This document shows positions 1 through 64,000 of a stretch of DNA of 64,000 nucleotides, in pieces. The translations under genes were made by a program, and so were the position numbers. The notes under the pieces were generated by a model, which was given only the letters and a program-made list of their open reading frames with translations, had not been told where the DNA came from and ran no database searches. Where the stretch lies: sequence record OP870146.1; one strand, written 5' to 3'. How positions within the stretch are numbered: position 1 is the stretch's first letter; each line of letters starts with the position of its first letter. Source of the stretch: Escherichia phage vB_Eco_F27.

Positions 1-2206
1 CCGCTTCCACGGCCTTCATGAATTTAACGATTTGAGCGACCTGTTCTTTGGAAAGAGTACCACGTCGTCCCATGTAGTCTGACACAATATGATAATTGGT
101 TTCGAATTCAATAACCATTTTATCATCATTATCGTAAGCATTATCTTTAAGCTTATCGAAAATTTTAGCACACAATTCTAACTTCTTATTCAGGTCTCGG
201 TTAGTAGCACCTGAGAATCGATTCCATCCCCAACGATTATTTACTGTTGAAAGTTTTGCAAAGTCTTTACTGATTTCTTTGTTCTTAGAGCTAAAATACT
301 TACTAAGGAAGTTAAGCTCTTCATTACGAGTAATATGATTCAAATAAGGCTGTGCTCTACGACTTGGTGATACATACTCATCATAATCCACTTTATCAAT
401 TAGCGTAATATAGTCATTAATTGATTTTTCGAACAAGCATTCTACTTCACCAAGTTTACGAACTTTCTTAGCAATCTGTGGACGGACTACAGTGAACTCT
501 TTAATACCTGACAAATCAGCAATACGGGTCAAGAAATTGGAGTCATAGTTCAACCAACCTTTATCTGCGTCAAGACATTCAGCATTAGAACGATTACGAA
601 CTATAGCATAACCTTGGATTTCATCAGCTTCACTCGCTGGAATAAAGAGATCTTCTGATACCCAAACATCGTTTTCATTCTTAAAGAACCGATGAGCACT
701 TGGGGATTTAGGACGAGGCCCATTAGAACGAGTCTTGACTTCAATCCATGGCTTAACGATTTGTAAAAGCTCTGAAGTCTTGTACATGTTAATGTTGTCG
801 CCATCAAAGATAACTTTAAGGCGTTCCAGAAGTTTCATTGCATCTTCGTCTGTGGGGTCAACGAATAGTACGCTTTTACCAAAACCGCGTGGAACTTTAC
901 CGGTTAATTTAACCTCGTCTTTAGACATTTCAATTGAATTAAGAGCTCGCATTAATGGAACGCGTCCCTTAACGTCATCAATAACAATTTCAACGTTTTT
1001 AATGTTAATGCCAATCAGACTGTTAATTGAAATAGTTGCCGATGAGCTTCCGCTTTCACGAATACGACGAAGTCGTGGGTCTGAAACGATATCATATACA
1101 ACACCAAGGTTGCACCATTCAGGTCCCATTTTAAAACGTTTGTACAACTCGGAATAAGTTAGTTGTTCTTTAGAGTATTTCAGTGATTCAATATTAGACC
1201 CAGCCTTTTCCATGTATTTACGAGCGGTATAGCCAAGAGAATCAATTTCACGGAACACATGACGTGGGTATTTACAATCAATCCATTTCTTAGAATCTTC
1301 AGCGAACAATTTAGCATCGATTTCTGCAACGCGTTTATGGATATTTGCTACTGTACGTTTATCAAACGACAATGCTTCACGAGACGGGGCCACATCTAGT
1401 TCACCCATAGGGAATTTAATATAAGCTGTAGTGCATCGCGTCATCATCCATGTTTGTTCTTTAATAACACTTCCAATTGGATATACAATACCACCATAAA
1501 CAGCCATGATATTACCACGTTCACCCCATGGAGCTTCCTTGGCCAAATATACATCGTCAAATTCTGGGAAGTATTTAATATCTTTAACACCGCGAACTTC
1601 TGCAATATCACCTAGAGGACGCATAACATATGCAATTTCGGATGCGAACTTTTCAAAATCTTCCGGGTTAACCGGTACAACTACTTCTACACCCGTACGG
1701 TCATCAGGACCCATCTTATCTACGAAGGTTGGCTTAATCTGTGGACCACTGTCATCTTGATAAATTACATAACCACGAACTTCACCATTGTGATAAGACG
1801 TAAGGTTAAACGTATCAGTATATGCTAGCGGAGCTTTAGAACCGAGTCCGAATCCACCAATGAAATCGTTACTCGATGTTTTAGTTGAAGCAAAATATGA
1901 GTTATAAATTCCTGGCTCTTCGTCATTACCTCGAATGGTGAAATCGCTCATACCAGGACCAAAGTCTCGAACTACAAAACGTGGGTCTAAACGACCTGGT
2001 GCCTGAACAATAAACTTATCAGTGCAACCATTAAGAATTTGCCCATCGATACAGTTTGTGATTAATTCACGTACACAAGCCAATTCTTTATTTGTATAAA
2101 GGTCATTAGACAAAATCTTATAAACTTTGCTATTGCCTTGAATAGTGAATGCTGTGCTCTTACCGCCTGAACCAATAATCGTTTCTTTAGCCGTTTCAAT
2201 AATCAT
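1..2206 (-). CDS. rIIA: rIIA protein, partial (C-terminus lies beyond window start)
   Basis: Open reverse-strand frame from ATG at 2204-2206 (MIIETAKETIIGSGGKS...DFGPGM...) to the window edge, >735 codons; not in ORF track because it has no in-window stop; position next to gene 39 as in T4. Confidence 0.8.
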   Translation of the reverse strand, partial: MIIETAKETIIGSGGKSTAFTIQGNSKVYKILSNDLYTNKELACVRELITNCIDGQILNGCTDKFIVQAPGRLDPRFVVRDFGPGMSDFTIRGNDEEPGIYNSYFASTKTSSNDFIGGFGLGSKAPLAYTDTFNLTSYHNGEVRGYVIYQDDSGPQIKPTFVDKMGPDDRTGVEVVVPVNPEDFEKFASEIAYVMRPLGDIAEVRGVKDIKYFPEFDDVYLAKEAPWGERGNIMAVYGGIVYPIGSVIKEQTWMMTRCTTAYIKFPMGELDVAPSREALSFDKRTVANIHKRVAEIDAKLFAEDSKKWIDCKYPRHVFREIDSLGYTARKYMEKAGSNIESLKYSKEQLTYSELYKRFKMGPEWCNLGVVYDIVSDPRLRRIRESGSSSATISINSLIGINIKNVEIVIDDVKGRVPLMRALNSIEMSKDEVKLTGKVPRGFGKSVLFVDPTDEDAMKLLERLKVIFDGDNINMYKTSELLQIVKPWIEVKTRSNGPRPKSPSAHRFFKNENDVWVSEDLFIPASEADEIQGYAIVRNRSNAECLDADKGWLNYDSNFLTRIADLSGIKEFTVVRPQIAKKVRKLGEVECLFEKSINDYITLIDKVDYDEYVSPSRRAQPYLNHITRNEELNFLSKYFSSKNKEISKDFAKLSTVNNRWGWNRFSGATNRDLNKKLELCAKIFDKLKDNAYDNDDKMVIEFETNYHIVSDYMGRRGTLSKEQVAQIVKFMKAVEA

Positions 2207-2218
2207 ATTTTTCTCTCA

Positions 2219-2419
2219 TCACAAATTACGTTTAAAAATTTCTGCTACTTCAAGAAGTTCTTCTTTAGTAGCTGTATCGGTTTGTATTTTATATCGAATT
2301 TCTTTAAAGCGTTCTTTAAAGGACTCTGCTGACTCAATATCAAAAAATCTTTGGATAAGCCGGAATTCCCGGAGCACTGCTTTATCAAAAAGTTCCAAGT
2401 CCACGTTATATGTTCTCAT
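2219..2419 (-). CDS. small hypothetical protein (rIIA.1 position)
   Basis: 66-aa ORF directly upstream of rIIA on same strand. Confidence 0.45.
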   Translation of the reverse strand: MRTYNVDLELFDKAVLREFRLIQRFFDIESAESFKERFKEIRYKIQTDTATKEELLEVAEIFKRNL

Positions 2420-2511
2420 AATATTCTCTTCAGTAGATTCCTAGGGCACTATTACTAAAGACTATATAATCTATCATCTTATGTGTAATAGTGCCTCAGG
2501 CTATTCAGGAT

Positions 2512-3612
2512 TTACGCTGTGAAGATTTTATCCCACATCGCAACAACTGCATCTCGATTATACTTCTTCCATACTGCTTCAGCACGTTTAACTCGAGCTT
2601 CGTATGTGTCAGTAAATTCTAATACAGCTTTTGTGTAAAGCGCAACTACTTCTTTCTTAGGAGTAGAGGAATCAATTTCTACACGCACAGTATCTGGGTC
2701 GTATTCAAATGTCGCATGAGGATAATCCTTAAAAACTAACTGGATTACAGGGACACCTTTAGAGATGGCTTCAATAGAACTATTCTCTACCGTACCTGTG
2801 TCAGGACACGTATTAATAAGTGCTTTAGCTGTTTTAAGACGTTCCATGATTTCACTGTGTGGAGCATCAATAATAACAGGATACTTAGCCGGTGGTGCCC
2901 ATTTGCTTGGACAATAACCAATACCATTTTCGCCTAGTGCTTTAATCGCTTCAAGAGCAACATCAGTACGACGCATTTTAGTGTCATAACGTTGTGCACT
3001 AATAATCAGATCAGTCGCCGGAAGAACTTCAGGTTTCTCATTCAAACAAATAACCGGATAATCTTCGGCTTCAAACAACGGATTTGCTCGCCAATAATCA
3101 TAATCAATTTTGTCAGTCAGACCTGAAGTCATATAACAATATTTGCGTTCAAATTCACGGAAGGCTTTAGTAGGAGCATAACTCTTACCGCCATTCTTAT
3201 GAATTTGAATAGTCTGGTCCCAAATTTGAACAATGCCACGAGATACCGGTTCAAATGGTGTTGCCATAAAATTCTTATGAACTTTAGAGAGACCTGCGTC
3301 TTTAATTGCCTGAACGGTTAGTTTAGTCGGTTCCATAGTAACAACAAAATCGTATTCATGGATGCCGGCTAGTTCAACAATCTTACGAGCCATAGTATAA
3401 CTCATACCTAGACTGAATTTTGTCAGATGACCAACAGGATGATGATTAACCTTCCAATCACCAAACGTGTCATTATCAAAACCGATATAATCAATATCGG
3501 CACCAATAGAAACTAAATATTTCAACACATTTAAATGTACTGCTTCAAGACCACCTTGTACACGGTCAGGATTAAATGGGACTGCACGAGATGGGATAAA
3601 CATAACTTTCAT
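2512..3612 (-). CDS. putative glycosyltransferase, GT-B fold (candidate DNA hmC glycosyl/arabinosyl-transferase)
   Basis: 366 aa; N-terminal MKVMFIPSRAVPFNPDRVQGGLEAVHLN and C-terminal ENSSIEAISKGVPVI resemble GT1/GT-B donor-binding motifs; sits between rIIA and gene 39 where T4 has gene 60 and mobA. Confidence 0.55.
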   Translation of the reverse strand: MKVMFIPSRAVPFNPDRVQGGLEAVHLNVLKYLVSIGADIDYIGFDNDTFGDWKVNHHPVGHLTKFSLGMSYTMARKIVELAGIHEYDFVVTMEPTKLTVQAIKDAGLSKVHKNFMATPFEPVSRGIVQIWDQTIQIHKNGGKSYAPTKAFREFERKYCYMTSGLTDKIDYDYWRANPLFEAEDYPVICLNEKPEVLPATDLIISAQRYDTKMRRTDVALEAIKALGENGIGYCPSKWAPPAKYPVIIDAPHSEIMERLKTAKALINTCPDTGTVENSSIEAISKGVPVIQLVFKDYPHATFEYDPDTVRVEIDSSTPKKEVVALYTKAVLEFTDTYEARVKRAEAVWKKYNRDAVVAMWDKIFTA

Positions 3613-3627
3613 AATTAAGCCTTATTA

Positions 3628-3656
3628 AAATTAAAATGAAGCTCCCGAAGGAGCTT
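3628..3656 (-). terminator. rho-independent terminator (UUCG tetraloop)
   Basis: AAGCUCC-UUCG-GGAGCUU then UCAUUUUAAUUUU on minus transcript; between HNH and glycosyltransferase genes. Confidence 0.55.
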
Positions 3657-4452
3657 AGGACATCCAACACATTTTATAACCTTTGCAGGTTCTGTTAGGA
3701 TTATTTAATGCTTTCAATATATTAGAAGACCCTATATCTAAATACTCCCTTAATTCATAAAGATAGTTAAAATCAATAGTTTCACCTGTTTTTACACTTG
3801 TGATTCTTATAGGCCTTCTTTCATATTTAGATTTATACAACTCTCTAGTCTTAGCTTTAGTTTCTTCCGACCTAGGAGTGTATGGTTTAAATCCTTTTGT
3901 TTTAAATGTTTCCATTCTTGATTTAGTTATTTTATCCTGGTGTTCTTTTGTTTTTACAGGTGCTTTTCGCCCATTCTCCCAAGATAACTTATTGGCCTGT
4001 ATTATTTTATCTATTGCTTCTTGCGTATGAGTTTTACCATAAAATGGATTTAATTCGCCTATACGTTGTGAAGCAATATGTGACATTAATTCTCTTGTTG
4101 CTTTAGTATGTTTTTTACCTTTAAATGGGTTGCCATTTTTAGCAATCCATTCTTTCATAAATCTAGAGTGCTCTTTAGAGAATTCTTGTTTAAGCCAATC
4201 ATAATCTCTAGAATTTCTAGCTCCCATGTAAAAAGCTCTAATAGCCATAAGCATAGAACGGTTCTTATGAATTTTATAAAGCAATAAATGGGCGATAAAA
4301 TGCTCTCTAGGGGTCAATTTAACTAGATTTGATTTAGCATTACTCCCGCCCATAGATTTTGGCAATATATGATGTGTCTCAGTATAATTAGGAATAATGC
4401 TGCGGTTTTTAGCCGCAGCGATAAGTTTATCATAAATTTTACGATAATTCAT
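3655..4452 (-). CDS. HNH homing endonuclease with NUMOD3-type DNA-binding repeats
   Basis: HHILPKSMGGSNAKSNLVKLTPREHFIAH HNH motif; repeated GNPFKGKKHTKATRELMS / NPFYGKTHTQEAIDKI modules; start may be 4467 or 4452. Confidence 0.75.
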   Translation of the reverse strand: MNYRKIYDKLIAAAKNRSIIPNYTETHHILPKSMGGSNAKSNLVKLTPREHFIAHLLLYKIHKNRSMLMAIRAFYMGARNSRDYDWLKQEFSKEHSRFMKEWIAKNGNPFKGKKHTKATRELMSHIASQRIGELNPFYGKTHTQEAIDKIIQANKLSWENGRKAPVKTKEHQDKITKSRMETFKTKGFKPYTPRSEETKAKTRELYKSKYERRPIRITSVKTGETIDFNYLYELREYLDIGSSNILKALNNPNRTCKGYKMCWMS

Positions 4453-6272
4453 TATCCTAGCATCCAATCTTTACGGAGTTCAGGGTCGTTACCCATGAGC
4501 ATTTCAAATAGTTCTTTCCAATTTTCAGGAAGTTTAACTACGTCGTACACAGGGTTTTGAATCATTTCTTTATATTCATCTCGCTGAAGTGAGCCCAATC
4601 CCTTGATGTATCGAATACTATGCTTAGGCAGTGTATCTTTAACTTCTTCATACTCAGCTACAGTATAAAACCATTTTTGAGTTTTGCCAATTTGTGCAAT
4701 AATTACAGGCGTTTTAACAAAGCGAATACGTCCTTGTTCAAACAATTCAGGCCAATTACTAAAGAAAGCAAGCAAAGCCGGATAGATACTTCCAAGACCG
4801 TCATGATCGGCATCGGTCATAATTGCAATATTACGATAGTTCGTATTCTCTGCCTTTTCACCAAGAATAAGACCCGTGATAGCACAGATATCGAAGAGCT
4901 CTTTGTTCTTCATCATATCAGCATATGACATACCCCAGCTATTCATCACCTTACCACGTAATGGGAATCCGCCGTGTAGTTCACGGTCACGAACATCAAT
5001 GAGATAACCAATTGCCGAATCACCTTCTGTTAAGAACAATGTCGTATCTGCATCTTTACCACATTGGTTAGCTTTAATATGCTTATGAACCTTAGCTTTA
5101 GTTGCCTTTTTAGCTGCTTTAGTTTCTGCAGCCTTTTCTGCTGCCAATTTACGAGCTAATGCGGCTTCAACAATAGGCATAATCAAGGCTTCGTTTTTAA
5201 GAAGCGCCTGAGCAATTTTCTTAGCATCTAATTGGATATGATTACGAATATCACCATACGTTGACGTTAAACGTTCTTTAGTCTGAGAATCAAAACGCAT
5301 GTTGCTCATGTCTCTAATAAACATCAACATTGTGAGGCATTCTTTAACACGAGCTTTAGTGACTTCAATACCCTTATATTTCTTTTTAATACCCGGCAAA
5401 AGATGTTCGCAGATATCGTCCATTACACATTCAACATGATGTCCACCATTTTTAGTATGGATGTTATTCACATAAGTTAAATGACGGAAGCCATCTGGTG
5501 ATGTTGTGAATGCTATAGAGACTTTATCATTTTCTTGAATGATGTTATCTTCACCAAATTGTTTAGCAAATCGTTTAAAATTACCATCAACCTTTTTACC
5601 ATTAAATGTGAACTTGATATCAGGATAAACGACTGCCAATGTTTGAAGTCGGTCTAAAGTAATATCTAAATAAATTTGAGATAAATTATGCTCTTCAAAT
5701 GAAGAGAAATCAGGAGTGAAGATTACTTTAGTGCCTTTACCTTTAGATTTCTTAGAAGACCATGATTTGTTTTCCATTCCGTTTGAACAGTTAACAGTGA
5801 TTTCGTTTTCGCCATCTGACGTGATGCCTGTAAACAACGTAGAGAAGATATTAGTTAAACTACTCCCGACGCCGTTCATACCACCAGTCTTGCGTTCAGA
5901 GTCATCACCAAAGTTACCACCAGCCTTTGGAATAGTCCAGGCTGCTACAGGCCCAGGAATTTGTTCACCTGTTTGGTCGGTAACTAAACCTTGAGGAATA
6001 CCACGTCCGTTATCTTCCACCGAAACTTGATTATTTTTAATTTGCACATCAATTTTATTTGCAAACTTAAATGATGTACGAATAGCTTCATCAACCGAGT
6101 TGTCAATAATCTCATCGATTAATTTAACCAGACCAGGAACATATTCAACTTGTTGATATTTACCAAACAAAAAACGCTCATGGGCTTCTTTAGCAGAAGA
6201 ACCAATATACATACCACTACGTTTCTTAATATGTTCTACATCTGACAATACCTTAATTTCATTTTTAATCAT
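4452..6272 (-). CDS. 39: DNA topoisomerase II large subunit (GyrB-like ATPase), unsplit
   Basis: 606 aa, MIKNEIKVLSDVEHIKKRSGMYIGSS..., GHKL ATPase and Toprim motifs; single continuous ORF covering what T4 splits into genes 39 and 60. Confidence 0.9.
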   Translation of the reverse strand: MIKNEIKVLSDVEHIKKRSGMYIGSSAKEAHERFLFGKYQQVEYVPGLVKLIDEIIDNSVDEAIRTSFKFANKIDVQIKNNQVSVEDNGRGIPQGLVTDQTGEQIPGPVAAWTIPKAGGNFGDDSERKTGGMNGVGSSLTNIFSTLFTGITSDGENEITVNCSNGMENKSWSSKKSKGKGTKVIFTPDFSSFEEHNLSQIYLDITLDRLQTLAVVYPDIKFTFNGKKVDGNFKRFAKQFGEDNIIQENDKVSIAFTTSPDGFRHLTYVNNIHTKNGGHHVECVMDDICEHLLPGIKKKYKGIEVTKARVKECLTMLMFIRDMSNMRFDSQTKERLTSTYGDIRNHIQLDAKKIAQALLKNEALIMPIVEAALARKLAAEKAAETKAAKKATKAKVHKHIKANQCGKDADTTLFLTEGDSAIGYLIDVRDRELHGGFPLRGKVMNSWGMSYADMMKNKELFDICAITGLILGEKAENTNYRNIAIMTDADHDGLGSIYPALLAFFSNWPELFEQGRIRFVKTPVIIAQIGKTQKWFYTVAEYEEVKDTLPKHSIRYIKGLGSLQRDEYKEMIQNPVYDVVKLPENWKELFEMLMGNDPELRKDWMLG

Positions 6273-6311
6273 GTTGTCTCCTCGTTATGAAGGTATTCTA
6301 TCATCCGAAAT

Positions 6312-6337
6312 CTAAAGCAAAAAGGGCCGAAGCCCTT
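6312..6337 (-). terminator. rho-independent terminator (UUCG tetraloop)
   Basis: AAGGGC-UUCG-GCCCUU then UUUUGCUUU. Confidence 0.6.
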
Positions 6338-6761
6338 ATTTAAATTTAATTTTCTGAAGTGCATCAATTGCAGCTAAACGCCCTTGTTCACTTTTAACTG
6401 TAATGACCACATCGCCTGATACGATCACCGAACCATCAACAAATTCTATAGAGCCTTTTTTGAAATCGACAGCTGTATCTGGTTCCGGAACTTCTTCAAA
6501 GAATTTAAATTCTGCACCATAAAGCAGAATATCACCTTGCATACTATGAATAGTTCGGCCATAATCGCCTACGGCTTCTACAGCAATAATCGAAACGCCA
6601 TAACCAATCATCTCTTCCACAATAAAATCTTTGGACAATAAAGTAGTATGCAGATTAGTATTAAGACGTTTACCAGTTGTATTAAGAATTCTCAAGAAAT
6701 TATCTTCTTGTCCTTTGATAATACGATATTTCTTACCAACTTCAAAACCTTTAAAAGCCAT
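6336..6761 (-). CDS. hypothetical protein
   Basis: 141-aa ORF, minus-strand operon context. Confidence 0.5.
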   Translation of the reverse strand: MAFKGFEVGKKYRIIKGQEDNFLRILNTTGKRLNTNLHTTLLSKDFIVEEMIGYGVSIIAVEAVGDYGRTIHSMQGDILLYGAEFKFFEEVPEPDTAVDFKKGSIEFVDGSVIVSGDVVITVKSEQGRLAAIDALQKIKFK

Positions 6762-6763
6762 AA

Positions 6764-6943
6764 TTAACCCTTCTTAAGTAAGTCGTAAAAACCACCGTTC
6801 ACATGTTTAGGAGCAGAAACCCGACGAGTAGACAGACGATGACATTCAGGGCAAACATCGTTTTCTCGTTCAGAAATTCTTTTAATTTTTTCATATTCAT
6901 GACCACAATCTTCAGATTGGCATTTATAGTCGTATAACGGCAT
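6764..6943 (-). CDS. small zinc-ribbon protein (FmdB-like CxxC...CxxC)
   Basis: 59-codon ORF missing from track: MPLYDYKCQSEDCGHEYEKIKRISERENDVCPECHRLSTRRV...; fills gap between flanking genes. Confidence 0.5.
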   Translation of the reverse strand: MPLYDYKCQSEDCGHEYEKIKRISERENDVCPECHRLSTRRVSAPKHVNGGFYDLLKKG

Positions 6944-6948
6944 TATTA

Positions 6949-7377
6949 TTATTCCTTAAAATGTGCTTTCAACATTTGATACAAAGACCATGCCTGGTCA
7001 TTATTTTTGATAGTAATCGTCATCACAGGAAATTCAGACAATTCATCAAGTTCACCAGAATCTTGCTCTTCGGACGCTTGATACGGATTTTCAACTTCGT
7101 CAAAGAACTCTGCTTCATTCGTGGAAAGCCAGATAAAGTTTTCATCAAGGATATCACCGCCTGATGCATATCCAACCATGCCAGTAGATGTCACAATTTT
7201 GGTAGGACGTCCAAGATGGTCAACATCTAATACTTTAAATGGTTCCATGCCAAGACGTCGTGCATAAATCCCATTATCAGTGTGGTCTTTAATAAACTCT
7301 TCTTGGGCACGTTTATCTATAAATTGGTACCATGAATTAACGCGGAATTTATTAGCCATTAGTAAGTTTCCTTCCAA
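6949..7377 (-). CDS. hypothetical protein
   Basis: 142-aa ORF; acidic C-terminal half. Confidence 0.5.
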
Positions 7378-7586
7378 TAAGTTGTACCGTTTTCAGTGAT
7401 TTCACGGAAGATACCATAGATAGGCATTTCATCACCGAGTTTTTCGTAAACGTAAACCACTTCTGTGTAGCATAAAAATTCGGTCCAGTTTTTCTGTACA
7501 ACAACTAAATCAGGATTAAACAGAACATCTTCAAACTCATCGATGTTTGAATCAGTAGTTACGTTTTTAATGATTTGACGTTTCAT
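7359..7586 (-). CDS. hypothetical protein
   Basis: ORF with start at MKRQ (7584-7586) preceded by GAGGAG SD and early promoter; upstream 15 codons of listed ORF overlap the promoter. Confidence 0.45.
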
Positions 7587-7610
7587 AATATTCTCCTCTT
7601 GTTTTGATAG

Positions 7611-7644
7611 GTCTATAGTATCATAGACCATAGTTGTTGTACAT
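7611..7644 (-). promoter_or_regulatory. early-type promoter (minus strand)
   Basis: TGTACA-spacer-TACTATAGACC then 5'UTR TATCAAAACAAGAGGAGAA shared with promoter at 55670. Confidence 0.5.
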
Positions 7645-8168
7645 CATTTTAGCAAAATAAAATCAACTTGTTCTGCCAATGAACGTCTAAACATTAATTG
7701 ACAACTTCCGAGGATGAAATCAGGTGCTTCATAGACCGCGATGTAGTATCCTTTAGCTTTCAAGAGTTCAACATCCACCTGGTCATCAAACCATGCATAA
7801 ACCGCGTCAACACTTTCAAATCCAAAATAGAACCCTTGAGCCCAATCTTCGTTCAATTCAAATGTGTGCTCAATTCTATAGTATCTTAAGATATTTTGTT
7901 CAAGGAGTTTGTCTTCATTTACTGTAGGACGATTGGGGACATTATAGTTGTCGCCGTGATGGTAGAAGTTACCTGAGATTATTCCATGTTTATCAAGGAA
8001 CTCCCATGTTTCTTCAGAGTTGTCGGTGCCCGACCAACCGTATGGCGAACGAGGTTCTTTATTCCAAGAGGTTTCCCAAATTCTGACGGCTTTACCGTCT
8101 TCGATAGCAATTCCCGGTAATGATTCACGTTGAGTACAAAAACTACGTTCTACGCGGTAAACTAACAT
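7644..8168 (-). CDS. hypothetical protein
   Basis: 174-aa ORF with own promoter and SD. Confidence 0.5.
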   Translation of the reverse strand: MLVYRVERSFCTQRESLPGIAIEDGKAVRIWETSWNKEPRSPYGWSGTDNSEETWEFLDKHGIISGNFYHHGDNYNVPNRPTVNEDKLLEQNILRYYRIEHTFELNEDWAQGFYFGFESVDAVYAWFDDQVDVELLKAKGYYIAVYEAPDFILGSCQLMFRRSLAEQVDFILLK

Positions 8169-8189
8169 ATTATTCTCCTCTGGTTGATA

Positions 8190-8223
8190 TGGTTATAATA
8201 CAAAAACCAGAGGAGAAGTAAAC
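8190..8223 (-). promoter_or_regulatory. early promoter GTTTAC-N17-TATTAT, spacer complementary to downstream SD
   Basis: Minus strand GTTTAC ttctcctctggtttttg TATTATAACC; spacer CTCCTCTGGTT pairs with 5'UTR AACCAGAGGAG. Confidence 0.6.
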
Positions 8224-8227
8224 AACT

Positions 8228-8647
8228 TTATGCGAAAGCAGCTGGGCTATATTTTTTAATTTGGAATTCAGGAACTACCATGAACTGTCCGGCGAAAACG
8301 ATGTTATAAAGCTTAACACCATCTTCTACCCAACGGTCGCTAATAAATCCGGCGATTTGCTTAGTTTTCCACGGTGTTCCATCAGTTGCCGCAGCAATAG
8401 TGAATTCATGGTCTTTTTCAACAGAAACTGATCTGCATAATCCCCATTTGAACGCTTTTTCTTCTGGTTCAATGAATTGGCTTGAGACATAACCAATGTT
8501 ACCATCAGCGTCACGAACTTTAACTTCGTTACGTCCAAAAACCGGATCACTCACAGAAAGAACTTCAACCAACTTCCCAGCAACTTTAGAGCGAGAAGCA
8601 ACGGATACATATACATAATCACCTGTAGAGAGATTTACAATATTCAT
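8228..8647 (-). CDS. hypothetical protein, tandem paralog family member 1
   Basis: Shares C-terminal motif GFISDRWVEDGVKLYNIVFAGQF with next two ORFs. Confidence 0.55.
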   Translation of the reverse strand: MNIVNLSTGDYVYVSVASRSKVAGKLVEVLSVSDPVFGRNEVKVRDADGNIGYVSSQFIEPEEKAFKWGLCRSVSVEKDHEFTIAAATDGTPWKTKQIAGFISDRWVEDGVKLYNIVFAGQFMVVPEFQIKKYSPAAFA

Positions 8648-8656
8648 AATAATTCC

Positions 8657-9112
8657 TTAAGCTTTACGAGGAGACACGTAGCGAGTGATTTCAGATTCTT
8701 TAACAACTCGGAAGTCACCTAAGAATACGATATTGTATAACTTTTCACCATCTTCAACCCATTGGTCACTAATGAAGCCACACATAGTATCAGTTTTGCT
8801 TGGATAACCGTATTCATCGATGAAGTCAAATTCTTTATCAGTCTGGAATTCAACACCTTTGCAAAGGGCCCATTTGAACTGTGCATTAGGTTCAGTAGAA
8901 GCAAAATGAGCGCTCACATGAGTTTCCAAAAATTTAGGACTTACGTAAGCGTACTGAGTTTCAGTTTTTCCAGAACTAGGAATGATTCTAACTTTAACTT
9001 CTTTAACACGACCAGTACCATTAGTACGAAGTCCTACCACTTCAACTAGACGACCTGCAGCTTTAGAACGAGATGCAGACGATACACGCTTAATTTCACC
9101 AATAGTAATCAT
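8657..9112 (-). CDS. hypothetical protein, tandem paralog family member 2
   Basis: Start taken at MITIGEIKRVSSASRSK (aligns with paralog 1 N-terminus); GFISDQWVEDGEKLYNIVFLGDFRVV motif. Confidence 0.55.
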   Translation of the reverse strand: MITIGEIKRVSSASRSKAAGRLVEVVGLRTNGTGRVKEVKVRIIPSSGKTETQYAYVSPKFLETHVSAHFASTEPNAQFKWALCKGVEFQTDKEFDFIDEYGYPSKTDTMCGFISDQWVEDGEKLYNIVFLGDFRVVKESEITRYVSPRKA

Positions 9113-9140
9113 AATTTCTCTCTCTTTGTTTAAATTGAAT

Positions 9141-9171
9141 TCACTATACTCCATCCATCCTTGGATGTACA
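9141..9171 (-). promoter_or_regulatory. early-type promoter
   Basis: TGTACA-spacer-TATAGT upstream of paralog 2 start. Confidence 0.45.
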
Positions 9172-9174
9172 ACA

Positions 9175-9669
9175 TTAATTAAGGATATTAACCACAGCAC
9201 TACGTGGAACTACACTAAAATCACCTGCATGAACAACGTTCAGAAGTTCAACACCGTCTTCAATCCACTGGTCGGTTACCCATCCACTCACTGGTCCTGC
9301 AAACGGACGTCGAATTGAAACAGCTTTACACAACAAATCAGTAGGCTCAATAGGCTTAATCAGAGTACCGTACATACAAGCGATATCCATATCAATACAG
9401 ATGTCTTTAACGGGTTCTACTTCTTCAATCAACAGTTCAAAGTCGGTGCTTGGAAGGGCGGTAGTAGAAATTGTACCATATGAATTTTTAATTTCTAAGA
9501 ATAACCAAGGGCCTTCAGCTTGTTTGATGAAGTTAACAATAGTGAAACTATTACCTTGAGTGGCACCTAAAATTTCACAAAACTTTTCATAAGCTCGCAC
9601 TGAAGCACCGTACCAGTTGATTTGTTTTTCGTCTTTCAGGATGTAAGTAGCCGTAGTATTGATATTCAT
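9175..9669 (-). CDS. hypothetical protein, tandem paralog family member 3
   Basis: GWVTDQWIEDGVELLNVVHAGDFSVVP motif related to paralogs 1-2. Confidence 0.55.
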   Translation of the reverse strand: MNINTTATYILKDEKQINWYGASVRAYEKFCEILGATQGNSFTIVNFIKQAEGPWLFLEIKNSYGTISTTALPSTDFELLIEEVEPVKDICIDMDIACMYGTLIKPIEPTDLLCKAVSIRRPFAGPVSGWVTDQWIEDGVELLNVVHAGDFSVVPRSAVVNILN

Positions 9670-9700
9670 AATGTTTTTCCTGTTTGGTTAAGATAGAAAG

Positions 9701-9730
9701 ATTATACTCCAACCATCCTTGGTTGTAAAC
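9701..9730 (-). promoter_or_regulatory. early promoter with hairpin in spacer
   Basis: GTTTAC aaccaaggatggttggag TATAAT; about 40-bp cassette nearly identical to 52264-52304. Confidence 0.6.
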
Positions 9731-9735
9731 TGATT

Positions 9736-10413
9736 TTATCGCTGTTTTACACTTAACGGGTCAGGATTCTCAGGGACATCTTCAAGGCCAAGCGCATAAC
9801 GCTGAGCATATTTTAACATCAAAATATCTTTAGCACAATCATGAATACTATCATGGGCAACGAATCCTTTTAGCGTACCCATCGGTAATGGACACATACT
9901 TAATCCTCGTGTCAACGAGTAAGCTTCGATTGCCGTACGAATATCGCGTTGAGCCCAGAATTTAACAGGTTCTAATTTATCAGTATCGATCTCTGGTTCA
10001 AGAACACCTTCATCACGATAGAGGTCACGAATCAAATCGACCAAGATCGGGAAGTCAAAGCTCATACCACGGCACCACATCTGTGATTTCCATTGGTCAA
10101 CTTTATTAGCTCGGCAATAGTCTAAAAAGATTTTAATGCCTTCAAGCGTAGTGACATCGTCTTCAGACGGAGCCAAGTTTTTACGCGCTTCTGCCGACTG
10201 TTCTTTCCACCATTTCATAGTGGATTTAGCGAAAACTCGCTTCCCTTTCTGAGAAGCTAAATTAAATTTAATTCGCTTACCTCGTTGAACAAGTTCTTCA
10301 AATGATTCAACAACTTCAGGGTCGGAATTATATGCAATAACCGCAAGGTCAATAACAGCCGCTTTTGATGTATTGCCGAATGTTTCAAAGTCTATAATAA
10401 CATCAGTGCTCAT
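9736..10413 (-). CDS. dexA: exonuclease A (DnaQ-like 3'-5' exonuclease)
   Basis: MSTDVIIDFETFG...AVIDLAVIAY N-terminus matches recalled T4 DexA; synteny upstream of dda. Confidence 0.8.
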   Translation of the reverse strand: MSTDVIIDFETFGNTSKAAVIDLAVIAYNSDPEVVESFEELVQRGKRIKFNLASQKGKRVFAKSTMKWWKEQSAEARKNLAPSEDDVTTLEGIKIFLDYCRANKVDQWKSQMWCRGMSFDFPILVDLIRDLYRDEGVLEPEIDTDKLEPVKFWAQRDIRTAIEAYSLTRGLSMCPLPMGTLKGFVAHDSIHDCAKDILMLKYAQRYALGLEDVPENPDPLSVKQR

Positions 10414-10422
10414 AATTTTCTC

Positions 10423-11736
10423 TCAAATAAAATGGACGTCAAAACGACCACGAGTCGTGCCGACATACAATAACTGTTTAGCTAATTCTGAATCGGCATA
10501 ATGGATACACGGTGTATAAACAAAGGCCGTGTCAACAGACATACCCTGGGCCTTATGGAAGGTTGATACAGGTAGTGCCTTCACCTTAGTGAACATACGT
10601 TTAGCATCCCAGAACTCGCTCCATGGAGCTTTACCACCTTTATTCCAGAATTTGTATGTTTCTGCGGTCTTAGCCAAAAACAAATTGAATTTATAAAGCT
10701 CTTCTTCAGAAGAAATAACCTTTATATCTTCGCGGATGTATTCTTCATCATCCCCATATGTTTCTACTGTAAGATTCCAGTATCGTATCATATATTCGCC
10801 TGAAACACCGCGTGCTTTAACGAATGTAGACGTTTCTACAGCATCTCGAATACGAACGAATTGCCCGTTATTGAAAAGCATTTCGGTCATATTTTTGCCA
10901 TCTAGTTTATATGTCTTAGTAAATGGCTCTTGTAGAACAATGACTTCGTCTTTAATAAATGGTTTTTCTGTTTCAAGAAGTTTTCGGCGAATAATTGAAT
11001 TTAACTTATCCACCGACTTATTTGTGAATGCCATCATTCGATTTTCGAAAAGGTCTTCAGGAGTTTTAACGACATTAAAATAGTTCATCATATACGATTT
11101 AAGGTCTGTATATCCGTGAACACCGTGTCCATCAACTACTTTATCGTAAATCCATTTGCCATTACGAATATCAGTCGCAACATCAATAATTGGTGCATTG
11201 CTACGTTTAACTTCTGTAAGGTCGCATTGCACGAAGTCTTTGTGAGTGAAGAAAGGACTTAGATACGCAGTTGATTCGCCTGGGTCCACCGGTCGAATCT
11301 GACATCGGTCGCCAATTCCAATTACTGTACACCATTTAGGGATACTAGCTAACATTATTTTAAACAGAGGACGGTCGCACATTGACGCTTCATCAAATAA
11401 CAGTACACGACACAAGGCTAAGTCGGGAACCTTTTTCTGTTCAAACAATACGTTTTCTTCGTATGTAGTTGGGTTGATTTTAAGAATGCTATGAATAGTC
11501 GATGCTTCTTGACCTGCAAGTTTGCTTAGAACCTTTTTAGCAGCATGTGTAGGGGCTGCTAAAATAATACCTGATTCTCCAGAAGAAATAAGGGCTTCAA
11601 CGATGAATCTAGTAAGGGTTGTTTTACCTGTACCAGCAGGTCCATTAATAGTTACGTGATGTTTCTTTTCTTTAATAGCTTTCATAACAACATTGAAGGC
11701 GTTTTTCTGGCCTTCGGTCAAATCATCAAATGTCAT
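10423..11736 (-). CDS. dda: Dda DNA helicase (SF1B)
   Basis: 437 aa, MTFDDLTEGQKNAFNVVMKAIKEKKHHVTINGPAGTGKTT Walker A; near-identical N-terminus to recalled T4 Dda. Confidence 0.92.
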   Translation of the reverse strand: MTFDDLTEGQKNAFNVVMKAIKEKKHHVTINGPAGTGKTTLTRFIVEALISSGESGIILAAPTHAAKKVLSKLAGQEASTIHSILKINPTTYEENVLFEQKKVPDLALCRVLLFDEASMCDRPLFKIMLASIPKWCTVIGIGDRCQIRPVDPGESTAYLSPFFTHKDFVQCDLTEVKRSNAPIIDVATDIRNGKWIYDKVVDGHGVHGYTDLKSYMMNYFNVVKTPEDLFENRMMAFTNKSVDKLNSIIRRKLLETEKPFIKDEVIVLQEPFTKTYKLDGKNMTEMLFNNGQFVRIRDAVETSTFVKARGVSGEYMIRYWNLTVETYGDDEEYIREDIKVISSEEELYKFNLFLAKTAETYKFWNKGGKAPWSEFWDAKRMFTKVKALPVSTFHKAQGMSVDTAFVYTPCIHYADSELAKQLLYVGTTRGRFDVHFI

Positions 11737-12044
11737 CGTAAAGTCCCTGCAATTGGAATACTAACAATACGGCCAGTATCTAGAATTCGTTGATACAATC
11801 TTTGCGTCTCCGCATCTAGTTTAATGTGTTTCATTTCAAGCTTATTAAACCAGAACTTACGCGGAGTTTCGACCATTCTTAGAACTCCCATTTTTAAATC
11901 TGTTTTATACTGTGTTTTCAAAGTATCGAAAACTTTATCTGCAATATCCTTTCTAAAAAATACTGCAGGACGATATTCATCAAGAGGAACAGGGACAGTA
12001 AATCCTTCCATATCTCGATAAACTATTGCATATACATAAACCAT
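11733..12044 (-). CDS. hypothetical protein (dda.1 position)
   Basis: 103-aa ORF overlapping dda start by 4 nt. Confidence 0.5.
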   Translation of the reverse strand: MVYVYAIVYRDMEGFTVPVPLDEYRPAVFFRKDIADKVFDTLKTQYKTDLKMGVLRMVETPRKFWFNKLEMKHIKLDAETQRLYQRILDTGRIVSIPIAGTLR

Positions 12045-12046
12045 AA

Positions 12047-12793
12047 TTAACCTTTAATCAGTTGGAATAATGATGCGCTAAGTGGTAAGCCACGTTTCAA
12101 TTTTAATTTACCAATGAAACCAATCTTTTCAAAACGTTGCAAACCTTGGATAACTTTATCATATGTATCGAAAAGCGATTCAGCGTCAGTTAATTTAGTT
12201 TTAGTTTTCCAGTCAGAGCCTTTAAGAAGAACGTTGAGTTTAGTAAGTTCATGTCCTTCTGCTTGATGTGAGCCATTAATGCGTGCTTTCAAAGCAACAA
12301 TTCTAAGTTTAGATTCGTTAGATAAAGGTTGATTTTTCAACATGTTCGCCATATGCTTAACACGATTTTCACGTTTTGCTCGGATTTTTAAAATAGTATC
12401 ATAAACCTTTTTAATTTGGGCCCATTTCTTCTCGTCGAGATTAAGTTTCTCTACTTTACGGGCAGAAGGATTAGCGATACGTCTTGCAATGGCATCGCGT
12501 TTCTCAATAAGTTCTTCTAATGTTAAATCAGAACGAGCCGTGTTATATTTTTTCTTAACTGGGATAACATTACCTTTAATGTAGCCTATATCATTATTAA
12601 AACGTTCTAAGGATAATTTCTCACCTTCAACAGAGTTATTAAAAGATTCACCTGAGTAAGCGCAGACCTTTTGATCAAGAATGTTTTTAAGGTAATTAAA
12701 GTCTAAGTTAAAATCCTTAGAGCGTCTCTTCGCAGAAGCTCTGGTGTGGTCAAGACGACGATTGATTTTGTTAATTTTATTATTTGATAACAT
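12047..12793 (-). CDS. hypothetical basic protein, Srd-like by position
   Basis: 248 aa, lysine/arginine-rich; located between dda and modA-like genes as srd is in T4; assignment by synteny only. Confidence 0.45.
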   Translation of the reverse strand: MLSNNKINKINRRLDHTRASAKRRSKDFNLDFNYLKNILDQKVCAYSGESFNNSVEGEKLSLERFNNDIGYIKGNVIPVKKKYNTARSDLTLEELIEKRDAIARRIANPSARKVEKLNLDEKKWAQIKKVYDTILKIRAKRENRVKHMANMLKNQPLSNESKLRIVALKARINGSHQAEGHELTKLNVLLKGSDWKTKTKLTDAESLFDTYDKVIQGLQRFEKIGFIGKLKLKRGLPLSASLFQLIKG

Positions 12794-12840
12794 AATATTT
12801 TCCTCTGTCTTACGGACGTTAGGTCATTTAGCTGATAAGC

Positions 12841-12869
12841 TTATAATATCATGCCCTCAGGTAGTGTAC
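12841..12869 (-). promoter_or_regulatory. early-type promoter
   Basis: GTGTAC-N17-TATTATAAGC upstream of Srd-like gene. Confidence 0.5.
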
Positions 12870-12946
12870 ACTCTTTTTTTCGTAAAATGCTTTAATTTTT
12901 TATGTGTTATAATGGTTCTGAGTTCCATCCGGTTATTCCAATTCAG

Positions 12947-13555
12947 TCAGTAACTTACAATAGACAGATTCCAGATTGTATAACGTCCATCCTGAATAAT
13001 AGAATCTACACGCAGTGTAGTCCCTATAGGGAGCATAAATTCACATTCGTCAGATATAAGTCTAGCATTAGACCTTCTTGTCGCTTCAGGGAAAGCTCCA
13101 TTGAACTCACAAGATGGCGCAGCCAGAATCATGTTAAGCATATGTTCACGGAAGTTGAAAGCAAATGGCGCATCTTTGATGCAGAACATATTAAATGTTC
13201 CGTAAAAATTATACGAAGCAAAGTTACGTGCTACACCGAACACTGGGCTGAAGCTCATTACTCTGTCAAATTTAATAATACTACCAATGCCTTTATCATC
13301 GAGTGTGGCCATAGTTTTCTTAGAGATTCCACGATACATTGTCTCAGGAACAGAAGACGTCCAATTTCTACGAACGATTGAACTTAACTCCTGTTGAATA
13401 CAGTCTGGCTTGTTTTCCATACACTGCCAAAGGATGCTTTGTTCATTATCGTTGAATTGACTATCAATTTCGTACTGCAATACATCTTGATATTCGGGGT
13501 TTTGAGCACGACGAACCATTTCTTCAATTTCACACTCGTTATACGGCATAAACAT
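12947..13555 (-). CDS. modA: ADP-ribosyltransferase, ModA-like
   Basis: R-S-E ART signature (MYRG ... SFS ... ECEFMLP); paralog of next gene; synteny. Confidence 0.65.
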   Translation of the reverse strand: MFMPYNECEIEEMVRRAQNPEYQDVLQYEIDSQFNDNEQSILWQCMENKPDCIQQELSSIVRRNWTSSVPETMYRGISKKTMATLDDKGIGSIIKFDRVMSFSPVFGVARNFASYNFYGTFNMFCIKDAPFAFNFREHMLNMILAAPSCEFNGAFPEATRRSNARLISDECEFMLPIGTTLRVDSIIQDGRYTIWNLSIVSY

Positions 13556-13612
13556 TTAGGTTTCTCCTGTGGTTGATAAAGGTATAGTATCATCATCGGA
13601 AGAGTTTGTACA

Positions 13613-14194
13613 CTAAAAATTCAACATTTTCAAATGAATGATTTTGTATAACCGAGATAAAGGGTCATATTCTAAGTCTTCAATTTCTACAATCTCAAAT
13701 CTAGAGATACCTGAGACCATGTACTCTTGTTCAGATTCAATCATATCTAGGACGTCAACACGCTTTTCTTCCATAACATGCTTAGGGTTCTTTCCGGCGA
13801 GTACAATGTTAATCATGTTTTGGTAGTAATCAAAAATGAATGGAGCATTCCTGAGACTAAGAATAGTGTACGTCTGATATTCCCATCTCCCAGAGAATTG
13901 ACGAGCTGTACTGAAATCAGTTGTGAACGATGTTACTCGTCCAGGAGACCAATGGCATCCAACAGAAAGAAGGGAAAGACGTTCTACTTCTTCTGGAGTT
14001 ACACCACGGTAGAGTTCTACTGGTACTGTAGAAGTCATATGCTTACGAACAAGATGGTCTAATTCATAGTGGAAATCTGGGTCTTCCTTAGAATCAGTGC
14101 AAGCCCAGAGAATGTTTTGTTCTTGGCGGGTGAATTTGCTATCAATCAGATTTGTTAGGTATTCACGTTCTTGAAGTTCAGATTGACATGTCAT
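13613..14194 (-). CDS. modB: ADP-ribosyltransferase, ModB-like
   Basis: R-S-E signature (LYRG ... SFT ... ESEQEYMV); paralog of preceding gene. Confidence 0.65.
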   Translation of the reverse strand: MTCQSELQEREYLTNLIDSKFTRQEQNILWACTDSKEDPDFHYELDHLVRKHMTSTVPVELYRGVTPEEVERLSLLSVGCHWSPGRVTSFTTDFSTARQFSGRWEYQTYTILSLRNAPFIFDYYQNMINIVLAGKNPKHVMEEKRVDVLDMIESEQEYMVSGISRFEIVEIEDLEYDPLSRLYKIIHLKMLNF

Positions 14195-14220
14195 GATAGA
14201 CCTCCATTTAAAGATAAGCC

Positions 14221-14250
14221 TATCATAACACGAGAGGAGGGAATGTAAAC
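14221..14250 (-). promoter_or_regulatory. early promoter, spacer complementary to SD
   Basis: GTTTAC attccctcctctcgtgt TATGATAGGC; spacer CCTCCTC vs 5'UTR GGAGG. Confidence 0.55.
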
Positions 14251-14401
14251 TACTTTTTAAGCTTTCCTACTAAAGGTCCATCAGGGACAGGTTGTTCTAA
14301 CATGAATAACGATGCTTTAAAAAGCAATGTCAACCCTTTCACCATTCGATACCATGTCTCAAAGTCTTTTTCCTTGATTTCTAGTAAGAATTTCTCTTTC
14401 A
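14248..14401 (-). CDS. small hypothetical protein
   Basis: 50-codon ORF (MKEKFLLEIKEKDFETWYRM...) not in track; ATGA stop-start overlap with upstream gene. Confidence 0.35.
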
Positions 14402-14587
14402 TTTCCAAGGACTCCATGGTGGAGGGTCATCATAATAAGAGGCGAGGTCTTTCAGGACATCTAATGGTAAACTAAAGCCGTGTCGTTGTATAATACTATC
14501 TAGTTCATCAACAAGTTCACTACGATGCACTTTAGGAGCCTCAACTTCAGGCTCGTCAAACATACTCATAAGGTCCATATTATTCAC
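14399..14587 (-). CDS. hypothetical protein
   Basis: 62-aa acidic ORF. Confidence 0.4.
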   Translation of the reverse strand: MNNMDLMSMFDEPEVEAPKVHRSELVDELDSIIQRHGFSLPLDVLKDLASYYDDPPPWSPWK

Positions 14588-15044
14588 CTAAATAAAAACT
14601 AGGCTGCTCGGAGAATGTTTCTAGCGTTACACCTTTTGTCTTAAAAAATTTCCAAATAGCTCGTTGCAAATGGATTAAATCTGCTAATGATGTAATAAAG
14701 TATTTTTTGGCAAAATACATATGGTCTCGATTTTCAAACAGGTCTAAACGCTTTTCAGGATTCACATAAACAGCATTTTCTGTAGATTCATACCCTAAGT
14801 CCTTTATGCCTTCTTCAAGACTAAACGGAGAATTTTTAGAATGAGTAATAGCTCCAACTCGCTCTACACGAATTTTGTAACCTTTAGGAATCTGCAATTT
14901 GCAGAATTCTTCTACGATATATTGCGGATTATTTAGACTTTTGTTAATGAGAATAGCTATTTCTAGTGGAGTCTTATCTTCTACTGGTATATGTTTAAAT
15001 GACTTGGCTTCAAGCAAATACATTTTAAATAACATAGCATCCAT
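14580..15044 (-). CDS. hypothetical protein
   Basis: 154-aa ORF. Confidence 0.5.
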   Translation of the reverse strand: MDAMLFKMYLLEAKSFKHIPVEDKTPLEIAILINKSLNNPQYIVEEFCKLQIPKGYKIRVERVGAITHSKNSPFSLEEGIKDLGYESTENAVYVNPEKRLDLFENRDHMYFAKKYFITSLADLIHLQRAIWKFFKTKGVTLETFSEQPSFYLGE

Positions 15045-15223
15045 TATAATTTCCTCGATGGTTCACCCATATAAAGTTTTACAATACGTTCGCCTTCATC
15101 TTCGACGAGTTTTTCTTCATGTTTCTGGAATTCTTTAGCCATATTCTCTTCAAGAACATCTAACCAATCTTCTGGTCCGACTCCATCATTCCAGCTTTTA
15201 AACCATTTTACTATTCTGTTCAT
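15044..15223 (-). CDS. small hypothetical protein
   Basis: 59-codon ORF (MNRIVKWFKSWNDGVGPEDWLDVLEENMAKEF...) not in track; TAATG overlap with downstream gene. Confidence 0.4.
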   Translation of the reverse strand: MNRIVKWFKSWNDGVGPEDWLDVLEENMAKEFQKHEEKLVEDEGERIVKLYMGEPSRKL

Positions 15224-15408
15224 TCGCAGCTCCCTGAGTCCGAACTACAATCAGAATAACTTGAACCAGAATCTCCAGACCAGGATGATACGTAAGAATG
15301 ATTATAACTTGAAGAGCTTGAAGCAGACTTAGGACGAATAACTTCTTCCATCATGCCGTCACCAATATATTCCCAACTTTTTTCATGTGTATCAGGAATA
15401 TGCATCAT
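15220..15408 (-). CDS. small protein with Ser/Gly-rich C-terminal tail
   Basis: Start taken at MMHIPDTHEK; C-terminus SASSSSSYNHSYVSSWSGDSGSSYSDCSSDSGSCE. Confidence 0.4.
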   Translation of the reverse strand: MMHIPDTHEKSWEYIGDGMMEEVIRPKSASSSSSYNHSYVSSWSGDSGSSYSDCSSDSGSCE

Positions 15409-15421
15409 ACCTTCGCCTGGT

Positions 15422-15649
15422 TTAACAACAAATAACTTCTTCAGCATCGTAAGCATTAATTGTTCCTCGAACAAAACGAACACCACCATCATCCCAACGG
15501 ATTTCGGCATTAAATTTGACGTCTTCACCATCCATCATGAATGAGTGTACGACTACATCATCGTAATATCCAAGACCGTATTTCAACGAAACTTCTTGAG
15601 CAATCAAAGCACCTAATGTGTTATTAGGTTTAATCCAACGATTTAACAT
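15422..15649 (-). CDS. hypothetical protein
   Basis: 75-aa ORF. Confidence 0.4.
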   Translation of the reverse strand: MLNRWIKPNNTLGALIAQEVSLKYGLGYYDDVVVHSFMMDGEDVKFNAEIRWDDGGVRFVRGTINAYDAEEVICC

Positions 15650-15710
15650 AATGTTCTCCTCTTGAGTAAGTAAGAATATCTTAACATAGTTTTTAGTGGA
15701 TGTAAACTCT

Positions 15711-15740
15711 AGAAACGAAAAAAGGAATCCTTCGGGATTC
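15711..15740 (-). terminator. rho-independent terminator after soc
   Basis: AGGAAUCC-CGAA-GGAUUCCU then UUUUUCGUUU. Confidence 0.65.
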
Positions 15741-15750
15741 CTTAAATTAT

Positions 15751-15987
15751 TTAACCACCTACTTCCGTGGGTGTGAACATTGCTTTGTTCTTAGTACGCC
15801 AATCTGCTGCGTCAGTCACCACAGTAGTGTAAGCAGCTTTTTCGGACGGGAAAGTCTGATAATGAGAATCTGCAATCCGATGTTCGTTTGAATAAATCTC
15901 AAACGGAACAGAAACTTCCATACCTTTAACTTCTTTGCCTTCACCAGCAGGATGCGTAAAGGTTTTGATGTTTACATAACCACCCAT
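15751..15987 (-). CDS. soc: small outer capsid protein Soc
   Basis: GYVNIKTF...HYQTFPSEKAAY matches recalled T4 Soc; followed by terminator. Confidence 0.85.
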   Translation of the reverse strand: MGGYVNIKTFTHPAGEGKEVKGMEVSVPFEIYSNEHRIADSHYQTFPSEKAAYTTVVTDAADWRTKNKAMFTPTEVGG

Positions 15988-16032
15988 AATTAACTCCTTT
16001 GTTGTTTAATTACAGGTGTATTTATAACTTAA

Positions 16033-16554
16033 TTAGTAACCATTATCCTGACGTTCAAAGTTGTGTTGGTTTTTCAAGTAGTAAAGTTTGAAGATTTCTT
16101 CAGCAGAAAGACCCAGACCTTGGAACATGTTCAGAACGAAGTGCAGAATATCAATCATTTCGAATTTAATTTCGAGCTGGTCTTCAGGAGACAGTTCATC
16201 AATACGACGATTACGATATTCAGCATGTTGTGCTTTCCATGGCTTCCATACACTGCTGGCAGCTTTTTCACCGTTGGACATACCACCAAGTGAAGTCAGC
16301 AGTTCACGGAATTCATCATCAATATAATCTTTCTGATTACGCAGCCAATCAACAACATCGCCAGCAGTAGCCAATTCATCAGGATGTTTGTTATGTTCAG
16401 GCTTGTCATTTGCCAGACGAACCTGTAAAGATTTCTGCATATCAAGCATTACCTGCAGTGGGTCTTTATCTTCGTGAATCAGAGCATTAAAATAAGCTTC
16501 TTCTGCTTTATCAACACCAGAAATAAGTTGTGAACATTCGTTAAAGTGCGCCAT
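16033..16554 (-). CDS. 56: dCTP pyrophosphatase (dCTPase/dUTPase, MazG-like)
   Basis: MAHFNECSQLISGVDKA...DPLQVMLDMQ...IDDEFRELLTSLG...EIFKLYYLKN matches recalled T4 gp56. Confidence 0.9.
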   Translation of the reverse strand: MAHFNECSQLISGVDKAEEAYFNALIHEDKDPLQVMLDMQKSLQVRLANDKPEHNKHPDELATAGDVVDWLRNQKDYIDDEFRELLTSLGGMSNGEKAASSVWKPWKAQHAEYRNRRIDELSPEDQLEIKFEMIDILHFVLNMFQGLGLSAEEIFKLYYLKNQHNFERQDNGY

Positions 16555-16642
16555 TATTTTTCCTTTCAATTCAGTATAAGAGAGTTAATTCTAACATTAA
16601 TTTTATAAAGCATAATAAATAATAGGTAACTAAGGAGATATT

Positions 16643-16840
16643 ATGTTTAAACTTCCATTGTTAATCAACGCTATTAAAGGCAATAAAAAGAAAACTGCTA
16701 TCGCCGCAATAGTTGTAGGTGGCATTATTTCATGGAACTTTGGGATTGCACCATTGTTAGTTGCCCATGGTATTATAGTTCCTTCTGTTCCATTGGATAC
16801 TGTAGTTGATTTGGCCTTTGCTATTATAGGGCTTGTTTAA
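16643..16840 (+). CDS. small hydrophobic (membrane) protein, plus strand
   Basis: 65-aa ORF with strong SD (TAAGGAGATATTATG); predicted TM segments; convergent with primase gene. Confidence 0.45.
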   Translation: MFKLPLLINAIKGNKKKTAIAAIVVGGIISWNFGIAPLLVAHGIIVPSVPLDTVVDLAFAIIGLV

Positions 16841-17859
16841 ATCTTCGAATAACGAGATAATCTCATTTTAGCATGCAACCCACTTGAAATATTCTGTTTC
16901 ATATATTCTAAAATTTCTTGTGGTGTTGCATTTTCTTTTATTACCATATCATTCACGTCCTTTGATCTCCATGGAGCTCGATCCCAGAACATGACACGTT
17001 CGCCTGCATCAACTAATCGCTTCATGCGAGCTATAGTATCTGGATGCCTAGGTTCATTATCCATTACCCATACCCGACGTTCTTTAAATGGTACCACATC
17101 TAAATCTATCGAGCCGCCTGTAATAGCGATTGCATTGGGTATGAATAAACTATCAATAGGGCCTTCCATTACCCAGACGTCCCCTTCCTTAACACGTTCA
17201 ACACCATAAATTTTTGTTGCAGACTCAAACGCTTTAATAGTGATATATTTCTGAGGAGCATCTTTACGAAGTGCACGTCCTTGGAATGACTCAGCCTTCC
17301 CATCTTTATTAAAAATAGGAATCACTAAACGTGGTTCGGGGATCTCTTTCTTATACGTACCAGGTTGAATCTTGTTGACCAATTTAGGCCATTCTAACGT
17401 GAACCATAATCTGTTCCATGATTCTTTAGGAATACACCGAGACTTAACATATTTCACAATAGGATGCTCTTCAGGCAACTTGTCCAGACGAGAACAAGAC
17501 GGCAAAGAATTTATAGTCTTTTTCTCTGGCTCCGGCTTAGCTTCAGGAACCTTTTCAATCTTTGGTTCCATTCTAGCTTTTTCTTTACGAACTTCCATTA
17601 GATATTCGCGATAAAGCTCTTCATCATACTCTTTTAAGTATCCGGAAATTGTATTGTGGTATTGACAATTATAGCAATGTACATTACCAGGAGTACCGCC
17701 ATAATACCATCCGCGAGCTTTCATTGCATCTGTCTGAGAGTCGCCACAAACTGGACAACGAAACGTTAATTTAAATGTGCTTGAATTATTGATTTGTCTA
17801 AAACGAGGGAGGTGAGAAAACGCACGATAAGCAAATTCATTATCTATCCATTCAGCCAT
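16837..17859 (-). CDS. 61: DNA primase
   Basis: 340 aa; N-terminal zinc ribbon CPVCGDS...CYNC and Toprim region; size and synteny as T4 gp61. Confidence 0.9.
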   Translation of the reverse strand: MAEWIDNEFAYRAFSHLPRFRQINNSSTFKLTFRCPVCGDSQTDAMKARGWYYGGTPGNVHCYNCQYHNTISGYLKEYDEELYREYLMEVRKEKARMEPKIEKVPEAKPEPEKKTINSLPSCSRLDKLPEEHPIVKYVKSRCIPKESWNRLWFTLEWPKLVNKIQPGTYKKEIPEPRLVIPIFNKDGKAESFQGRALRKDAPQKYITIKAFESATKIYGVERVKEGDVWVMEGPIDSLFIPNAIAITGGSIDLDVVPFKERRVWVMDNEPRHPDTIARMKRLVDAGERVMFWDRAPWRSKDVNDMVIKENATPQEILEYMKQNISSGLHAKMRLSRYSKI

Positions 17860-18378
17860 AGTATTCTCCAGAGGCCTTAAATTAATAAGGCCATCATATC
17901 ACAACTTATTAATATTTACTTTAATTCGCTTTCTTTTCTTGGAAGGAATTTGTTCTGGACCTTTATTTACGACTGCACCTGTAGTTGTTCCTGATGCAAT
18001 AGCTTGAGGACTACCGCCTGAATCACCGGCAACCAGTACCGCCATAATACCATCCGCGAGCTTTCATTGCATCTGTCTGAGAGTCGCCACAAACTGGACA
18101 ACGAAACGTTAATTTAAATGTGCTTGAATTATTGATTTGTCTAAAACGAGGGAGGTGAGAAAACGCACGATAAGCAAATTCATTATCTATCCATTCAGCC
18201 ATAGTATTCTCCAGAGGCCTTAAATTAATAAGGCCATCATATCACAACTTATTAATATTTACTTTAATTCGCTTTCTTTTCTTGGAAGGAATTTGTTCTG
18301 GACCTTTATTTACGACTGCACCTGTAGTTGTTCCTGATGCAATAGCTTGAGGACTACCGCCTGAATCACCGGCAACCA
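17693..18378. repeat. perfect tandem direct duplication, 2 x 343 bp (17693-18035 = 18036-18378)
   Basis: Direct sequence comparison: unit spans the 5' end of gene 61, the intergenic region and the 3' end of the upstream gene. Confidence 0.9.
18023..18202 (-). pseudogene. duplicated 5' fragment of primase gene 61 (59-codon chimeric ORF)
   Basis: Second copy of primase start MAEWIDNEFAYRAF...CPVCGDS...WYYGG runs into duplication junction and stops after TGCR. Confidence 0.6.
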
Positions 18379-18709
18379 TATCCTCAAATAAAGGGAGTTC
18401 TTTAAATATTTCTTTCTGTTGTTCTTCCGTAATGTTATAGCGTGAAGCTACAGCACTCCAGGCAGACATCATTGAGGCCATTCCATTAAGACCTGGAACA
18501 GTGCTCATCATTCGCTTCATTGAACGAACTGAAGCATGAAAAGGTGTATAAGCCGCTTTCTCTTCAGGAGTAGAAGGACGTTTAAGAACACTTCCACGTT
18601 CATCGATGATTTTGGCTTCGTACGCTTTCCATTCTGTAAAAGGTTTTTGCATTAGTCGAATAAACTTATATGCATAAACTGAATCTATTGCAGTGTTAAT
18701 AATACCCAT
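18242..18709 (-). CDS. hypothetical protein
   Basis: Start taken at MGIINTAIDS (AGGAGG SD); C-terminal basic tail KKRKRIKV; 3' end lies in duplicated unit. Confidence 0.5.
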   Translation of the reverse strand: MGIINTAIDSVYAYKFIRLMQKPFTEWKAYEAKIIDERGSVLKRPSTPEEKAAYTPFHASVRSMKRMMSTVPGLNGMASMMSAWSAVASRYNITEEQQKEIFKELPLFEDMVAGDSGGSPQAIASGTTTGAVVNKGPEQIPSKKRKRIKVNINKL

Positions 18710-18728
18710 AGGTACCTCCTGAGTATAT

Positions 18729-18926
18729 TTAATCAATTACAAAGATTGCTTTGTCACCATTTATATCTGTGACTTCATATGTAGTGCCTTCATACTGTGG
18801 AATATTCCAAATTACACCGTCATTAGCTTTTACGCTAATATAGCATTGGTGTTTTGAAACAACTTCATAATCTTCAAAACTTGTAAAAACACTAATTTTA
18901 GAACCAGTGCAAATTGCAGTAGTCAT
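18729..18926 (-). CDS. hypothetical protein
   Basis: 65-aa ORF. Confidence 0.4.
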   Translation of the reverse strand: MTTAICTGSKISVFTSFEDYEVVSKHQCYISVKANDGVIWNIPQYEGTTYEVTDINGDKAIFVID

Positions 18927-18927
18927 T

Positions 18928-19587
18928 TTAACCTCGATTCATAAATGCATTAAATATTTGGTCATCAACAGAAATTTCTAATTTGACTTCAATTGCTTCA
19001 GCCTTTTCTTCAGGTGGTAATTCGTATCCACACACTACAATTTTTTCATCGATATCAAAATATACAGAAGCAATACGATTAATGTTACTTTCAGTTAAGT
19101 CTAAATCAACATCAACATCTTTTTGACCTACACTTAAAGGATAACTAATACGGGTTATTTTATTATCTTTAACAAAGAGTCCACCAACATACTCTGTACT
19201 GCGTTTGAAGTTTACACGTTTCCGAATTGAAAGATATGATACATCTTTACCGTGAGCTCGGCTCATAGGACATAATGAATAGCTAGAATAAGAGATGTCA
19301 AATCCTACACCTTCAATATGAGCCAACGTGTCATGATTAAACCAATTATAATCATATGCCAAATCCATTATATTGTAATATGTGAAAGGCACAGGATTAA
19401 CATCATATGTTGTACCTTTAAAATCTGCCCAGGCAACGATTTCGTTATCTTTAACAATTACAAAAATTACACCAATATGGTATCCGTTATTATTTTCGTT
19501 CGGCGTTATATTATAACATTGTGCATTAGGAAATTTACCATATTTAAATGGTGCGTTTTTGTGCATATAATAAATCATATTATTCAC
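18928..19587 (-). CDS. hypothetical protein
   Basis: 219-aa ORF. Confidence 0.5.
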   Translation of the reverse strand: MNNMIYYMHKNAPFKYGKFPNAQCYNITPNENNNGYHIGVIFVIVKDNEIVAWADFKGTTYDVNPVPFTYYNIMDLAYDYNWFNHDTLAHIEGVGFDISYSSYSLCPMSRAHGKDVSYLSIRKRVNFKRSTEYVGGLFVKDNKITRISYPLSVGQKDVDVDLDLTESNINRIASVYFDIDEKIVVCGYELPPEEKAEAIEVKLEISVDDQIFNAFMNRG

Positions 19588-19873
19588 CTGTGATTTCGGT
19601 TACGATATCTTTGTTATCGAAATTAGGGTCACAATACAAAACATAGTTGTACTGCATGATACCGCCGGACTTAAGTTGTTCAACAACTTTATTAACCATA
19701 TTAGGACGGTCTCGTTTAGTGATGTTCATGATATCAGAGAAGATTTGTTGTTCAACATCTTCTTGATTTGCAGTCATTGACCACTCACAGAGGTCTTTAT
19801 CATAACCTGCCGTAACTGGAGCCGGTGCACATGATACTGCAAGTAAGATTGCTGCCAATGATAACTTTTTCAT
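19580..19873 (-). CDS. sp: spackle periplasmic protein (lysozyme inhibitor / superinfection exclusion)
   Basis: Signal peptide plus AGYDKDLCEWSMTANQ...SGGIMQYNYVLYCD matches recalled T4 Sp. Confidence 0.85.
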   Translation of the reverse strand: MKKLSLAAILLAVSCAPAPVTAGYDKDLCEWSMTANQEDVEQQIFSDIMNITKRDRPNMVNKVVEQLKSGGIMQYNYVLYCDPNFDNKDIVTEITGE

Positions 19874-19902
19874 TTTAACTCCTTAGTTGATTTGATAGGA
19901 CT

Positions 19903-19932
19903 ACTATACTATAGTCCATCTATAATGTAAAC
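19903..19932 (-). promoter_or_regulatory. early promoter (spackle)
   Basis: GTTTAC-spacer-TATAGTAGTCC; -10 flanked by inverted repeat GGACTA/TAGTCC. Confidence 0.55.
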
Positions 19933-19936
19933 AAGT

Positions 19937-20185
19937 TTATTCTTTTTCGCGAATAATAATTACTTGTTGAGGCTGCTGAGCAGATTTCTTTTCGGCAACG
20001 ATAGACCAAATTAAAGTTCCAATCCAACCAATCATCGTCCAGTTAAAGAGTAAAGATACAAAGAAGATTGCTGTTGTGCTTTTTGTGCCACGAATAAGTG
20101 CGATTACCCAAGGCAACATGTAAATGATGATTGAACCGATACCTGCGATTAAAACTGCTACTGAACTAGCTACGAATAATTCCAT
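19937..20185 (-). CDS. small integral membrane protein
   Basis: 82 aa, two hydrophobic helices. Confidence 0.55.
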   Translation of the reverse strand: MELFVASSVAVLIAGIGSIIIYMLPWVIALIRGTKSTTAIFFVSLLFNWTMIGWIGTLIWSIVAEKKSAQQPQQVIIIREKE

Positions 20186-20212
20186 GTTAATTTCCTCTTG
20201 ATTTGTTATGTT

Positions 20213-20243
20213 TATAGTATCTTATTTTAACTTTGGTGTAAAC
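20213..20243 (-). promoter_or_regulatory. early promoter
   Basis: GTTTAC accaaagttaaaataaga TACTATAAAC upstream of membrane protein gene. Confidence 0.5.
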
Positions 20244-20246
20244 CAA

Positions 20247-20615
20247 TTAATTAAATTTGTTTAAACGTTCAATACACTGGACATAGTTATTCGCGATTTG
20301 TTTCTGGGTAGGCTCTTTACCAGTTGTTTCAACATAGCGAATGAATGCGATTTCAGTAGCCTGTAAGCAATGTTCTTTAACGCGTTGTTCTTTTGACAAC
20401 GCTACGGTATCAGAATCACGATAACGTTGAGCATGGGCATCAGCTTGAATCATTCGATTACCTACAGTAACCGGGTCTTCCACTTCAACTTTAGGTTGGT
20501 CGTACTGTTTAACATTCGGATTGTAAATCAATTGGCCGACGTTATTAGGGATAAAGCCATGGGCACCACATCCGGTTAATCCAAATACCATTGCTAAAGC
20601 GATTAATTTTTTCAT
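20247..20615 (-). CDS. putative lipoprotein
   Basis: Lipobox LTGC after signal peptide. Confidence 0.55.
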   Translation of the reverse strand: MKKLIALAMVFGLTGCGAHGFIPNNVGQLIYNPNVKQYDQPKVEVEDPVTVGNRMIQADAHAQRYRDSDTVALSKEQRVKEHCLQATEIAFIRYVETTGKEPTQKQIANNYVQCIERLNKFN

Positions 20616-20675
20616 TTCAATTTCCTCTGTAGTTGATAGAAAGATAGTAACACAGTATGTGGTGCTTGTAAACAG

Positions 20676-20888
20676 CTATTTTAAACTTTTTCGAAATTTG
20701 CGTTTTTCTTGACGAATCTGTCGTTTAGTCGGACGTACAGCAAATTTAACGAAGTCCACTTTGCCGTGTGGAAACTTTTCAGATGCTTCACAGTCCATCA
20801 TTAGTTCCCATCCTTCCAGAATAAGAGCTTTCCATTGTGTAGTTGATGCAAATTCATATGTTGATGGTTTAAACACAGTTGAATACAT
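20676..20888 (-). CDS. small basic hypothetical protein
   Basis: Start at MYSTVFKP; C-terminal VRPTKRQIRQEKRKFRK. Confidence 0.45.
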   Translation of the reverse strand: MYSTVFKPSTYEFASTTQWKALILEGWELMMDCEASEKFPHGKVDFVKFAVRPTKRQIRQEKRKFRKSLK

Positions 20889-20889
20889 A

Positions 20890-21081
20890 TTATCCTCTGA
20901 AATCAGCTTCAAAAACTTTCTCGTCATTAATAAATGCTTTAACTAATGTTTTGTTCACTTCAGCAAGTTGTACCGTAACCCACTCGATTTCTTCGCGATC
21001 ACCTGATAACATCATATCTTTAGTGAACATCTCACCGCTTTTAAACCAACCGATAAAAGTAACTTTAGTTAATTTGCTCAT
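20890..21081 (-). CDS. dmd: Dmd antitoxin (discriminator of mRNA degradation)
   Basis: MSKLTKVTFIGWFKSGEMFTK...AEVNKTLVKAFINDEKVFEADFRG matches recalled T4 Dmd. Confidence 0.85.
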   Translation of the reverse strand: MSKLTKVTFIGWFKSGEMFTKDMMLSGDREEIEWVTVQLAEVNKTLVKAFINDEKVFEADFRG

Positions 21082-21395
21082 ATTTCCTCGCAAAAGGCCC
21101 ATTCAGCGTGATAAACTGTAGCACCTTTAGTATTATTCATTTGAACTACGTCTACCGGAGAAATTACTCGATAGAGACGTGGTTCACCTCCATAAGAGCG
21201 TGCTGCTCGTCCTGCATAAATCTTTGCTAAACCGATATCTTCAGTAAAGAATACACGATCCAAGTTTTTCTTACGTCCAGTTTCAGACAGAACTCCTGTT
21301 TCTTCAGGAGGACAAAGCATGTTTTCGATGTTAGCTGAACTACTTGAACCGTGATAAAAAATCTTAAATTCTGCTTTACAATCGATGGTTTTCAT
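21078..21395 (-). CDS. hypothetical protein with Arr/Tpt1-like ADP-ribosyltransferase motifs
   Basis: FYHGSSS ... RVFFTEDIGLAKIYAGRAA ... GEPRLYRVISP resembles rifampin-ADP-ribosyltransferase (Arr) H-G-S/T, Y-F-T and Y-x-V/I-x-P blocks. Confidence 0.4.
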   Translation of the reverse strand: MKTIDCKAEFKIFYHGSSSSANIENMLCPPEETGVLSETGRKKNLDRVFFTEDIGLAKIYAGRAARSYGGEPRLYRVISPVDVVQMNNTKGATVYHAEWAFCEEI

Positions 21396-21420
21396 TTTGT
21401 TCTCCAGTAGTTGATAGGTC

Positions 21421-21450
21421 TATAATAACACAACTACTGGAGAAGTAAAC
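21421..21450 (-). promoter_or_regulatory. early promoter, spacer complementary to SD
   Basis: GTTTAC ttctccagtagttgtgt TATTATAGACC; spacer CTCCAGTAGTTG is exact complement of 5'UTR CAACTACTGGAG. Confidence 0.65.
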
Positions 21451-21825
21451 TTAAAAACGTAATTTAGATATATCCGCGTTGATTTCGTTTTGGTTTGCGT
21501 CATATGCAATTAAACGAACCGCTTTAGATGGGTCATTCAATGCATAGAAATGATGGAACATTGCTCGAACGATATCACCATTTACGAGTTCTACCTGGAT
21601 AGGAGAACCTTTTTCGAGTTGGAAATGTTCATAAGCTTTGATGGTTCGTAGATAATCAAGTTTTTGATTTCCGGCTCCAACAATTTGTACGATACGTTTG
21701 CCCGTGTTTTCCATACGAGATACAATAGTTTTAGGAGCAAGAATAACGTAGGTTGCCAGCGGAGAAACTACTTCAACAGTTGTGTTTTCGGTGATTGCAG
21801 TAAAAATTGCTTGAGACATATTCAT
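21451..21825 (-). CDS. hypothetical protein
   Basis: 124-aa ORF with own promoter. Confidence 0.5.
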   Translation of the reverse strand: MNMSQAIFTAITENTTVEVVSPLATYVILAPKTIVSRMENTGKRIVQIVGAGNQKLDYLRTIKAYEHFQLEKGSPIQVELVNGDIVRAMFHHFYALNDPSKAVRLIAYDANQNEINADISKLRF

Positions 21826-21854
21826 AATGTTTTCCTCTTGGTTTGTGTAAGTAC

Positions 21855-21884
21855 ATCATATCATGCCTAGAGGAAGATGTAAAC
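21855..21884 (-). promoter_or_regulatory. early promoter, spacer complementary to SD
   Basis: GTTTAC atcttcctctaggcatga TATGAT; spacer TTCCTCT vs 5'UTR AGAGGAA. Confidence 0.55.
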
Positions 21885-21885
21885 C

Positions 21886-21912
21886 ACGAAAGGAGACCGA
21901 AGTCTCCTTTTT
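21886..21912 (-). terminator. terminator-like hairpin after gene 41 (possibly bidirectional)
   Basis: GGAGAC-UUCG-GUCUCC; short U-run on minus transcript, longer T-run on plus side. Confidence 0.45.
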
Positions 21913-21913
21913 A

Positions 21914-23356
21914 TTAAAATTTTAACTCATTGGCTAAGCTATCTAGGTCAGCACGTGTTGCTTTGGCTTTACCTACGCGTTCCGTACGATTCACCTCTGC
22001 CTGACGCATCTGAGCACCTGCGTTTTCATTTACTGTGTTAGGTGTGTTCATGCCTTCTTGCTCAATCTCAACCCATTTCTGATTGCCTTTACGTACACCC
22101 ATCAGGAATTTATTCCACTTATTCTTATCGCCGTATCGTGATTTGATTTGTTTGATAAGTTGTTGTTCAGCTTGTGCAAGTTCTTCGGTTTCAATTACAG
22201 CCAACATGAAATCTGCCGTTGCTGGTAAACCTGCTGATTCTGCGATATCACTCATGTTCATGTCTGAAGCATCCCATGCTGCACGTCCTACTTGAGCTGC
22301 AGTCCATAGAACTGTTTCAGATTCTACTGCTAATGCACGAAGTTCTTCTGCGATAGCTTTAACTAATGTGTAGCTATTTTCAGTGTAAACTCTGATACGA
22401 CAAGACCCACAAATACCTAAGTAATCAACCATGATTACAGATGGCACAAAGTTCTTCTTAAGTTTTAACTCATTAAGCAATGCACGAAATGTATTAGCAT
22501 TAGCTCCACCAGTAGGATACTGTTTAACTACTAAACGTCCTAATGTGGATTTTGAACGCCATTTTTCCATCTTGGCTTTATATTCAGCATAAGATACGTT
22601 ACCATCATCAATATCATCAAGTGATACGTCAAGCATGTTTGCATCTATACGCTTAGCGCAAACTTCTTCAGCCATTTCCATAGAAATATAAAGAACGTTA
22701 TGACCTGTTTGAAGATAATCTGCGGCAAGTGAACAAAGGCCTAAAGATTTACCAACGTTAACACCAGCCATTAAAACATTCAGTGTACCGGTTTCAGCAC
22801 CACCTTTAGTGATTTTATTCAGAATGTTTAATTTGAACGGGACCTTACGTGCTTTGTTCAGATAAGAAAGCCAGCGTGCTTCATAGTCTTCCATCCAGTC
22901 ATGCCCAACATAACTATCAAACGAAATTGAAAGTGCTTGACGCATAATATCAGGAATAGCTCCTACGTCAGGCATTTTCTTGTTACGTTGTTCTGGAGGT
23001 AGTTCAGCATTAGACTGAATCTCAATGATTTTGGATGTAGCATTATACATCGCTTTTTGCTGGACATATTTCTCAGTTTCTTTAACCAACCATTCATGGT
23101 CTTCAGGAGTATCAGCCAATTTTTCAATTAGGTCTGAAGTTCCTTTATATTCGGCTTCAGTTAAAGAACTGTTATCTAAAGCCACCTTTAATGCATTGAT
23201 AGATGGCATTGCATTATATTCGTTAACGTGGCTCTTTATAATTTTAAAGACGTTTTTTGCCGGTCCACGCTCAAAATACTCAGAATCCATATAAGGCCAG
23301 ACCTTAGAAAAATAAGCCTGGTCATATACGAGATGAGACAAAATAATTTCTACCAC
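21914..23356 (-). CDS. 41: replicative DNA helicase (DnaB-like)
   Basis: 480 aa; Walker A GVNVGKSLGL, Walker B VIMVDYLG; synteny. Confidence 0.9.
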   Translation of the reverse strand: MVEIILSHLVYDQAYFSKVWPYMDSEYFERGPAKNVFKIIKSHVNEYNAMPSINALKVALDNSSLTEAEYKGTSDLIEKLADTPEDHEWLVKETEKYVQQKAMYNATSKIIEIQSNAELPPEQRNKKMPDVGAIPDIMRQALSISFDSYVGHDWMEDYEARWLSYLNKARKVPFKLNILNKITKGGAETGTLNVLMAGVNVGKSLGLCSLAADYLQTGHNVLYISMEMAEEVCAKRIDANMLDVSLDDIDDGNVSYAEYKAKMEKWRSKSTLGRLVVKQYPTGGANANTFRALLNELKLKKNFVPSVIMVDYLGICGSCRIRVYTENSYTLVKAIAEELRALAVESETVLWTAAQVGRAAWDASDMNMSDIAESAGLPATADFMLAVIETEELAQAEQQLIKQIKSRYGDKNKWNKFLMGVRKGNQKWVEIEQEGMNTPNTVNENAGAQMRQAEVNRTERVGKAKATRADLDSLANELKF

Positions 23357-23365
23357 GATAACTCC

Positions 23366-23707
23366 TTAAAAGAATTTAAATTTTTTCTTGGTTCGTTCAT
23401 TAAAAGCTTGTTGTACTTGCATTGTAACACATTTTTCAACATGTGGTGCAAGTTCTGCTTTTCTGTCCTGGTCAAGAACTGCAAAGTCCATTACGATTTT
23501 ACCATCAACCCAGTCTAGTTTTGTAATATAGACTATATGATGGGAACCGTCTTCAAGTGTAATCAGAATCTCTTGAATGACATTTTCCATTGCTGAACGG
23601 ATAATTTTAAGAGATTCATTAAACACTCGTTCTTTGCGAATGTCTTCCCCTTCCGAAGAAGGGGATTCATCAACGATTTCTAGATTTAAATCATCGAGAT
23701 TATTCAT
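23366..23707 (-). CDS. hypothetical protein at gene 40 position
   Basis: Located between 41 and uvsX as T4 gene 40; start taken at MNNLDDLNLEIV (alternative start 23728). Confidence 0.5.
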   Translation of the reverse strand: MNNLDDLNLEIVDESPSSEGEDIRKERVFNESLKIIRSAMENVIQEILITLEDGSHHIVYITKLDWVDGKIVMDFAVLDQDRKAELAPHVEKCVTMQVQQAFNERTKKKFKFF

Positions 23708-24872
23708 CGAAATCTTCCATTTCGTCAAGGTCGTTTTCTATATCTGCTGCAGACGGAGCATCAGAAGTTTTAACCGGAACTTTAGTTGTTGCTTTGCAAT
23801 TAATAAGGTCGTTAACAGCGTCATCAACTTCTTTAATAGAAGAGATAGCACCTAGTTTATATTTAGTTTCAATTGCATCTCGGAAAGGTTTGTGTTTAAA
23901 CAAAGGTCCCCAGAATTCTACACAATCAGTAGCTTTAGCACGCCATGATTTTTCTTCACGAATCATTTCACCTGTTTCTTCGTCAAGGAATTCACGAGCA
24001 TACCAACCAGCTTTAGGCTTAACAACAAATCCAATTTCAGTTGCCATTTCTAACAAGCCACTGAATGGATCAATACCGCCATCAAAATTAACCGTGATCG
24101 GGAAAGTAGATTTCTCTTTAACTGTACGAGATTTTTCTGCTTTCAACGTGAAGTCATAACCGGTCAATTCTGTACCTTCTTTAACCTGACGTTTAGAGAT
24201 AAAGAATACAGTGTTAGCAGAGTAAAGAATACCTGTACCACCACCCATAATCTCTTTAGGATATAGTCCGCCGATTTCCATTGCGGTATGGTTAATTGCA
24301 ACACACGGAATATCTTTAATAGTCAGATACGGGGTCACAATACGGAAAAGAGATTTAAGTGCCTTAGCACGAGACATATCACCTACAACTTTCTCGTTCA
24401 ACGCATCTTCGGTTTCTTTCTTAGATGCAGTATTACCGATTGAATCGATAAAGATAATAACTTTATCACCGCGTTCAATCGCGTCAAGCTGATTAGTCAT
24501 ATCAACTTTAAGTTGTTCGACAGATTGAATCGGAGTATGAACTACACGGTCTAAATCAACACCCATTGAACGAAAATAAGATTCCGAAGCACCGAATTCT
24601 GAGTCATAAAACAAACAGATTGCATCTTTATATTTCTTCATATATGCTGCAACCATGGTCAGTCCAAACAACGTTTTAAAGTGTTTAGAAGGAGCAGCAA
24701 AAATAGTCAAGCCTGATTGCAATCCTGCATTCAGAGCACCACCTAGTGCAATATTCAACATCGGAATACGAGTAGGGACTTCATCACGATTATTAAACAG
24801 CTTAGACTTAGTCAAGTCTGCAGTCATTTTAGAAGTAGAAGCTTTAATCAGACGAGATTTTAAATCAGACAT
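23700..24872 (-). CDS. uvsX: UvsX recombinase (RecA-like)
   Basis: 390 aa, MSDLKSRLIKASTSK..., RecA Walker A/B; close to recalled T4 UvsX. Confidence 0.95.
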   Translation of the reverse strand: MSDLKSRLIKASTSKMTADLTKSKLFNNRDEVPTRIPMLNIALGGALNAGLQSGLTIFAAPSKHFKTLFGLTMVAAYMKKYKDAICLFYDSEFGASESYFRSMGVDLDRVVHTPIQSVEQLKVDMTNQLDAIERGDKVIIFIDSIGNTASKKETEDALNEKVVGDMSRAKALKSLFRIVTPYLTIKDIPCVAINHTAMEIGGLYPKEIMGGGTGILYSANTVFFISKRQVKEGTELTGYDFTLKAEKSRTVKEKSTFPITVNFDGGIDPFSGLLEMATEIGFVVKPKAGWYAREFLDEETGEMIREEKSWRAKATDCVEFWGPLFKHKPFRDAIETKYKLGAISSIKEVDDAVNDLINCKATTKVPVKTSDAPSAADIENDLDEMEDFDE

Positions 24873-24925
24873 TGTATTTTTCCATAGGCATCATTATATT
24901 TTACTCATGTTTAAAAGATAAGATG

Positions 24926-24953
24926 ATTATATACTAAGGGTTATACAGCATTT
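24926..24953 (-). promoter_or_regulatory. possible MotA-dependent middle promoter upstream of uvsX
   Basis: Minus strand AAATGCTGTAtaacccttagtaTATAAT: MotA-box-like TGCTGTA 12 nt before -10. Confidence 0.35.
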
Positions 24954-24970
24954 AAAACTTTAAATGGCTC

Positions 24971-25519
24971 TTAACGAGCCCATTTGATAATTTCTGTAAT
25001 CAAATAATTACGTTCGCTTGCATTAAATCCTATAACTTTGTTAGCACCATCATGATTAAGTAATTGATACGTTTGGATTTTGTTATGAATTGCAAACTCT
25101 TCAAAATGTGAAATGACTGTATTAAAACCGAATGAAGACAAAGTAATAAGGTCGTCTTCAAAACTTTCAGTCATTTCGTTACGTGTTAAAATAATTGTGA
25201 ACACATCATGGTTTTGGCAAAGACGAACATAATCCTGCTCATAAACATCAAGAACAGAGTCCGCATCTTGTCGAATACGTCCATAAACCCAGTTACTAAT
25301 ATATCCACGGTCTAACAGATAAATCTTAGTAGGGTCTAAATAATTCAACATCGTTTCGAAACAACCAACTTCGTTTCGAGACTTAACATCGAAACGTCCA
25401 TCAACCGTTCGTTTAGGGAAATCAATCTTTACATATCTTTCACTAATTTCCATTATGTCATTAATGAAAGTTGTTTTACCAGCATTATCCGGGCCATCTA
25501 CTAAAATAATTTTAGCCAT
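24971..25519 (-). CDS. P-loop nucleotide kinase, thymidylate-kinase-like
   Basis: Walker A ILVDGPDNAGKTT; LLDRGYISNWVYG resembles Tmk DRY/S motif; occupies the slot where T4 has beta-gt. Confidence 0.55.
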   Translation of the reverse strand: MAKIILVDGPDNAGKTTFINDIMEISERYVKIDFPKRTVDGRFDVKSRNEVGCFETMLNYLDPTKIYLLDRGYISNWVYGRIRQDADSVLDVYEQDYVRLCQNHDVFTIILTRNEMTESFEDDLITLSSFGFNTVISHFEEFAIHNKIQTYQLLNHDGANKVIGFNASERNYLITEIIKWAR

Positions 25520-25520
25520 T

Positions 25521-26420
25521 TTATTCCTCGATTACAACATCTTCGTATTTAGGTATATTATACGGTGAAGAAATTAAAGCATTAAAGTAGATGAACTCAC
25601 CAAGACCTGGATGGAATACTTCTTCAGGATTTTCGAAATATTGAATCTTCGGACGTCCTTTAAGAATTTGATAGTACTCAGTTTTAGTTGGTTTAAAAAT
25701 TCGAATCAACGCTTCTTCAGGATACTTATTTCTGTCGAAGCTATTATTTGGATCGGTTATATAAAGCGGTTGACCTAATTGAATTGCGCATTCAACCACT
25801 TGTTCAAAACGATAGCATGGGTCACTAATTCGAAATGGATGAAAAATACCATCTAGATGAATAGGAGCCAAATCACCTACAAGACGCTGCATGATGGAAG
25901 GACGTATAACTTTCTGCGTTACGATAATCTTATTACCATCTGCACCAGCGTTAACCAGCACTTCTTTTTGACGTTCATTCAACACAGTAGTTTGAAGTGA
26001 ACGATTAACCGACAACATATCGGTTTTTAAGAATTCGTCAATATAAAAACGTGGTTTATTAGGGTCTGCAGTGATATTGAAATTGAATTCCACATCAAAA
26101 GCGCCGTCATATCCAGTGATATCTGTGATTAGAAAATCACAATCATAATAAGCAATTAATGAATCAACCACAAATTCATTTTCAGACCAGAAATATTTAC
26201 GAGTGTTATACGCGTTATCTTTATACCATAATGGAACAAACTTAAATTCTGGGAAAAGACGTTCACATTCTTTAATATCAGATGCATTACGTGGATATGT
26301 AATCACATCACCCGGATTAGCACGGTGCAAATGAAGTTGGAAGTTGCCATCCTTAAGGATAGCATACTGTCCAGTTTCATAAGACCGCATACTCAAAATA
26401 GGTACGCGGAAAATAGCCAT
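25521..26420 (-). CDS. hypothetical protein (candidate modification enzyme)
   Basis: 299 aa, no recognisable motif; in operon with gene 42 and Tmk-like kinase. Confidence 0.45.
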   Translation of the reverse strand: MAIFRVPILSMRSYETGQYAILKDGNFQLHLHRANPGDVITYPRNASDIKECERLFPEFKFVPLWYKDNAYNTRKYFWSENEFVVDSLIAYYDCDFLITDITGYDGAFDVEFNFNITADPNKPRFYIDEFLKTDMLSVNRSLQTTVLNERQKEVLVNAGADGNKIIVTQKVIRPSIMQRLVGDLAPIHLDGIFHPFRISDPCYRFEQVVECAIQLGQPLYITDPNNSFDRNKYPEEALIRIFKPTKTEYYQILKGRPKIQYFENPEEVFHPGLGEFIYFNALISSPYNIPKYEDVVIEE

Positions 26421-27136
26421 TAGTCAAGGAATCCTTTAACATAATCAAAATCACGTTCAAACACATGGGCACTTACCATGGTATGAGTATAATCACCAAC
26501 TTCTACACCGCATTCGTTAGCGATATAATGAAGTAATTTTCCTTGGAGATAAAAATCCAACTGCATAACAACAGCACAGTTCTGAGAACGCATATGACAA
26601 TGGGTATAAAGCTTACCATCACGAATATAATAAGTCACTGAGTCAGTACATGGATATTCAAGCGTTTCGTCTGAATCAAGCAAAGCCTGATCAGAACTTT
26701 CTAGAATTTGGAACACAACTCTTCGGGAGTTAGGCTTCTCTTTAAGTTCTTTTAGAAGAGCTGGTAATTGGGCCGCAATGCGAGGACCATAGAAAGTGTT
26801 GAAGTTCGCCGGCAAAACATCTGATTTTGGTTTAGAAATAAATTTAGCGACATTAGGATATGCCTTAAACGCTTCTTCTGCGTTGGTACCACCAGAAATC
26901 ATAAACTTCCAGAAGTCTTCGGCATATTCATAAGAGATGCGGTTAATACGTGGGTCGGTCATTTTGAATGATGATGGAGTGTCAACAACTACTGTCATAG
27001 ACCCAATTTCATTACAACGTCCAATACGAGAATCAGTTACGAATTCCGGGTTTTCTAAAATTTCACGATTGACTGCTTTAAATGCGGTTTGAAAATCTGC
27101 GGCTTTGATATATTTCATTGTGTTATGTTTTCCCAT
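26420..27136 (-). CDS. 42: dCMP hydroxymethylase (thymidylate-synthase superfamily)
   Basis: PCTDSVTYYIRDGKLYTHCHMRSQNCAVVM...HTMVSAHVFE matches the TS-fold active-site block (catalytic Cys, MRS, D); 238 aa close to T4 gp42 size. Confidence 0.8.
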   Translation of the reverse strand: MGKHNTMKYIKAADFQTAFKAVNREILENPEFVTDSRIGRCNEIGSMTVVVDTPSSFKMTDPRINRISYEYAEDFWKFMISGGTNAEEAFKAYPNVAKFISKPKSDVLPANFNTFYGPRIAAQLPALLKELKEKPNSRRVVFQILESSDQALLDSDETLEYPCTDSVTYYIRDGKLYTHCHMRSQNCAVVMQLDFYLQGKLLHYIANECGVEVGDYTHTMVSAHVFERDFDYVKGFLD

Positions 27137-27178
27137 GTTTACCTCAATACAATTTATTATATACTCAATTCGTAAAGC

Positions 27179-27418
27179 TTATTTGAATTTCTTGACAATG
27201 TTGATATAACGTAAAGCTTCAGCATCGATACTTCCAAGAACACTATGAAGAAATGCATCAGCGTAGTATTCCAATTGAACAGGTTCTTTAATCACTTTAG
27301 CCGCTTTAGTTTCAAACAGGCCCATCAGGGCCTTTTTAAGAATTTGTTCATTAGTGTTCAGTTTAATAGTCAAAATCTCTTCATTAAGTTGGTGGTTAAA
27401 AGTTTTTCTAGAAATCAT
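27179..27418 (-). CDS. hypothetical protein
   Basis: 79-aa ORF between Cys-rich enzyme and gene 42. Confidence 0.45.
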   Translation of the reverse strand: MISRKTFNHQLNEEILTIKLNTNEQILKKALMGLFETKAAKVIKEPVQLEYYADAFLHSVLGSIDAEALRYINIVKKFK

Positions 27419-28575
27419 TCCGGGTACCTCAAAGCGTCATCAGAGTTAGTTATATCAATAATAGATATAGAGTTTTCTGCTAACCCGTTTTTAGATAATT
27501 GACGTTTATAATATCTTTCACAATATGTACACGTCGTCCCGCAGATTTCATTAGCACAATCGAAATCTGGATGTCTGAACCACCTTTTTTCTAAAAAGCC
27601 ATCTAACAAAGAGGTTTCAATATTTACTGTATGTGAAAACTCGGTCTCATTTTCAAGAGTGAAAATAGTCTCTAAAGGCTTCCACAGTTCTAACAAATTA
27701 CCTTCAAACTTTTCAGAAGCGTATGCTTCAAGAACTTTCAAAATGTAGTCTGTGCTACCTGTACGTCCTGAAACTTTGAATTGAGTGATACCAATATCAT
27801 TATAAAGTTTCAAATCTTGAGGACGAACAAAACGAGTTCTCAACCAGTTAAATGGGTCTGTATCACGAGCTTTAATGCAGTGTTGCATTGGGTATCCGTT
27901 TAAGGATTTAGCATCATCAGCTGTAACATCAGTACTATGGAAAATATAGCAAGAGTCACGATAGCTACAATGTGTTGTATACCCTTTACCAGCATTAGAA
28001 CAGAACTCATTTACAAGAACTTCAAATATTATATTGTTCTTATTGCAAAACTCTGCTGCACGCTTCAGGAAAGAAACTGAACGGTTCTTATGAATTCCAC
28101 AGCAGACCTTTTTGATATTATATTGGTCATGCAAGTATTTGATTTGAGTTACAGCATCGACATGTAGAATTGTTGAAACTTCAATCTCAATGTCTTTATT
28201 GACTTCACGAACAATTTCCATAACAACAGGGTTAGCGATAGTAATACGCCATACGCCTATTGACCAAAGATACTGAACATAATCCTGAATAGCTTTCTTC
28301 TTCCACTCAACTAGTTCTCTTTTTGAACCAGGATTTATCGTGTTGAGTGTATAGTTAAAGCAAATACCTAATTCGTTACAACGTTTAACGTAATCTTCTA
28401 ACATCTTTTTGTCAACGTCAGGAAGCCTAAAATCAGGTCTGGCTGCTACAAAAGCCATTTCTCTTGTAGAGCCGTATACTTCGTTTATCAAGCTATTAGG
28501 ATAAGTTTTATTGAGCTCTACGATTTTATCAAGAAGAGCTAAATCAAAATTCGTTCCGATTTTAAAAGTATTCAT
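27415..28575 (-). CDS. Cys-rich hypothetical enzyme (possible Fe-S/metal cluster protein)
   Basis: 386 aa; FCSNAGKGYTTHCSYRDSC and C-terminal CANEICGTTCTYC (Cx4Cx3Cx2C); faint resemblance to peptidase-U32/TIM-barrel family. Confidence 0.45.
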   Translation of the reverse strand: MNTFKIGTNFDLALLDKIVELNKTYPNSLINEVYGSTREMAFVAARPDFRLPDVDKKMLEDYVKRCNELGICFNYTLNTINPGSKRELVEWKKKAIQDYVQYLWSIGVWRITIANPVVMEIVREVNKDIEIEVSTILHVDAVTQIKYLHDQYNIKKVCCGIHKNRSVSFLKRAAEFCNKNNIIFEVLVNEFCSNAGKGYTTHCSYRDSCYIFHSTDVTADDAKSLNGYPMQHCIKARDTDPFNWLRTRFVRPQDLKLYNDIGITQFKVSGRTGSTDYILKVLEAYASEKFEGNLLELWKPLETIFTLENETEFSHTVNIETSLLDGFLEKRWFRHPDFDCANEICGTTCTYCERYYKRQLSKNGLAENSISIIDITNSDDALRYPE

Positions 28576-28634
28576 TTTTTTTTTGCATCTCGCGTTAATT
28601 GGTGCGATGGTTTTTGCAGGTCTTACTTAAATTA

Positions 28635-29036
28635 TTATAGATTCGGTTTATATGATTTAAATGTTTCGAATTCGCCTTTATTCATAAGAGCTTTGAATTC
28701 GTCAGGACGCATAGCTTTGTCGTCGATAATCCAATCATATACTGGTTTATGTGTTAGCAAATTATGGTACTTCAAGCCAATGTTTGCCAAGTTCTGAATC
28801 AGACTTGGGAGAATGTCAATTGCTATACGACCAGGACCTACTGACTTCATACCGCGAGCAGTGTAAAGCGTTATGGTATGCCCTGCATCATACAGAGCAT
28901 TAATGGCAGACACCATTTCGACGTCTGGTTTGAAGTTCACGTAATCACGATTGTTATTCCACTCTGTTATACAATCATCGACATCAAAACAAAGATTAAG
29001 CATGTTTTCTACACGGTGCATTAGATTCGTTCCCAT
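28635..29036 (-). CDS. small HAD-family phosphatase, KdsC-like
   Basis: Motif I FDVDDCIT (same spacing as KdsC FDVDGVLT), motif II TLYTAR, Lys and terminal DD motifs. Confidence 0.6.
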   Translation of the reverse strand: MGTNLMHRVENMLNLCFDVDDCITEWNNNRDYVNFKPDVEMVSAINALYDAGHTITLYTARGMKSVGPGRIAIDILPSLIQNLANIGLKYHNLLTHKPVYDWIIDDKAMRPDEFKALMNKGEFETFKSYKPNL

Positions 29037-30706
29037 TGATGAGTGATATCGCCACCGATTGGACGATAGGAAACACCAGTTTCTTTATCAGTTAGTACCC
29101 ATTTACCAGGATTTTTTGTAATCAGAGTAGCCGTTACAGGTTCTGCTACGTCATAACTAATAGAGCCGTCTTGAAGTACACGGCCCATATTACGTAATTG
29201 CTTAGTCAGAAGTTCCATACCTTTATAATATGCGGCTACCGCTTTAAGTGGATTATTCTTGAAATAACCACCTAATGCAATCCAGATAATTGCCACTGCC
29301 AAATGATGATACTCGTTAAACGAACTCATCTTTCCATATTTGTAAACTAATGGATTGATGTTAATAGTCACATTACAAGTTGTTTCATCAATAGTAAACT
29401 GTCCCCAGGTCGGATTAGCGTTGAATTCATCATAACCTGAAACAGCATAAAGCACTTTAGCTTCATCATACAATTTTGGCCCGTAAATCTTTGTTTCGCC
29501 AAAATATCCACGAGGGTCGATAAATTTGACTTCGCCGTTATCAGTAATCATAGTATTACTGAAGTTCGGGTCACCATGAATAACAGAGTACTGTCCCTGA
29601 GAACGGTTATGATAACGAATAAGGTGTTCTAAAGCTTGTTTCAGCATTGGCTTCAGACGTCCAATCTTAGTGTAGTTCACATGTGTGATTTTACCAAATG
29701 AATCAATCAATGGTTGAATGCTTTCACAACGATCAATAACTTTCGTATAGAATTCTTTAGTGAAATCACGACGAACAGTTTCAGGACTTACAAAATAAGT
29801 GTCTGTGCTGAATTTCAGTGCATCTAAAATTGCATCAACAATTTGTGGACGAGCAAGACTTGATTTGGATTTAATATATTCAAATGCCGGCTTACCTTTA
29901 ATGCGTTCCATTTCAAAGTTATTTTCATTAACAGAAACTAACTGAGGGACTGAATCTGATTTCACTTTCAAATACCACGAAATCTCATCTTTCTGAAGAG
30001 CTCGGCCCTGTTCGGTTAATGCGAATTTAGTTACAGTTTCTTCACCAATTTCAACTGCATTAAAACTACGATTAAGTTCACGAACTTCATGAGCTTTTTC
30101 AAGTTTAGGCATATCACCTAAATCAATTAGATTCATAAGCTCTGATTTATTGAATGCGCTGGCGTAAAGGAATTCTACGAAATCACGTCCTTTGCAGTAT
30201 TCATGAATTTCCTCATCGGTAGAACCCATATAGAATTCCCAGTCTTTGAACTGATAAATTCCTACAACATTACCACCTGTTGAACCTACGTTAGTGATAT
30301 TTTCACCGTCGAAATTATATCGACATTCGTCACCCTTAACATAGATTGCGTTAACATTCCAAGACCATGAACCAAAATCAGGAATAATATCACACCAGTT
30401 AACAATTACGTTATGGCCGTCTAAATCTTTGTGTAATTTAGCAAGAGCATAAGCAGAACCATACGCTTCATCAACTGTACGAATAGTCACATTGAACCCT
30501 TCTTGCTCACAATAAGCTCGAACAGTTTCAGCAAATTTTGAATGAACTACTACAATAATTTCATCTGCGCCAAGGTCAGAATAAATTGTATACAAATTGC
30601 TCAGAATAGTGTCTTGTTTATAGTTAACAAGCACCTTAGGAATATGATGCGTTATTGGATATAAACGAGTTGCCAATCCAGCACCAAGAATAACAGCTTT
30701 TTTCAT
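29021..30706 (-). CDS. bifunctional sugar-1-phosphate nucleotidyltransferase / APH-type sugar kinase
   Basis: N-terminus ILGAGLATRLYPIT..PKVLV (RmlA/GlmU-type G-x-G-T-R-L); C-terminus HGDPNFSNTMITDNGEVKFIDPRGYFG (APH/choline-kinase Brenner and DFG-like motifs). Confidence 0.7.
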   Translation of the reverse strand: MKKAVILGAGLATRLYPITHHIPKVLVNYKQDTILSNLYTIYSDLGADEIIVVVHSKFAETVRAYCEQEGFNVTIRTVDEAYGSAYALAKLHKDLDGHNVIVNWCDIIPDFGSWSWNVNAIYVKGDECRYNFDGENITNVGSTGGNVVGIYQFKDWEFYMGSTDEEIHEYCKGRDFVEFLYASAFNKSELMNLIDLGDMPKLEKAHEVRELNRSFNAVEIGEETVTKFALTEQGRALQKDEISWYLKVKSDSVPQLVSVNENNFEMERIKGKPAFEYIKSKSSLARPQIVDAILDALKFSTDTYFVSPETVRRDFTKEFYTKVIDRCESIQPLIDSFGKITHVNYTKIGRLKPMLKQALEHLIRYHNRSQGQYSVIHGDPNFSNTMITDNGEVKFIDPRGYFGETKIYGPKLYDEAKVLYAVSGYDEFNANPTWGQFTIDETTCNVTININPLVYKYGKMSSFNEYHHLAVAIIWIALGGYFKNNPLKAVAAYYKGMELLTKQLRNMGRVLQDGSISYDVAEPVTATLITKNPGKWVLTDKETGVSYRPIGGDITHQWERI

Positions 30707-30747
30707 GTTGAAGTCCTCATTGGTAAGTAGGAGTATTGTACACTATT

Positions 30748-30891
30748 CTAGTTAAAGCATTCATACTTTGCTTGTAGTCCAATCATAATCCATCCAATTA
30801 CAAGTGTTGGAATCATTACTGGAGCCGTTAAGCTCCAGTAGATAGTCATGACAAGCATCAATAGTAAAAGTCCTATTGTTATTGCTTTCAT
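30748..30891 (-). CDS. small membrane protein
   Basis: 47-codon ORF not in track (MKAITIGLLLLMLVMTIYWSLTAPVMIPTLVIGWIMIGLQ...); ATGA overlap with SIS gene stop. Confidence 0.4.
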   Translation of the reverse strand: MKAITIGLLLLMLVMTIYWSLTAPVMIPTLVIGWIMIGLQAKYECFN

Positions 30892-31523
30892 TGCTCGCCT
30901 CGTAACATGGCACCTAGTGCACCACCTGGATGGAACTTAAGGAAATCATTAGAGGTAAATCCACGTTCAGACGAAAGGTTGATAGCAAACGTATCGATAA
31001 GCGCTAACAACAATGTAGTGGACATAGTCGGAGCCAGAGAATTCTCATCAACCTCTACTGCGATGCCTGCACAGAAAGAATAATCAAAAAGGGCTTCATT
31101 TTCTTGTGGAATGTCCGGGTTACAATGCAACAGAATCTGTTTGACGTTCGGTCGAATCATTTTAAGATGCTTAGCCACGCCTATCATTTCTTCAGTTTTA
31201 CCAGAACGACTAATATGAATCAACACGTCATTAGGCGCAATAAATCCTGCATCACCGTGAGAATAATGCCCAGTGTTCAAGTACATACTCGGGATACCGA
31301 GTGAAGCAAATGTCTCAGAAGCTTTAGTTGCAATATTAGCATTCTTACCAACACCTGTAATAATTACACGACTTTCATAATTACTCAGTCCCGGGCGTCG
31401 AAGAGTTTCTAGAATAGCATTATAACGAGCAGGGTTTTGACTAATTACTTTGGCCATAGCGGCCAAAGAAGAAGCTTGTTTTATGATTGCGTCAATAGCG
31501 ATAGTAATAGGAGTAGTTTTCAT
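30888..31523 (-). CDS. SIS-domain sugar-phosphate isomerase, arabinose-5-phosphate isomerase (KdsD/GutQ)-like
   Basis: VIITGVGKNANIA ... HGDAGFIAPNDVLIHISRSGKTEE ... APTMSTTLLLALIDTFA ... FHPGGALG match SIS motifs. Confidence 0.75.
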   Translation of the reverse strand: MKTTPITIAIDAIIKQASSLAAMAKVISQNPARYNAILETLRRPGLSNYESRVIITGVGKNANIATKASETFASLGIPSMYLNTGHYSHGDAGFIAPNDVLIHISRSGKTEEMIGVAKHLKMIRPNVKQILLHCNPDIPQENEALFDYSFCAGIAVEVDENSLAPTMSTTLLLALIDTFAINLSSERGFTSNDFLKFHPGGALGAMLRGEQ

Positions 31524-31563
31524 ATTTCTCTCATTTAATTAGTTTACCGTCCATGACATTATA

Positions 31564-34275
31564 TCAAAAATCGAACATATCGAACAGAGATGCTTTCTTC
31601 TCGTAATCGAGTTTCGCTGCTGATGTGAATCCTTCAAGTGGTTTAATAAATGTCTTCTCAAGGAGAACAGTGTAGTCCATCCAATGAAGTACATCGTCTT
31701 TAATTAAATCTGTGATTTCAGTACCAGAAGGCCATGCGATACATTTATCACCGAATGGGTTTCCTTCACGTAAAGGCAGAACATATACTTTTTCACCTTC
31801 TACAACTTGCGGTGCATCGATATTACCTTTGATAGCCCGGTTATACGTCAGAATTCCACGAATATGGAACGGGCATTTGGGACCAGGGAATCCACCTACG
31901 TCATATTTAGCAATGTTATTCGCAGAAGATACCGACGCGATGCTAATATAATTCAATTGACGGAATTCTTTTTCAAACTCTTTAAAATATTCTTGTAATG
32001 ATTCTTCACCTTCTTGAAGCATACGACGAATACATTCTTTAAGAGCTTTCTGTACTGCTTTAGGGGTCGAAGATTTCTGAGTTTCTAGACCCATGATTTT
32101 GAGTTTAGGCTCGGCGTAACGAGTACCTTCCATATCCCACACGTTTAATGCATAACGTTTCTTACCAGTCCAGAATCCACCAATACCTTTAGAACCGAGC
32201 GGAGGACCAGCGATAGCTTCTCGGTCCATGAACATTAAGTGTTGTTTATTGTTCATGTATTCACACATTTCACGGAAACCTCTATCAATAGCAGGTTCCA
32301 TACGTTCACGTGCAAACTTATCTAAGAAGTCTACCCAATGGTTAGTATCGCGGAATTTAGATTCACCGACCTTATCGATAATTTTATCGGCGGATACGTA
32401 AATAGAGTCTGTATCACCATAAAGAACGAAAGCTTCACCTTCTGTACCACAAACTTCATTCAGATATTCATTAACTTTACGTTCAATCCACTGTAAAGCC
32501 ATTTGACCAAATGTTGTGATTGCAGTTGCATTACGCAAATCGTAATAACGGAACCAAACGTTTCCAAGTGCACCATAAAGCGAGTTGATAAGCAATTTAC
32601 GGTTAATTTGTGCAGTCATACCTGCAACTTCAGTACGTTGAGCTCTAAACAACATTTCATTAAGAGATTTAGCAGACAACTTTTTAATCTTTTCTTTAAT
32701 CTCATCACTGAAGTCGAAACGATAATCAACATCTAATGGTTCGTCAACAGAAAGATTAGGATTATGCAATGCCTCTTTAATTATTTCGCCATTACGTTGA
32801 GCTGCAAGCATGTAACCTTTATGTTCTTTACGTTGATTAAAGACCTTAGTGATTTCAGTTGGAACTACACCATCACGGTCTTTATAATACATCATGCCGT
32901 TAGGAGAGCAACTGTACACATCTGAAGGACGTTCAGCGATTGCGTTAATATAATCATGCAGTGGAGCTACTTTAAACGTTCCTGCTATTGTTTCAGGGCT
33001 AATATTCACTTGGCGAATAATACTTGGATACAGAGATGTAAGGTCGAAACTCATTACATATTTGTATCGATTTGGAATAGGTTCCTTAACAAAAGCGCCA
33101 GGATAAGGTTGAACCGGGTGAGAACGACCTTGTGGAATCACCTTGTTCTGCTCTTTAAGGCTATTAAAAATAATAGCATCCCATGTTTTAATTGGACTGA
33201 ACACAGATTGAATCTGAATTTTAGCATAATAACCCATGTCCAAACTCAAGTTGATGAACTGACGCTTAGCATCAATTTGCAATACACGATATACGTCGAT
33301 AATGTTATAAGAAATATATCGTTGGTGATTGCTTTCACGAAGTTTAGAAATAGGACCGTCGTATTTCAGTTTACCAACGTTCAATTCAAATTCTGAAATG
33401 TAATCCAGAGAATACGACGGTTGGTTCGTGAAAGAGAACTTTTTGTAAAGGTCAATGTAATCAAGAACAGAGATACCGAACAATGTAATGATTTCACGAG
33501 AACCATACATGTTTTCGATAACTTTAACACGAGTTTTACGATGTGGTGATAAACGTTTAGCGGTAGATTCGCCAAAAATATTCTTGATTCGGTTATACAC
33601 ATATGGAATATCAAATGACTCAACGTTCCATCCAGTCAAAATGACAGGAGTTTTCTGTTGCCAGAAATTGAGATATTCCATCAATAATTCTTTTTCATTA
33701 TCAAACGGCATATAAACAATTTTGTCGATAATTTCGGATGGAACTTCATCACCACCTTGTTCTTGAAGCTTAGCCGCAATTTCGATAGACCATTCTTCTA
33801 CATTACCATATGGAGAATTCAATAGATCAAATACGTAGAACCTGTCGTCAATTGAGTCATAATGGGTGATAGCATCAATCGGATGTTTTGCTTGTGACGG
33901 CTCAGGGAACCCGTCCGGAGATGTTACTTCGATGTCGAAGTTAGCCACACGAATTTTTGTATGGTCGTATTTGATTTCATAGTTATAAGTGTCAGACAAA
34001 TACGCCAATTTGAAATCGTCCATGCCAAGTGCTTCAAGTCCGATATCTTCCATGCGTTTAATCCATTGTGAGGCATCACGCATATTAGCGAACAACTTAC
34101 GAGTACACGGCTTACCATAGATATCGAAATATTTCGTAGCCTGACTTTCTGGACAATGAGCAAACAGTGATGGTTTATATTCTACTTCACGAGTACGTTC
34201 ACGGCCATTAGAATCGATGTAACGTTCAAAAATTGAATCACCGATCTGTTCAACCGTTAAGTAAAATTCTTTCAT
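31564..34275 (-). CDS. 43: DNA polymerase, family B
   Basis: 903 aa; exo motifs FDIEV, YNIIDV; pol motifs DLTSLYPSII, KILINSLYGALG, YGDTDS; N-terminus as recalled for RB69 gp43. Confidence 0.97.
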   Translation of the reverse strand: MKEFYLTVEQIGDSIFERYIDSNGRERTREVEYKPSLFAHCPESQATKYFDIYGKPCTRKLFANMRDASQWIKRMEDIGLEALGMDDFKLAYLSDTYNYEIKYDHTKIRVANFDIEVTSPDGFPEPSQAKHPIDAITHYDSIDDRFYVFDLLNSPYGNVEEWSIEIAAKLQEQGGDEVPSEIIDKIVYMPFDNEKELLMEYLNFWQQKTPVILTGWNVESFDIPYVYNRIKNIFGESTAKRLSPHRKTRVKVIENMYGSREIITLFGISVLDYIDLYKKFSFTNQPSYSLDYISEFELNVGKLKYDGPISKLRESNHQRYISYNIIDVYRVLQIDAKRQFINLSLDMGYYAKIQIQSVFSPIKTWDAIIFNSLKEQNKVIPQGRSHPVQPYPGAFVKEPIPNRYKYVMSFDLTSLYPSIIRQVNISPETIAGTFKVAPLHDYINAIAERPSDVYSCSPNGMMYYKDRDGVVPTEITKVFNQRKEHKGYMLAAQRNGEIIKEALHNPNLSVDEPLDVDYRFDFSDEIKEKIKKLSAKSLNEMLFRAQRTEVAGMTAQINRKLLINSLYGALGNVWFRYYDLRNATAITTFGQMALQWIERKVNEYLNEVCGTEGEAFVLYGDTDSIYVSADKIIDKVGESKFRDTNHWVDFLDKFARERMEPAIDRGFREMCEYMNNKQHLMFMDREAIAGPPLGSKGIGGFWTGKKRYALNVWDMEGTRYAEPKLKIMGLETQKSSTPKAVQKALKECIRRMLQEGEESLQEYFKEFEKEFRQLNYISIASVSSANNIAKYDVGGFPGPKCPFHIRGILTYNRAIKGNIDAPQVVEGEKVYVLPLREGNPFGDKCIAWPSGTEITDLIKDDVLHWMDYTVLLEKTFIKPLEGFTSAAKLDYEKKASLFDMFDF

Positions 34276-34287
34276 TTAATTTCCTTT

Positions 34288-34303
34288 AGACGAGTTATTG
34301 TCT
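34288..34303 (-). promoter_or_regulatory. hairpin directly 5' of gene 43 SD (possible autogenous translational operator)
   Basis: mRNA AGAC-AAUAACUC-GUCU (4-bp stem, 8-nt loop) followed by AAAGGAAAUUAA-AUG, like the known T4/RB69 gp43 operator arrangement. Confidence 0.4.
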
Positions 34304-34336
34304 TTTGTTTGTTGATGAACTTATTATACTCCAAAT

Positions 34337-34350
34337 GGGACCGAAGTCCC
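34337..34350 (-). terminator. GC-rich UUCG-tetraloop hairpin after regA
   Basis: GGGAC-UUCG-GUCCC; weak U-tract. Confidence 0.4.
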
Positions 34351-34356
34351 ATTGCT

Positions 34357-34725
34357 TTAATTACCAATTGTATATTTTGCTTTCAAAGTCCAGTCATCTT
34401 TCTGTTTAAAAGAGATAACTCGGAAGTTATTAGTCAGGCCAAACAGATCTTCACGAGCAGAGTCTTCAATAACAATCAATCCCCAGTCTTCAAGCAACTG
34501 AGCAATCGAATCACGTCGTTGGTAGTCTTCACCATCGATATCAACTTGACGTCCGTCCATACGCAGCATTTCTTTAAAGTGGACGATATAGTATTTACCT
34601 TGCTTTTGGAGGATATGACAAGACTGGTAAAGGACTTTATCCTTGTTATTAGCGATGCCCATACGGGTCAAAGTCTCTTTGACTTTCAGAAAATCTTCAG
34701 GGTTCTTCAATTTAATTTCAATCAT
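34357..34725 (-). CDS. regA: RegA translational repressor
   Basis: MIEIKLKNPEDFLKVKETLTRMGIANNKDKVLYQSCHILQK...NNFRVISFKQK matches recalled T4 RegA. Confidence 0.92.
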   Translation of the reverse strand: MIEIKLKNPEDFLKVKETLTRMGIANNKDKVLYQSCHILQKQGKYYIVHFKEMLRMDGRQVDIDGEDYQRRDSIAQLLEDWGLIVIEDSAREDLFGLTNNFRVISFKQKDDWTLKAKYTIGN

Positions 34726-34727
34726 TT

Positions 34728-35291
34728 TTACCATTCCAATGCTAATTTTTTAAATTGTTTTTGTTCTTTCACATTTTTTGTAACTTCTTTGAGAAACTCA
34801 TCAGTGACCATGGCCTTCAGTTCTTTAAGGACTATTGGCAACTTGTTATTTTTTTCAAGGAGCCGCTTATACACAGTAGCATCATTCATGTTGATTGTGT
34901 AATGTTTCATCAACAGTTTGATAACTAGTAACTCTGAAGTGTCTTCGACTAGTTTAGCCCATTTAGAGAATCGTCGGCCACGTGGAATTGCCGCCATCAT
35001 ATAGTTGAAGTGCGCTTCATCACTTAATTCAGAACCGACCAAGTTCATCATGTAAACTGCGGGCATACATTCTGGAAACTGGGACAATGAGTTTTCAACC
35101 ATAAATTTTGAGTAGTCAACCTGAGCAATTGACATCGATTTCTTTTCATTAATTGCGTTAATGATTTTAAAGAATTCGTTCTCAGGTTTTTCTTTAAACA
35201 TGTCAGCACATTTTTGAATCGCATCAGCGTCGTTAGACTTCCATGCGATTTGGTGCTCGTTAAGTTGGACGTCATCATCAAATAAGTTCAT
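34728..35291 (-). CDS. 62: clamp loader small subunit
   Basis: 187 aa; [17 protein letters not shown]...; synteny with 44/45. Confidence 0.9.
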
Positions 35292-35292
35292 A

Positions 35293-36255
35293 TTATTTCC
35301 AAGTCAATTCACAAGTCAATTGAAGAAGCATATACATAACATGTAATTCAATATTACTAGCTAGTCCATGAAACTTATTATTTTCACCTGCAATTTCATA
35401 AAGCGAAATAATACTTTTACCTGGTGCGACTTTGTCATAACACTCAGAAACTAATTTATCGATGAACCATGAATAATCAGCGGCATATTTTGGAGCTAAT
35501 GCACGAAGCTGTTTGATATCTTTATTTTTCATTGCTTCTATGACATCATCTACCGTGCCACGATCATTGGTTACAATCGACAAAATACCTGCATCAAGAA
35601 CACCTTTAGACGAGTACTGGTCTAATTGACCAATTGTACGACGAAAGTCCGGGAAGTTCTTTTTAACCAGAGCTGCAACAACTTTCATGTCAGCGATTTC
35701 GATATTTTCGTTCTTACAGATTTCAACCATACGATGAATCATTTTCTTCATCATCGAGATTTTATCTTCTTCGGTTGGACGACCGAATTCGATAACTCGA
35801 CAACGACTACGTAACGGTTCGATAATTCCATCGATGTTGTTGGCAGTAATAATAATAGAACAGTTACTAGAGAATTCTTCCATGAATGTACGAAGGTGTC
35901 GTTGTGATTCAGCAAGGCCACTACGGTCAAATTCATCGATAACGATAACTTTAGGCTTGCCTTCCATTGAGACTGAACGAGCAAATGCAGTTAACGGACC
36001 GCGTACAAAATCAATTTTACAATCAGAACCGTTGACGAACATCATTTCAGCGTTGATATCGTTACATAATGCTTTTGCCACGGTTGTTTTACCGGTACCA
36101 GGAGAAGGAGAGTGTAAAATAATATGAGGAAGTTTTCCTTTAGATACTAAAGACTTGAATGTTTCATGGTCATACGCAGGCAGAATACATTCGTCAATGG
36201 AAGAAGGACGATATTTCTGTTCTAGAATGTGTTCTTTGGAATTGATAGTAATCAT
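35293..36255 (-). CDS. 44: clamp loader large subunit (AAA+)
   Basis: Walker [11 protein letters not shown], Walker [12 protein letters not shown] motif. Confidence 0.95.
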
Positions 36256-36330
36256 GTAATTTTCCTCATTATCATTAAACTGGAGGATTTCTCCTCCATA
36301 ATCGTACTACATTAAACGTAAAGCTTTGAC

Positions 36331-37017
36331 TTAGAAGTCGTGAGTAGAATCGGCTTCCATCGCAATAACATAACTTACTTGAGAGCTTTCAAACTTGGCT
36401 GCAACTTTATCACCAGCTCCCCACAACATTACTTTATAGTTACCTGGCTGGATTTTCATATTAGCCATATTGATTACGAAGTTAAAGTTGTTAGAACCAT
36501 CATAATCGGTAAGAGTCAAAGAATACTTAGGACGAGTTAGTCCGGAATCTTCAACTTTATTATAGCCATTGATAACAATTTTACCATCTTTATTTGTAAT
36601 AGCAATTGTATCAATCTGAAGTCCACGTGAAACTCGAAGCAATTGTTGAAGGTCTTCAGCTTTAATTTCAGTAATCACAGAAGCCACTGGGAATTGAATT
36701 GGCTTATTAGGAAAAACAATGGTGCTCTTGTCGGCAGCAGGCCAATAAACTGTGGAACGTGTATCTGCAATTTTAATATTGCCATCAGTATGCATTGAAA
36801 TTTCGGCATCATCAGACACTAGACTCAAAATGCTTAAGAAGCTATTCAAATCATAAAGTGCTACGTCAAAATCAATTTCATCAGAGATATTTGCTTCCGC
36901 ATAAGTGGTGCCATTAACTGCGCGAGTCATAATAAATTTACCTTGACTCAGCAGAATGCCAGAGTTAATAGAGGCAAAGTTTTTCAGAATAGCGATAGTA
37001 TCTTTAGACAGTTTCAT
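36331..37017 (-). CDS. 45: sliding clamp
   Basis: Start at MKLSKDTIAILKNFASIN; 228 aa; synteny. Confidence 0.9.
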   Translation of the reverse strand: MKLSKDTIAILKNFASINSGILLSQGKFIMTRAVNGTTYAEANISDEIDFDVALYDLNSFLSILSLVSDDAEISMHTDGNIKIADTRSTVYWPAADKSTIVFPNKPIQFPVASVITEIKAEDLQQLLRVSRGLQIDTIAITNKDGKIVINGYNKVEDSGLTRPKYSLTLTDYDGSNNFNFVINMANMKIQPGNYKVMLWGAGDKVAAKFESSQVSYVIAMEADSTHDF

Positions 37018-37059
37018 TTTATTTCCTTTCAAGACAATTCAAAGTTTATAACAAATTTA

Positions 37060-37476
37060 TTACGCAGCAACCATCTGCTTTTTAATAGCTTCAGGCAGTG
37101 ATTCAATATATTCTGGAATTTTAGAAGCAACAATTTCGCCAGCTGCAATTAGTTGTTCGTCGGCATCAACACAGTAAAAATCTTCAAGGCGTTCAGAACC
37201 GTCTTTATCAAGAACGATTTTAGCACCTGCTTCGATAGAATCTTTATAGTGCTTACGCATCAAATGAATCCACATATCAGACACATCGTTATCAATAAAA
37301 CCATAAATCATAAAACGAGTTTCTTGTGGCAAAGATTGGAGTTTTTTAGCACTTGCGTCATCACAATGCAGGACCCATGCTTTACGAACACGATTATGGT
37401 TATGTGGGTTAGCGTCAGTACGGATAGAAGTAACTTTCAGATCAGCAGCAGTGAAACCTTTAGCAGTAGTAAACAT
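37060..37476 (-). CDS. hypothetical protein at rpbA position
   Basis: 138-aa ORF between 45 and 46; synteny only. Confidence 0.45.
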   Translation of the reverse strand: MFTTAKGFTAADLKVTSIRTDANPHNHNRVRKAWVLHCDDASAKKLQSLPQETRFMIYGFIDNDVSDMWIHLMRKHYKDSIEAGAKIVLDKDGSERLEDFYCVDADEQLIAAGEIVASKIPEYIESLPEAIKKQMVAA

Positions 37477-37488
37477 ATTATTTCTCTC

Positions 37489-37689
37489 TTATTCGTAGAA
37501 GTCGGTAACTGTCCATGCGGAATTGCGATTAGACATTATTTTATTATACTCATCTTTAAAAGCAGATTTGAGCATTTGTTCAGTAACAATATGTTCTTCA
37601 CCTGAAAACGTATTGGTCAAAACATATTTTTTAATTTCAGGGACAACGAGAAGATGTTGTCCAGTTGAATACTCCATGTTGTTCTCCAT
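37489..37689 (-). CDS. hypothetical protein
   Basis: 66-aa ORF. Confidence 0.4.
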   Translation of the reverse strand: MENNMEYSTGQHLLVVPEIKKYVLTNTFSGEEHIVTEQMLKSAFKDEYNKIMSNRNSAWTVTDFYE

Positions 37690-37731
37690 TTAATTTGATG
37701 TGGTCATTATAACCACATCGTGTTAAAGCGT

Positions 37732-39420
37732 TTATGAAACAGTCATTACAGTAAATCGTCCAACTTTGCTCATTTGCAAATGTTGTCCATAACGTTGAGG
37801 GTCATGGTCCCTATGAGAAATAATGAACACGTTAGTATTTTGTAAACTTCCAAGAATGGTATCTATAGCCTTAACAGCTTCAGAATCAACTGCCCCATCA
37901 AAAACCTCATCAAGAATCAGAGTGTTGATTTTAACACCAGAGACCTTTTCAGCAATATCTCGCCATGTAAACAACAACGCGATATCAATGCGTGCTTTTT
38001 CACCTTGACTAAATGAAGCATAACTAAAATCTTCACGACCACGTGATTTTATAGATTCATTGAATTCTTCATCAATAGAAAACACGTAATCAGCTTCCAT
38101 AATTTTAAGATAATGGTTAATCTGCTTGTTGAACAGAGGCACATATTTTTTAATGATAGCACCTTTAATACCAGAATCTTTTAACATATCTGTGATAATA
38201 CCACGATGGTATTTTTCAAGAACGGTATCCGATTTTGTTTTAATGATTTTATCAAGTTCTTTTTGAAGCAAAGCTATCTCATCGGCATGGTCGATAAATT
38301 CTGCTGAGGCTTGCTCTATTGCAGCTTTAACTTTCTTAGCTTTATCAATAGTGGCAATCATTGCTTGTTTCTTGGTACGAATATCAGATGCAAGGTCCTG
38401 CTTAGTCTTAACATTAGCTCTATATTCATCAACTAGGACACTCAGATTATCTCTGTGACAGGTAAGTTGCTCGAATGAGTGATTACATTCATGAAGCTTA
38501 TCGGTAATCTTAGAGACAATAGGGTCACCCTGGTGCAATTGTGATGCACAAGTAGGACATGTGCCACCGTCATGATACATCTTAATAACTTTGTTATATG
38601 AGTCAATTTTAGATTTAATCAAGAATGCTTCTTGTCCTATCTTATTGAATGCCTCAGTAGGGTCTTCATCAAGAACGATATTAAGTAGTCGCTCATTAGC
38701 TTCTTCGATTTCTGCTTTTAATGAACGAGCTTCTTTGGCTAGGTCGTCATACATATTCTGTAGACGCGCTACATTATCACCAGATAATTTCTTTTGACGT
38801 TCGATATTCTCATTATAAATCTTAATTTGTTGGATAACACCATCTTTCTTGGCATCGAGAACTTGCCCCTGGGAATTAAGTTCGCGAACTTGAGACTTAT
38901 TGATTTTATCCATTTCAGCGAGTGTGCCGACTTCTAAAAGGTCTTCGACAAGTTTTCTACGAGCAGGGGTGCTAAGAGCCATGAAAGGGGTATACCCTGC
39001 CGTCCCAAGCACAACGATCTGTTTAAAAGACGCGTATGACATTCCGATGCTACGTTCAAATTCTTCTTGGAAGTCACGACTGCTGGCAGATTCATCGAGA
39101 CGAACACCGTCAACGGAGATTTCGAAAATATTGGGCTTTTGGCCGCGTCTAATGAAGTATTTTTTATCATCGAATTCCATCCAAAGCTCAACTAAGAGCT
39201 CTTTCTTGTTCGTGCTATTAATGATTTGTCCTTTCTTAACATCACGAAATGGTTTACCGAAAAGTCCGAAAGTAATGGCTTCTAACATCGTAGATTTACC
39301 ACCGCCATTTTTACCAGTGATTAATGTCTTTTGGACTTTATCTAATTGGATATCAATAGGATTCCCACCTACCGACATGATGTTTTGATAACGAACACGA
39401 TTTAATTTAAATGATTTCAT
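37732..39420 (-). CDS. 46: recombination endonuclease subunit (SbcC/Rad50-like ATPase)
   Basis: 562 aa; Walker A GKNGGGKST, coiled-coil, CPTC zinc hook, signature/Walker B LILDEVFDG. Confidence 0.9.
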   Translation of the reverse strand: MKSFKLNRVRYQNIMSVGGNPIDIQLDKVQKTLITGKNGGGKSTMLEAITFGLFGKPFRDVKKGQIINSTNKKELLVELWMEFDDKKYFIRRGQKPNIFEISVDGVRLDESASSRDFQEEFERSIGMSYASFKQIVVLGTAGYTPFMALSTPARRKLVEDLLEVGTLAEMDKINKSQVRELNSQGQVLDAKKDGVIQQIKIYNENIERQKKLSGDNVARLQNMYDDLAKEARSLKAEIEEANERLLNIVLDEDPTEAFNKIGQEAFLIKSKIDSYNKVIKMYHDGGTCPTCASQLHQGDPIVSKITDKLHECNHSFEQLTCHRDNLSVLVDEYRANVKTKQDLASDIRTKKQAMIATIDKAKKVKAAIEQASAEFIDHADEIALLQKELDKIIKTKSDTVLEKYHRGIITDMLKDSGIKGAIIKKYVPLFNKQINHYLKIMEADYVFSIDEEFNESIKSRGREDFSYASFSQGEKARIDIALLFTWRDIAEKVSGVKINTLILDEVFDGAVDSEAVKAIDTILGSLQNTNVFIISHRDHDPQRYGQHLQMSKVGRFTVMTVS

Positions 39421-39671
39421 ATGTATTCTCTTCGAATGAAGTCCTCTACATATTTTAACATGTCATCTCTATCAGCAAAATATTCATCTAGTTCTGCATA
39501 CATAACAACACCTGGTGCGTACTCACAGGTAACATACATTGTTCCAAAGAAACGAGGAGTTGATTCCTCGTAATTCTCAGTCCATTCAACGATACCAATA
39601 TAGCCGTCACCAATACTAAATTCATGACGATGGATTTCATAATCAGTCTTCGTCATTATACGCATCCTCAA
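39417..39671 (-). CDS. hypothetical protein
   Basis: 84-aa ORF. Confidence 0.4.
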   Translation of the reverse strand: MRMRIMTKTDYEIHRHEFSIGDGYIGIVEWTENYEESTPRFFGTMYVTCEYAPGVVMYAELDEYFADRDDMLKYVEDFIRREYI

Positions 39672-39900
39672 TACACGCTTCAGCCATTTTAATAATAGAG
39701 CCGGGAGTATCGTTGTCCATTATATTAAAGCTAAATTCAATAGCCCAGTCGGTGCAGACATGAACTGCTTTAACTTCATTGCCTTCAACGCGTAATGGCT
39801 CAATCCAATACTTGATGGTGTTCTCGAATCCATCATCATCTTTAACGTCTATTTCAACTTCAAGCCCGAGCCCAGCATTGTTAAATTCATCTAAAGTCAT
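39643..39900 (-). CDS. hypothetical protein
   Basis: 85-aa acidic ORF. Confidence 0.4.
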   Translation of the reverse strand: MTLDEFNNAGLGLEVEIDVKDDDGFENTIKYWIEPLRVEGNEVKAVHVCTDWAIEFSFNIMDNDTPGSIIKMAEACIEDAYNDED

Positions 39901-40916
39901 TGTGTTGCCTCAATATAAAGTTCGTTGGAATATTTGACCAGCGCTTCTCTGTCTTCGTCTGAGATATCTGGAATCGCGTCAATATATTCTTTAATGATAT
40001 CTTGAAGTGATTTAATCTCGATTTCCTGGTCGTCATCAGATTCAACACTGTTATCAACTTTAGAAACCATACGAAGAGAGTGAACTACTTTTTCAAGTTC
40101 AGATTCAAACTTAGTCAACTCTGAATCAATTTCTGATACTATAACACGTACGGCTAGATTAGTATAATCAGAATAATTAATTTTGCCTTTAAACGGATAA
40201 GTGATTCGTCGATGCCATGTTGTTTCATTAGGAATAAATTCCATACGTTCAACATCAGTGTCAAATACCCAGAATCCGCGTGGGTCGTTCTCATCGCCTG
40301 CAGTAAGGGTCCATGGTGTCCCAATATATTTGACGTTAGCAGCTTCAGAGATTGTGTGGAAGTGGCCGGACCAGACTTGTTTATAGGTCTTTAAGAAATC
40401 AGGTTCAAGCCCATGAGACTTCATTCCTTTATAGAAATAAAAGCCATTCAGTTCCCAGTGACCAACACAATACGCAGCAGAAGAAGTCTTGATGTGCTCT
40501 AATATTTCACCTGTATTTTCTTCACACATCCATGGAACGATATCAATCAGACATCCGTCAAAATCTACAGTAGTCGGATGCTCGTAAATAGTAAAGTTTT
40601 CAAATTGAGTTAACAATTCAGAAACAGTGTTAGGTGTTATTGTATTCTTAAACGCCATGTCATGGTTTCCTATCGTGACATGAACGTGAATGCCTGCTTT
40701 AGAAATCATATCAACGATTTCACGATTGAATTCCATTGTACGATGTGTTATTGCTTTACGGACGTCAAACCAATCACCGTACTGAATCCAAGTTTTAATC
40801 CCGTGTTTCTTAGAGTATTCAATTGCTTGATGAATACCATCACGTTGAATATCTTGAACCCATGGGTCGTCTTGTTTGACTCCGATATGGAAGTCGCCTA
40901 AGTGCAAAATTTTCAT
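39897..40916 (-). CDS. 47: recombination endonuclease subunit (SbcD/Mre11-like phosphoesterase)
   Basis: MKILHLGDFHIG ... GNHDM calcineurin-like motifs; 339 aa. Confidence 0.9.
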   Translation of the reverse strand: MKILHLGDFHIGVKQDDPWVQDIQRDGIHQAIEYSKKHGIKTWIQYGDWFDVRKAITHRTMEFNREIVDMISKAGIHVHVTIGNHDMAFKNTITPNTVSELLTQFENFTIYEHPTTVDFDGCLIDIVPWMCEENTGEILEHIKTSSAAYCVGHWELNGFYFYKGMKSHGLEPDFLKTYKQVWSGHFHTISEAANVKYIGTPWTLTAGDENDPRGFWVFDTDVERMEFIPNETTWHRRITYPFKGKINYSDYTNLAVRVIVSEIDSELTKFESELEKVVHSLRMVSKVDNSVESDDDQEIEIKSLQDIIKEYIDAIPDISDEDREALVKYSNELYIEATQ

Positions 40917-40959
40917 ATTATTTCCTCATTAGTTAATTCATTCTATCATCCGTTTATAA

Positions 40960-40988
40960 AGCAAAAAAAGGAACTCCGAAGAGTTCCT
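40960..40988 (-). terminator. rho-independent terminator
   Basis: AGGAACUC-UUCG-GAGUUCCU then UUUUUUUGC. Confidence 0.65.
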
Positions 40989-41159
40989 ATCCACATAGTA
41001 CACCATACAGAGGCTCATTTGAACTTTTAAATCGAATGGGCTTGTACGTAATAGTTCCTTCGGCTTTAGCTTTATCATAAGACTCTTTAAAACGTCTCAT
41101 TCTTTCTGCTTTGCCTTTACGGATTTTATCGAAATTTTCAGAAGTCGGGATGTTCGTCA
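40986..41159 (-). CDS. small hypothetical protein
   Basis: 57-codon ORF not in track (MTNIPTSENFDKIRKGKAERMRRFKESYDKAKAEG...). Confidence 0.35.
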
Positions 41160-41199
41160 TGCATAAGCACCTCTCAGAAAATACCTAAACCGATTTCTC

Positions 41200-41403
41200 T
41201 CATTGTTTCCACCATTTCTTAACTTGAAATGAATCAACCCACACGAGTTGTTTTGGGTCTGCCTTTACAATAGGCGGACAAATTTCTGTAATAGAACCGT
41301 CATGATATTCCTTTTCAGAAATTTTAACACAAAGAGGACCTCCCAATTTAAGGGTGAACCCTGCGTTCAGCTTCAGACGTTTAAACTTTGTTTGAACTAG
41401 CGC
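41200..41403 (-). CDS. hypothetical protein
   Basis: ORF, start uncertain. Confidence 0.35.
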   Translation of the reverse strand, partial: ALVQTKFKRLKLNAGFTLKLGGPLCVKISEKEYHDGSITEICPPIVKADPKQLVWVDSFQVKKWWKQ

Positions 41404-41704
41404 CATTAATGATGTCCTCAATAGCCTGACGAGTAGTAACCCACTGGATTTTAATTAACTTGTCATTATATGGTTGTCGTAGAATATCCCGAGATTTCTT
41501 AATAGCATATTCGTAAGCTTCGAAGTTGTTTTGAATTGCTGCTTCTTGAGCATGTGCATAAAGACGGTTTAGTTCAAAACGATTCTTTTTAAGAATCTTT
41601 TCGGATTTTTTACGTGCTTCAGCTTCATTTTTCTTTTGGATTTCTTGTAGCATTTTAGCTACTGCATCTTCTGCTTCTTTATTTTCAATAATCTCGGTAG
41701 TCAT
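41381..41704 (-). CDS. hypothetical protein
   Basis: 107-aa ORF, lysine/glutamate-rich. Confidence 0.4.
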   Translation of the reverse strand: MTTEIIENKEAEDAVAKMLQEIQKKNEAEARKKSEKILKKNRFELNRLYAHAQEAAIQNNFEAYEYAIKKSRDILRQPYNDKLIKIQWVTTRQAIEDIINGASSNKV

Positions 41705-41705
41705 A

Positions 41706-41921
41706 TTATCTCATTAAATTAAAATAAAAACGTCCGTCCTCTTCAATACAGAACTCGTACTCAACTGGAGTTCCATTTATCGAAAATGACACGTCATGTG
41801 GGTTCAAAGGGTCGATGTCAAAATTAATTTTAAATTCTCGACCCAACAGTTTTACCAAATAAGGGATTGCTTCGTCAAAAGGTTCTTCTAAGTAGTTAGA
41901 GATGTCAATTGTCATCCTCAT
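41706..41921 (-). CDS. hypothetical protein
   Basis: Start taken at MRMTIDIS downstream of gene 55 stop. Confidence 0.4.
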
Positions 41922-42480
41922 ATAAAAAATCCAAACTAGGCGAATCGCTAACAACTTCCTTCTTTTCAGCCCCAGGAGCTTTATAAGCGGATTCTTCATA
42001 ATGCGTCATTTTATCGTAGATGTCTTGAATAAACGTTTCATCTACCAACGCTACCATATCATCGTCATGACTGTCGTAGACATTATGAACGAAGTAACTA
42101 TATTTCTTTGCAACTTCCTTACGTTCTTTTTTGATACGTTGGACAAAAGCATTAAAACAAGCTCGAGTTATGTATGCATGTGGGTTATTGTACTTAGTTT
42201 CGTCGAAATTATGAAGTCCCTTAATAGAGGCTTCAATCCCATCTGCAATCATCTCCTGCTTCCAAGACTGGGTATATCCTGAAAAGTTGAAACGTTTGGA
42301 CAGGCCTTCGGCGATAAGCATAATTGCTAAACCGATGGTATCATTCTGACGAATAATTTTGTTTGGGTCTTTATTATTTAAGAGCTCCTTTTTCCATTCG
42401 ATTATAGCGGCGAGAAGCTCTTTATTATTCACATAGTTATTTTTAGGTTTTTGTTCAGTCATAAGTACCTCTTGGCTCAA
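41905..42480 (-). CDS. 55: late-transcription sigma factor
   Basis: [83 protein letters not shown] nearly identical to recalled T4 gp55. Confidence 0.95.
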
Positions 42481-42617
42481 TTCATAGGTCTATTATATCA
42501 TAATATTTAGAGACCTATCTTAAAGCACGAGATACTATCAAAGATACGTAACTTTTATAAAGTTGTCGACTTAAAATTCACCAAACTTTTCTTCGGTTAT
42601 AGTGATTCGAGATAGTT

Positions 42618-42845
42618 TCATTCTATTTCCTTTGCTGCAAATAAGGCAGCATCCAACGAATCAAATTGGTCAACGAAATCAATATTCAACGCATCGTCAA
42701 CCGTAGCATATAACCACCATTGTTTGAATTCGTATTCTAGAATAAATCCAGGACCTTCAATCTGAGGAAGACCTAGGCTATTTGTACCAACTTCGTAACC
42801 AGCTAGACGCAAGTCATTAATCAAAGTTTCTGTTAATACGCTCAT
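42618..42845 (-). CDS. hypothetical protein
   Basis: 75-aa ORF. Confidence 0.4.
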   Translation of the reverse strand: MSVLTETLINDLRLAGYEVGTNSLGLPQIEGPGFILEYEFKQWWLYATVDDALNIDFVDQFDSLDAALFAAKEIE

Positions 42846-43174
42846 TTTACCGCCTTAACAATTTTCAAGTCAGCGAATTTTTTCTTACGTTGATTTTTCA
42901 TACGACGGATAGTCTTTTCAGAGATTTCATGTTTCTGATAAGCTTTAGATTCAACACCAAATGCAGCAACGTCAAATTCAGAAAGAATATATTGTACTAG
43001 AATTTCGCGAATAGAATTACGTCCAATTTTCTGGTCGTGTTTTTGCATGATTTCATAAAGACGGAATTCCCACGCATCAAGAACTTGAGGAGTAACAATA
43101 TTGCCGGATTCCAGAAGAGCAACAACTTTATCGAAAGCGAAAGAATTAACTACGTTTTTGATTTTAGTAGACAT
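42842..43174 (-). CDS. hypothetical protein
   Basis: Start taken at MSTKIKNVV. Confidence 0.4.
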   Translation of the reverse strand: MSTKIKNVVNSFAFDKVVALLESGNIVTPQVLDAWEFRLYEIMQKHDQKIGRNSIREILVQYILSEFDVAAFGVESKAYQKHEISEKTIRRMKNQRKKKFADLKIVKAVK

Positions 43175-43243
43175 ATTATTTTCCTCGGTTATTTTATTAT
43201 CCAATGAGAGCATTATACTCTGCTCTCAAGAGTTTGTAAATCG

Positions 43244-43444
43244 TTATCCGAACTTTTTAGCGCCTTTCCAGCCTTCGTACATAACTGCGCAAGTCAATAG
43301 CACAGCGTGTTGGCATTCTTTGTATTTGTAAATCCAGAACCAGCGTAAGAAGTCTTCATCCTCAACGCCGTTGAGTTTCATATTGGCAAAGAATTCAGCT
43401 CGTTCTTCGCGAAGTTTTTGAGATAACATAGATTCAGGATTCAT
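43244..43444 (-). CDS. hypothetical protein
   Basis: 66-aa ORF. Confidence 0.4.
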   Translation of the reverse strand: MNPESMLSQKLREERAEFFANMKLNGVEDEDFLRWFWIYKYKECQHAVLLTCAVMYEGWKGAKKFG

Positions 43445-43575
43445 TTTATATTCCAGGCCCCATTTTCATCGATGAACTTAATCCAGTCATTTACAGACCA
43501 TTTAGTTGTATCACCCTTTGGATTAACATTTAAAGTATATAATCCCTGCTTAAAAAGCATTCGTTTGATATTCAT
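43441..43575 (-). CDS. small hypothetical protein
   Basis: Start taken at MNIKRMLFKQ to avoid overlap with upstream gene. Confidence 0.3.
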   Translation of the reverse strand: MNIKRMLFKQGLYTLNVNPKGDTTKWSVNDWIKFIDENGAWNIK

Positions 43576-43582
43576 AATTTCC

Positions 43583-43876
43583 TCAACTGTAACGATAACA
43601 TTCGTTAGCTTTACGTTTGGCTTCAGTATGAGAAGTATTATAATCATACTCTTCTTTACTGTAAACATCTTTTTTCAACTTACGAACTTCTTTGCGGAGT
43701 TGTCGATTCATTTCATTCTTGACTTCAGAATCAACGCCTTTCATACGTTTCCATTTATCTGAGCGGAAAATGTTTTCAACCATGTCTTTGTGGCTAACAC
43801 CGTCAGGAGCTTTACGCTTACCAAAATAGTCGTAATCACGAACTTTCAAATCTTTACGACGATATGTTTTACCCAT
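43583..43876 (-). CDS. hypothetical basic protein
   Basis: Start taken at MGKTYRRKD. Confidence 0.4.
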   Translation of the reverse strand: MGKTYRRKDLKVRDYDYFGKRKAPDGVSHKDMVENIFRSDKWKRMKGVDSEVKNEMNRQLRKEVRKLKKDVYSKEEYDYNTSHTEAKRKANECYRYS

Positions 43877-43883
43877 AAGTACC

Positions 43884-44132
43884 TCAAAGGTTGATTGATA
43901 CAATGCGTTTGATAAAATTCACTTCACTTACTGAAAGGTCTTTAAGACCGATTGATTCTAAACGCTGAGTAAGCGTCAACATCGGGATATAATCCCAATG
44001 AGTTTTATTTGCTTGATAAGTACGAACGCCATTAGCAATTTCAACATACAAATCGGAAATGGTAACGAATACCGGTCGCTCGTCATTAACTTTAAGGGTT
44101 AGAACAACTTTCTTTGAATCTAAACTAATCAT
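43884..44132 (-). CDS. hypothetical protein
   Basis: 82-aa ORF. Confidence 0.4.
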   Translation of the reverse strand: MISLDSKKVVLTLKVNDERPVFVTISDLYVEIANGVRTYQANKTHWDYIPMLTLTQRLESIGLKDLSVSEVNFIKRIVSINL

Positions 44133-44431
44133 GGCTTAATTTCCTTCGCAATTGAACAGAAGATACCACGGTCACAAAGCATTTCACCAATTTCTGGATA
44201 TTTGATTGAACGGTACCAAACATCCAGGCTTGAAACTCTGGTTATCTGTACGGCATTACCATTGACAGAATAGTACTGGTCAACCTTAATTTCTTTATCT
44301 TCAATTGTCATTTTATTTTCCTCTATAGTAGATGGTTTAATCTTAACACATCTATTGAGGATGTAAACTGTTTTATGAAAATATTTTTGATTTGAGAGGG
44401 GCACAAGGAGATAGTGAAGTGAAGATTCCAA
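44129..44431 (-). CDS. hypothetical protein
   Basis: ORF, start uncertain (MESS or MTIEDKEIKV). Confidence 0.4.
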   Translation of the reverse strand: MESSLHYLLVPLSNQKYFHKTVYILNRCVKIKPSTIEENKMTIEDKEIKVDQYYSVNGNAVQITRVSSLDVWYRSIKYPEIGEMLCDRGIFCSIAKEIKP

Positions 44432-44476
44432 TGGATTATATTAGAAATGAGATAAAGAAGACCAGGCGGCACCTGG

Positions 44477-44800
44477 TCAATCTTCTATGATATCAGAGTC
44501 ATATCCTAATGAAATCAAGGACTTTTTAAACTCTGCAATATTCTTTTGTTTCTTATCATTTAAAAATATGACAGGATAACGAATGTTAAGAGATGTGAAT
44601 CCTGCACGTTTAGCAAGAGATACGATTAAAGGACGGTCATATTCAATCTTACCATTATTAGTGAGGACTTTATAAAATGTATAAGGAGCATTGAGCTCCT
44701 TTAAAAGTTTTGTAACAGTATAACATCCTGGACAACGTCCTACTTCTTCAGGGATGCCATAGATTTCAATCTTGTTCTTTAAGTTCGAGTTTTGTTCCAC
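44477..44800 (-). CDS. glutaredoxin/NrdH-like redoxin (start codon uncertain, possibly GTG)
   Basis: KIEIYGIPEEVGRCPGCYTVTKLL ... YPVIFLNDKK thioredoxin-fold CxxC; no in-frame ATG downstream of overlapping upstream ORF; GTG at 44798-44800 preceded by AAGGA. Confidence 0.5.
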   Translation of the reverse strand: MEQNSNLKNKIEIYGIPEEVGRCPGCYTVTKLLKELNAPYTFYKVLTNNGKIEYDRPLIVSLAKRAGFTSLNIRYPVIFLNDKKQKNIAEFKKSLISLGYDSDIIED

Positions 44801-45083
44801 AAGAAATAATTCCTTGGTAAGCCCAATAAGGAGGATTAACAGGATCCTCGCCAGAGTTTTCTTCAGGAAAATAAACCTGGATAACGAAGCCGGATTCATC
44901 AAAGGTAAAATAAACCGTAGGCAGTTCACCTAACAAATCGGCACGAGCGTTGATTTCTTCGAGGTCTTGTTCACGTCCAGCCCAGAAGCTTGGGTTCAGA
45001 CTACATTCATAGAAATAATAGTCATTACCGAACATATCAAAACCATTCCAACTCTCTACTACATACCGCTCAAAACTAATCAT
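44766..45083 (-). CDS. hypothetical protein
   Basis: 105-aa ORF. Confidence 0.45.
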   Translation of the reverse strand: MISFERYVVESWNGFDMFGNDYYFYECSLNPSFWAGREQDLEEINARADLLGELPTVYFTFDESGFVIQVYFPEENSGEDPVNPPYWAYQGIISCGTKLELKEQD

Positions 45084-45085
45084 AA

Positions 45086-45301
45086 TTAAGCCTTTTTATC
45101 AAGAACAGAATTCAGTTTATTAGTAATTTTGTCCAAACGTTCATTGAATTCGCTGGAGGATAAACCCTTTTCTGGAGAAATTAAACTAATCACGAAAAAT
45201 ACGCCAGTAAAAGGAATAAGAAAAATAGCTCCAACTGCCATAAACAAAAAGAACGTTACAGTTGTAAGAAAATCAGCTAAACCTTTACGAAATTTGTACA
45301 T
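45086..45301 (-). CDS. small membrane protein
   Basis: 71 aa with hydrophobic core. Confidence 0.5.
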   Translation of the reverse strand: MYKFRKGLADFLTTVTFFLFMAVGAIFLIPFTGVFFVISLISPEKGLSSSEFNERLDKITNKLNSVLDKKA

Positions 45302-45411
45302 ATTTACCCTTAATTAACTAAGCATTGATAATCATTAAACTATATTGCGAATAAAATTCTGGACCAAAACGAAAAATCATATCATTTATAGTATCCATAA
45401 TGTAATTCAAT

Positions 45412-45882
45412 TTAATCATGTTTCCACACCCCATCGGTATTTGACCAAAGTCGCTGATTATCTGATCCTCGCCACAGCTTTTTAGTCGGAAGATTTTTCT
45501 CATACTTCCCATCAATAATAACATCAACATATTTAAGCATTTCTAGTTGTTTAATATCTTCAAACTTATATCCTGTCCACAACCAAATGCTTTTATTGGG
45601 ATAAAGATTTTTTACTGTTTGAACAATGCAATGAATAACATCTCGGTTATCAGGATAGAGAGGGTCACCTCCGGTTATAGTTAATCCTTCTATATAATCA
45701 TTATTCAAACATTCAATTAATTGTTCTAGTGTTTCACCAGTGAATGGAACACCATTTCTAGCATTCCATGTTGATTTATTATAACACCCTTCGCATTTAT
45801 GCAAACAACCCGTAACGAAAAGAACGACCCTGCATCCAGGGCCATTCACAAAATCGCAAGGATAAAATCTATCATAATTCAT
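45412..45882 (-). CDS. nrdG: anaerobic ribonucleotide reductase activating protein (radical SAM)
   Basis: CLHKCEGC CxxxCxxC motif near N-terminus; 156 aa. Confidence 0.93.
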   Translation of the reverse strand: MNYDRFYPCDFVNGPGCRVVLFVTGCLHKCEGCYNKSTWNARNGVPFTGETLEQLIECLNNDYIEGLTITGGDPLYPDNRDVIHCIVQTVKNLYPNKSIWLWTGYKFEDIKQLEMLKYVDVIIDGKYEKNLPTKKLWRGSDNQRLWSNTDGVWKHD

Positions 45883-47158
45883 TGGTGTTTAACCCTATGC
45901 ATGATTTCTTTATTTTTACCGAGATTAAATCCGCGTTCGTTCGGATTTCCCAAATAACCACATGTTCTTCTTATTGTGTTCATCTTTTTAGGATCAGTTT
46001 CTCCACAAATAGAACAAACAAATCCGTTTTCAGTAGGAGTCATTTCATGGGTACTTCCACATGTAAAACATTTATCTACTGGCATATTAACACCAAAATA
46101 ATCTAAATGTTGTGCAGCATAATCCCATACGGCCTCAAGGCCTTTCAAGTTATTTTTCATATCAGGAAGTTCAACATAAGAAATGTGACCACCTGTCGCA
46201 ATGAAATGATATGGCGCTTCACGAGAAATCTTTTCAAACGGAGTAATATTTTCTTCTACTGAAACATGGAAACTGTTAGTGTACCAACCTTTATCGGTAA
46301 CATCTTTTACGCTTCCATATTTTTCTGTATCAAGTTTACAGAAGCGGTAACAAAGGTTTTCAGCAGGAGTAGAATACAAACTAAAAGCAAATCCAGTTCT
46401 TTCGGACCACTGTTTAAGATGAGCATTCATTTTAGTTAAAATTTCTTGCCCAATATCACGACCGACAAGAATATTCAATTCGTGAATACCAATGTATCCT
46501 AAAGACACTGAACTTCTACCGTTTTTAAATAACTCAATTATGTCGTCATCAGGTTTAAGACGAACCCCGAATGCACCTTCTTGGTAAAGAATAGGAGCAA
46601 CAGTCGCTTTAACACCCTTTAAAGAACTAATTCTACACATCAAGGCTTCAAAACACAGATCCATTCGTTCATTAAACAATTCGATAAATTTCTGTTCATT
46701 GAACTGTGTTCCAATATAAGAATCTAATGCGATACGAGGAAGATTCAGTGTTACAACACCAAGATTATTACGTCCATCAAGAATTTCATTACCGGTTGAA
46801 TCTTTCCACACACTCAAAAAACTGCGGCAACCCATTGGAGAAACAGGAATAGATGAGCCGGTGATAGCTTTATTGTTCTTAGCTGAAATAATATCAGGAT
46901 ACATTCTTTTGCTTGCACATTCTAACGCAAGTTGTTTAATATCATAGTTCGGATCATCTTTATAAAGATTAACACCTTCTTCAACAAACATAACAAGTTT
47001 AGGAAAAATAGGAGTTATTCCATCACGACCAAGGCCTTTAATGCGGTTTTTAAGAATTGCCTTCTGAATCATTCGTTCAGTCCAGTCAGTTCCCGTACCA
47101 AATGTAATTGTTACAAAAGGCGTTTGACCGTTTGAACTGAAAAGTGTATTTACTTCAT
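45879..47158 (-). CDS. nrdD: anaerobic ribonucleoside-triphosphate reductase, exon 2
   Basis: C-terminal glycyl-radical motif RRTCGYLG and Zn site CFTCGS...CSICG; joins exon 1 to give 605 aa. Confidence 0.88.
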
Positions 47159-48202
47159 CATTATATTCAGCATGAGTCGCAAATTCATGCCCGTTTATAT
47201 GAAACAACAAAATTTGGATAGTCCATAGATATGCAACGTTCTTTTATAGTGCTAGGATGAAAATTTAGCGCTTTAGCTGCTTCTATATAAGACGTATACT
47301 TAATACCGTCAACAACCACATATTCAGGAACTTTATGAATAGTAGTCTTAATACTCAAAACAAGAGGATGAGTTTCGACTTCACTTTCAGTGCAATTTAA
47401 ATATTCCGCTGCTTTTTTAAAACTTCTAAAAGTTTTATTTTTAAGCTTTATCGATACTTGTTTTTTACTTTTTCGACTATTGATATTATTTTGCACATGT
47501 TCCTTAGATCTTCCGTTTTTAGCATAATATTCAGCTACAGAAGATTTTATATTGTTTTTATGAGATTCGGATAACACTTTACCCTTATGAGCATCTCTTA
47601 ATTTTTGAATATGTTCTTCAGTATCCGGATGCTTATAAAACTTTTTACCGCCTATGGATTTATTTAAACATTTTTTGCTATAAAAATATTTACGTATGAC
47701 CTCTTCTTCATGTTTTAATGCATCTTTATAACTATCAAATGTTTTTAAAATTATCCATTTAGTAGGTGTATCAGTTTTTAAGCGTTCATTTATATACTTA
47801 GATGACGTTGTGTAAGTTTTCCAGTTTGTGGGCTTGTTTTTAATTGTTCTAAATTTTTTATAACCGATATAAATGTCGCCATTAGAAAACTTAACTAAGT
47901 ATGTAAATGCGTCTTTATCTTTTATTTTAGTACAACGTCTTTTATCCATTTCATTGTTTCACCTCGTATTCATAAGATAATCTTATTTATACAAGATGAC
48001 TGCTGCATGTCGCCATGCAGATTAGACTATATCTTCATCTTTCGATGCCGGTCGTTTCGAATAGCATTAGCTTCTATTCTACACCGCTACATTCATCACG
48101 GTTAGTCGTTAGGCATTTAGTTCAAAAGAACATTTAGCACGGGATTGTCTACTAGAGAGGTTCCCCGTTTAGACCGGTTTTACATGAGCCTGAATTAAAT
48201 TA
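47159..48202 (-). mobile_element. group I self-splicing intron in nrdD carrying a homing-endonuclease ORF
   Basis: nrdD frame interrupted for 1044 nt; exon 1 ends in U, intron ends in G; joining restores ...AFQAYE-YEVNTLFSS...; untranslated structured segment 47950-48202 then HEG ORF. Confidence 0.8.
47185..47949 (-). CDS. GIY-YIG homing endonuclease (I-TevII-like), intron-encoded
   Basis: N-terminal TYLVKFSNGDIYIGY GIY-YIG module; basic C-terminal DNA-binding repeats; lies inside nrdD intron. Confidence 0.75.
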   Translation of the reverse strand: MDKRRCTKIKDKDAFTYLVKFSNGDIYIGYKKFRTIKNKPTNWKTYTTSSKYINERLKTDTPTKWIILKTFDSYKDALKHEEEVIRKYFYSKKCLNKSIGGKKFYKHPDTEEHIQKLRDAHKGKVLSESHKNNIKSSVAEYYAKNGRSKEHVQNNINSRKSKKQVSIKLKNKTFRSFKKAAEYLNCTESEVETHPLVLSIKTTIHKVPEYVVVDGIKYTSYIEAAKALNFHPSTIKERCISMDYPNFVVSYKRA

Positions 48203-48740
48203 ACTCATACGCCTGGAACGCGTCATAGACATCTTTTTCTGTTTTAGATTGAGCATAATTCAACGCATCAGCGATTTGCCATTTTTCTGCATCTTCAACA
48301 TGTTTAGCGTATGTGCGTTTAACATAAGGAGAAAGTACTTTATCGACATTCGCAAATGTAGTTCCGCCATACTGGTGTGAAGCAACTTGTGCAGTAATTT
48401 GTGCCATAATTGCAGTAGCAACGCCAATAGATTTAGGCGTTTCAATTTGAGCATTGCCTAATTTAAATCCATTCTCAAGCATCCCCTTTAAATCGACCAA
48501 ACAGCAATTAGTAAACGGAAGAGCAGGAGAATAATCAATATCATGCATGTGAATGATTCCGCTTTCATGCGCATTCATAATAAAAGACGGGACCATATTT
48601 TTGGCAATGTGCTTAGACACAATACCAGCCATAAGGTCCCGTTGAGTTGGAAAAACACGAGAATCTTTATTAGCATTCTCGTTCAAAAGATCTTTATTAG
48701 TTTTATGAATTAATCCTTCAATTTCTTTTTCAATTTTCAT
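48203..48740 (-). CDS. nrdD: anaerobic ribonucleoside-triphosphate reductase, exon 1
   Basis: MKIEKEIEGLIHKTNKDLLNENANKDSRVFPTQRDL...; in-frame stop 2 codons after splice point. Confidence 0.88.
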
Positions 48741-49210
48741 TTTAAACTCTTTCTAAGCTGCTTTTTGAATGAAGCTATTAATTGTGTTTTAGTATCAGAT
48801 TCATTATATTCAAATCCTCTTTGAAGCATCTCGGCCATCATTTCCTCTTTACCTAGTCTTGAGAACTCTTTAGTTTTGTCTGGAACAAAATTAGGATGGA
48901 TATTATTAGCAGAATAATCTTGTTTCAAATAAGCAAGAAGAGCTTCAAGCCATTCGAGGTAGTCGACATCACGACCTTTAAGACCAGAACGGTTGAACTT
49001 ATGCTTCATTTGTCCTTCTGCTGCGTTGCACAGAGAACAGAGTAATCCACGAACTCTACCGGCTTTTGGCCCGTTTAATTCATGGTCGTGGTCAAGATGG
49101 TTACCTTGAACATCAGGGTCTAATTCACGGTGGCAAATAGGACACTTACCGTTCTGTGCATCATAAAATTTTTGTTTTTCTTCTTTATATTTTGCGCCTG
49201 ATAATAACAT
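48737..49210 (-). CDS. 49: endonuclease VII (Holliday junction resolvase)
   Basis: 157 aa; CPICHREL...HLDHDHELNGPKAGRVRGLLCSLCN near-identical to recalled T4 gp49. Confidence 0.95.
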   Translation of the reverse strand: MLLSGAKYKEEKQKFYDAQNGKCPICHRELDPDVQGNHLDHDHELNGPKAGRVRGLLCSLCNAAEGQMKHKFNRSGLKGRDVDYLEWLEALLAYLKQDYSANNIHPNFVPDKTKEFSRLGKEEMMAEMLQRGFEYNESDTKTQLIASFKKQLRKSLK

Positions 49211-49245
49211 GATAAACCCTTACCTTAAATAGATAAGGGTATTTA

Positions 49246-49671
49246 TTAACTTAAACGTCTTTCTAAATATTCAATGTATTCTGCGGCTGCTTGCATCAGG
49301 TTACCTTCATAGCCGTCGTTATTTTCTTGTCCGGCTAATTTAGCTAATGCATAAGAAATTCGTTCACCTTCGAATTCACCAAGTTTACTACCTAGCACAT
49401 CCGCAATATCAGCCGAATCAATTTCTTCGAGTTCATCTATTGAATGTGATTCCCAGAAGCACCAAAGAGAAGTATCACGGTCATAGATGCAAAGTTTCTC
49501 ACCAGTGTTCAACATCACTTCAATAATGCCATGGTCGCCATAACCATCTTCGGTAGTAGTACCAATTACCTTGATGATTGTATCTTTCTTTAATTCAGGA
49601 AACTTGACTTGTAGTTCTTCATCTTCTTTAACAATCTTGAACCATTTACCGCGAGTTTCAGAAATATTCAT
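49246..49671 (-). CDS. hypothetical protein
   Basis: 141-aa ORF. Confidence 0.45.
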   Translation of the reverse strand: MNISETRGKWFKIVKEDEELQVKFPELKKDTIIKVIGTTTEDGYGDHGIIEVMLNTGEKLCIYDRDTSLWCFWESHSIDELEEIDSADIADVLGSKLGEFEGERISYALAKLAGQENNDGYEGNLMQAAAEYIEYLERRLS

Positions 49672-49672
49672 A

Positions 49673-49870
49673 TCAATATTCTCTATAAAAGTTATGATGA
49701 GAACGTTTAGCTTTGCGAAGCTGACGTTTAGTAGGACGAACTGTAAATGGTTGTCCGGAGAAAAAATTTGGTTCAGTTTTAATCAACACATACCAATCGT
49801 GTTCGCCACTTTTTAATAAACGGTATAACAATTTAACTTGCATAATAATCTCTTCCCATTTCCAAATCAA
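49673..49870 (-). CDS. small basic hypothetical protein
   Basis: C-terminal FTVRPTKRQLRKAKR, paralogous tail to ORF 20676-20888. Confidence 0.4.
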   Translation of the reverse strand: MIWKWEEIIMQVKLLYRLLKSGEHDWYVLIKTEPNFFSGQPFTVRPTKRQLRKAKRSHHNFYREY

Positions 49871-49971
49871 TTATATCGTTTACTGTAGGTTCATTATAAC
49901 ACGTTTCTTCGTCGTTGTAAACTGTTTCGACGTCTGGCTCGACAGTTTCCCATCGAGCCGAATACCATGGT

Positions 49972-50328
49972 TTAGCCCCGGAGTTTATTGAGCTCTTCAT
50001 AATCAATCCAGGATTCTAGCCCTGACGGCAGGTCACATTCAATGTTCCACAGAAGCTCTTCAATGGCTTGCAGGCGATTATATTCTTCAACGGTAATGGT
50101 AACCATTGGTGCAACCGGTTCTGCCTTTTTAACCATCATATCGTTCATCAGGACGTAAAGGTCATCACGAACGTCAGTGTCGTTCCAACCCCATGATTTG
50201 GCTTCGTAAGCTAATGATGAAGTGAGCACATTTAAAACTTCAATAATAGTTGGAGCATCAGGACCAAGTTCATTGGCACAAACTTCGTATACATCTTGGA
50301 AATCTTTAAGATTTAATGAATATGTCAT
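49972..50328 (-). CDS. hypothetical protein
   Basis: 118-aa ORF. Confidence 0.45.
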   Translation of the reverse strand: MTYSLNLKDFQDVYEVCANELGPDAPTIIEVLNVLTSSLAYEAKSWGWNDTDVRDDLYVLMNDMMVKKAEPVAPMVTITVEEYNRLQAIEELLWNIECDLPSGLESWIDYEELNKLRG

Positions 50329-50588
50329 TTAAAATATTCTCGTAGTTGGTCAAAGCCACCGATCGAAGTTCCATCAGGAGCAAACACCTGAGGCATCGTC
50401 AATCCAACATGTGTTTCACGTCCAAGCTTAGCCAGAAGCTCAGCAATTTTTTCTTCATCGAATACACCTTTTTCTGGCATAACATTAATGAATTCGAACG
50501 GCTGTTTCTTAACAGTCAGCAATCGTTTCGCATTATCACAATAAATGCATTTATGAATAGTAGAGTCATACCCGTACACTTTAAACAT
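50325..50588 (-). CDS. nrdC: glutaredoxin (thioredoxin) NrdC
   Basis: MFKVYGYDSTIHKCIYCDNAKRLL...GLTMPQVFAPDG matches recalled T4 NrdC. Confidence 0.9.
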   Translation of the reverse strand: MFKVYGYDSTIHKCIYCDNAKRLLTVKKQPFEFINVMPEKGVFDEEKIAELLAKLGRETHVGLTMPQVFAPDGTSIGGFDQLREYFK

Positions 50589-50994
50589 TATTTTTCCTTT
50601 CATCGATTAAATATGCAATGCCAAATACAATACATGTAATAAAACCTGTGATACAGATAGAGACCAACAACACTGTACCAAAGAACCAAATCAAGTTATC
50701 TTTAGTAGTTTGTTTGATATCCATCTCACGAATTTCTATAGCTATCGTATCACCTTTATTCAGAAGCGTATAAAATGATGGAGATACACGCCTGTCAAAA
50801 ACTCGTCCTTGCTCATCTTTATAGACTGCAATAAATTCTAATTTAGAATATTTTCCTGTAGATTGGCCTGAGATTAATTCCACTACCTCCACAGGAATTA
50901 CTTTAGTTTCCATGTAAGTATTCTGACTGTTCCAAATGAATGGAATAATGGCAAAAACTAAAGCTGCGATAAAACAACGAAGACTATATCTCAT
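50581..50994 (-). CDS. membrane protein
   Basis: N- and C-terminal hydrophobic helices. Confidence 0.5.
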   Translation of the reverse strand: MRYSLRCFIAALVFAIIPFIWNSQNTYMETKVIPVEVVELISGQSTGKYSKLEFIAVYKDEQGRVFDRRVSPSFYTLLNKGDTIAIEIREMDIKQTTKDNLIWFFGTVLLVSICITGFITCIVFGIAYLIDERKNNV

Positions 50995-51299
50995 TATAAT
51001 GTTCTCTCAAATTTGTGGAAGCATTTACGGCATTTCAATTTCAAGTTATCAGTGGTCCAGTTAACCAGTTGGACTTGGATAGTTCCACATTCTGGGCATG
51101 GATGTTTTGCTGCCGATTTGGCAGCATTTTCACGTCGTTCAACCATTTTCATTATTTCGTTCCATGCCGGAGGAACGAACTCTTCTTCACCGTGGATTTT
51201 ATCTCGCTGAACAAATTCAATCTTTGAACTATCGCCAATAAACTTAACCAAGCGGTGATTAGTGTTCATATCAATATCCTCTAAAAGACGTAGTTTCAT
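50994..51299 (-). CDS. zinc-ribbon protein
   Basis: CPEC ... CRKC pair. Confidence 0.5.
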   Translation of the reverse strand: MKLRLLEDIDMNTNHRLVKFIGDSSKIEFVQRDKIHGEEEFVPPAWNEIMKMVERRENAAKSAAKHPCPECGTIQVQLVNWTTDNLKLKCRKCFHKFERTL

Positions 51300-52249
51300 T
51301 ATAATACCTCAATGGCATTTCGTAAACCATCCGCTTTTGCATTCAGAGCTTTTAATGATTTAGTTTGTTCTGCAATTTGGGCTTCGACTTCTTTCAGACG
51401 AGATTTGAGATATTCGCGTTCTTCAGCCATGATATCGACCTTTTCTGCTTTAGGTTCTTTAATAAGCTTAGGTTTATACGTATTAGGGTTCTTCAGCTTA
51501 ATTCGGGTACGAGAACTGAATAACATTGAACCGTTATCTTCGGTTTCGTCGAACATTTCAACAACATCCATAGTCTCTAACAATGTAATAAGTTTATAAG
51601 ACAACGAACGAATAGTTTTGTTGTGCTTATTAATTTCTTCGGCTTTCATGGTACCGAGATTACGTGAGTAATAATAAGGAACCTGGATATCAATTGATAA
51701 TGATGCGTTACCATTACCGGTTGGTTTGAATACTGCAGTAACCCAATCTTTAACATGAACTTTATTTGTACGACCATCACCGCCTGTGAATAATTTACGA
51801 GAATGTTTAAAAAGCATATTCACTTGTTTATTGAATTCACAAGCAAATTTATCAGCAAATTTAGTTTCAGGAATGGTAGTTAACCAATCAGCCAAATGAG
51901 TCTTTTTAACATCGTTAATAATAGTGAATTCAACCAAATCGGTTTTAGACGTCACAGATTTAATAAAACTCGGCTTCATAAAGTTTTTAATGTTATCGCG
52001 AGCTACAGTAGAAGATAATAAACGAGAACGTTTGAACCATTGAAGCAACGTCCCTAACGAATGAGAATACGCATTTTGAGTATCTTTACAGATATGATTT
52101 TCTTGGCCTATGTATGTACCAAAATCGCGAAGAATACCACTTACCACATCTCGGTGTGGAACATCAAATCCTAGTGCACCAGAAGCGCGCTGAGCATGAA
52201 CGTTAGCGATAAGACCTGCAAAATAATCAATGTAATGTGAACGTGTCAT
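51299..52249 (-). CDS. hypothetical protein with C-terminal coiled coil
   Basis: 316-aa ORF with own promoter. Confidence 0.5.
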   Translation of the reverse strand: MTRSHYIDYFAGLIANVHAQRASGALGFDVPHRDVVSGILRDFGTYIGQENHICKDTQNAYSHSLGTLLQWFKRSRLLSSTVARDNIKNFMKPSFIKSVTSKTDLVEFTIINDVKKTHLADWLTTIPETKFADKFACEFNKQVNMLFKHSRKLFTGGDGRTNKVHVKDWVTAVFKPTGNGNASLSIDIQVPYYYSRNLGTMKAEEINKHNKTIRSLSYKLITLLETMDVVEMFDETEDNGSMLFSSRTRIKLKNPNTYKPKLIKEPKAEKVDIMAEEREYLKSRLKEVEAQIAEQTKSLKALNAKADGLRNAIEVL

Positions 52250-52277
52250 AATATTTTCCTCTCGTTAAGATAGAAAG

Positions 52278-52306
52278 ATTATACTCCAACCATCCTTGGT
52301 TGTACA
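52278..52306 (-). promoter_or_regulatory. early promoter with hairpin in spacer (copy of 9701-9730 cassette)
   Basis: TGTACA aaccaaggatggttggag TATAAT; overlaps stop codon of upstream gene. Confidence 0.55.
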
Positions 52307-53302
52307 TCATTCCTTAAGAAGTTTTACTACTTGAATAAGATTAGCTCGTTCTGTTTTATTTTTACCGTTTAAGCCTGCTAATCGTGAGATTTCATCGTCA
52401 GTCTGTTGAATAGTTACATTAAGTTCGTTAATCAAAGCTTCAAAGTATTTGATTTGCTCAGCATGTTTTGATTCAAATTTCTGAACCGGAATAACGTCTT
52501 GATTCAGTTCATCAATAAGGTCTTTAAGAGCATCTTCTTGGTTGATATCATATTCAACTTCTTTTATTTCTTCAACGAGCTCGTCTTTATATCTAACGTC
52601 TTTTAGTCCTGGAGCTGGTCCTAAAATCTCTTCTTTAAGAGTACAAACATATCCAATACGATATCCAGTGCCGTCTCGCTTGATATCAACTTCGTCGATA
52701 AATCCACAATGTTTAAGACCAGAGCCGATTAGGTTAAAATATCCTTGACGTCGTCCTTCAAACGTTACGCGAACTACTAAGACAGTTTTACCTGCAACCT
52801 TTTGAAGCTCACATTTATAAAAGTCAGTTGAACCTGAATAACGTGGATGAGTTTTAAAGTTCATCTGACGATCTAGGCCCATTTGTAAACGTGCTGATAC
52901 GGCCAGAAAACGTGTTTGGTTCTCGTTAAGATGAGCAACAATCTGTTTCAAAGGCATTTTACCATGTTCACGACCGAACAAATCAGTACGTCCTAAATTA
53001 CGCAGGATATTGTTAGAGTTAATCATCGACAGAACGTTAAGTTTATTCAGCGCGCTGAAGATTCCATCAGCCATTGATTTTCCATAACCTTTACACGCTT
53101 TAATAAGTGCTCGCGGCAGATTAGTATAGATTTCAGACGGCATATGAAAATCAAATTTACTAACCAGTAATTGATGAACTTGGATAGAAATTTGTTCATA
53201 ATTAAGTGCTCTGCGATCATTATGGTCTTTAAACCACACTTTAATCTGTGAAGCACATAAACCATTAATTTCATGTTTTACCGCATCAGATGTAATGCTC
53301 AT
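52307..53302 (-). CDS. hypothetical protein with C-terminal coiled coil
   Basis: 331-aa ORF. Confidence 0.5.
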   Translation of the reverse strand: MSITSDAVKHEINGLCASQIKVWFKDHNDRRALNYEQISIQVHQLLVSKFDFHMPSEIYTNLPRALIKACKGYGKSMADGIFSALNKLNVLSMINSNNILRNLGRTDLFGREHGKMPLKQIVAHLNENQTRFLAVSARLQMGLDRQMNFKTHPRYSGSTDFYKCELQKVAGKTVLVVRVTFEGRRQGYFNLIGSGLKHCGFIDEVDIKRDGTGYRIGYVCTLKEEILGPAPGLKDVRYKDELVEEIKEVEYDINQEDALKDLIDELNQDVIPVQKFESKHAEQIKYFEALINELNVTIQQTDDEISRLAGLNGKNKTERANLIQVVKLLKE

Positions 53303-53364
53303 AACTATTTCCTCAGATTGAATTGGAACTCAAAACCATTATAACCCGTCCTTGGGTAAAGCGT

Positions 53365-53889
53365 TTATGCGTGAACCGTCTTTAAACGTTCTTCAAATTT
53401 CCGAAGAAGTGCTTGGCGTTCTGCTCGTTGTTCCATATAAGTTTTAATACGACCTGAAGTGAGGGCGTATTGTTCGTTTACCGATTCCTTCATAAAATCA
53501 GGAATCTCACGACAAGTTTTGATTTCGTCGAACTTGTCAATAACTGCTTGTTGTTCTGCAATCAGATTATTGTAGTATTCGATATCTGATTTAATGTTTT
53601 GGATATCAGACTCAGTAGGCATGTTACGTGCTTTACGTTTTGCCTGATATTCTGCGTTTGTAGCACGACTCCAGTGAAGAGTACGTTTTTTGTTAGTGTT
53701 TTTGTAGACTTCCACAATTCCAACTGAATCGATGATAACAATCCAATTCCAGCGAGATTTGAAAATCTGACCTCCGTCCACGGTAATCTCGTTACCATAA
53801 GCAACATCATTAAAGAACTTGCTTTGTGCTTCAGATTTAAATTTACCGTCGTTATAATTTACCAGGTTGAAAATATCTTTAGCGTTCAT
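53365..53889 (-). CDS. hypothetical protein
   Basis: 174-aa ORF with own promoter. Confidence 0.5.
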   Translation of the reverse strand: MNAKDIFNLVNYNDGKFKSEAQSKFFNDVAYGNEITVDGGQIFKSRWNWIVIIDSVGIVEVYKNTNKKRTLHWSRATNAEYQAKRKARNMPTESDIQNIKSDIEYYNNLIAEQQAVIDKFDEIKTCREIPDFMKESVNEQYALTSGRIKTYMEQRAERQALLRKFEERLKTVHA

Positions 53890-53915
53890 GTTTTACCTCC
53901 AGTAGTTGATAGGTC

Positions 53916-53945
53916 TATAATAACATAACCGTAGACCTTGTAAAC
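53916..53945 (-). promoter_or_regulatory. early promoter
   Basis: GTTTAC aaggtctacggttatgt TATTATAGACC; 5'UTR CAACTACTGGAGG shared with promoter at 21421. Confidence 0.55.
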
Positions 53946-53947
53946 AA

Positions 53948-54235
53948 CTAAAAGAAACTTTTTTCGGTATTTTTTCCACTGAACCAAACAGACTTCGGTA
54001 TTTTCTGTAATTTTTCAGATTTAAGTTTCTCTTCCCGTTCTTTCTTATATACACCCTTGTCGTACTGGAGCATCTCTATGGCATTCTTTTGCAAACGATC
54101 TAAGGTAATTAAGGCTTTAGTTTTTCCTTTCAAGGAAGAGTCCTGGCGAACCTCCTCGCTATATTGCATTGTAGAACTAACCATATGATGAGCATAGAGT
54201 TCGACTGCGGCTTTAATTTTTTGCATAAAATCCAT
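53948..54235 (-). CDS. hypothetical protein
   Basis: 95-aa ORF. Confidence 0.4.
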   Translation of the reverse strand: MDFMQKIKAAVELYAHHMVSSTMQYSEEVRQDSSLKGKTKALITLDRLQKNAIEMLQYDKGVYKKEREEKLKSEKLQKIPKSVWFSGKNTEKSFF

Positions 54236-54373
54236 AACATATCCTCTTTGATTTGTACATCATTATTTTTAAATATTTCTATGCCCTAAGTAGGTTCCTG
54301 GTGTCCTTCTTTGAGGTAAGCCATATGATTATTCATCTTTATGGCTTTTGTTACCTCAGAACTTCCTATAAGC

Positions 54374-55375
54374 TTATTTCAGTAAAGTTACTTCAGAGAT
54401 TTCCTCCCAACCATCTTTATCAGTTGAAATAAAATCTGCTACATAAAGAGCCGTACGTAATGATACATTGCGAAGACGAGATACGTTAGCCTTCATCCAG
54501 GACAATGCTTTATACGTTTCTGCATCCGTCAGACCACGTTTCTGCATCATGTCAGTAGATAATATTACATCTTCAACTCGAACCATAATCTCTTCATTAG
54601 AGTGTACTCCAAGGTCGAGATACACTGAACGAGATACTAAAGCTTGAAGGTGCGGAGCAAGTTTCGAACCGCGTTCTAACTCTTTATCGATATCAACGTT
54701 TGTAATGAAAACGATAGTACCTTCAAACTCAAATTCTTTATCAATACCCTTATCATCGAGATAAGATGACGCAGTGCTCCAACAAACTTTGCGTTTATCT
54801 CCGGTATCTAATGCTGCTTTAAGAAGGTTCAAGATGTCCATATCTGAGAATACATCAACGTCGTCGATTAAGAGAACGCTGTCTGCATCACGGTTGAGCC
54901 AAAGTTGTTCGTAAAGGCCAATACCAGAGATTTTACCATTAATGCTTTTGTATTTGATGAAACCATTATCATTAGCATTATTAAGTGCTTTATCCAGAGA
55001 ATACGTCTTACCAATACCGGCTGCACCTGAAATAATGAGTGAACGAATTTTGCCATCGATAATGCCATTCGTCATCATGTTCATTACTTTAAAGCGTTTG
55101 TTGATACGAGTTTTCATATCTTCAGTGCTTTCAACAACTGCAACTGGTGGTGTCTCAACTCCTTCCATTACGATGTCTGATTTGAAGACCCATACTCCAC
55201 GTTCAGAACCATCAATCATAACGAAAATTTTACCATCACCTAAGTGGGAACATTCAGGATTAAGCTTTGCCGGGAACCATGTCTTTGTGGCAACATAAGA
55301 ACCAGAGATTTCGTTATTACGATAGATACCTTTTTTGATTTGAACGTTGAACATTTTATTCTCCAATTTACTCAT
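54374..55375 (-). CDS. P-loop NTPase (AAA-type)
   Basis: Walker A ISGAAGIGKTYS, Walker B VLLIDDVD. Confidence 0.6.
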   Translation of the reverse strand: MSKLENKMFNVQIKKGIYRNNEISGSYVATKTWFPAKLNPECSHLGDGKIFVMIDGSERGVWVFKSDIVMEGVETPPVAVVESTEDMKTRINKRFKVMNMMTNGIIDGKIRSLIISGAAGIGKTYSLDKALNNANDNGFIKYKSINGKISGIGLYEQLWLNRDADSVLLIDDVDVFSDMDILNLLKAALDTGDKRKVCWSTASSYLDDKGIDKEFEFEGTIVFITNVDIDKELERGSKLAPHLQALVSRSVYLDLGVHSNEEIMVRVEDVILSTDMMQKRGLTDAETYKALSWMKANVSRLRNVSLRTALYVADFISTDKDGWEEISEVTLLK

Positions 55376-55392
55376 TTCGTTTCGATAGGTCT

Positions 55393-55421
55393 ATAATAAC
55401 ATGTTTAAAGCAAAAGTAAAC
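55393..55421 (-). promoter_or_regulatory. early promoter
   Basis: GTTTAC ttttgctttaaacatgt TATTATAGACC. Confidence 0.55.
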
Positions 55422-55423
55422 AA

Positions 55424-55642
55424 TTATTTGCGACGAGATTTTTTGGTAAGAGGTTGAAAGAACACTGCTTTACCTGCTGGGGATAAGGTGACTCGTAATG
55501 CATTACCGATTCCTAAGGATGCTTTAACTAAACCTTTAGCTTTCAGTTCACCAAATGCTTGACGTTGGTCTGCATCACGAGTGTTAACCATAAGACCTTT
55601 ATCACCTGCTTCACGAATCATTTCTAACATTTTGGTTTTCAT
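55424..55642 (-). CDS. hypothetical protein
   Basis: Start at MKTKMLEMIREAGDKG with GAGGAG SD. Confidence 0.45.
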   Translation of the reverse strand: MKTKMLEMIREAGDKGLMVNTRDADQRQAFGELKAKGLVKASLGIGNALRVTLSPAGKAVFFQPLTKKSRRK

Positions 55643-55669
55643 TTTGTTCTCCTCTTGTTTTGATAGGTC

Positions 55670-55699
55670 TATAATAACATATCCTAAAAGCATGTACAC
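55670..55699 (-). promoter_or_regulatory. early-type promoter
   Basis: GTGTAC-N17-TATTATAGACC; 5'UTR identical to that at 7590-7610. Confidence 0.5.
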
Positions 55700-55711
55700 T
55701 ACTTTTTAAAA

Positions 55712-55745
55712 ATATTTTAACCCCCTAAAGGGACCCGAAGGTCCC
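55712..55745 (-). terminator. terminator-like hairpin
   Basis: GGGACC-UUCG-GGUCCC then UUUAGGGGGUUAAAAUAUUUUU. Confidence 0.5.
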
Positions 55746-55750
55746 CACAT

Positions 55751-56032
55751 TTACTTATCGCACTTAGCAACATAATTAGGCATATCACAGAATACGGAGC
55801 GAGTAACTACTCGGCCCTTTGACCATGCTTCAGTTGCTTGTCCGGCCGTGCTATTAATATAGCTTGATTTGATATTCTCAATACCCTGAGAATGTGATGC
55901 ATTTACCGAACCATTAGAAGGCCCAGAAGACTGGTTACCACCAGCTCCTGCACTACCGCTAGCTGCACCTGTGGTAGCGCCAACAGAGAATGCCATCATT
56001 ACTGCGAATAAACCAATTACTAATTTTTTCAT
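55751..56032 (-). CDS. secreted Ser/Gly-rich protein
   Basis: Signal peptide MKKLVIGLFAVMMAFSVGA; followed by terminator. Confidence 0.5.
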   Translation of the reverse strand: MKKLVIGLFAVMMAFSVGATTGAASGSAGAGGNQSSGPSNGSVNASHSQGIENIKSSYINSTAGQATEAWSKGRVVTRSVFCDMPNYVAKCDK

Positions 56033-56063
56033 ATTTACCTCAAGTTAAGGGTTATTTATCTAC

Positions 56064-57053
56064 TTATTTATAGTAAGAATTATGATTTTCGAGATAGACT
56101 TGTTCAAGGAAGTCATCCCAGAAACTCATATCTACTTTTTGTTGCATACCGTTCTTAGTGGCTTGTTCCGATGCTTGTTCAACTTGGTCAACGATATCTT
56201 CTAGGAATTCTTGTACAGTTTTAAACGTATGTTTACCAAGCTTAACATCGAGAATAAATGGAGCATCCTGAAGTGGGTAAACCAGGTCGCCGGTTTTGTA
56301 AATTTCCAATAGTTGAAGTCCACCACGACATGCATGACTCAATGCTTTCCAGTCAATACCTTCGTTGGCTTCTGCCTTACGAGCACGTTCACCATAGTTC
56401 TCTTCCAGTTTAACCAGGATGGCATTGAACTCTTTATTGGTTAACGTGTCTTGGAATTTACGGTCTAACAGATTATAGAATGTTTGCTTACCTGTTTTCT
56501 CGTTTTCGGTTTCAACCCACGAAGCAAATTCACCTACAGGCAGAACATTCTTCATATGTGATAAACGAATTACTGCACCATTATCAAAGTATTGTCCCCA
56601 TTCATTAGAACGTTTAAGGGCTTGACGAAGAACAGCCAGTCGAGAACCCTTGACACCGTATTTAGAAGCTTGCTTACGGACATACCCTAAATAAGATTTC
56701 ATGTTAGTAGTATAGAAACGAGACCTGTTGTCTTGAATATACTTCCACACGTCAGGCAAATCAGATTTAACTACTAGACTTGGTGGAGTGTGAAGCATAT
56801 CTAATGCGACGGTTTCACCATCCGCAGCTAGTTTAAAGAAATATTTGAGACTATACAACTCATGGTCCACGTCGTCTTTTGTGTTCTTAGAAGATGTGTT
56901 ATTCGTGTTCTTGCTCATGTGTTCTTTAACGTTACCGGTCAAGATATCACGAGCATGAGGGACATAAATTTCTTTAAAATCGACGTCAGATTCAGGAGTA
57001 GACGTTCCATAAAGGTGGCTACCAAAGTAGCCTTTCATAATTGTTTTCATCAT
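56064..57053 (-). CDS. putative nucleotidyltransferase (Pol-beta superfamily fold)
   Basis: GSHLYGTSTPESDVDF = [GS]-x9-D-x-D nucleotidyltransferase signature. Confidence 0.5.
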   Translation of the reverse strand: MMKTIMKGYFGSHLYGTSTPESDVDFKEIYVPHARDILTGNVKEHMSKNTNNTSSKNTKDDVDHELYSLKYFFKLAADGETVALDMLHTPPSLVVKSDLPDVWKYIQDNRSRFYTTNMKSYLGYVRKQASKYGVKGSRLAVLRQALKRSNEWGQYFDNGAVIRLSHMKNVLPVGEFASWVETENEKTGKQTFYNLLDRKFQDTLTNKEFNAILVKLEENYGERARKAEANEGIDWKALSHACRGGLQLLEIYKTGDLVYPLQDAPFILDVKLGKHTFKTVQEFLEDIVDQVEQASEQATKNGMQQKVDMSFWDDFLEQVYLENHNSYYK

Positions 57054-57523
57054 TTAGCCTTATATTCAAGAGTAGGACAGACTTTTTCTTTACGAGCTTT
57101 AAGGTATTCGCCTATTAATGATTTCTTACGTTCAATAGGCTCAAGTCCATTTTTAATTCGTTCTTGGTTTTGTGCAATGAGCTCAATTTCTTTATAATAT
57201 TTTCTGTCGTTATATTTGTCTAACAACCAAGACGGACCAATTACCAACCCGGTAGCAATAAAAGCCATGACTGCTACAATTAAAACGCCTACACCAATTG
57301 AGGCTGGAACTAATGTCCATAGACTGCTAAAAACAAAGAATTTAGTTAAAATTTCCTGGCCAATGATTGTGACTGCTGCTAAAATCGCAAATCCAATAAT
57401 TGAAACAGCTAATACCGGGATTAGCGTTTTCCAAAAATAAGCACACAACGTTTTCGGACGATTCCATGTACTATTGAACGCGGCATAAATTTTAAAGTGC
57501 CAAGAGTTTTCATTGATAATCAT
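57050..57523 (-). CDS. integral membrane protein
   Basis: Several hydrophobic helices. Confidence 0.5.
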   Translation of the reverse strand: MIINENSWHFKIYAAFNSTWNRPKTLCAYFWKTLIPVLAVSIIGFAILAAVTIIGQEILTKFFVFSSLWTLVPASIGVGVLIVAVMAFIATGLVIGPSWLLDKYNDRKYYKEIELIAQNQERIKNGLEPIERKKSLIGEYLKARKEKVCPTLEYKAK

Positions 57524-57532
57524 AATAATTCC

Positions 57533-58063
57533 TTATTTCAAAGTTGGGATAATAGAATCGAGATAAGCTTTAAGAGCAACTGCTTCATCTTTGTCTAATG
57601 TAATGATATGTTGACGAAGGTCATCAATTTGGCGAATAACTACGACATCACCGTCTTCATAAGAAGGATTAACGCCTAGGACTGTTGTATAGTCAGGGCG
57701 GTCCTGATTTGTAATAAAAGCATTACGGCATTTAGCCCATTGAAGTTTGGCCTTTTTGGCTGTTTCAGATTCCATTAATTCTTTCACCTTAGTGACGAAT
57801 GTTTTCCAATTATTGATAGAAAGGCATTCATCTTCTGTTTCGATATTAACCCCACTATAAAGACCGTGATAAAAACGAACTTGAAGGTCTTCATCAATGT
57901 TAATTACAGATGCATGGCCGGGCGGATTGAGTTTCAAAATCTTGTCCAGTTCCATAGGAAGAATAGTAACAGCATCATCTTCTTGTGTCAGAACGTAAGC
58001 ATAACCACGTTTTTCGATACATAAATCACCAAACAACTCAGTCGTTTCAATTACAGTTTTCAT
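57533..58063 (-). CDS. hypothetical protein
   Basis: Start taken at MKTVIETTE. Confidence 0.45.
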   Translation of the reverse strand: MKTVIETTELFGDLCIEKRGYAYVLTQEDDAVTILPMELDKILKLNPPGHASVINIDEDLQVRFYHGLYSGVNIETEDECLSINNWKTFVTKVKELMESETAKKAKLQWAKCRNAFITNQDRPDYTTVLGVNPSYEDGDVVVIRQIDDLRQHIITLDKDEAVALKAYLDSIIPTLK

Positions 58064-58312
58064 ATTATTCACCAATTAAAGTTTCAACAAAATTCACTAA
58101 AGCATTCTGGCAAGCATCAACCTGATTTCTATAAAAATTAAATAAGATCCATCAATTTATTAGCTTGTTCACGAGTCATTTTACCATGCTCGCTTCAATA
58201 AGATTCATTACACCATTTACCATGTTATAGGTAAACATCGGATAATTGTATTGTACTACAACATAAGCGATAAGCAAAAGTTTCATTTTGTTCTCCATTT
58301 GTTTTGGTAGGA

Positions 58313-58344
58313 CTACTATAACATAGTCCTACCAAGTTGTAAAC
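58313..58344 (-). promoter_or_regulatory. early promoter, -10 flanked by 9-bp inverted repeat
   Basis: GTTTAC aacttGGTAGGACTatgt TATAGT AGTCCTACC; perfect IR GGTAGGACT/AGTCCTACC. Confidence 0.55.
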
Positions 58345-58577
58345 TACCGATTGTGTTTTAAATGTTGATAAAGCTCTTCAACTTGTTTAGGGTCCAAAAC
58401 AATTAAGTCATTTTCTTGACGAAGATAAATCCATCCCTTATCCCCAGGACCATTTTTACAAAACATCACCACCATATCATCATCTTCAGCGCTTTCAGGT
58501 AAAAGTTCAAGTACACCGTCTTCAGATTTTCCAGTATAATCGTAAAGCATAATATCCTCACATAATCTCGTTAACAT
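58344..58577 (-). CDS. hypothetical protein
   Basis: 77-aa ORF. Confidence 0.4.
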   Translation of the reverse strand: MLTRLCEDIMLYDYTGKSEDGVLELLPESAEDDDMVVMFCKNGPGDKGWIYLRQENDLIVLDPKQVEELYQHLKHNR

Positions 58578-58737
58578 ACATTTGCAATTCGGTGTGGGCG
58601 TCAGCCATCTTTTTCATAGCTCTGTTAATGTCGATGTCTCCATCTTCGCAACCATGAGCATTTTCCCAATCAGATACCGCATTAGCGTACTCTTCAATCA
58701 AAAACATTAACTTAGAAATTTTTTCTTTACGTGACAT
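58558..58737 (-). CDS. hypothetical protein
   Basis: Start at MSRKEKISK after promoter and SD. Confidence 0.4.
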   Translation of the reverse strand: MSRKEKISKLMFLIEEYANAVSDWENAHGCEDGDIDINRAMKKMADAHTELQMYVNEIM

Positions 58738-58764
58738 AACGTTCTCCTCTAGTAAGTAAGGTTT

Positions 58765-58793
58765 ACTATAACACAACCTGAGGAGAAGTAAAC
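58765..58793 (-). promoter_or_regulatory. early promoter, spacer complementary to SD
   Basis: GTTTAC ttctcctcaggttgtgt TATAGT; spacer CTCCTC vs 5'UTR GAGGAG. Confidence 0.55.
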
Positions 58794-58802
58794 TGATAGA
58801 TG

Positions 58803-58832
58803 CCAAAAAGCCCCAACCTTTCGGAAGGGGCT
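58803..58832 (-). terminator. rho-independent terminator after rI
   Basis: AGCCCC...GGGGCU stem then UUUUUGG. Confidence 0.55.
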
Positions 58833-58838
58833 AGTAAA

Positions 58839-59141
58839 TTAGATAGATGTAGGCTCTAATTTTATTTTCATGAACTCGGCAAATTGTCTGGCAGTTTTTA
58901 TGCCTTGTTCATGACATTCAAATGCATCATCACAGGGGCTATTTTTGTAATGCTTTGCCATATACTTATAGAATTTTTCAGAATTCTCGACATTTTGAAT
59001 TTCAAACAAAGTATATACGTTTTTAATCCCTGATTCCATAAAGTTATCAAAATATGGGTCGATATATGCAGTACCAACGATAGGAGTTGTTGCTGCAAAA
59101 AACCCCAGCATCGCCATGACAGCTATCGCTCTTAAGGCCAT
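58839..59141 (-). CDS. rI: lysis inhibition regulator rI
   Basis: DPYFDNFMESGIKNVYTLFE...YKNSPCDDAFEC matches recalled T4 RI; synteny next to tk. Confidence 0.85.
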   Translation of the reverse strand: MALRAIAVMAMLGFFAATTPIVGTAYIDPYFDNFMESGIKNVYTLFEIQNVENSEKFYKYMAKHYKNSPCDDAFECHEQGIKTARQFAEFMKIKLEPTSI

Positions 59142-59153
59142 ATAGGCCTCCTG

Positions 59154-59366
59154 TTAATTTTGGCCAGTATTTATTTTTCGCCTTTGGACGGCCTTAACAT
59201 CTGTGAGGTATTTTTCCAGCTTGCGCTTGCGTGTATAATCAGCTTTAGAACCAGTTTGACGGATATCCTCGTTTAAATGAGAAATAGAATGTCCTAATTC
59301 TCTTCGGATTTCATCCAATTTGGTTACAGTAAGATTACGAAGTTGTCTTTCGTTTAATTGCTGCAT
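59154..59366 (-). CDS. hypothetical protein (rI.1 position)
   Basis: 70-aa basic ORF. Confidence 0.45.
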
Positions 59367-59393
59367 ATATACCTCTTGGTTAGATATTAGTAT

Positions 59394-59975
59394 TTATAAC
59401 AACCCTGTCAAATCGTTCCAATGCTTCCGGCATAATGACACATATCTATCGGTATCACCAATTTCAATTTGACTGCCATCTGTAATTGGAAGTCCGTCTT
59501 CCGTGACTCTAGCTACCATTGTGGCCTTTTTACCGCAATGACAGACACCTTTAAGTTCAACAAGCTTATCGGCAATAGCCATTAATGCTTGAGAACCTTC
59601 AAATAGATTACCTTTAAAATCTGTTCGTAGTCCATATGCCATTACCGGCACATTGTATACGTCAACAATACGACTAAGTTGATACACCTTTTCAGTAGTT
59701 AAGAACTGAGCTTCGTCAACAAATACGCAGTGAATATCCTTTTGTGCTGCAGCCCATTTATAGAATTCAAAGATATCCATGTCTTTTGTAATTATATTGG
59801 CGTCCTGGCGAATACCAATACGAGAGACTATTTCACCTTTTGAATCGCGAGTATCAATAGCCGGTTTAAGAACTAATACACCCATGCCACGTTCTTTATA
59901 GTTATGTGCGGCAGTAAGTAATGAAGCAGACTTACCAGCGTTCATAGCGGCATAGGTAAAAATTAAACTAGCCAT
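59394..59975 (-). CDS. tk: thymidine kinase
   Basis: Walker A AAMNAGKS; Zn ribbon CHCGKKA...CRKH; 193 aa. Confidence 0.93.
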   Translation of the reverse strand: MASLIFTYAAMNAGKSASLLTAAHNYKERGMGVLVLKPAIDTRDSKGEIVSRIGIRQDANIITKDMDIFEFYKWAAAQKDIHCVFVDEAQFLTTEKVYQLSRIVDVYNVPVMAYGLRTDFKGNLFEGSQALMAIADKLVELKGVCHCGKKATMVARVTEDGLPITDGSQIEIGDTDRYVSLCRKHWNDLTGLL

Positions 59976-59984
59976 AAGAGTCCC

Positions 59985-60167
59985 TTATAGTGAATTCACG
60001 TAGTCAATGAGTTCTTGTTCTTTCCTGTCAAATGATTCCAACAATGCTTGATATTCTTCGTCCGTCAAAGGAGCATATTCATCATACGCATTGGTGGCTG
60101 CTTGCTCATCCAATAGGTCATGGATAAGTTCAAACAGTTTAGTTTTCTCTTCTTTAGTCAATTTCAT
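59985..60167 (-). CDS. hypothetical protein
   Basis: 60-aa acidic ORF. Confidence 0.4.
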   Translation of the reverse strand: MKLTKEEKTKLFELIHDLLDEQAATNAYDEYAPLTDEEYQALLESFDRKEQELIDYVNSL

Positions 60168-60391
60168 TTAGGTTCACCTTCTTTAACGAAATCTGGGTAA
60201 GGGTAAAATCCTGAGTAAAACCCTTCACCTTTATGATTGCTACAACCTTTGTTCGAACAGTAACACCAATAATCAAAATCACAAGCCATTTCGTCATTGC
60301 ATAAAGCAAAAACTACAGGCCATTCGCATTTTTCGCATTTAGCACCTGTAAGAATTTTTGTTTGACTCATAGCCATGTCACCTTTAAGCAA
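60164..60391 (-). CDS. Cys-rich small protein
   Basis: CEKCEW ... CYCSNKGCSNH. Confidence 0.4.
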   Translation of the reverse strand: MLKGDMAMSQTKILTGAKCEKCEWPVVFALCNDEMACDFDYWCYCSNKGCSNHKGEGFYSGFYPYPDFVKEGEPK

Positions 60392-60594
60392 TATTCTTCT
60401 ACATGTTGTTTACGGCCTTTCTTATCAATAAAGGTATATTCAACGAATGTTCCGATGTAGTCTTTATCTACATCATGTGGACTATTAATTGGACATTTAG
60501 TACGACAAATGCGTTCCCATTGACGAATAATTACTGCCTTATTCTTTGGATCATATGGATGTGGATAATGTATATTCATAATAACGGTTCCCAA
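60367..60594 (-). CDS. hypothetical protein
   Basis: 75-aa ORF. Confidence 0.4.
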   Translation of the reverse strand: MGTVIMNIHYPHPYDPKNKAVIIRQWERICRTKCPINSPHDVDKDYIGTFVEYTFIDKKGRKQHVEEYCLKVTWL

Positions 60595-61073
60595 TCAACA
60601 ATCACAATTTCTAGTTTAGTGGAATACGTATCTAAAATCTCTTCGATGACATCCCAGTTTCCACCACCAATACCTGCACCAATTCTTGGCATATAAATTA
60701 CAGGCTTTGTTATCTTATTCTTTCCGAATTCATTTAATTCTATTATACAATTCATTAAAGCAGAGTACTCAAAATTAGGTCCCGGCTCAAACTGTGTATA
60801 AAGATTAAAGCAATAAGCTTTATGGGTCTTAAAATATTTTTCATAAACCGAATAAGTCCAGAGTTTAGACTTGTCTCCGAATTCGGTTTGAAGTTTATCG
60901 GCTTCCAGAATTTTTGGATAAGCCTTTGCTAATTGCCCTGCCACACCAGCGCCCATTGTATGAAAACAATTACACCCATGAGCAATATTATTACCTTTAG
61001 AAAACAGGGCGACAATATCGCCCTTGATATAGTTTTTAATCACTTGCTGCAAGTCCTCTATTATAAGAGTCAA
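60576..61073 (-). CDS. macro-domain protein (ADP-ribose binding / ADP-ribosyl hydrolase)
   Basis: HGCNCFHTMGAGVAGQLAKAYP and MPRIGAGIGGGNWDVIEEIL match macro-domain glycine-rich loops. Confidence 0.7.
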   Translation of the reverse strand: MTLIIEDLQQVIKNYIKGDIVALFSKGNNIAHGCNCFHTMGAGVAGQLAKAYPKILEADKLQTEFGDKSKLWTYSVYEKYFKTHKAYCFNLYTQFEPGPNFEYSALMNCIIELNEFGKNKITKPVIYMPRIGAGIGGGNWDVIEEILDTYSTKLEIVIVDWEPLL

Positions 61074-61383
61074 CTAAACGGTCCACCATAGAATTGCATG
61101 CTGCCTTATCTTTAGGTTCCGCCACCGAGCATTCTAATATTTGCCATTTTTTATAGTATCTTTTAATTAAGGTAGACGCCTTGAACCTACTAGACGCCCC
61201 ATCTTTTTCTCCGTCTTTATAAGCGTATAACAATTTTTGTGAAAAATCTACTTTACACTCTTGACTTTTACCACAATAATCAGACGCCGTTCTGTTTGTA
61301 TACTCCGTTACATCAGTATATGTAGTATTAGCAAGAGCGTTAAATGAAACCAAGCCAACTATTAAAGCCAACATTTTGGTCAT
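61036..61383 (-). CDS. secreted hypothetical protein
   Basis: Signal peptide MTKMLALIVGLVSFNALA. Confidence 0.45.
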   Translation of the reverse strand: MTKMLALIVGLVSFNALANTTYTDVTEYTNRTASDYCGKSQECKVDFSQKLLYAYKDGEKDGASSRFKASTLIKRYYKKWQILECSVAEPKDKAACNSMVDRLVDSYNRGLAASD

Positions 61384-61922
61384 TCTTTTATTTCCAGTAG
61401 TTTATTTGATTTAAGGTAATTAGCCTTTTCTAGGACTTCAGAAGCATATTTACTTCCAGCACTTGTCTTCCATCCCGCATTATATGAGGATATAGCTTTT
61501 CTTATATCCCCGTTATGTATATTTAACCAATAAGAAAATTCGATATAAGCCCATCTGGTTGAATTAGACCGCTTAGATAGCATTTTCTTAATTTGGGCAT
61601 CAGTCATATTATAACCAAGCTGGTTAATTCTTGCCCTCATTGTTGGTAGATAATTTTGGAACATTCCATACGCATGGTGACCTTTCTTATCTTTAAGATT
61701 AATACCGGCAGATGATTCCTGCCATAGTATTGCGGCCATTATGTATCCAAGTCCTTTCTTATGCATATTTTCATGCGTTTTAAATTTTCCATCCTTAGAA
61801 AACTGTTCCCCAAACTGATAAGCATAATTCAAGTTATCGAGTTGGACATTACTAAAAGTATGCTCGGAGCTATGTGCTGATAACGAAAGAGCAAATAGAC
61901 CAGCGAGTAGTGCTTTTCTCAT
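61380..61922 (-). CDS. secreted lytic-transglycosylase-like protein
   Basis: Signal peptide; AILWQESSAG ... HAYGMFQ resembles SLT-domain catalytic Glu and GLMQ motifs. Confidence 0.5.
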   Translation of the reverse strand: MRKALLAGLFALSLSAHSSEHTFSNVQLDNLNYAYQFGEQFSKDGKFKTHENMHKKGLGYIMAAILWQESSAGINLKDKKGHHAYGMFQNYLPTMRARINQLGYNMTDAQIKKMLSKRSNSTRWAYIEFSYWLNIHNGDIRKAISSYNAGWKTSAGSKYASEVLEKANYLKSNKLLEIKE

Positions 61923-61930
61923 GTTTACCT

Positions 61931-62389
61931 CTAGATTTTAATCACTGCTTTAGAAGCTTTTCCTGGTAGTCGTTTACTGTTAATAATAGCCATTCTGCAT
62001 TGAAGAGTCTTCATTTTGAATGCTGGATTTTCGCGACAAACTGTAAGTCCTAACCAAAGATTTCCGTCAGTTATTTCTAAACGGCCTGGACGATACTCGA
62101 CACCTTCGACAAAATCTTCATCAACATCTGGACGGGCCGGCATTGATAAAAATTCTGCAACTTCTTTAACATGATTTTTTACTTTATGAAATAATTCAAA
62201 AACGTAATTCTCATCTATTTCTCTCTGGATGGCACGATCTAAGAGATGTTGAGAATACTTGATATGAAAGCCTGGTAGTCCAAGAGACTTTGCAGCATCT
62301 TTTATACTGGCATTTATTTTGCGGAACTCCGTTTCAAAGATTCGACGGAGTTTATTACGGCGGATAAAAACGTCTGAATTGATAGTCAT
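61931..62389 (-). CDS. regB: RegB sequence-specific endoribonuclease
   Basis: MTINSDVFIRRNKLRR...YSQHLLDRAIQREIDENYVFELFHK...CRMAIINSKRLPGKASKAVIK matches recalled T4 RegB. Confidence 0.93.
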   Translation of the reverse strand: MTINSDVFIRRNKLRRIFETEFRKINASIKDAAKSLGLPGFHIKYSQHLLDRAIQREIDENYVFELFHKVKNHVKEVAEFLSMPARPDVDEDFVEGVEYRPGRLEITDGNLWLGLTVCRENPAFKMKTLQCRMAIINSKRLPGKASKAVIKI

Positions 62390-62415
62390 TTTGATTTCTC
62401 CTCTAGTTGACAGGT

Positions 62416-62446
62416 CTATAGTAACACAACTAGAGGAGAAGTAAAC
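62416..62446 (-). promoter_or_regulatory. early promoter of regB, spacer complementary to SD
   Basis: GTTTAC ttctcctctagttgtgt TACTATAGACC; spacer CTCCTCTAGTTG is exact complement of 5'UTR CAACTAGAGGAG. Confidence 0.65.
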
Positions 62447-62449
62447 TGC

Positions 62450-62701
62450 TTATTCTTGGAATGGTGTGAGTTTTCCAGCTATCGAACAAATTTCTACCAT
62501 TGCAGGATAAAACTCTTTCACTTGTTCAAGGCGCTGGACAGCGTACCGCATTTCGCCTTCTTCAAGACAAGCCACCTGGTCATCGAGCAAATATTTGTGG
62601 TAACCAGTACAGGCTTCACTAATGATACGTTGGAATTCTTGCAAACTTTCAATTTTCACTAGTATTTTTCCTCGGGTCGAAATACTGCACGACATGCCCA
62701 C
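62450..62701 (-). CDS. hypothetical protein
   Basis: 83-aa ORF. Confidence 0.4.
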   Translation of the reverse strand: MGMSCSISTRGKILVKIESLQEFQRIISEACTGYHKYLLDDQVACLEEGEMRYAVQRLEQVKEFYPAMVEICSIAGKLTPFQE

Positions 62702-62925
62702 ATGCTGGCTTCTTTTAGATGTTGCTTAGCATACTTAAGAGCCTGTACTGCATCCATATCTTCTTTGGTTTGTTGCTCTGTTTCATTTTCTTTCAAGATA
62801 TATGCTTCTTCAATCAGAGCATCAAACAACAATCCAAGACGGACTTCTGCATCTTTAATAGCGTTCACTTTACCGATTTTATCGTCGGTATGTGGCTTGT
62901 AGCCTTTAATATCTTCAATCGACAT
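62659..62925 (-). CDS. hypothetical protein
   Basis: Start taken at MSIEDIKGYK to avoid overlap with upstream ORF. Confidence 0.4.
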   Translation of the reverse strand: MSIEDIKGYKPHTDDKIGKVNAIKDAEVRLGLLFDALIEEAYILKENETEQQTKEDMDAVQALKYAKQHLKEASMWACRAVFRPEEKY

Positions 62926-63139
62926 AAGGAATTTCCTCATCGGTGGCAAGGTCATATTCGACCAATTGGATAGGCTCATTAATACCATATCCACGTACAG
63001 TGATATCAGTTGCCGGATAGTTTCCAGTAATATCACCCATTCTAAATGCTTCAGTGAATGATTGCTCGCCTGAGCAACTAAACCAGGCGGCAAAACATTT
63101 TAAAACATCTTCAGACCCTTCTATAATCAATTTAGCCAT
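62915..63139 (-). CDS. hypothetical protein
   Basis: 74-aa acidic ORF. Confidence 0.4.
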   Translation of the reverse strand: MAKLIIEGSEDVLKCFAAWFSCSGEQSFTEAFRMGDITGNYPATDITVRGYGINEPIQLVEYDLATDEEIPYVD

Positions 63140-63501
63140 TATAGACTCTCAGTAAAGGTACGAGCGATAACGTCGCGCTGCTGTTCCGGAGTCAGAGAGT
63201 TAAAGCGAACTGCATAACCGGATACACGGATGGTCAGCTGCGGATATTTTTCCGGATGCTTAACTGCATCTTCCAGAGTTTCGCGACGCAGAACGTTAAC
63301 GTTCAGGTGTTGACCACCTTCAATTTTAACTTTAGGTTGATGTTCAATTTCAATTTCACGGGCATGCAAACCGTAGAAAATTTCCGGGTCTACAATAGAG
63401 TCTTCTTTAAAAGTCTTAGAGACGATAATCCGGGCTTGAGTACCGTCTTCAAAATAAATAGTGCCTTTATGTGTACCTTCAAGAATTTGATATGCTTTCA
63501 T
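63139..63501 (-). CDS. autonomous glycyl-radical cofactor (GrcA/YfiD-like)
   Basis: C-terminal [15 protein letters not shown] glycyl-radical signature; 120 aa; a T4 YfiD homolog has been described. Confidence 0.8.
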
Positions 63502-63507
63502 ATAACC

Positions 63508-63816
63508 TCAATTAGAAAATAAATTTATCCAAGATTTTTCTTTAATCAAAAATGGGTCGGAATTAAACGCCATTAAACTTTGAGTGATTAATCCCTTAAA
63601 TGGCCCATCAATAAATTCCATTTTGAAATGTGGAATACTAGTCATCAACCGTGCATTAGGAGCAGTACAAAGAACATGCTGCCCTGCGAACGGACCTTTA
63701 GTTAAACGATATCGTTTAGGTTTAAAATGGTAAATCTCGTAATTTTCTACAAGAGCCCTTTTATTGCATACTGGGCTGTTATAACAATACTCAAAAACTT
63801 CAATAGTGGTCATCAT
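63508..63816 (-). CDS. hypothetical protein
   Basis: 102-aa ORF. Confidence 0.4.
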   Translation of the reverse strand: MMTTIEVFEYCYNSPVCNKRALVENYEIYHFKPKRYRLTKGPFAGQHVLCTAPNARLMTSIPHFKMEFIDGPFKGLITQSLMAFNSDPFLIKEKSWINLFSN

Positions 63817-64000
63817 TGCATTCCAATCACAAAAAATTGAGGACGAGCATTACCGCCGATGCAATATTTGCTTTTGCAGCAGTGCTGTACTGTTTTAATG
63901 TGGACATTGTAAATCTTATCCATATCAGGAGCTTTAATAGGCTCGTCAATTATATACAGAATACGAGAAAGCGTTAATCCACGGAATTTAGAACCTTCAT
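63813..64000 (-). CDS. hypothetical protein, partial (start beyond window end)
   Basis: Open reverse frame from window edge ending ...CCKSKYCIGGNARPQFFVIGMQ; ATGA overlap with next gene. Confidence 0.35.
   Translation of the reverse strand, partial: EGSKFRGLTLSRILYIIDEPIKAPDMDKIYNVHIKTVQHCCKSKYCIGGNARPQFFVIGMQ

What the first reader, a model, noticed from the sequence alone, without database searches (positions are those of the whole stretch)
8228..9669. Tandem triplet of divergent paralogs with a conserved C-terminal WVEDG...VVP motif
Three consecutive genes (139, 151 and 164 aa) share G(F/W)(I/V)(S/T)D(R/Q)W(V/I)EDG(V/E)(K/E)L(Y/L)N(I/V)V...G(Q/D)F.VVP while their N-termini have diverged. 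Two of the three have their own early promoter. Tandem diversified paralogs in a phage early region are typical of host-takeover or anti-defense families.
Basis: seen in the sequence. Interest (0 to 1): 0.5.

Follow-up and report, generated by a model that had tools for sequence, protein, structure and literature searches.

The report
Known MotB/MotB.1 phage gene trio
The three neighbouring genes are real relatives of each other, but they are the already described motB.1, motB and second motB genes of an RB69-like T4-type phage, a family whose founding member coats DNA and disturbs the host's H-NS gene silencing, so the finding is ordinary.

Summary
Three consecutive minus-strand genes (9175-9669, 8657-9112, 8228-8647; 164, 151 and 139 aa) share a C-terminal domain far beyond chance: pairwise BLASTP E 1e-32 to 3e-10, profile-profile E 4e-30. 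All three pass Pfam's curated cut-off for PF17613 (motB).

It is not new. The window is a Mosigvirus (RB69/PhAPEC2-like, 97-98% identical). The genes are motB.1, motB and a second motB copy. Patterson-West et al. 2021 (PMC7827196) already described the shared C-terminal domain with different N-terminal domains. They also stated that RB69 carries two motB plus one motB.1.

"N-termini have diverged" is only half right. The 151- and 139-aa proteins are full-length paralogs (44% identity). Only the 164-aa protein has an unrelated N-terminal domain, the LSm-like type shared with GoF.

By homology, the 151-aa protein is the basic, non-specific DNA-coating, H-NS-perturbing MotB. The other two are acidic, and their functions are unknown.

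Two by-products:
- The T4 reference motB.1 (119 aa) is truncated inside this domain by an extra G that is absent from all 11 independent T4 resequencings, which encode 143 aa.

The parts
9175..9669 (-). motB.1-type gene (164 aa): LSm/SH3-like N-terminal domain, a DMDIACMYGTLIKP linker motif, and a MotB-type C-terminal domain. Acidic (pI 4.5).
   Evidence: ORF. PHROG 2333 E 7e-83 over the full length, and PF17613 36.1 bits over residues 84-159. 38.7% identical to T4 MotB.1 (tblastn E 3e-24). PhAPEC2 ortholog is annotated 'similar to MotB.1'. AF2 pLDDT 80.3. pI.
8657..9112 (-). motB ortholog (151 aa; the ORF is open upstream to an ATG at 9175, which would give 172 aa). KOW/SH3-like N-terminal domain, disordered linker, shared C-terminal domain. 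Basic (pI 8.5; N-terminal domain plus linker pI 10.2).
   Evidence: PF17613 130.5 bits over residues 1-146, and PHROG 1671 E 1e-64. 47% identical to T4 MotB over 156 aa, E 1e-38. RB69p011 is annotated motB. AF2 model has two beta domains with a disordered linker at 66-81. pI.
8228..8647 (-). Second, shorter motB paralog (139 aa). Same two-domain plan, but it lacks the RIIPSSGKTETQ hairpin segment and most of the linker. Near-neutral to acidic (pI 5.8; N-terminal domain pI 4.85). Starts 9 nt after the stop of the preceding gene, so it is probably co-transcribed.
   Evidence: PF17613 76.3 bits, PHROG 1671 E 1e-51. 44% identical to the 151-aa paralog. 38.5% identical to T4 MotB. Alignment gaps. 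pI. Homolog clusters at 84-94% identity are nearly all from Mosigvirus-type genomes.
9178..9345 (-). Segment encoding the shared C-terminal domain of the 164-aa protein (residues 109-164).
   Evidence: Alignment A5. hhalign E 3.9e-30. AF2 strands 116-163 with pLDDT above 90.
8660..8878 (-). Segment encoding the shared C-terminal domain of the 151-aa protein (residues 79-151).
   Evidence: Alignment A5. AF2 shows five strands at 86-146 with a 3-10 turn between strands 4 and 5.
8231..8452 (-). Segment encoding the shared C-terminal domain of the 139-aa protein (residues 66-139).
   Evidence: Alignment A5, 52% identical to the C-terminal domain of the 151-aa protein.
9701..9729 (-). Early-promoter-like site TTTACA-17-TATAAT upstream of the motB.1-type gene.
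   Evidence: 11 of 12 consensus matches. Part of a 27-nt cassette repeated three times in the window, against 0 expected. Not tested experimentally.
9143..9171 (-). Early-promoter-like site TGTACA-17-TATAGT upstream of the 151-aa motB gene.
   Evidence: 9 of 12 matches. Same cassette as above. T4 has GTTTACA-17-TATAAT at the equivalent motB.1/motB junction (sequence).

Best explanation
The locus is the motB.1 - motB - motB' cluster of a Mosigvirus (RB69-like T4-type phage). All three are early genes of the MotB family (Pfam PF17613).

Shown here:
- The three proteins share a roughly 55-75-residue all-beta C-terminal domain.
- In the 151- and 139-aa proteins this domain is fused to a KOW/SH3-like N-terminal barrel.
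- In the 164-aa protein it is fused to a non-homologous LSm/SH3-like barrel of the GoF/Frd.2 type.

Inferred by homology with T4 MotB:
- The basic 151-aa protein is made in quantity early in infection.
- It binds DNA tightly without sequence specificity, coats and compacts DNA, and changes how H-NS sits on DNA.
- Through this it derepresses H-NS-silenced genes and improves phage fitness.

Inferred from composition and architecture:
- The 139-aa copy has lost the basic hairpin and linker, and the 164-aa MotB.1-type protein is acidic. Both are unlikely to be simple redundant DNA coaters.
- They probably keep whatever the conserved C-terminal domain does (partner binding or self/hetero-association) while differing in what the N-terminal domain binds.

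The tandem arrangement arose by duplication and domain shuffling within Tevenvirinae. Recombinant single-copy hybrids exist in other phages.
For: Family membership:
- Pfam motB above the curated cut-off for all three, and PHROG 1671/2333 hits.
- 47%, 38.5% and 38.7% identity to T4 MotB, MotB and MotB.1 respectively.

Genome identity and synteny:
- 97-98% DNA identity to Mosigvirus genomes.
- Same gene order and annotations in PhAPEC2 and RB69.
- Position between dexA and cef as in T4.

Domain relationships:
- C-terminal domain homology E 3.9e-30, while the N-terminal domains are unrelated.
- AF2 gives two-domain beta models.

Charge: pI 8.5, 5.8 and 4.5, against 9.2 for T4 MotB.

Selection: purifying selection on all three.

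Distribution:
- 771 phage records with 1498 places, i.e. 2-3 copies per genome.
- Only 29 representative clusters among 1.84 billion proteins.

Hybrids: P0148 and P0149 combine one paralog's N-terminal domain with the other's C-terminal domain, as single motB genes in T4-ordered loci.

Literature:
- MotB DNA binding, toxicity, H-NS/StpA copurification and fitness effect (PMC6070864).
- Four categories sharing the C-terminal domain, and RB69 with two motB plus one motB.1 (PMC7827196, section 3.2).
- MotB.1 N-terminal LSm-like fold shared with GoF and Frd.2 (PMC12152347, section 2.2).
Against: - No experiment exists for any Mosigvirus copy. Function is transferred from a 47%-identical T4 protein.
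- Which MotB domain binds DNA is unknown (PMC7827196).
- Deleting motB.1 in T4 gave no phenotype, and MotB.1 had no effect in an RNA reporter assay (PMC12152347). However, that work reports a 13.8-kDa protein, which is the size of the truncated 119-aa form.
- The idea that the C-terminal domain is an interaction module is inference from sequence conservation (the acidic/aromatic D-Q-W-V-E-D-G turn) and from its fusion to unrelated N-terminal domains. No complex was modelled or measured.
Confidence: 0.85

Rival explanations
1. Plain dosage or redundancy. All three proteins are interchangeable non-specific DNA-coating proteins, the shared C-terminal domain is the DNA-binding (OB-fold) element, and the duplication simply raises the amount of coating protein.
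For: HHpred-based prediction that the MotB C-terminal domain is a cold-shock-type OB-fold able to bind nucleic acid (PMC7827196, section 3.1). The C-terminal domain is the most conserved part of all three. MotB is needed at high stoichiometry, about 2.4 monomers per bp for full protection (PMC7827196, section 3.3).
Confidence: 0.12
2. Anti-defence family. The diversified paralogs each inhibit a different bacterial immune system, as the first reader suggested as one option.
For: Early expression, location in a dispensable region, copy-number variation and domain shuffling between phages are features often seen in counter-defence genes. H-NS itself acts as a xenogeneic silencer, so MotB's effect on H-NS could be viewed as counter-defence in a broad sense (PMC7827196, discussion).
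Against: No literature link between MotB/MotB.1 and any dedicated defence system turned up in three searches. The conserved part is nearly invariant across genera rather than rapidly diversifying. pN/pS is 0.04-0.23, with no sign of positive selection.
Confidence: 0.05
3. One of the copies, the short 139-aa one, is a decaying duplicate without function.
For: It is the shortest copy, has lost two segments relative to MotB, scores lowest of the two motB-type copies against Pfam, and has no promoter of its own.
Against: The ORF is intact in the window, PhAPEC2 and RB69 with pN/pS 0.04-0.13, the lowest of the three. It is conserved at 84-94% in many clusters and hundreds of contigs. Its C-terminal domain type is the only MotB C-terminal domain in some single-copy phages.
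Confidence: 0.03

Closest known systems
Bacteriophage T4 MotB (NP_049626, 162 aa; Pfam PF17613; PHROG 1671)
   Same: The 151-aa protein aligns end to end with it at 47% identity. It has the same N-terminal V-S-x-x-S-R-S-K-A-A-G KOW-like signature and the same C-terminal domain. It also has a basic pI, early-promoter context and a position upstream of cef. The 139-aa protein has the same plan at 38.5% identity.
   Different: The window has two motB-type genes instead of one. The second copy lacks the basic hairpin and most of the linker and is not basic. Gene order also differs: the motB.2-like gene lies downstream of the motB copies here, not between dexA and motB.1 as in T4.
T4 MotB.1 (119 aa in the reference record NP_049627; 143 aa in all resequenced T4 genomes; PHROG 2333) and the GoF/Frd.2 LSm-like family (Kim et al. 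2025, PMC12152347)
   Same: The 164-aa protein matches PHROG 2333 over its full length. It has the same N-terminal domain type, the same PTDLLCKAV...GWVTDQWIEDGVELLNVVHAG C-terminal domain, and the same position immediately upstream of motB.
   Different: It carries an extra ~20-residue insert (DICIDMDIACMYGTLIKPIE) between the domains that the T4 protein lacks. That insert occurs in other family members. Unlike the T4 reference record, it is not frameshifted.
RB69 ORFs RB69p010, p011 (motB), p012 and p013 (motB.1)
   Same: Same genus, same gene order and the same triplet. This is the published example of 'two motB plus one motB.1' (PMC7827196).
   Different: In the RB69 reference record, motB.1 is split by two single-base insertions into a 132-aa ORF and a 29-aa ORF. 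In the window and in PhAPEC2 it is one intact 164-aa gene.
Small SH3-like beta-barrel nucleic-acid/chromatin binders (NusG/Spt5 KOW, Tudor, PWWP, chromo, BAH-core)
   Different: Sequence identity is only 10-20% and there is no detectable sequence homology. No aromatic cage or KOW Gly-Lys signature was tested. This is a resemblance of fold only.

Membership tests
MotB family (Pfam PF17613 'Modifier of transcription') | Whole-protein score above Pfam's curated gathering cut-off (25 bits) | tested here: met
   76.3 bits (139 aa), 130.5 bits (151 aa) and 36.1 bits (164 aa, C-terminal half only).
MotB family (Pfam PF17613 'Modifier of transcription') | Full-length two-domain plan of T4 MotB: KOW/SH3-like N-terminal domain, linker, conserved C-terminal domain | tested here: met
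   Met for the 151- and 139-aa proteins: profile coverage 2-157 of 162 for the 151-aa protein, full-length PHROG 1671 matches for both, the A3 alignment and the AF2 model. Not met for the 164-aa protein, whose N-terminal domain is unrelated (hhalign probability 0.1%). That protein belongs to the MotB.1 branch, not to MotB proper.
MotB family (Pfam PF17613 'Modifier of transcription') | Genomic position in the early dda-dexA-...-cef-goF block of a Tevenvirinae genome | tested here: met
   dda 10423-11736, dexA 9736-10413, cef 7359-7631 and goF-like 6949-7377 flank the trio. Same layout in PhAPEC2, RB69 and T4.
MotB family (Pfam PF17613 'Modifier of transcription') | Tight non-specific DNA binding, toxicity, association with H-NS/StpA on DNA | not testable with these tools
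   Known only for T4 MotB (PMC6070864, PMC7827196). Indirect: the 151-aa protein is basic like T4 MotB (pI 8.5 vs 9.2), while the 139- and 164-aa proteins are not.
MotB.1 subfamily (PHROG 2333; 'Category 2' of Patterson-West 2021) | Full-length match to the subfamily profile, with a MotB.1-type C-terminal core (PTDLLCKAV...GWVTDQWIEDGVELLNVVHAG) | tested here: met
   PHROG 2333 E 7.1e-83, residues 1-164. The core motif is identical to those of P0003-P0011.
MotB.1 subfamily (PHROG 2333; 'Category 2' of Patterson-West 2021) | N-terminal LSm-like / SH3-topology five-stranded barrel shared with GoF and Frd.2 | tested here: inconclusive
OB-fold (cold-shock DNA-binding type) assignment of the shared C-terminal domain | Five-stranded barrel with a helix between strands 3 and 4, and structural neighbours that are OB-fold proteins | tested here: not met

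The most novel reading that the evidence does not exclude
The shared C-terminal domain may be a Tudor/SH3-like association module rather than an OB-fold DNA binder. Through it, MotB, the second MotB and MotB.1 would co-assemble or bind one common host partner. A DNA-coating KOW-type protein would then recruit an acidic variant and an LSm-like, possibly RNA-binding, protein into one nucleoprotein. If so, the published null results for T4 MotB.1 would have been obtained with a reference-derived 119-aa protein that lacks half of this module.
Probability: 0.15. Interest if true: 0.45.

Novelty: already known. Interest (0 to 1): 0.12.

Why it matters
The finding itself matters little. It rediscovers a named family and an arrangement already published for RB69.

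Two by-products have some practical value for people working on T4 early proteins.

1. The true T4 MotB.1 is very probably 143 aa with a complete MotB-type C-terminal domain. The 119-aa form in the reference record and in derived databases ends in the middle of the most conserved motif. The published biochemistry reports a 13.8-kDa protein, the size of this truncated form.

2. Structure prediction suggests that MotB is a tandem of two SH3-like barrels. This shifts the question of which surface binds DNA and which mediates cooperativity or interplay with H-NS.

Tried and rejected
- **Sequence search of the 151-aa protein against all PDB chains:** no hit even at E 10, so there is no solved relative.
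- **Extra copies or remnants of the motif elsewhere in the window (tblastn, E up to 10):** none beyond the three genes.
- **Internal duplication (N-terminal vs C-terminal domain) or relatedness of the two N-terminal domain types, by hhalign:** probabilities 0.1-2.6%, rejected at the sequence level.
- **Deep profile search of the C-terminal domain against 1.84 billion representatives, hoping for occurrences outside T4-type phages or fusions to informative domains:** only 29 hits. About 25 are short phage-type proteins of 100-250 aa, and three long multi-stretch hits at E 4e-5 to 3e-4 are probably spurious. No functional hint came from this.
- **Programmed frameshift as the explanation for the T4 motB.1 truncation:** rejected. 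The extra G occurs only in the two copies of the reference record.
- **Son et al. 2021 (NAR, MotB compacts DNA):** could not be read. It is cited only by its title as listed in PMC12152347.

Full report
**1. What is in the sequence**

ORF listing shows three consecutive minus-strand ORFs exactly at the reported coordinates:
- 9175-9669 (164 aa);
- 8657-9175 (172 aa as the longest ORF; 151 aa from the ATG at 9112);
- 8228-8647 (139 aa).

They lie downstream of dda (10423-11736) and dexA (9736-10413). They lie upstream of a motB.2-like gene (7644-8168), cef (7359-7631) and two goF-like genes.

One detail differs: the terminal P of 'VVP' is K in the 151-aa protein.

**2. Is it more than chance?**

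Yes.
- BLASTP gives 44% identity over the whole length between the 139- and 151-aa proteins (E 1e-32).
- The C-terminal ~36-79 residues of the 164-aa protein match the other two at E 2e-11 and 3e-10.
- Profile-profile comparison of the C-terminal domain alignments gives 99.8% probability, E 3.9e-30.
- The two N-terminal domain types show no relationship (0.1%), and neither does N-terminal versus C-terminal domain.
- No fourth copy is present in the window.
- pN/pS between the window, PhAPEC2 and RB69 is 0.04-0.23 for all three genes, so all are maintained coding genes.

The phrase 'N-termini have diverged' needs correcting: two of the proteins are full-length paralogs, and the third carries a different N-terminal module.

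**3. What it is**

All three proteins pass the curated threshold of Pfam PF17613 (motB).
- In PHROGs the 151- and 139-aa proteins are 'MotB-like transcriptional regulator' (phrog_1671, E 1e-64 and 1e-51).
- The 164-aa protein is phrog_2333 (E 7e-83).

The window is 97-98% identical over this 5.5-kb block to Mosigvirus genomes such as PhAPEC2, BEU50 and SF. Their annotation, and that of RB69, names the genes as MotB.1-like, motB and a second MotB-like gene.

Against T4:
- the 151-aa protein is 47% identical to MotB;
- the 139-aa protein is 38.5% identical to MotB;
- the 164-aa protein is 38.7% identical to MotB.1.

**4. What was already known**

Patterson-West et al. 2021 (PMC7827196, section 3.2) aligned 102 phage homologs. 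They defined four categories that share the C-terminal domain but differ in the N-terminal domain. [quoted passage not shown]

The finding is therefore a rediscovery.

**5. Function, by homology**

T4 MotB has these properties:
- it is an abundant early protein;
- it is toxic when expressed in E. coli;
- it binds modified and unmodified DNA tightly and non-specifically;
- it copurifies with H-NS and StpA only in the presence of DNA;
- it overrides the H-NS footprint at proV;
- it up-regulates 75 host genes, a third of which are H-NS-repressed;
- it improves phage fitness (PMC6070864; PMC7827196, sections 3.3-3.4 and discussion).

A later paper, known to me only by its title in the reference list of PMC12152347, reports that it compacts host and phage DNA.

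I transfer this role to the 151-aa protein, which is basic like T4 MotB (pI 8.5; N-terminal domain plus linker pI 10.2).

The 139-aa copy lacks the RIIPSSGKTETQ segment and most of the linker and has pI 5.8. The MotB.1-type protein has pI 4.5. These two are thus unlikely to be equivalent electrostatic DNA coaters.

The nearly invariant core of the shared domain (G-[FWY]-[IV]-[ST]-D-Q-W-[VI]-E-[DN]-G-x-x-L-x-N-[IV]-V) is acidic and aromatic. In the models it forms the hairpin between strands 2 and 3. That core is fused to at least three unrelated N-terminal modules. This suggests a common partner-binding or association function. This step is inference only.

**6. Structure**

The AF2 model of the 151-aa protein (24-sequence alignment, pLDDT 77.8) has two beta domains (residues 7-63 and 86-146) joined by a disordered linker at 66-81. 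The AF2 model of the 164-aa protein has pLDDT 80.3, with the C-terminal domain above 90.

In both models the C-terminal domain has five strands with a 3-10 turn between strands 4 and 5, which is the SH3-like order.

Many top hits are common to the two models, which share only the C-terminal domain. However, both N-terminal domains are also small barrels, and the output gives no residue ranges, so the assignment is probable, not proven. This disagrees with the HHpred-based OB-fold proposal in PMC7827196.

Foldseek against viral models finds only MotB-type proteins of T4-like phages of Escherichia, Klebsiella, Yersinia, Serratia, Enterobacter and Pseudomonas.

**7. Distribution**

- tblastn of the C-terminal domain finds 771 phage records with 1498 places, typically 2 per genome. 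Mosigvirus and some Tequatrovirus genomes have 3.
- A profile of the three C-terminal domains against 1.84 billion representative proteins finds just 29 clusters, so the family is narrow.
- Members show shuffling. Examples are a MotB-type N-terminal domain with a MotB.1-type C-terminal domain (P0058, P0169, P0172), and longer forms with duplicated N-terminal modules (P0031, P0171).
- P0148 and P0149 are hybrids of one paralog's N-terminal domain with the other's C-terminal domain. They sit as the only motB gene in T4-ordered loci. This shows recombination between copies.

**8. Promoters**

- TTTACA-17-TATAAT (9729-9701) precedes the 164-aa gene.
- TGTACA-17-TATAGT (9171-9143) precedes the 151-aa gene.
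- The 139-aa gene follows after 9 nt with no site of its own.

The scan as a whole is not enriched over shuffles. However, the two sites share an exact 27-nt cassette that occurs a third time at 52278-52304 and never in shuffles. T4 has GTTTACA-17-TATAAT at the equivalent motB.1/motB junction.

**9. By-product: the T4 and RB69 reference records**

T4 MotB.1 in NC_000866/AF158101 is 119 aa and ends ...GWVTDQWIGRWR*. An extra G (ATTGGAAGATGG instead of ATTGAAGATGG) shifts the frame in the middle of the conserved motif. The remainder, EDGVELLNVVHAGEYSVVPRSAVVAILN*, is intact in the next frame.

Only the two reference records carry the extra G. Eleven independent T4 records, plus RB55 and RB59, have the single-G form. 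T4T and MT984581 annotate a 432-nt (143-aa) gene. The 143-aa protein P0011 is seen on 256 contigs. A sequencing error, or a change private to the sequenced stock, is the simplest explanation.

The RB69 reference has two single-base insertions in the same gene relative to the window and PhAPEC2. These split it into RB69p013 and the 29-aa RB69p012, which is the 'Category 3' peptide of PMC7827196.

Kim et al. report MotB.1 as 13.8 kDa. That is the size of the 119-aa form. The words 'frameshift' and 'truncat' do not occur in that paper.

**10. Verdict**

The novelty is nil. Interest is low.

Noticed in passing
L002 (T4 NC_000866) 2143-2340, minus strand; compare window 9178-9290: The T4 reference motB.1 (119 aa) is frameshifted by one extra G inside the conserved GWVTDQWIEDG motif, and the rest of the domain is intact in the next frame. 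Only the two reference records carry the extra G. Eleven resequenced T4 genomes, RB55 and RB59 encode a 143-aa protein. Published MotB.1 work reports a 13.8-kDa protein, the size of the 119-aa form.
   Followed up: yes
L003 (RB69 NC_004928) 3377-3535, minus strand: The RB69 reference has two single-base insertions in motB.1 relative to the window and PhAPEC2. These split it into RB69p013 and the 29-aa RB69p012, which explains the orphan 29-aa 'Category 3' peptide of Patterson-West 2021.
   Followed up: partly
window 9143-9169, 9701-9727 and 52278-52304, minus strand: An exact 27-nt early-promoter-like cassette, TACA(A/T)CCAAGGATGG(T/A)TGGAGTATA(A/G)T, occurs three times in the window against 0 expected in shuffles. 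The third copy lies just upstream of a 316-aa ORF (51299-52249) unrelated to MotB.
   Followed up: partly
window 9173-9177, minus strand: The stop codon of the 164-aa gene overlaps an ATG (TAATG) that opens a 172-aa version of the next gene. Metagenome gene callers use this long start (P0148, P0151). However, the 21 extra codons cover the promoter-like site, and T4 MotB starts at the position of the 151-aa form. The true start is unresolved.
   Followed up: no
window 7644-8168, minus strand: The motB.2-like gene (PHROG 1106; Pfam PF26820 in related contigs) lies downstream of the motB copies here. In T4 it lies between dexA and motB.1. T4's dexA.1 and dexA.2 are absent between dda and dexA in the window. 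The gene is not homologous to MotB despite its name.
   Followed up: no
window 6336-6761 and 6949-7377, minus strand: This is a second paralog pair in the same block. Both proteins match PHROG 622 (GoF-like). The first also hits the N-terminal part of the MotB.1 PHROG 2333 weakly (E 0.0014), consistent with the published GoF/MotB.1/Frd.2 LSm-like family.
   Followed up: partly
window 9370-9410 (residues ~88-106 of the 164-aa protein); P0031, P0035, P0039, P0046, P0058, P0172-P0182: A short motif, D-[MFT]-D-[IV]-[AV]-x-x-Y-x-x-x-[IVL]-x-P, recurs in family members either between the domains or at the very N-terminus. T4 MotB.1 lacks it. It has low pLDDT with a short helix in the model, so it may be a linear interaction motif.
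   Followed up: no
L004 1373-1894; L005 3001-3492; L006 2199-2690: Metagenomic T4-ordered loci carry a single motB that is a hybrid: the N-terminal domain of the 151-aa or T4 type joined to the C-terminal domain of the 139-aa type, with the junction near FKWxLC. This indicates recombination between motB paralogs or alleles. It is preceded by a 181-aa 'Category 4' MotB.1-like gene.
   Followed up: partly

Follow-up and report, generated by a model that had tools for sequence, protein, structure and literature searches.

Immediately 5' of motB.1, at ~9.7 kb of the window (the whole 64,000-nucleotide stretch of Escherichia phage vB_Eco_F27 DNA analyzed here), lies a 37-mer, AGATAGAAAGATTATACTCCAACCATCCTTGGTTGTA, that has exactly two copies, at 9691 to 9727 and 52268 to 52304, where shuffled sequences gave an expectation of 0; a repeat search of the window placed the full exact repeat at 41 nt, spanning 9687 to 9727 and 52264 to 52304. 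The copy at ~52.3 kb precedes nrdC.3 (gene names follow the RB69 annotation), and all genes around the repeats are on the minus strand. The window shares 96 to 98.5% identity with RB69-like coliphages (genus Mosigvirus). Two further pairs are present. The second, TATTATAGACCTATCAAAACAAGAGGAGAA, is exact on the minus strand at 55647 to 55676 and carries one mismatch at 7591 to 7620 (0 expected), and its copies precede a cef-like gene and a 72-aa open reading frame (ORF). The third is a 12-mer, CAACTACTGGAG, found on the minus strand at 21402 to 21413 and 53897 to 53908, upstream of a 105-aa ORF and nrdC.8, and also on the plus strand at 21431 to 21442 (0.19 expected by chance).

The original prediction had described these three pairs as near-identical repeats, and all three were located within a few bases of where it had placed them. 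The positions first given for pair 1, 9686 to 9726, were 1 to 5 nt off. Its description of pair 3 as a 5' untranslated region (UTR) stood in part: the repeat exists, but CAACTACTGGAG is a stem arm containing the Shine-Dalgarno sequence (SD) and not simply a 5' UTR, since the plus-strand match at 21431 to 21442 makes it one arm of a 14-bp inverted repeat. The flanking coding sequences are unrelated, as had been proposed; BLASTP of motB.1 against nrdC.3 gave an E value of 1.5, and the proteins downstream of pairs 2 and 3 gave no match. A further pair 1-like copy, 73% identical, was recovered at 9129 to 9169 in the repeat search, which revealed the three pairs to be the most similar members of a larger family, dispersed along the window and with nine or more copies in each sub-alignment.

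Cassette anatomy and proposed promoter identity

Read along the minus strand, the family members are cassettes of ~60 bp with a common layout: an A-rich stretch, a -35 element (G)TTTAC(A/T), a spacer of 16 to 17 nt, a TATAAT-like -10 whose hexamers fit TAnnnT, a leader of ~20 to 23 nt, an SD of the GGAG/GAGG type, and the ATG of the downstream gene. The window contains 23 of them, every one (23/23) on the minus, transcribed and coding strand and immediately 5' of a gene. All matches of a profile HMM seeded with 18 copies lay on the minus strand: 22 reached E<1e-3, and one more had E=0.054. Five of them, the last-named and four of the 22, were absent from the seed. Most cassettes also contain an inverted repeat, and the resulting stem-loops take three layouts. 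In class A the stem arms flank the -10, the 3' arm is the SD, and the anti-SD follows directly after the -35; in class B the -10 sits in the loop or an arm of a shorter hairpin; and in class C, to which both pair 1 copies (9.7 and 52.3 kb) belong, a 6-bp hairpin occupies the -35/-10 spacer. The cassettes and one associated terminator are as follows (z, folding score against dinucleotide shuffles; Pe, predicted early promoter of RB69).

7586 to 7651, minus: class B cassette, pair 2, upstream of the cef-like gene (ATG 7586); -10 within the GGTCTATGATACTATAGACC hairpin; RB69 Pe:6863
8167 to 8234, minus: class A cassette upstream of a motB-like gene; 13-bp stem, z=-5.6; RB69 Pe:7443
9115 to 9182, minus: class C cassette upstream of motB; CATCCAAGGATGGATG hairpin; RB69 Pe:8387
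9673 to 9737, minus: class C cassette upstream of motB.1 (ATG 9669); TTTACA-17-TATAAT; 6-bp hairpin CAACCAAGGATGGTTG in the -35/-10 spacer; HMM E=1e-8; RB69 Pe:8947
12824 to 12880, minus: cassette, HMM; RB69 Pe:12088
13555 to 13618, minus: cassette, HMM; a 503-bp EP02SG indel has one breakpoint 29 bp away
14200 to 14260, minus: cassette, HMM; the same 503-bp EP02SG indel has its second breakpoint 49 bp away
15649 to 15709, minus: cassette, HMM
19880 to 19940, minus: class B cassette, HMM
20187 to 20250, minus: weak cassette without a stem, HMM E=0.054
20616 to 20681, minus: cassette, HMM; indel breakpoint 15 bp away
21393 to 21451, minus: class A cassette, pair 3; 14-bp stem TTCTCCAGTAGTTG/CAACTACTGGAGAA encloses the -10, 3' arm is the SD, z=-5.6; downstream boundary of a 415-bp module
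21828 to 21891, minus: cassette, upstream boundary of the 415-bp module; stem TCTTCCTCT/AGAGGAAAA
43193 to 43250, minus: chimeric cassette at the site of RB69ORF075c in relatives; crossover at the -35 (TACAA); RB69 Pe:42515 and Pe:42816
44311 to 44378, minus: class A cassette; bulged stem, z=-2.8
49885 to 49926, minus: partial cassette, promoter only; HMM E=1e-4
52250 to 52313, minus: chimeric class C cassette, exact twin of the motB.1 cassette, upstream of nrdC.3 (ATG 52249); 5' flank from the nrdC.6/nrdC.5 cassette, 3' flank from the nrdC.5/nrdC.3 cassette
53889 to 53953, minus: mosaic cassette, pair 3, upstream of nrdC.8; carries an orphan stem arm
55367 to 55432, minus: cassette upstream of nrdC.10, downstream boundary of a 278-bp module; crossover core ATGTTATTATAGACCTATC
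55642 to 55708, minus: cassette, pair 2, upstream of the 72-aa ORF; upstream boundary of the 278-bp module
58285 to 58352, minus: class B cassette; 13-bp stem with the -10 in the loop, z=-5.5
58736 to 58802, minus: class A-like cassette, HMM and alignment
58805 to 58831, minus: intrinsic terminator GCCCCTTCCGAAAGGTTGGGGCTTTTT, immediately 5' of the cassette at 58736 to 58802
62389 to 62453, minus: class A cassette; 14-bp stem, z=-4.6; upstream gene replaced in ECO26.1 and TH12

The sequence features of T4-type early promoters are all found here: a GTTTAC -35, A-rich sequence upstream of it, a TATAAT-like -10, and a position 5' of early genes. In phiEC1, a complete related genome, we counted 48 cassettes, 48/48 on the early-gene strand, clustered at 0 to 33, 53 to 87, and 134 to 161 kb with only one inside the late block of 87 to 134 kb. 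For RB69 itself, 58 early promoters have been predicted (Nolan et al. 2006, PMC1524935, Additional file 3), and the orthologous sites of the window cassettes coincide with these predictions by coordinates; the matching promoters include Pe:6863, 7443, 8387, 8947, 12088, 42515, 51019, 53683, 55018, 55296, 57689, 58138, and 61376. Among them, Pe:8947 is the 9.7-kb site, Pe:51019 together with Pe:52042 flanks nrdC.5, and Pe:42515 together with Pe:42816 flanks ORF075c. Because the extended T4-type early consensus, strand exclusivity, fixed geometry, and published predictions agree, we infer that the cassettes are T4-type early promoters that would be used by host RNA polymerase with sigma-70 right after infection. 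The suggestion that the repeats are modular regulatory cassettes was thus well founded: a GTTTAC-N16/17-TATAAT-type promoter is joined to an SD and ATG, strand-exclusive and gene-proximal, with RB69 orthologues that are published predicted early promoters. The GGAG and A-rich leader may also correspond to the published description of RegB/S1 targets.

A generic sigma-70 and terminator scan of the window returned 48 promoter-like sites against 46.8 expected, and such a scan cannot discriminate in AT-rich DNA; Rfam at gathering thresholds gave zero matches over the whole window. A scan of IMG/VR for the 27-nt core recovered only four DNA stretches, from three related contigs, contributing a few variants but no new context.

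Stem-loops and the ribosome-binding site

Folding of the interval from the -35 to the ATG against dinucleotide shuffles gave a mean z of -1.4 over the 23 cassettes (p ~0.006). The signal is uneven: z was below -2 in 7/23, four cassettes have perfect 13- to 14-bp stems with z below -4.6, and ~6/23 have no significant stem. Across the relatives, class A comprises several paralogous families whose arm sequences differ yet stay complementary. In the class A alignment 84.5% of cells pair, compared with 41 to 56% in slid registers, both sides change in 8 of the 14 pairs, and the observed values were reached by 0/500 shuffles; these pairing and covariation counts are conservative because two families stand one column out of register in the MAFFT alignment. 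In a test independent of that alignment, each cassette's own 5' and 3' arms paired better than arms swapped between cassettes (permutation p = 5e-5). Folding energies are equal for the two strands, sense and antisense (p = 0.88), and the sense strand holds 58 G.U against 34 A.C pairs, a difference that at most weakly favors a structure at the RNA level, the sequences being not independent of one another.

The geometry of class A places the promoter inside the stem-loop, and the predicted accessibility of the SD differs with the origin of the transcript. The predicted probability that the SD is unpaired is 0.25 in read-through RNA and 0.58 in RNA from the cassette's own promoter; for class A the corresponding values are ~0.00 and 0.6 to 0.75. 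Read-through RNA arriving from upstream would fold into the 13- to 14-bp stem and hide the ribosome-binding site, whereas RNA started at the cassette's own promoter would lack the 5' arm and so be translatable. Folding predicts that the class A stem masks the SD in read-through RNA in this way, and covariation supports the prediction.

Gene gain and loss between cassettes

From an alignment of the window to eight relatives (RB69, JK45, phiEC1, TH58, ECO26.1, TH12, BEU50, and EP02SG) we listed 34 indels or replacements that are 60 bp or longer. The site of the ~52.3-kb cassette is one of them. In RB69 and five other relatives, nrdC.5 (~1 kb) lies between two cassettes that share a 27-bp core, TACAACCAAGGATGGTTGGAGTATAAT; the window has a single cassette there, at 52250 to 52313, with the 5' flank of the upstream copy and the 3' flank of the downstream copy. 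Judged by these flanks, the 52,264 to 52,304 copy is the chimeric scar of an nrdC.5 deletion between the flanking cassettes. The nrdC.5-less junction occurs in 20/155 related records, and elsewhere the match stops at the cassette edge. RB69ORF075c (~296 bp) similarly lies between two cassettes in six relatives and is replaced in the window by one chimera whose crossover is at the -35, with a homology of only ~5 bp; ~10/161 records contain the ORF075c-less junction as a single piece.

At two other loci it is the window that holds the additional module. The 278-bp module with the 72-aa ORF, between the cassettes at 55642 to 55708 and 55367 to 55432, is missing from five of six compared relatives, which have one chimera with its crossover in ATGTTATTATAGACCTATC, and is present in 51/171 records. 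The 415-bp module between the cassettes at 21828 to 21891 and 21393 to 21451 is deleted in EP02SG, where the crossover lies in the SD region, and is present in 132/159 records. Related events were seen at the terminator and at a class A cassette: TH58 carries a 594-bp insertion between direct repeats of the terminator at 58805 to 58831, which is duplicated there, and in ECO26.1 and TH12 the gene upstream of the cassette at 62389 to 62453 is replaced, with homology resuming exactly at the -35.

The original prediction had proposed that the cassettes could act as recombination substrates for gene shuffling and that comparing cassette-flanked genes among related phages would bear on this. That comparison found single chimeras where other genomes hold two cassettes and a gene, at four loci (nrdC.5, RB69ORF075c, and the modules of 278 and 415 bp) that are all polymorphic among ~155 to 170 related genomes, which supports the proposal. 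Nor are the copies a peculiarity of the window, given the 48 spread through the phiEC1 genome, and they are tied to variable gene content.

The cassettes also appear to exchange sequence over long distances. Alleles of the nrdC.3 cassette differ by a clustered 4-nt change right after the -10, GAATC in six genomes and CTTTC in RB69, TH58, and the window, and the CTTTC allele is exactly the sequence of the motB.1 cassette 42 kb away, which points to gene conversion between the two. The exact 41-nt identity of pair 1 would then have arisen because the nrdC.3 cassette was converted to the motB.1 sequence and nrdC.5 was deleted. Elsewhere the two ends of a cassette have different affinities: the 53944 and 21449 cassettes are 44% identical in their 5' halves and 90% in their 3' halves, and the 62445 and 58792 cassettes are 88% identical in the 5' half and 40% in the 3' half. 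The 5' and 3' halves of cassettes evidently reassort.

Breakpoint counts give a more restrained picture of how often cassettes are involved. Indel breakpoints fall at 10/22 cassette junctions and 24/94 other junctions (odds ratio 2.4, p = 0.07; p = 0.13 when only spacers of at least 40 nt are used), so that enrichment at cassette junctions is only a trend. For the five homology-bearing junctions, rough arithmetic gives p ~1e-4 against a uniform null and ~0.08 against an intergenic-only null. Some two thirds of the indel events lie away from any cassette, among them the insertion of an HNH endonuclease at 3664 to 4451, an nrdD insertion at 47158 to 48205, a repeat at the 3' ends of coding sequences, and the tk.2-tk.4 region. 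Cassettes are one indel route among several. We considered homing endonucleases as a cause of the cassette-bounded indels and rejected them, as they explain the insertions at 3664 to 4451 and 47158 to 48205 but not the cassette junctions. Tandem gene duplication was likewise rejected as the source of the repeats; it is plausible only for the neighbors motB.1 and motB, whose proteins are 44% identical over 36 aa, and leaves the 42-kb pair unexplained.

Interpretation and comparison with known systems

The reading we favor, at a probability of roughly 0.85, takes the repeats to be early-promoter cassettes of the T4 type in an RB69-like Mosigvirus, equivalent to promoter-early stem-loops (PeSLs) and serving as homology for recombination. 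Because the cassettes are many, near-identical, co-oriented, and placed between small non-essential genes, they offer homologies of 5 to ~30 bp to the very active homologous recombination of the phage. Three outcomes are seen directly in the sequence comparisons: a gene between two cassettes is deleted or inserted with one chimeric cassette left behind, a gene upstream is replaced up to the cassette edge, and short-tract gene conversion keeps distant cassettes identical.

Much of the conserved sequence is -35, -10, and SD, and the breakpoint enrichment is not significant, as would be expected if promoter and ribosome-binding-site consensus alone explained the likeness and the exact repeats were coincidental, with no role in rearrangement. 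Such functional convergence seems very improbable, however, when non-consensus positions are identical too (41/41 nt in pair 1, spacer and leader included), when chimeric cassettes occur at four independent loci exactly where relatives hold two cassettes and a gene, and when a clustered allele switch matches a paralogue 42 kb away. The positions of the crossovers, in four different sub-elements (SD region, -35, -10 core, and spacer hairpin) and at no single site, bear on another possibility, that a dedicated site- or structure-specific system such as a stem-loop-binding protein, or endonuclease VII acting on cruciforms, uses the inverted repeats as DNA. The stem sequences differ between cassettes and so provide no common recognition sequence, we noticed no integrase-like gene among the RB69 annotations for the region, and the excess of G.U pairs leans toward RNA; a dedicated system is in our judgment rather improbable, even though endonuclease VII (gene 49) is encoded in the window, the ORF075c crossover has very little homology, the covarying stems fold equally well in sense and antisense, as a DNA-level palindrome would, and Arbiol et al. 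(PMC2839356) raised the possibility as well. It is scarcely credible that the cassettes are small MITE-like mobile elements transposing with the adjacent gene. Dispersal, inverted repeats, and an association with variable genes would suit such elements, but the cassettes keep a single orientation and a fixed distance to the ATG, the copies differ in their inverted repeat, which is internal, neither target-site duplications nor terminal inverted repeats are visible in base-level views of the junctions, and no transposase was found in the window region.

What the stem-loops do is a partly separate matter. In the original PeSL proposal they are mainly terminators or attenuators of upstream transcription, with masking of the ribosome-binding site secondary, and one RB49-type stem-loop did reduce expression of a downstream lacZ to the extent that rrnB T1 did (Arbiol et al., PMC2839356), although a lacZ reporter cannot separate termination from translational masking. 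A true terminator lies just upstream of the cassette at 58736 to 58802; this separate hairpin is the only one with the form of a G+C-rich stem followed directly by a U-run. No U-run was found 3' of any stem of classes A, B, or C; beyond the 3' arm the sequence continues with ...GGAGAACAAAATG or ...AACAAAATG, or with the leader, so these stems are not canonical intrinsic terminators. The constant placement of the SD in the class A 3' arm, with the anti-SD right after the -35, is moreover expected for masking and unneeded for termination. We therefore regard termination or attenuation as an unlikely main role, if one to be taken seriously.

Within the early-promoter cassette reading, we put forward tentatively, as a possibility held at less than even odds, that class A cassettes are self-insulating portable expression units. 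Each gene would be translated only from its own early promoter, read-through from neighbors would stay silent, expression would be position-independent and immediate-early, and conversion between distant cassettes would keep the family homogeneous enough for recombination. If true, the SD-masking subclass supplies a testable idea of how shuffled genes could be expressed correctly at any landing site. More generally, these data extend the PeSL mechanism to the RB69 group (Mosigvirus), a large and much-sampled set of therapeutic and model coliphages, and they provide base-resolved cases, with allele frequencies in ~150 genomes, of short regulatory repeats driving the gain and loss of accessory genes. 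For annotators, they offer an explanation of the recurrent intergenic repeats of 40 to 60 bp in T4-type genomes and of the gene-content differences found there.

Several known systems share parts of this design. As with Botstein-Campbell linkers, lambdoid morons, and integron cassettes, genes here move with or land beside expression signals, and conserved short sequences at module borders target exchange. Integrons differ in having a dedicated integrase and attC sites, while in the window no recombinase is apparent and crossovers fall at varied points of ordinary homology; an integron reading was rejected on the lack of an integrase, the fixed orientation, and the fixed ATG distance. In T4, genes e, soc, 49, and I-TevI have a late promoter within a hairpin, and in the longer early transcripts this hairpin sequesters the SD (review, PMC3014915). 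Class A shares the geometry: the promoter falls within the 5' arm or loop, the 3' arm includes the SD, and a transcript begun at the internal promoter lacks the inhibitory arm. The T4 promoter is however a late TATAAATA (gp55) promoter that gives late-only expression, whereas that of the window is an early sigma-70-type GTTTAC-N16/17-TATAAT, and the window design recurs at many genes as a repeated cassette in which masking is predicted. Nolan et al. (2006, PMC1524935) listed the same sites as those of our cassettes but treated them as promoters only; the words "hairpin" and stem-loop are absent from that work, and a role in recombination was not proposed.

The closest parallel is the PeSL, and the phenomenon itself has already been published under that name (Arbiol et al. 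2010, PMC2839356; Comeau et al. 2014, PMC4122927). PeSLs were defined in RB49 and phi1 as a repeated early promoter, stem-loop, and SD in hyperplastic regions, where they mediate ORF deletion, insertion, and replacement that leave a chimeric element, and mini-circles were detected by PCR (PMC2839356); they were then extended to PST/T4, with the consensus TTTACW-N17-TAYWAT, and to nt-1/KVP40 (PMC4122927). At the level of sequence, the window cassettes show every feature by which PeSLs are recognized, namely promoter, stem-loop, copy number, and cassette-bounded indels. They are the same composite of early promoter, stem-loop, and SD, repeated intergenically in hyperplastic regions; the stem may occupy the -35/-10 spacer, span the -10, or sit upstream; where one phage has a gene between two elements, a close relative has one chimeric element; the consensus of PST/T4 agrees with that of the window; and the ~6/23 stemless cassettes are comparable to the "degraded" PeSLs of Comeau et al. 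(PMC4122927). The host group differs, being RB69-like Mosigvirus, for which no PeSL analysis was found in the literature searched. Mini-circles and promoter and terminator/attenuator activity belong to the description of PeSLs; for the window cassettes promoter function is predicted. RB49 stems are of a G-run/C-run type, which those of the window are not; a subclass in the window pairs the SD with an anti-SD right after the -35; and the window data add evidence for conversion between distant cassettes. No new field is opened here, since the concept was published in 2010 and 2014; what is modestly new beside those systems is the covarying SD-masking design of class A, the evidence for conversion between distant cassettes, and the population frequencies of four cassette-bounded modules.

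Insertions, deletions and repeats in relatives

The relative TH58 carries a 594-bp insertion (positions 26849-27444 of the TH58 stretch) at a site corresponding to window 58805-58831, where the window has an intrinsic terminator, and direct repeats of this terminator lie on both sides of the insert. Because a late-promoter motif (TATAAATA) stands at the start of the insert, it appears from its sequence to be a late-expressed module that would have entered through recombination in the terminator repeat.

Two other variable sites involve causes other than the cassettes, the repeated early-promoter units of about 60 bp. A 282-bp indel in JK45 (JK45 stretch 8530-8813; window 50312-50345) is homology mediated and not cassette mediated: a repeat of ~34 bp (…CTACGAGAATATTTTAAATGA), located where two coding sequences have their 3' ends, bounds it. 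The tk.2-tk.4 region (window 59983-60586), which differs in 4 of 6 relatives through indels of 164 to 410 bp and lies >1 kb from the nearest cassette, is a hypervariable spot with a cause other than cassettes. The record of JK45 (MK962757) is labeled Tequatrovirus, which looks inconsistent with its ~97% sequence identity over 24 kb to the RB69-like window.

In the whole genome of phiEC1, class B, in which the -10 element lies in the loop or arm of a shorter hairpin, includes a subfamily with a near-identical hairpin (TAGGACTATGTTATAGTAGTCCTA) at no fewer than 8 sites genome-wide, with the -10 element in the loop.

Duplication at primase gene 61

The 5' end of primase gene 61 lies in a tandem duplication at window 17692-18378 (343 bp, 2.0 copies, 100% identical), which left a truncated second copy of the gene:

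16837-17859, primase gene 61, full length
18023-18202, truncated N-terminal gene 61 copy, 59 aa

The window alignments break at 18035 for all relatives, and the duplication could be either a very recent event or an assembly artifact.

Homing-endonuclease-like insertions

RB69ORF003c and gene 39 are separated by a 786-bp insertion, which RB69, phiEC1, EP02SG, and TH12 lack. It holds an open reading frame that, judging by its motifs, looks like a putative homing endonuclease:

3655-4467, minus strand, ORF of 270 aa in which NPF(Y/K)GK motifs recur alongside an HNH-type motif (ETHHILPKSMGG...)

A second insertion, of 1046 bp (window 47158-48205), interrupts nrdD; it is probably an intron that carries a gene for a homing endonuclease. 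JK45 and TH58 have the insertion, and RB69, phiEC1, ECO26.1, and TH12 lack it. In JK45 an I-TevII-type homing endonuclease is annotated there, and a 42-nt stretch of the window at ~48079-48120 has 97.6% identity to homing-endonuclease genes of unrelated phages.

Follow-up and report, generated by a model that had tools for sequence, protein, structure and literature searches.

A conserved plus-strand gene for a small predicted membrane protein, convergent with the primase gene and probably late, in a Mosigvirus and other T-even phages

In Escherichia phage vB_Eco_F27 (sequence record OP870146.1) a 65-aa open reading frame (ORF) runs on the plus strand toward the DNA primase gene, through a region transcribed almost entirely on the minus strand. 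The locus raises the question of whether this ORF is a protein-coding gene, when in infection it would be expressed, and whether the protein or the antisense transcript is what matters to the phage. A previous reading of the sequence alone had proposed a small membrane-protein gene, with possible transcriptional interference with genes 61 and 56. We analyzed the locus within a stretch of 64,000 nucleotides of the phage DNA (the window), and all positions below are those of the window unless stated otherwise.

The ORF (16643..16840, plus strand, ATG start; sequence MFKLPLLINAIKGNKKKTAIAAIVVGGIISWNFGIAPLLVAHGIIVPSVPLDTVVDLAFAIIGLV) is a homologue of RB69ORF029w and belongs to phrog_2024. The hydrophobic plus-strand ORF of the sequence-only reading, with its AAGGAG, is read directly in the sequence, and the GRAVY of the product is +1.31. 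The Shine-Dalgarno sequence AAGGAG is at 16632..16637 (plus strand); the motif stands as reported, but the 7-nt spacing does not, since 5 nt (ATATT) separate the last G from the ATG and 7 nt are obtained only by counting from the AAGG core, a trivial discrepancy. AAGGAG is invariant in the upstream-region alignment of three genera, (A/T)AGGAG or GGAGG is present in all other loci, and the ATG with a strong ribosome-binding site is kept in every T-even locus read. The end of the ORF, placed 4 nt inside the primase 3′ end, is exact: the stop codons of the plus-strand ORF and the minus-strand primase gene overlap in TTAA at 16837..16840.

The primase gene (gp61 homologue) occupies 16837..17859 and the dCTP pyrophosphatase gene (gp56 homologue) 16033..16554, both on the minus strand and both identified by the annotation of near-identical records. 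In the 73-nt spacer between gene 56 and the ORF two elements stand back to back: on the minus strand, a predicted MotA-type middle promoter of gene 56 (GCTT-N14-TAGAAT, 16588..16611), annotated at the equivalent position in SA79RD, and on the plus strand, a late-promoter-type octamer, AATAAATA (16614..16621), which is the T4 consensus TATAAATA with A at -13. The minus-strand character of the surrounding region was described correctly, as all ORFs of 110 aa or more in the 64-kb window, other than shadows of genes, are on that strand.

Over the 401 bases around the ORF, the identity to about 150 or more Mosigvirus genomes (E. coli and Shigella phages) is 98-99%, and on this basis the window is that of a Mosigvirus, i.e., an RB69-like T-even phage. 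About 150 Mosigvirus records label the ORF "hypothetical protein", flanked by DNA primase (gp61) and dCTP pyrophosphatase (gp56). The SA79RD entry for it carries a cross-reference to RB69ORF029w, the Mizar entry mentions one transmembrane domain, and WBF80518.1 (Escherichia phage vB_Eco_F27) is the exact protein. RB69ORF029w/phrog_2024 is the same gene, in the same position between genes 56 and 61 and in the same orientation; the window copy has L6, in contrast to S6 in most Mosigvirus. The phrog_2024 HMM, to which PHROG assigns no function, was matched full-length (residues 1-65 against profile 1-65, E = 1.6e-26), and was also matched by all 18 diverse relatives tested. RB69ORF029w is in the databases as a hypothetical protein, so the ORF was already known; it is a real, already annotated, conserved gene, ordinary and not new.

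Homology searches gave little beyond the family. Apart from phrog_2024, the window protein had one chance-level PHROG match and nothing else; the Pfam search (even at E <= 1) and the NCBIfam search gave no match; the PDB sequence search returned chance transmembrane-segment matches only, e.g., acetylcholine-receptor M4 helices; and Foldseek against viral models returned family members only. An Rfam scan of 16300-17100 gave no match. The literature on T4 and T4-like transcriptomes, ribosome profiling, small ORFs, omics and transposon sequencing yielded no transcript, peptide or mutant data for the ORF or its relatives.

The annotation of the relatives is uneven. The T4 reference NC_000866.4 annotates nothing in the 309 bp that separate dam from gene 61 and hold a 66-aa homologue, and the exact T4 protein in a large protein collection comes from unannotated assemblies only. 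JS98 (NC_010105) also carries its own copy unannotated, and one UPEC01 copy is misannotated as 'DNA packaging ATPase'.

The sequence-only reading had named conservation in relatives as a check, and its absence, along with that of plus-strand transcription, as refuting. On conservation the refutation fails: we found the gene, under purifying selection, in seven Tevenvirinae genera. A tblastn search with the ORF protein gave 692 phage records, and related subtypes were found in 118 and 174 records of two further searches; the subtype records are Dhakavirus, Jiaodavirus, Gelderlandvirus and Moonvirus, in which loci were read, together with enterobacterial T4-like phages of unchecked genus. The seven genera in which loci were read are these four and Mosigvirus, Tequatrovirus and Gaprivervirus, and in all of them the homologue keeps the plus strand and the place between genes 56 and 61, convergent with the primase gene.

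In Tequatrovirus, the T4 homologue (NC_000866 17738..17938, plus strand; locus L003 2739..2939; tblastn) has 66 aa and 54% identity. It shares with the window ORF the stop overlap with gene 61, the ribosome-binding site and an octamer, GATAAATA, 29 nt before the ATG, and differs in that dam lies between it and gene 56 and in having no feature in the reference record. Gaprivervirus homologues (UPEC01 and VR26) are 43-49% identical, often as two tandem paralogues, types A and B. Dhakavirus (JS98) and some Klebsiella phages have type B alone, and a third subtype (W-N-Y), with PKO111, Melville and CF1 as examples, is found in Jiaodavirus, Gelderlandvirus, Moonvirus and metagenomic T4-like contigs. 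The 4-nt stop/stop overlap with the primase gene is also present in T4, Melville, CF1 and the loci L027, L028 and L029; in CJ20 a 118-nt spacer separates the two genes.

The tandem arrangement of types A and B was detected in Gaprivervirus (L006 2001..2198 and 2207..2407; L014 2501..2698 and 2707..2907) and in ESCO47 (H54, H121), a Mosigvirus outlier. The paralogues are 8 nt apart in UPEC01 and VR26, and the second one is deleted or truncated in CJ20 and L015.

Slopekvirus KP15, Tulanevirus, Bragavirus and an Acinetobacter T4-like phage lack the gene; in these, the next same-strand gene directly follows the primase gene. The family is therefore accessory and not core, and by this distribution it is a lineage-specific accessory gene of Tevenvirinae. 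An exhaustive profile search of 1.84 billion cluster representatives gave 17 clusters only. Distant relatives are located at E. coli prophage ends, beside an endonuclease VII gene (two phage contigs), and beside RelA/SpoT-type genes in enterobacteria. In the E. coli prophages the family member comes last after the tail-fibre genes, in a block that also has lysozyme and GIY-YIG genes. Chromosomal or prophage members lie directly upstream of a RelA/SpoT-family (small alarmone synthetase-like) gene at L020 129..1383, L036 6001..6811 and L037 2125..2860.

Sequence comparison within genera shows the annotated frame to be under selection as a coding sequence. The pN/pS ratio is 0.13 in Mosigvirus, 0.14-0.19 in Tequatrovirus and 0.37 in Gaprivervirus, and the third codon position accounts for 12/18, 9/13, 8/13 and 8/16 of the differences in four pairs. 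Summed over these pairs, the annotated frame has 38 synonymous and 22 non-synonymous changes and 0 stop codons, versus 3 to 37 stops in the other five frames, none of which is open across all four pairs; only the annotated frame is open in every genus. For the same pairs the primase pN/pS is about 0.02-0.04, so the ORF protein is faster-evolving, yet it is clearly constrained. Between genera dS exceeds 1.8 and synonymous sites are saturated, and M1, W31, N32, P37, G43 and P47 are invariant in 32 diverse sequences. Taken as a whole, the ORF is almost certainly a real protein-coding gene. The antisense frame that shares third codon positions with it is open in Mosigvirus; it was rejected as a gene because it has stops in Tequatrovirus and Gaprivervirus.

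In T4, early and middle transcripts are all of one polarity, and the other polarity is possible for late transcripts only (PMC2988020). Genes 56 and 61 define the early strand, and a plus-strand gene should therefore be late. T4 late promoters consist of the octamer TATAAATA; the 50 sites listed include 32 perfect ones and 9 with A at -13 (the commonest variant), and the rest are mostly single deviations (PMC2988020). Late transcription of this type depends on gp55, gp33 and gp45 and requires no -35 element. The window octamer is located 29 nt before the ORF ATG, with a predicted transcript start at about 16627 (in T4, NC_000866 about 17722). Of 15 loci examined, 13 have the octamer NATAAATA 23-41 nt upstream of the ATG: Mosigvirus (2), T4, HMD-9, Gaprivervirus (3), JS98, PKO111, L016, L027, L028 and L029. 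In the two others, Melville and CF1, ATTAAATA takes its place, and the remaining upstream sequence is poorly conserved. We infer from the match to the T4 consensus that the octamer has promoter activity. The late-only strand, the late element and the strong ribosome-binding site together suggest late, independent transcription, and on strand and motif match the ORF is likely to be expressed late. The terminator directly behind the ORF in contig L016 fits such a self-contained late unit.

On the plus strand of the 64-kb window ATAAATA occurs only twice, once as the ORF octamer and once at 63454. The latter belongs to a second plus-strand AATAAATA at 63453, which falls within a minus-strand gene, is followed by no ORF and was dismissed as a chance occurrence. 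WATAAATA is depleted in the window, with 8 sites on both strands versus 18.3 ± 4.4 expected from shuffles, as would fit selection that keeps stray late promoters out of the early region.

A known parallel for such an arrangement is soc, a T4 late gene in the early region, which is likewise a short stand-alone late unit inside an early cluster. Its late promoter, TATAAATA, is at 16019-16026 (minus strand) and is annotated in relatives. Unlike the ORF, which runs against its early neighbours, soc has the same direction as they do.

The AlphaFold2 model, built with the family alignment, has a mean pLDDT of 83, with helices at residues 3-11, 15-41 and 51-62 and a loop at 42-50; the pLDDT of helix 15-41 is about 85-90. 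The hydrophobic transmembrane helix core predicted from the model, hydropathy and invariant columns comprises codons 18-41 (16694..16765, plus strand) and includes W31, N32 and P37; the invariant G43 and P47 are just past it. All five K/R residues (K3, K12, K15-17) precede the long helix, and the sole acidic residues, D52 and D56, follow it. The assignment as a membrane protein made in the sequence-only reading is supported by the predicted helix 15-41, the hydropathy and the charge layout, and the product is very probably a membrane protein. Since basic residues come before the helix and acidic ones after it, the positive-inside rule gives an N-in/C-out orientation; with the membrane-free AlphaFold model, this points to what is probably a bitopic inner-membrane protein with the N-terminus in the cytoplasm and the C-terminus in the periplasm.

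The family signature is (L/F)-W-N-(F/Y/L)-x3-P-x5-G-x3-P-x-h-x-h-(D/E), and its spacing places the invariant residues in the helix's outer half and at the point where it leaves the membrane. The buried Asn, the Pro and the Gly suggest helix-helix contacts of the protein with itself or with a partner.

The reading that we favor, with moderate confidence, is that the gene encodes a late-made inner-membrane micro-protein with one transmembrane helix, which acts on a late envelope or lysis-timing step. The protein would start with a short N-terminal helix and a cytoplasmic Lys-rich stretch (K12, K15-17), continue with the long transmembrane helix carrying the Trp-Asn pair and the Pro, and end, after the invariant Gly...Pro turn, in a short acidic, hydrophobic periplasmic tail. 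With its own gp55-type late element AATAAATA and strong ribosome-binding site, the gene would form an independent late unit within the early gene cluster. The most conserved residues are inside or just after the helix, and the protein would thus act through association of helices within the membrane, its partner being either another copy of itself or a different envelope protein. In the late envelope or lysis-timing step the protein would be an accessory and not the main holin. Lysis timing or lysis inhibition would be the most natural candidate role, which we offer as a tentative guess of rather low probability; the gene is not near the t, rI, rIII, e or spanin genes.

The next candidate, which we consider less probable, is an accessory role in protection, with the membrane protein excluding superinfecting phages or countering a host defence that acts at the membrane. 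The lineage restriction of the family, which is dispensable in other T4-like genera, fits this role. So does the placement of distant relatives at accessory-gene sites, i.e., prophage ends after tail-fibre genes, and beside RelA/SpoT-type genes; the tandem paralogues in Gaprivervirus and ESCO47 are as expected of fast-evolving accessory genes. The T4 exclusion proteins Imm and Sp, in contrast, are early, and late expression would be an odd timing for anti-defence or exclusion. The PHROG, Pfam, NCBIfam, PDB and Foldseek searches gave no homology to known exclusion or defence proteins.

It is unlikely that the ORF is itself a holin or pinholin that forms membrane holes and triggers lysis. Its size, its single transmembrane helix and its probable late expression would fit. 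UniProt gives 'Holin' for one Tequatrovirus homologue, one Klebsiella phage record has 'putative holin', and remote members weakly match the holin PHROGs 3427 and 11161 (E = 5e-4 to 0.07). The 'holin' names, however, are apparently automatic or unsupported, and the window protein is without any Pfam match, holin families included, at E <= 1. In all T-even genomes read the flanking genes are replication genes (primase, dCTPase), with no endolysin or spanin gene. A PHROG scan of the distant relatives' neighbours gave no lysis-cassette signal; a lysozyme gene is 1.5-3.4 kb from the family member in some distant prophage contexts only.

T-even phages, moreover, already lyse through the 218-aa holin T with the antiholins RI and RIII, and t mutants do not lyse. 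The ORF protein resembles T and RI, single-helix inner-membrane proteins with N-in/C-out topology, in its predicted inner-membrane location, probable topology and probable late expression. The periplasmic part is a folded domain in both T (218 aa) and RI (97 aa) but only a tail of about 22 residues in the ORF protein; no sequence similarity to either was detected, and the ORF lies away from their genes. Small one- or two-helix holins and pinholins (e.g., S21, 68 aa) are alike in size, hydrophobicity and small or polar helix residues. They differ from the ORF protein in that it is encoded outside a lysis cassette, has its charged segment at the N-terminus with no charged C-terminal tail, and has no significant match to their families.

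A role mainly as RNA, in which an unterminated late transcript would shut the primase gene and the early region by collision or RNA pairing and the peptide would be secondary, is similarly improbable. A search for plus-strand terminators in 16300-19800 (3 kb downstream of the ORF) found none, so the transcript would run antisense into the primase gene. The stop/stop overlap leaves no room for a terminator and is conserved in many genera, and T4 transcribes both strands at some sites, at different times (PMC2988020). In the diverged T4-like contig L016, however, a plus-strand intrinsic terminator, made up of a perfect hairpin and a T-run behind it, extends over the ORF stop, and antisense read-through is thus probably no conserved feature. 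The ribosome-binding site and ATG are conserved everywhere, and the amino-acid motif is invariant despite saturated nucleotide divergence. The terminator in L016, the 118-nt spacer in CJ20 and the purifying selection on the protein frame argue that antisense action is not what keeps the gene.

The interference with genes 61 and 56 suggested by the sequence-only reading has to be revised accordingly. For gene 56 it was not supported: the predicted plus-strand start at about 16627 lies downstream of the predicted, opposite-firing middle promoter (16588-16611), and for this reason a transcript from that start could not overlap gene 56 mRNA initiated at that promoter. For gene 61, selection on the protein frame and the L016 terminator speak against interference as the main point of the locus. 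A late RNA antisense to the primase mRNA may be made in this phage as a by-product, and primase expression may be reduced late.

A composite of these proposals would make the locus an overlooked late T-even gene whose micro-protein, or a Gly43-cleaved 22-residue peptide, tunes holin triggering or lysis inhibition, with an additional antisense RNA against primase; we regard it as doubtful. The cleavage by itself is very unlikely. It would make the helix a signal peptide with a Lys-rich n-region, Pro at -6, Ala at -3 and Gly43 at -1, releasing a periplasmic peptide of ~22 residues, and P-x-x-x-(A/T/S)-x-G followed by a non-proline residue is indeed found in most family members. We rate it so low because the hydrophobic stretch of about 23 residues is long for a signal peptide and carries the invariant W31 and N32, unexpected in a mere export signal; the -3 position is also F or W in two members. 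The weakest proposal, a chance open frame in the non-coding spacer between genes 61 and 56, in line with a short, AT-rich ORF unannotated in the T4 reference and JS98, is effectively refuted by the conservation, selection and motif data, all contrary to it.

As it stands, the late-made membrane micro-protein that we favor carries little weight, being one more conserved hypothetical small T-even membrane protein, present in hundreds of annotations. The analysis adds late-gene evidence across Tevenvirinae with a fixed primase junction, the omission from T4, and a motif and predicted topology that are testable in T4. Omics or knock-down screens in T4 that rely on the NC_000866.4 annotation will miss the gene because it is lacking there, and standard proteomics will also pass over the protein, which offers hardly any usable tryptic peptides. 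The gene is one of very few late-direction genes within the early region and, with its fixed stop-to-stop primase junction, is an easy target for T4 genetics.

At the other end of the primase gene we detected an exact 343-bp tandem duplication (17692-18034 and 18035-18377), which covers the primase 5′ end, the intergenic spacer and the 3′ end of a 61.1-like gene. It yields two truncated ORFs, one for a second primase N-terminus (18023..18202, 59 aa) and one for a 61.1 C-terminus (17899..18045). In the phage collection the duplication junction was contiguous in no record and, among the matches listed, appeared as two pieces about 343 bp apart; the duplication is thus genome-specific or an assembly artefact. 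Further along, just downstream of the spackle homologue (19580..19873), an 82-aa ORF on the minus strand (19937..20185) with two hydrophobic segments would encode another small membrane protein of this cluster.

Follow-up and report, generated by a model that had tools for sequence, protein, structure and literature searches.

A perfect 343-bp tandem repeat at the 61.1/61 boundary of an RB69-like Mosigvirus record: a probable finishing artefact

Phages of the T4 type readily make tandem duplications and segmental amplifications (PMC9391042, PMC13096335, PMC8262927). Amplification of dmd-tifA in T4 overcomes ToxIN (Srikant, Guegler and Laub, 2022; PMC9391042) and is characterized by whole genes under selection, ladders of more than two copies seen by PCR, 6–10 nt of microhomology, and compensating deletions (PMC9391042). 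In T6, amplification of tRNA-Tyr/segB is driven by SegB and produces 718-bp repeats (PMC13096335). Events of the T6 segB type involve a homing-endonuclease break, UvsX/UvsY, and microhomology at the junction, are selected by defence, and collapse without selection (PMC13096335). Minihomology joining in T4 makes use of 3–13 nt (PMC8262927), and the classical duplications in this phage are those of rII and Hp17, the latter involving genes 16–18 (cited in PMC9391042).

Perfect repeats are also known to arise during genome assembly. Assemblers leave terminal repeats of 55, 77, or 99 bp on circular templates, as described for CheckV (PMC8116208), and phage contigs assembled with SPAdes carry artificial overlaps of 127 bp that need removal (PMC5923482). 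A precedent within the genus Mosigvirus is found in MK327934.1 (Escherichia phage vB_EcoM_G2469), where a repeat came to light by chance on alignment with the window analysed here; a scan of the first 50 kb of this one relative for internal tandem repeats returned one. The repeat is 55 bp long, perfect and in tandem, with 1 further matching nt (35687–35797), and is located inside the sliding-clamp gene 45, which is annotated there as two coding sequences (35210–35746 and 35730–35951). The record opens at rIIA, and the repeat junction is unique to it; the DNA analysed here has a single copy at the corresponding gene 45 site (36808–36863). Gene 45 is essential in T4, and 55 is a common assembler k-mer. 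Because a 55-nt insertion frameshifts this essential gene, and given the k-mer length, the rIIA start, and the unique junction, the repeat in MK327934.1 almost certainly stems from a contig-end overlap that was left untrimmed.

The locus described here lies in a 64,000-nt stretch of DNA, hereafter the window, which belongs to an RB69-like Mosigvirus (Straboviridae, Tevenvirinae). Approximately 150 records are related to it at 97–98.5% identity, and none is identical. Positions 17693–18035 and 18036–18378 of the window are 343 nt each and show 0 mismatches in a direct string comparison. Tandem Repeats Finder (TRF) reports a single array in the 64-kb window, at 17692–18378 (period 343, 2.0 copies, 100% matches, score 1374); both methods bear out the coordinates and the perfect identity of the 343-bp duplication given in a preliminary description of this DNA. 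The period-343 match spans 17692–18378, i.e., 687 nt or 2 × 343 + 1. No other long exact direct repeats were found in the window by a repeat search with a 14-nt seed, which returned only promoter-like families of 30–59 nt. A chance origin of an exact 343-nt repeat has a probability of approximately 4^-343 per position pair; the exact tandem repeat is genuinely in the sequence, and chance is ruled out.

The repeated unit reads on the minus strand and is composed of three parts. The first consists of 167 nt from the 5′ end of gene 61, which together with the shared base make up the 56 primase codons that had been reported. The second is a 39-nt spacer between the genes, containing a hairpin and a GGAG ribosome-binding site, and the third is 137 nt from the 3′ end of a 61.1-like gene, corresponding to 44 codons and the stop rather than the approximately 58 codons first estimated. 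The ends of the repeat fall mid-codon and mid-domain, and the number of complete genes within the unit is zero, its contents being two gene fragments and the 39-nt spacer. Copy 1 (17693–18035) adjoins the intact primase gene, and copy 2 (18036–18378) adjoins the intact 61.1-like gene, both copies being delimited by string identity and TRF.

The gene for DNA primase, gene 61, encodes 340 aa on the minus strand (16837–17859), as identified from the open reading frame (ORF) list and by its match to T4 gp61. The protein matches the T4 gp61 chains 8dvf_H and 8gao_G over its full length (E ∼1e-178), and its homologue in relatives is annotated as DNA primase; no record in public assemblies holds the window's exact primase. 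The 61.1-like gene encodes 155 aa, also on the minus strand (18242–18709, extended by the ORF lister to a TTG at 18736). No Pfam family was found for the 155-aa protein, and its name is that of gp61.1 in the RB69 annotation. That both full-length genes are intact, as had been noted before, is confirmed by the end-to-end alignment of the primase with T4 gp61 and by the presence of the 61.1 protein in many assemblies. Their integrity is no evidence of selection, since any tandem duplication that ends in adjacent genes leaves both of them intact. In the RB69 reference genome (NC_004928.1, 4400–4866) the 61.1 region has two small gaps relative to the window and is annotated as gp61.1 (279 nt) and ORF032c (192 nt), unlike the window and most relatives, in which it forms a single 155-aa ORF; the two-ORF arrangement hints that the reference genome has a frameshift here or differs through sequencing.

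The duplication also creates two small ORFs. An orphan 3′ piece of the 61.1-like gene, consisting of 44 codons and the stop (17899–18035, minus strand), sits within a 48-codon ORF (17899–18045) whose ATG start is provided by the primase fragment. The other is the 59-codon chimeric ORF announced in the preliminary description, which is indeed present (18023–18202, minus strand) in the ORF list and joins primase residues 1–56 to Gly-Cys-Arg; no public record holds this exact 59-aa protein. The hairpin of the spacer (GGCCUUA-UUAAUU-UAAGGCC) is located upstream of the gene 61 GGAG in copy 1 (17873–17892, minus strand) and precedes the 59-codon ORF in copy 2 (18216–18235, minus strand). A hairpin with this 7-bp stem is kept between 61.1 and 61 in 12 of 12 relatives. 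Its 6-nt loop in RB69 is the reverse complement of that in the window (AATTAA vs. TTAATT), resembling a small loop inversion, and the loop in NRG-P0074 carries a 2-nt insertion.

The 59-aa ORF had been interpreted as a free primase zinc-ribbon fragment, a reading that does not hold, as the ORF contains the first CxxC pair only and no helicase-interacting motif HIM1. The zinc ligands of T4 gp61 are Cys37, Cys40, Cys65, and Cys68 (PMC3012046), and alignment to T4 gp61 places them at Cys35, Cys38, Cys62, and Cys65 of the window primase; the fragment stops at residue 56, with Cys35 and Cys38 inside and Cys62 and Cys65 outside. Pfam returned no significant match for the 59-aa ORF, the zinc ribbon included. 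Three of the five DNA-stacking residues are missing, namely the counterparts of the T4 residues that stack against the template, His64, Tyr66, and His71 (PMC10359460), as is the whole of HIM1, defined as T4 Ile74–Lys97 (PMC10359460). In comparison with the zinc-binding domain of T4 gp61 and the DnaG type, the 59-aa ORF retains residues 1–56 of the window's own primase with the first CxxC knuckle, but is an incomplete domain without the second CxxC pair. Its product would thus amount to approximately half a zinc-binding domain, and folding appears unlikely.

These features bear on the proposal that the duplication is real and under selection, either for a 59-aa peptide that would act as a primosome or host-defence modulator or decoy, or for a second hairpin and ribosome-binding site that would alter gene 61 expression. 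The copied initiation region (hairpin, GGAG, and ATG) is intact and the 59-codon ORF would probably be translated from a read-through transcript, while the fragment keeps Arg49, Trp51, and Tyr53, equivalent to the T4 primer/template contacts Arg51, Trp53, and Tyr55. A product with two of four zinc ligands and no helicase-interacting motif is, however, unlikely to form a folded functional domain, neither a complete gene nor a promoter is duplicated, and the arrangement occurs in no other phage searched. Known T-even selected amplifications, by contrast, enclose whole anti-defence genes or tRNAs, usually in more than two copies (PMC9391042, PMC13096335). No sigma-70-like promoter was found on the coding strand of the unit, and no terminators inside it; the early-promoter repeat families of the window have no member there, and the opening codons of gene 61 include a TGCTT-containing stretch that, as read by eye, departs from the MotA-box consensus. 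Rfam gave no matches at gathering score between positions 16000 and 49000. A unit that brings neither a complete gene nor a sigma-70-like promoter on the coding strand, and whose new ORF encodes half a zinc ribbon, offers no visible selective benefit. Selection is a very improbable and unsupported explanation, and of the three origins first offered for the repeat (a very recent event, a selected duplication, or an assembly artefact) the artefact is the one favoured by the evidence. Were the duplication nevertheless selected, it would represent a natural case of partial-gene duplication making a small replication-associated ORF in a T4-type phage.

Comparison with related genomes, suggested from the outset as a check, sets the window apart: the approximately 150 Mosigvirus genomes among 50,697 phage records are all single-copy and lack the junction. 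In the best 40 phage records, the region measures 3051–3060 nt (mostly 3058) vs. 3401 nt in the window, which corresponds to one copy each. The public collection contains the exact 61.1 protein in 633 blocks, each time with the primase gene following it directly, and the unit is single-copy in 10 of 10 independent assemblies (NCBI, ENA, Logan) that encode an identical 61.1 protein. When reconstructed with one copy, the window is colinear with 12 relatives and shows no rearrangement, nine of the alignments being gap-free and three having gaps of 1–2 bp. With its ends mid-codon and mid-domain the repeat is placed arbitrarily, and it is unique to one record among close relatives, as expected of an assembly or finishing artefact. 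The literature search found no papers on tandem duplication in Mosigvirus.

Twenty-five positions of the unit vary among close relatives, and both window copies have the same allele at 25 of 25, with no private substitutions in either copy. It follows that the second copy is a self-copy with zero divergence. Polymorphism of this kind, together with frequent recombination among Mosigviruses, might have allowed a second copy to be acquired from a co-infecting relative by recombination, as a mosaic insertion. No relative carries a matching junction, however, and the probability of such an import is vanishingly small; an imported second copy is effectively refuted, since the two copies agree at each of the 25 polymorphic sites as well as at every other position.

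The novel junction (18024–18047) reads, in plus-strand letters and with the joint marked by a slash, ATCACCGGCAACC/AGTACCGCCAT, also given as ...CACCGGCAACC/AGTACCGCCAT..., and the corresponding wild-type boundaries are ...TTACCAGG/AGTACCGCC... and ...CGGCAACCA/TATCCTCAAA... The breakpoints have 1 nt in common, the base A, and a 1-nt overlap is the chance expectation. A 140-mer across the junction matched the 50,697 phage records only as two separate pieces, and coverage of a 60-mer centred on it never exceeded 52% in phage records. The junction is likewise absent from IMG/VR (searched with a 44-mer and a 24-mer), from JGI metagenomes, from GTDB genomes, and from complete E. coli genomes.

On every point that sequence can test, the repeat differs from the documented T-even amplifications. 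Like the dmd-tifA amplification of T4, it runs head to tail in a phage of the T-even type and is located among the genes that separate 41 from 56, a set that includes dmd and 61.4/tifA in both T4 and RB69; the gene order in RB69 and relatives is 41, ..., dmd, 61.4, imm.1, imm, sp, 61.2, ORF033, 61.1, 61, 56. In contrast to dmd-tifA, the unit contains no whole gene, is present in two copies, and has 1 nt in common at its breakpoints. With the T6 segB and the T4 rII and Hp17 duplications it has in common a tandem unit of several hundred bp whose border may cut a gene short, but no endonuclease gene or cleavage site adjoins the unit. Neither the direct repeat of approximately 3–13 nt that T-even events show at their parental breakpoints, where the window has 1 nt, nor a complete dosage-selected gene is present.

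The same observations weigh on the alternative that the duplication is real, very recent, and essentially neutral, having been formed by illegitimate, homology-independent, or 1-nt joining or by a replication template switch, and has not yet diverged or been lost. It could be confined to the lineage or to the plaque-purified stock that was sequenced. The readiness of T4-type phages to duplicate segments in tandem speaks for this alternative, as does the fact that 343 is no assembler k-mer length; the primase and 61.1 genes are intact and 343 bp of extra DNA is trivial for headful packaging, such that the phage would be viable, and sequence quality elsewhere in the window is high. Against it stands the 1 nt at the junction, compared with 6–10 nt (PMC9391042) or 3–13 nt (PMC8262927) in T4. 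Identical repeats of 343 nt also exceed the approximately 50–150 nt needed for classical homologous recombination (PMC8262927), and a neutral copy is expected to be short-lived, as T-even amplifications collapse without selection (PMC13096335). Nor did any other genome or metagenome searched show the arrangement. A recent neutral duplication can be regarded as possible but rather unlikely. If real, the repeat would be a just-born T4-type tandem duplication formed without the usual microhomology, of modest interest for how T4-type phages make raw material for new genes.

The reading best supported by these data is that the second copy is an untrimmed contig-end overlap, or the product of butt-joined contigs, and thus a finishing artefact that is probably no part of the phage genome, an assembly history deduced from the finished sequence. 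The repeat is most likely not a biological feature. Base 1 of the window aligns with base 9 of records that open at the rIIA stop codon, and a window start this near to rIIA would be a coincidence of approximately 1 in 10^4. A start only 8 nt from the conventional rIIA start (approximately 1 in 10^4) points to a genome that was rotated after assembly, and we infer that the window start is the record start. On that basis, the window presents what is expected of circular assembly followed by re-opening at a conventional start, with the old contig ends now internal. At positions 1–10, the first bases of the window fall 8 nt within the 3′ end of rIIA, which would be cut at the linearisation point if the record also starts there.

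Phages of the T4 type package their DNA by the headful and have circularly permuted genomes. Such a genome would assemble as a circle, which the assembler may write as a linear contig with the same stretch at both ends. The contig could then have been closed by plain concatenation, or two overlapping contigs butt-joined, and the record re-opened at the conventional rIIA start. Through these steps, an untrimmed overlap of 343 nt would end up inside the record as two perfect copies in tandem at an arbitrary site, in this instance the 61.1/61 boundary.

Several lines of evidence favour this origin. The repeat has two copies only, head to tail and 100% identical, with 0 mismatches, and removing one copy restores colinearity with the 12 relatives. 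The zero divergence at the 25 sites that vary among relatives, the restriction of the junction to the window across all collections searched, and a breakpoint overlap of 1 nt at chance level point in the same direction, as do the lack of any visible selective benefit, the rotated record, the same-genus precedent of MK327934.1, and the published artefact class. The length of 343 nt, on the other hand, is not an assembler k-mer (55, 77, 99, or 127), although the k-mer-length criterion defines the de Bruijn/SPAdes subtype only and does not extend to overlap-type or manual joins. At this length the repeat does not match the simplest SPAdes scenario; one has to assume an assembler of the overlap or proprietary type, or contigs joined by hand.

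Further points count against a finishing artefact. Modern assemblers are able to resolve a true 343-bp tandem duplication with paired or long reads. No gene is broken by the 343-nt repeat, so a phage carrying it could be viable. Elsewhere the window is clean: conserved genes show no frameshifts when set against MK327934.1, and the record is not a generally sloppy one. A low-quality, frameshift-ridden assembly was considered separately, as a pointer to the sequencing platform, and rejected, the conserved genes being intact in comparison with MK327934.1.

The parallel with MK327934.1 is close in several respects. Both repeats are perfect, are present in exactly two copies, occupy an arbitrary internal site in a Mosigvirus record that starts at rIIA, have a junction unique to one record, and show 1 extra matching nt at the breakpoints. 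They differ in that the window repeat is 343 nt, and not 55, 77, 99, or 127, whereas that of MK327934.1 is 55 bp, and in that the window repeat spans an intergenic region and breaks no gene, whereas that of MK327934.1 splits gene 45. Correspondingly, the artefact is provable from the sequence alone in MK327934.1 but not in the window.

Should the second copy be a finishing artefact, the deposit overstates the genome length by 343 bp and carries two small ORFs (59 and 48 codons) that are spurious and would spread through protein databases under the labels 'primase-like' and 'hypothetical'. In that event the extra bases and both ORFs ought to be taken out of the record. The main value of the observation is one of quality control, and a comparable error has been exposed in MK327934.1, whose annotation counts gene 45 as two genes.

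Other features of the window deserve mention. Just upstream of the gene for the large topoisomerase subunit lies an ORF of 270 aa (3655–4467, minus strand) that has an HNH motif as well as NUMOD3 repeats and is probably a homing endonuclease; the segment of approximately 794 bp that carries it is absent from MK327934.1. The nrdD gene for anaerobic ribonucleotide reductase (45879–48740, minus strand), contiguous in MK327934.1 (605 aa), is split in the window into ORFs of 181 and 443 aa by an insertion of approximately 1 kb, which encodes a 254-aa SegE-type GIY-YIG/NUMOD1 endonuclease (47185–47949). Rfam gave no match to a group I intron in this insertion at gathering score, and the interruption may be either an intron or a 'gene in pieces'. 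Finally, imperfect direct repeats of 45–59 nt, with a TATAAT-like box and a GTTTAC-like element, lie upstream of minus-strand genes (7581–7625, 8173–8237, 20180–20224, 21400–21469, 53895–53964, 55359–55718, 58281–58325, 62384–62460, and others). Some are followed by a ribosome-binding site and an ATG, and these families look like T4-type early promoters.
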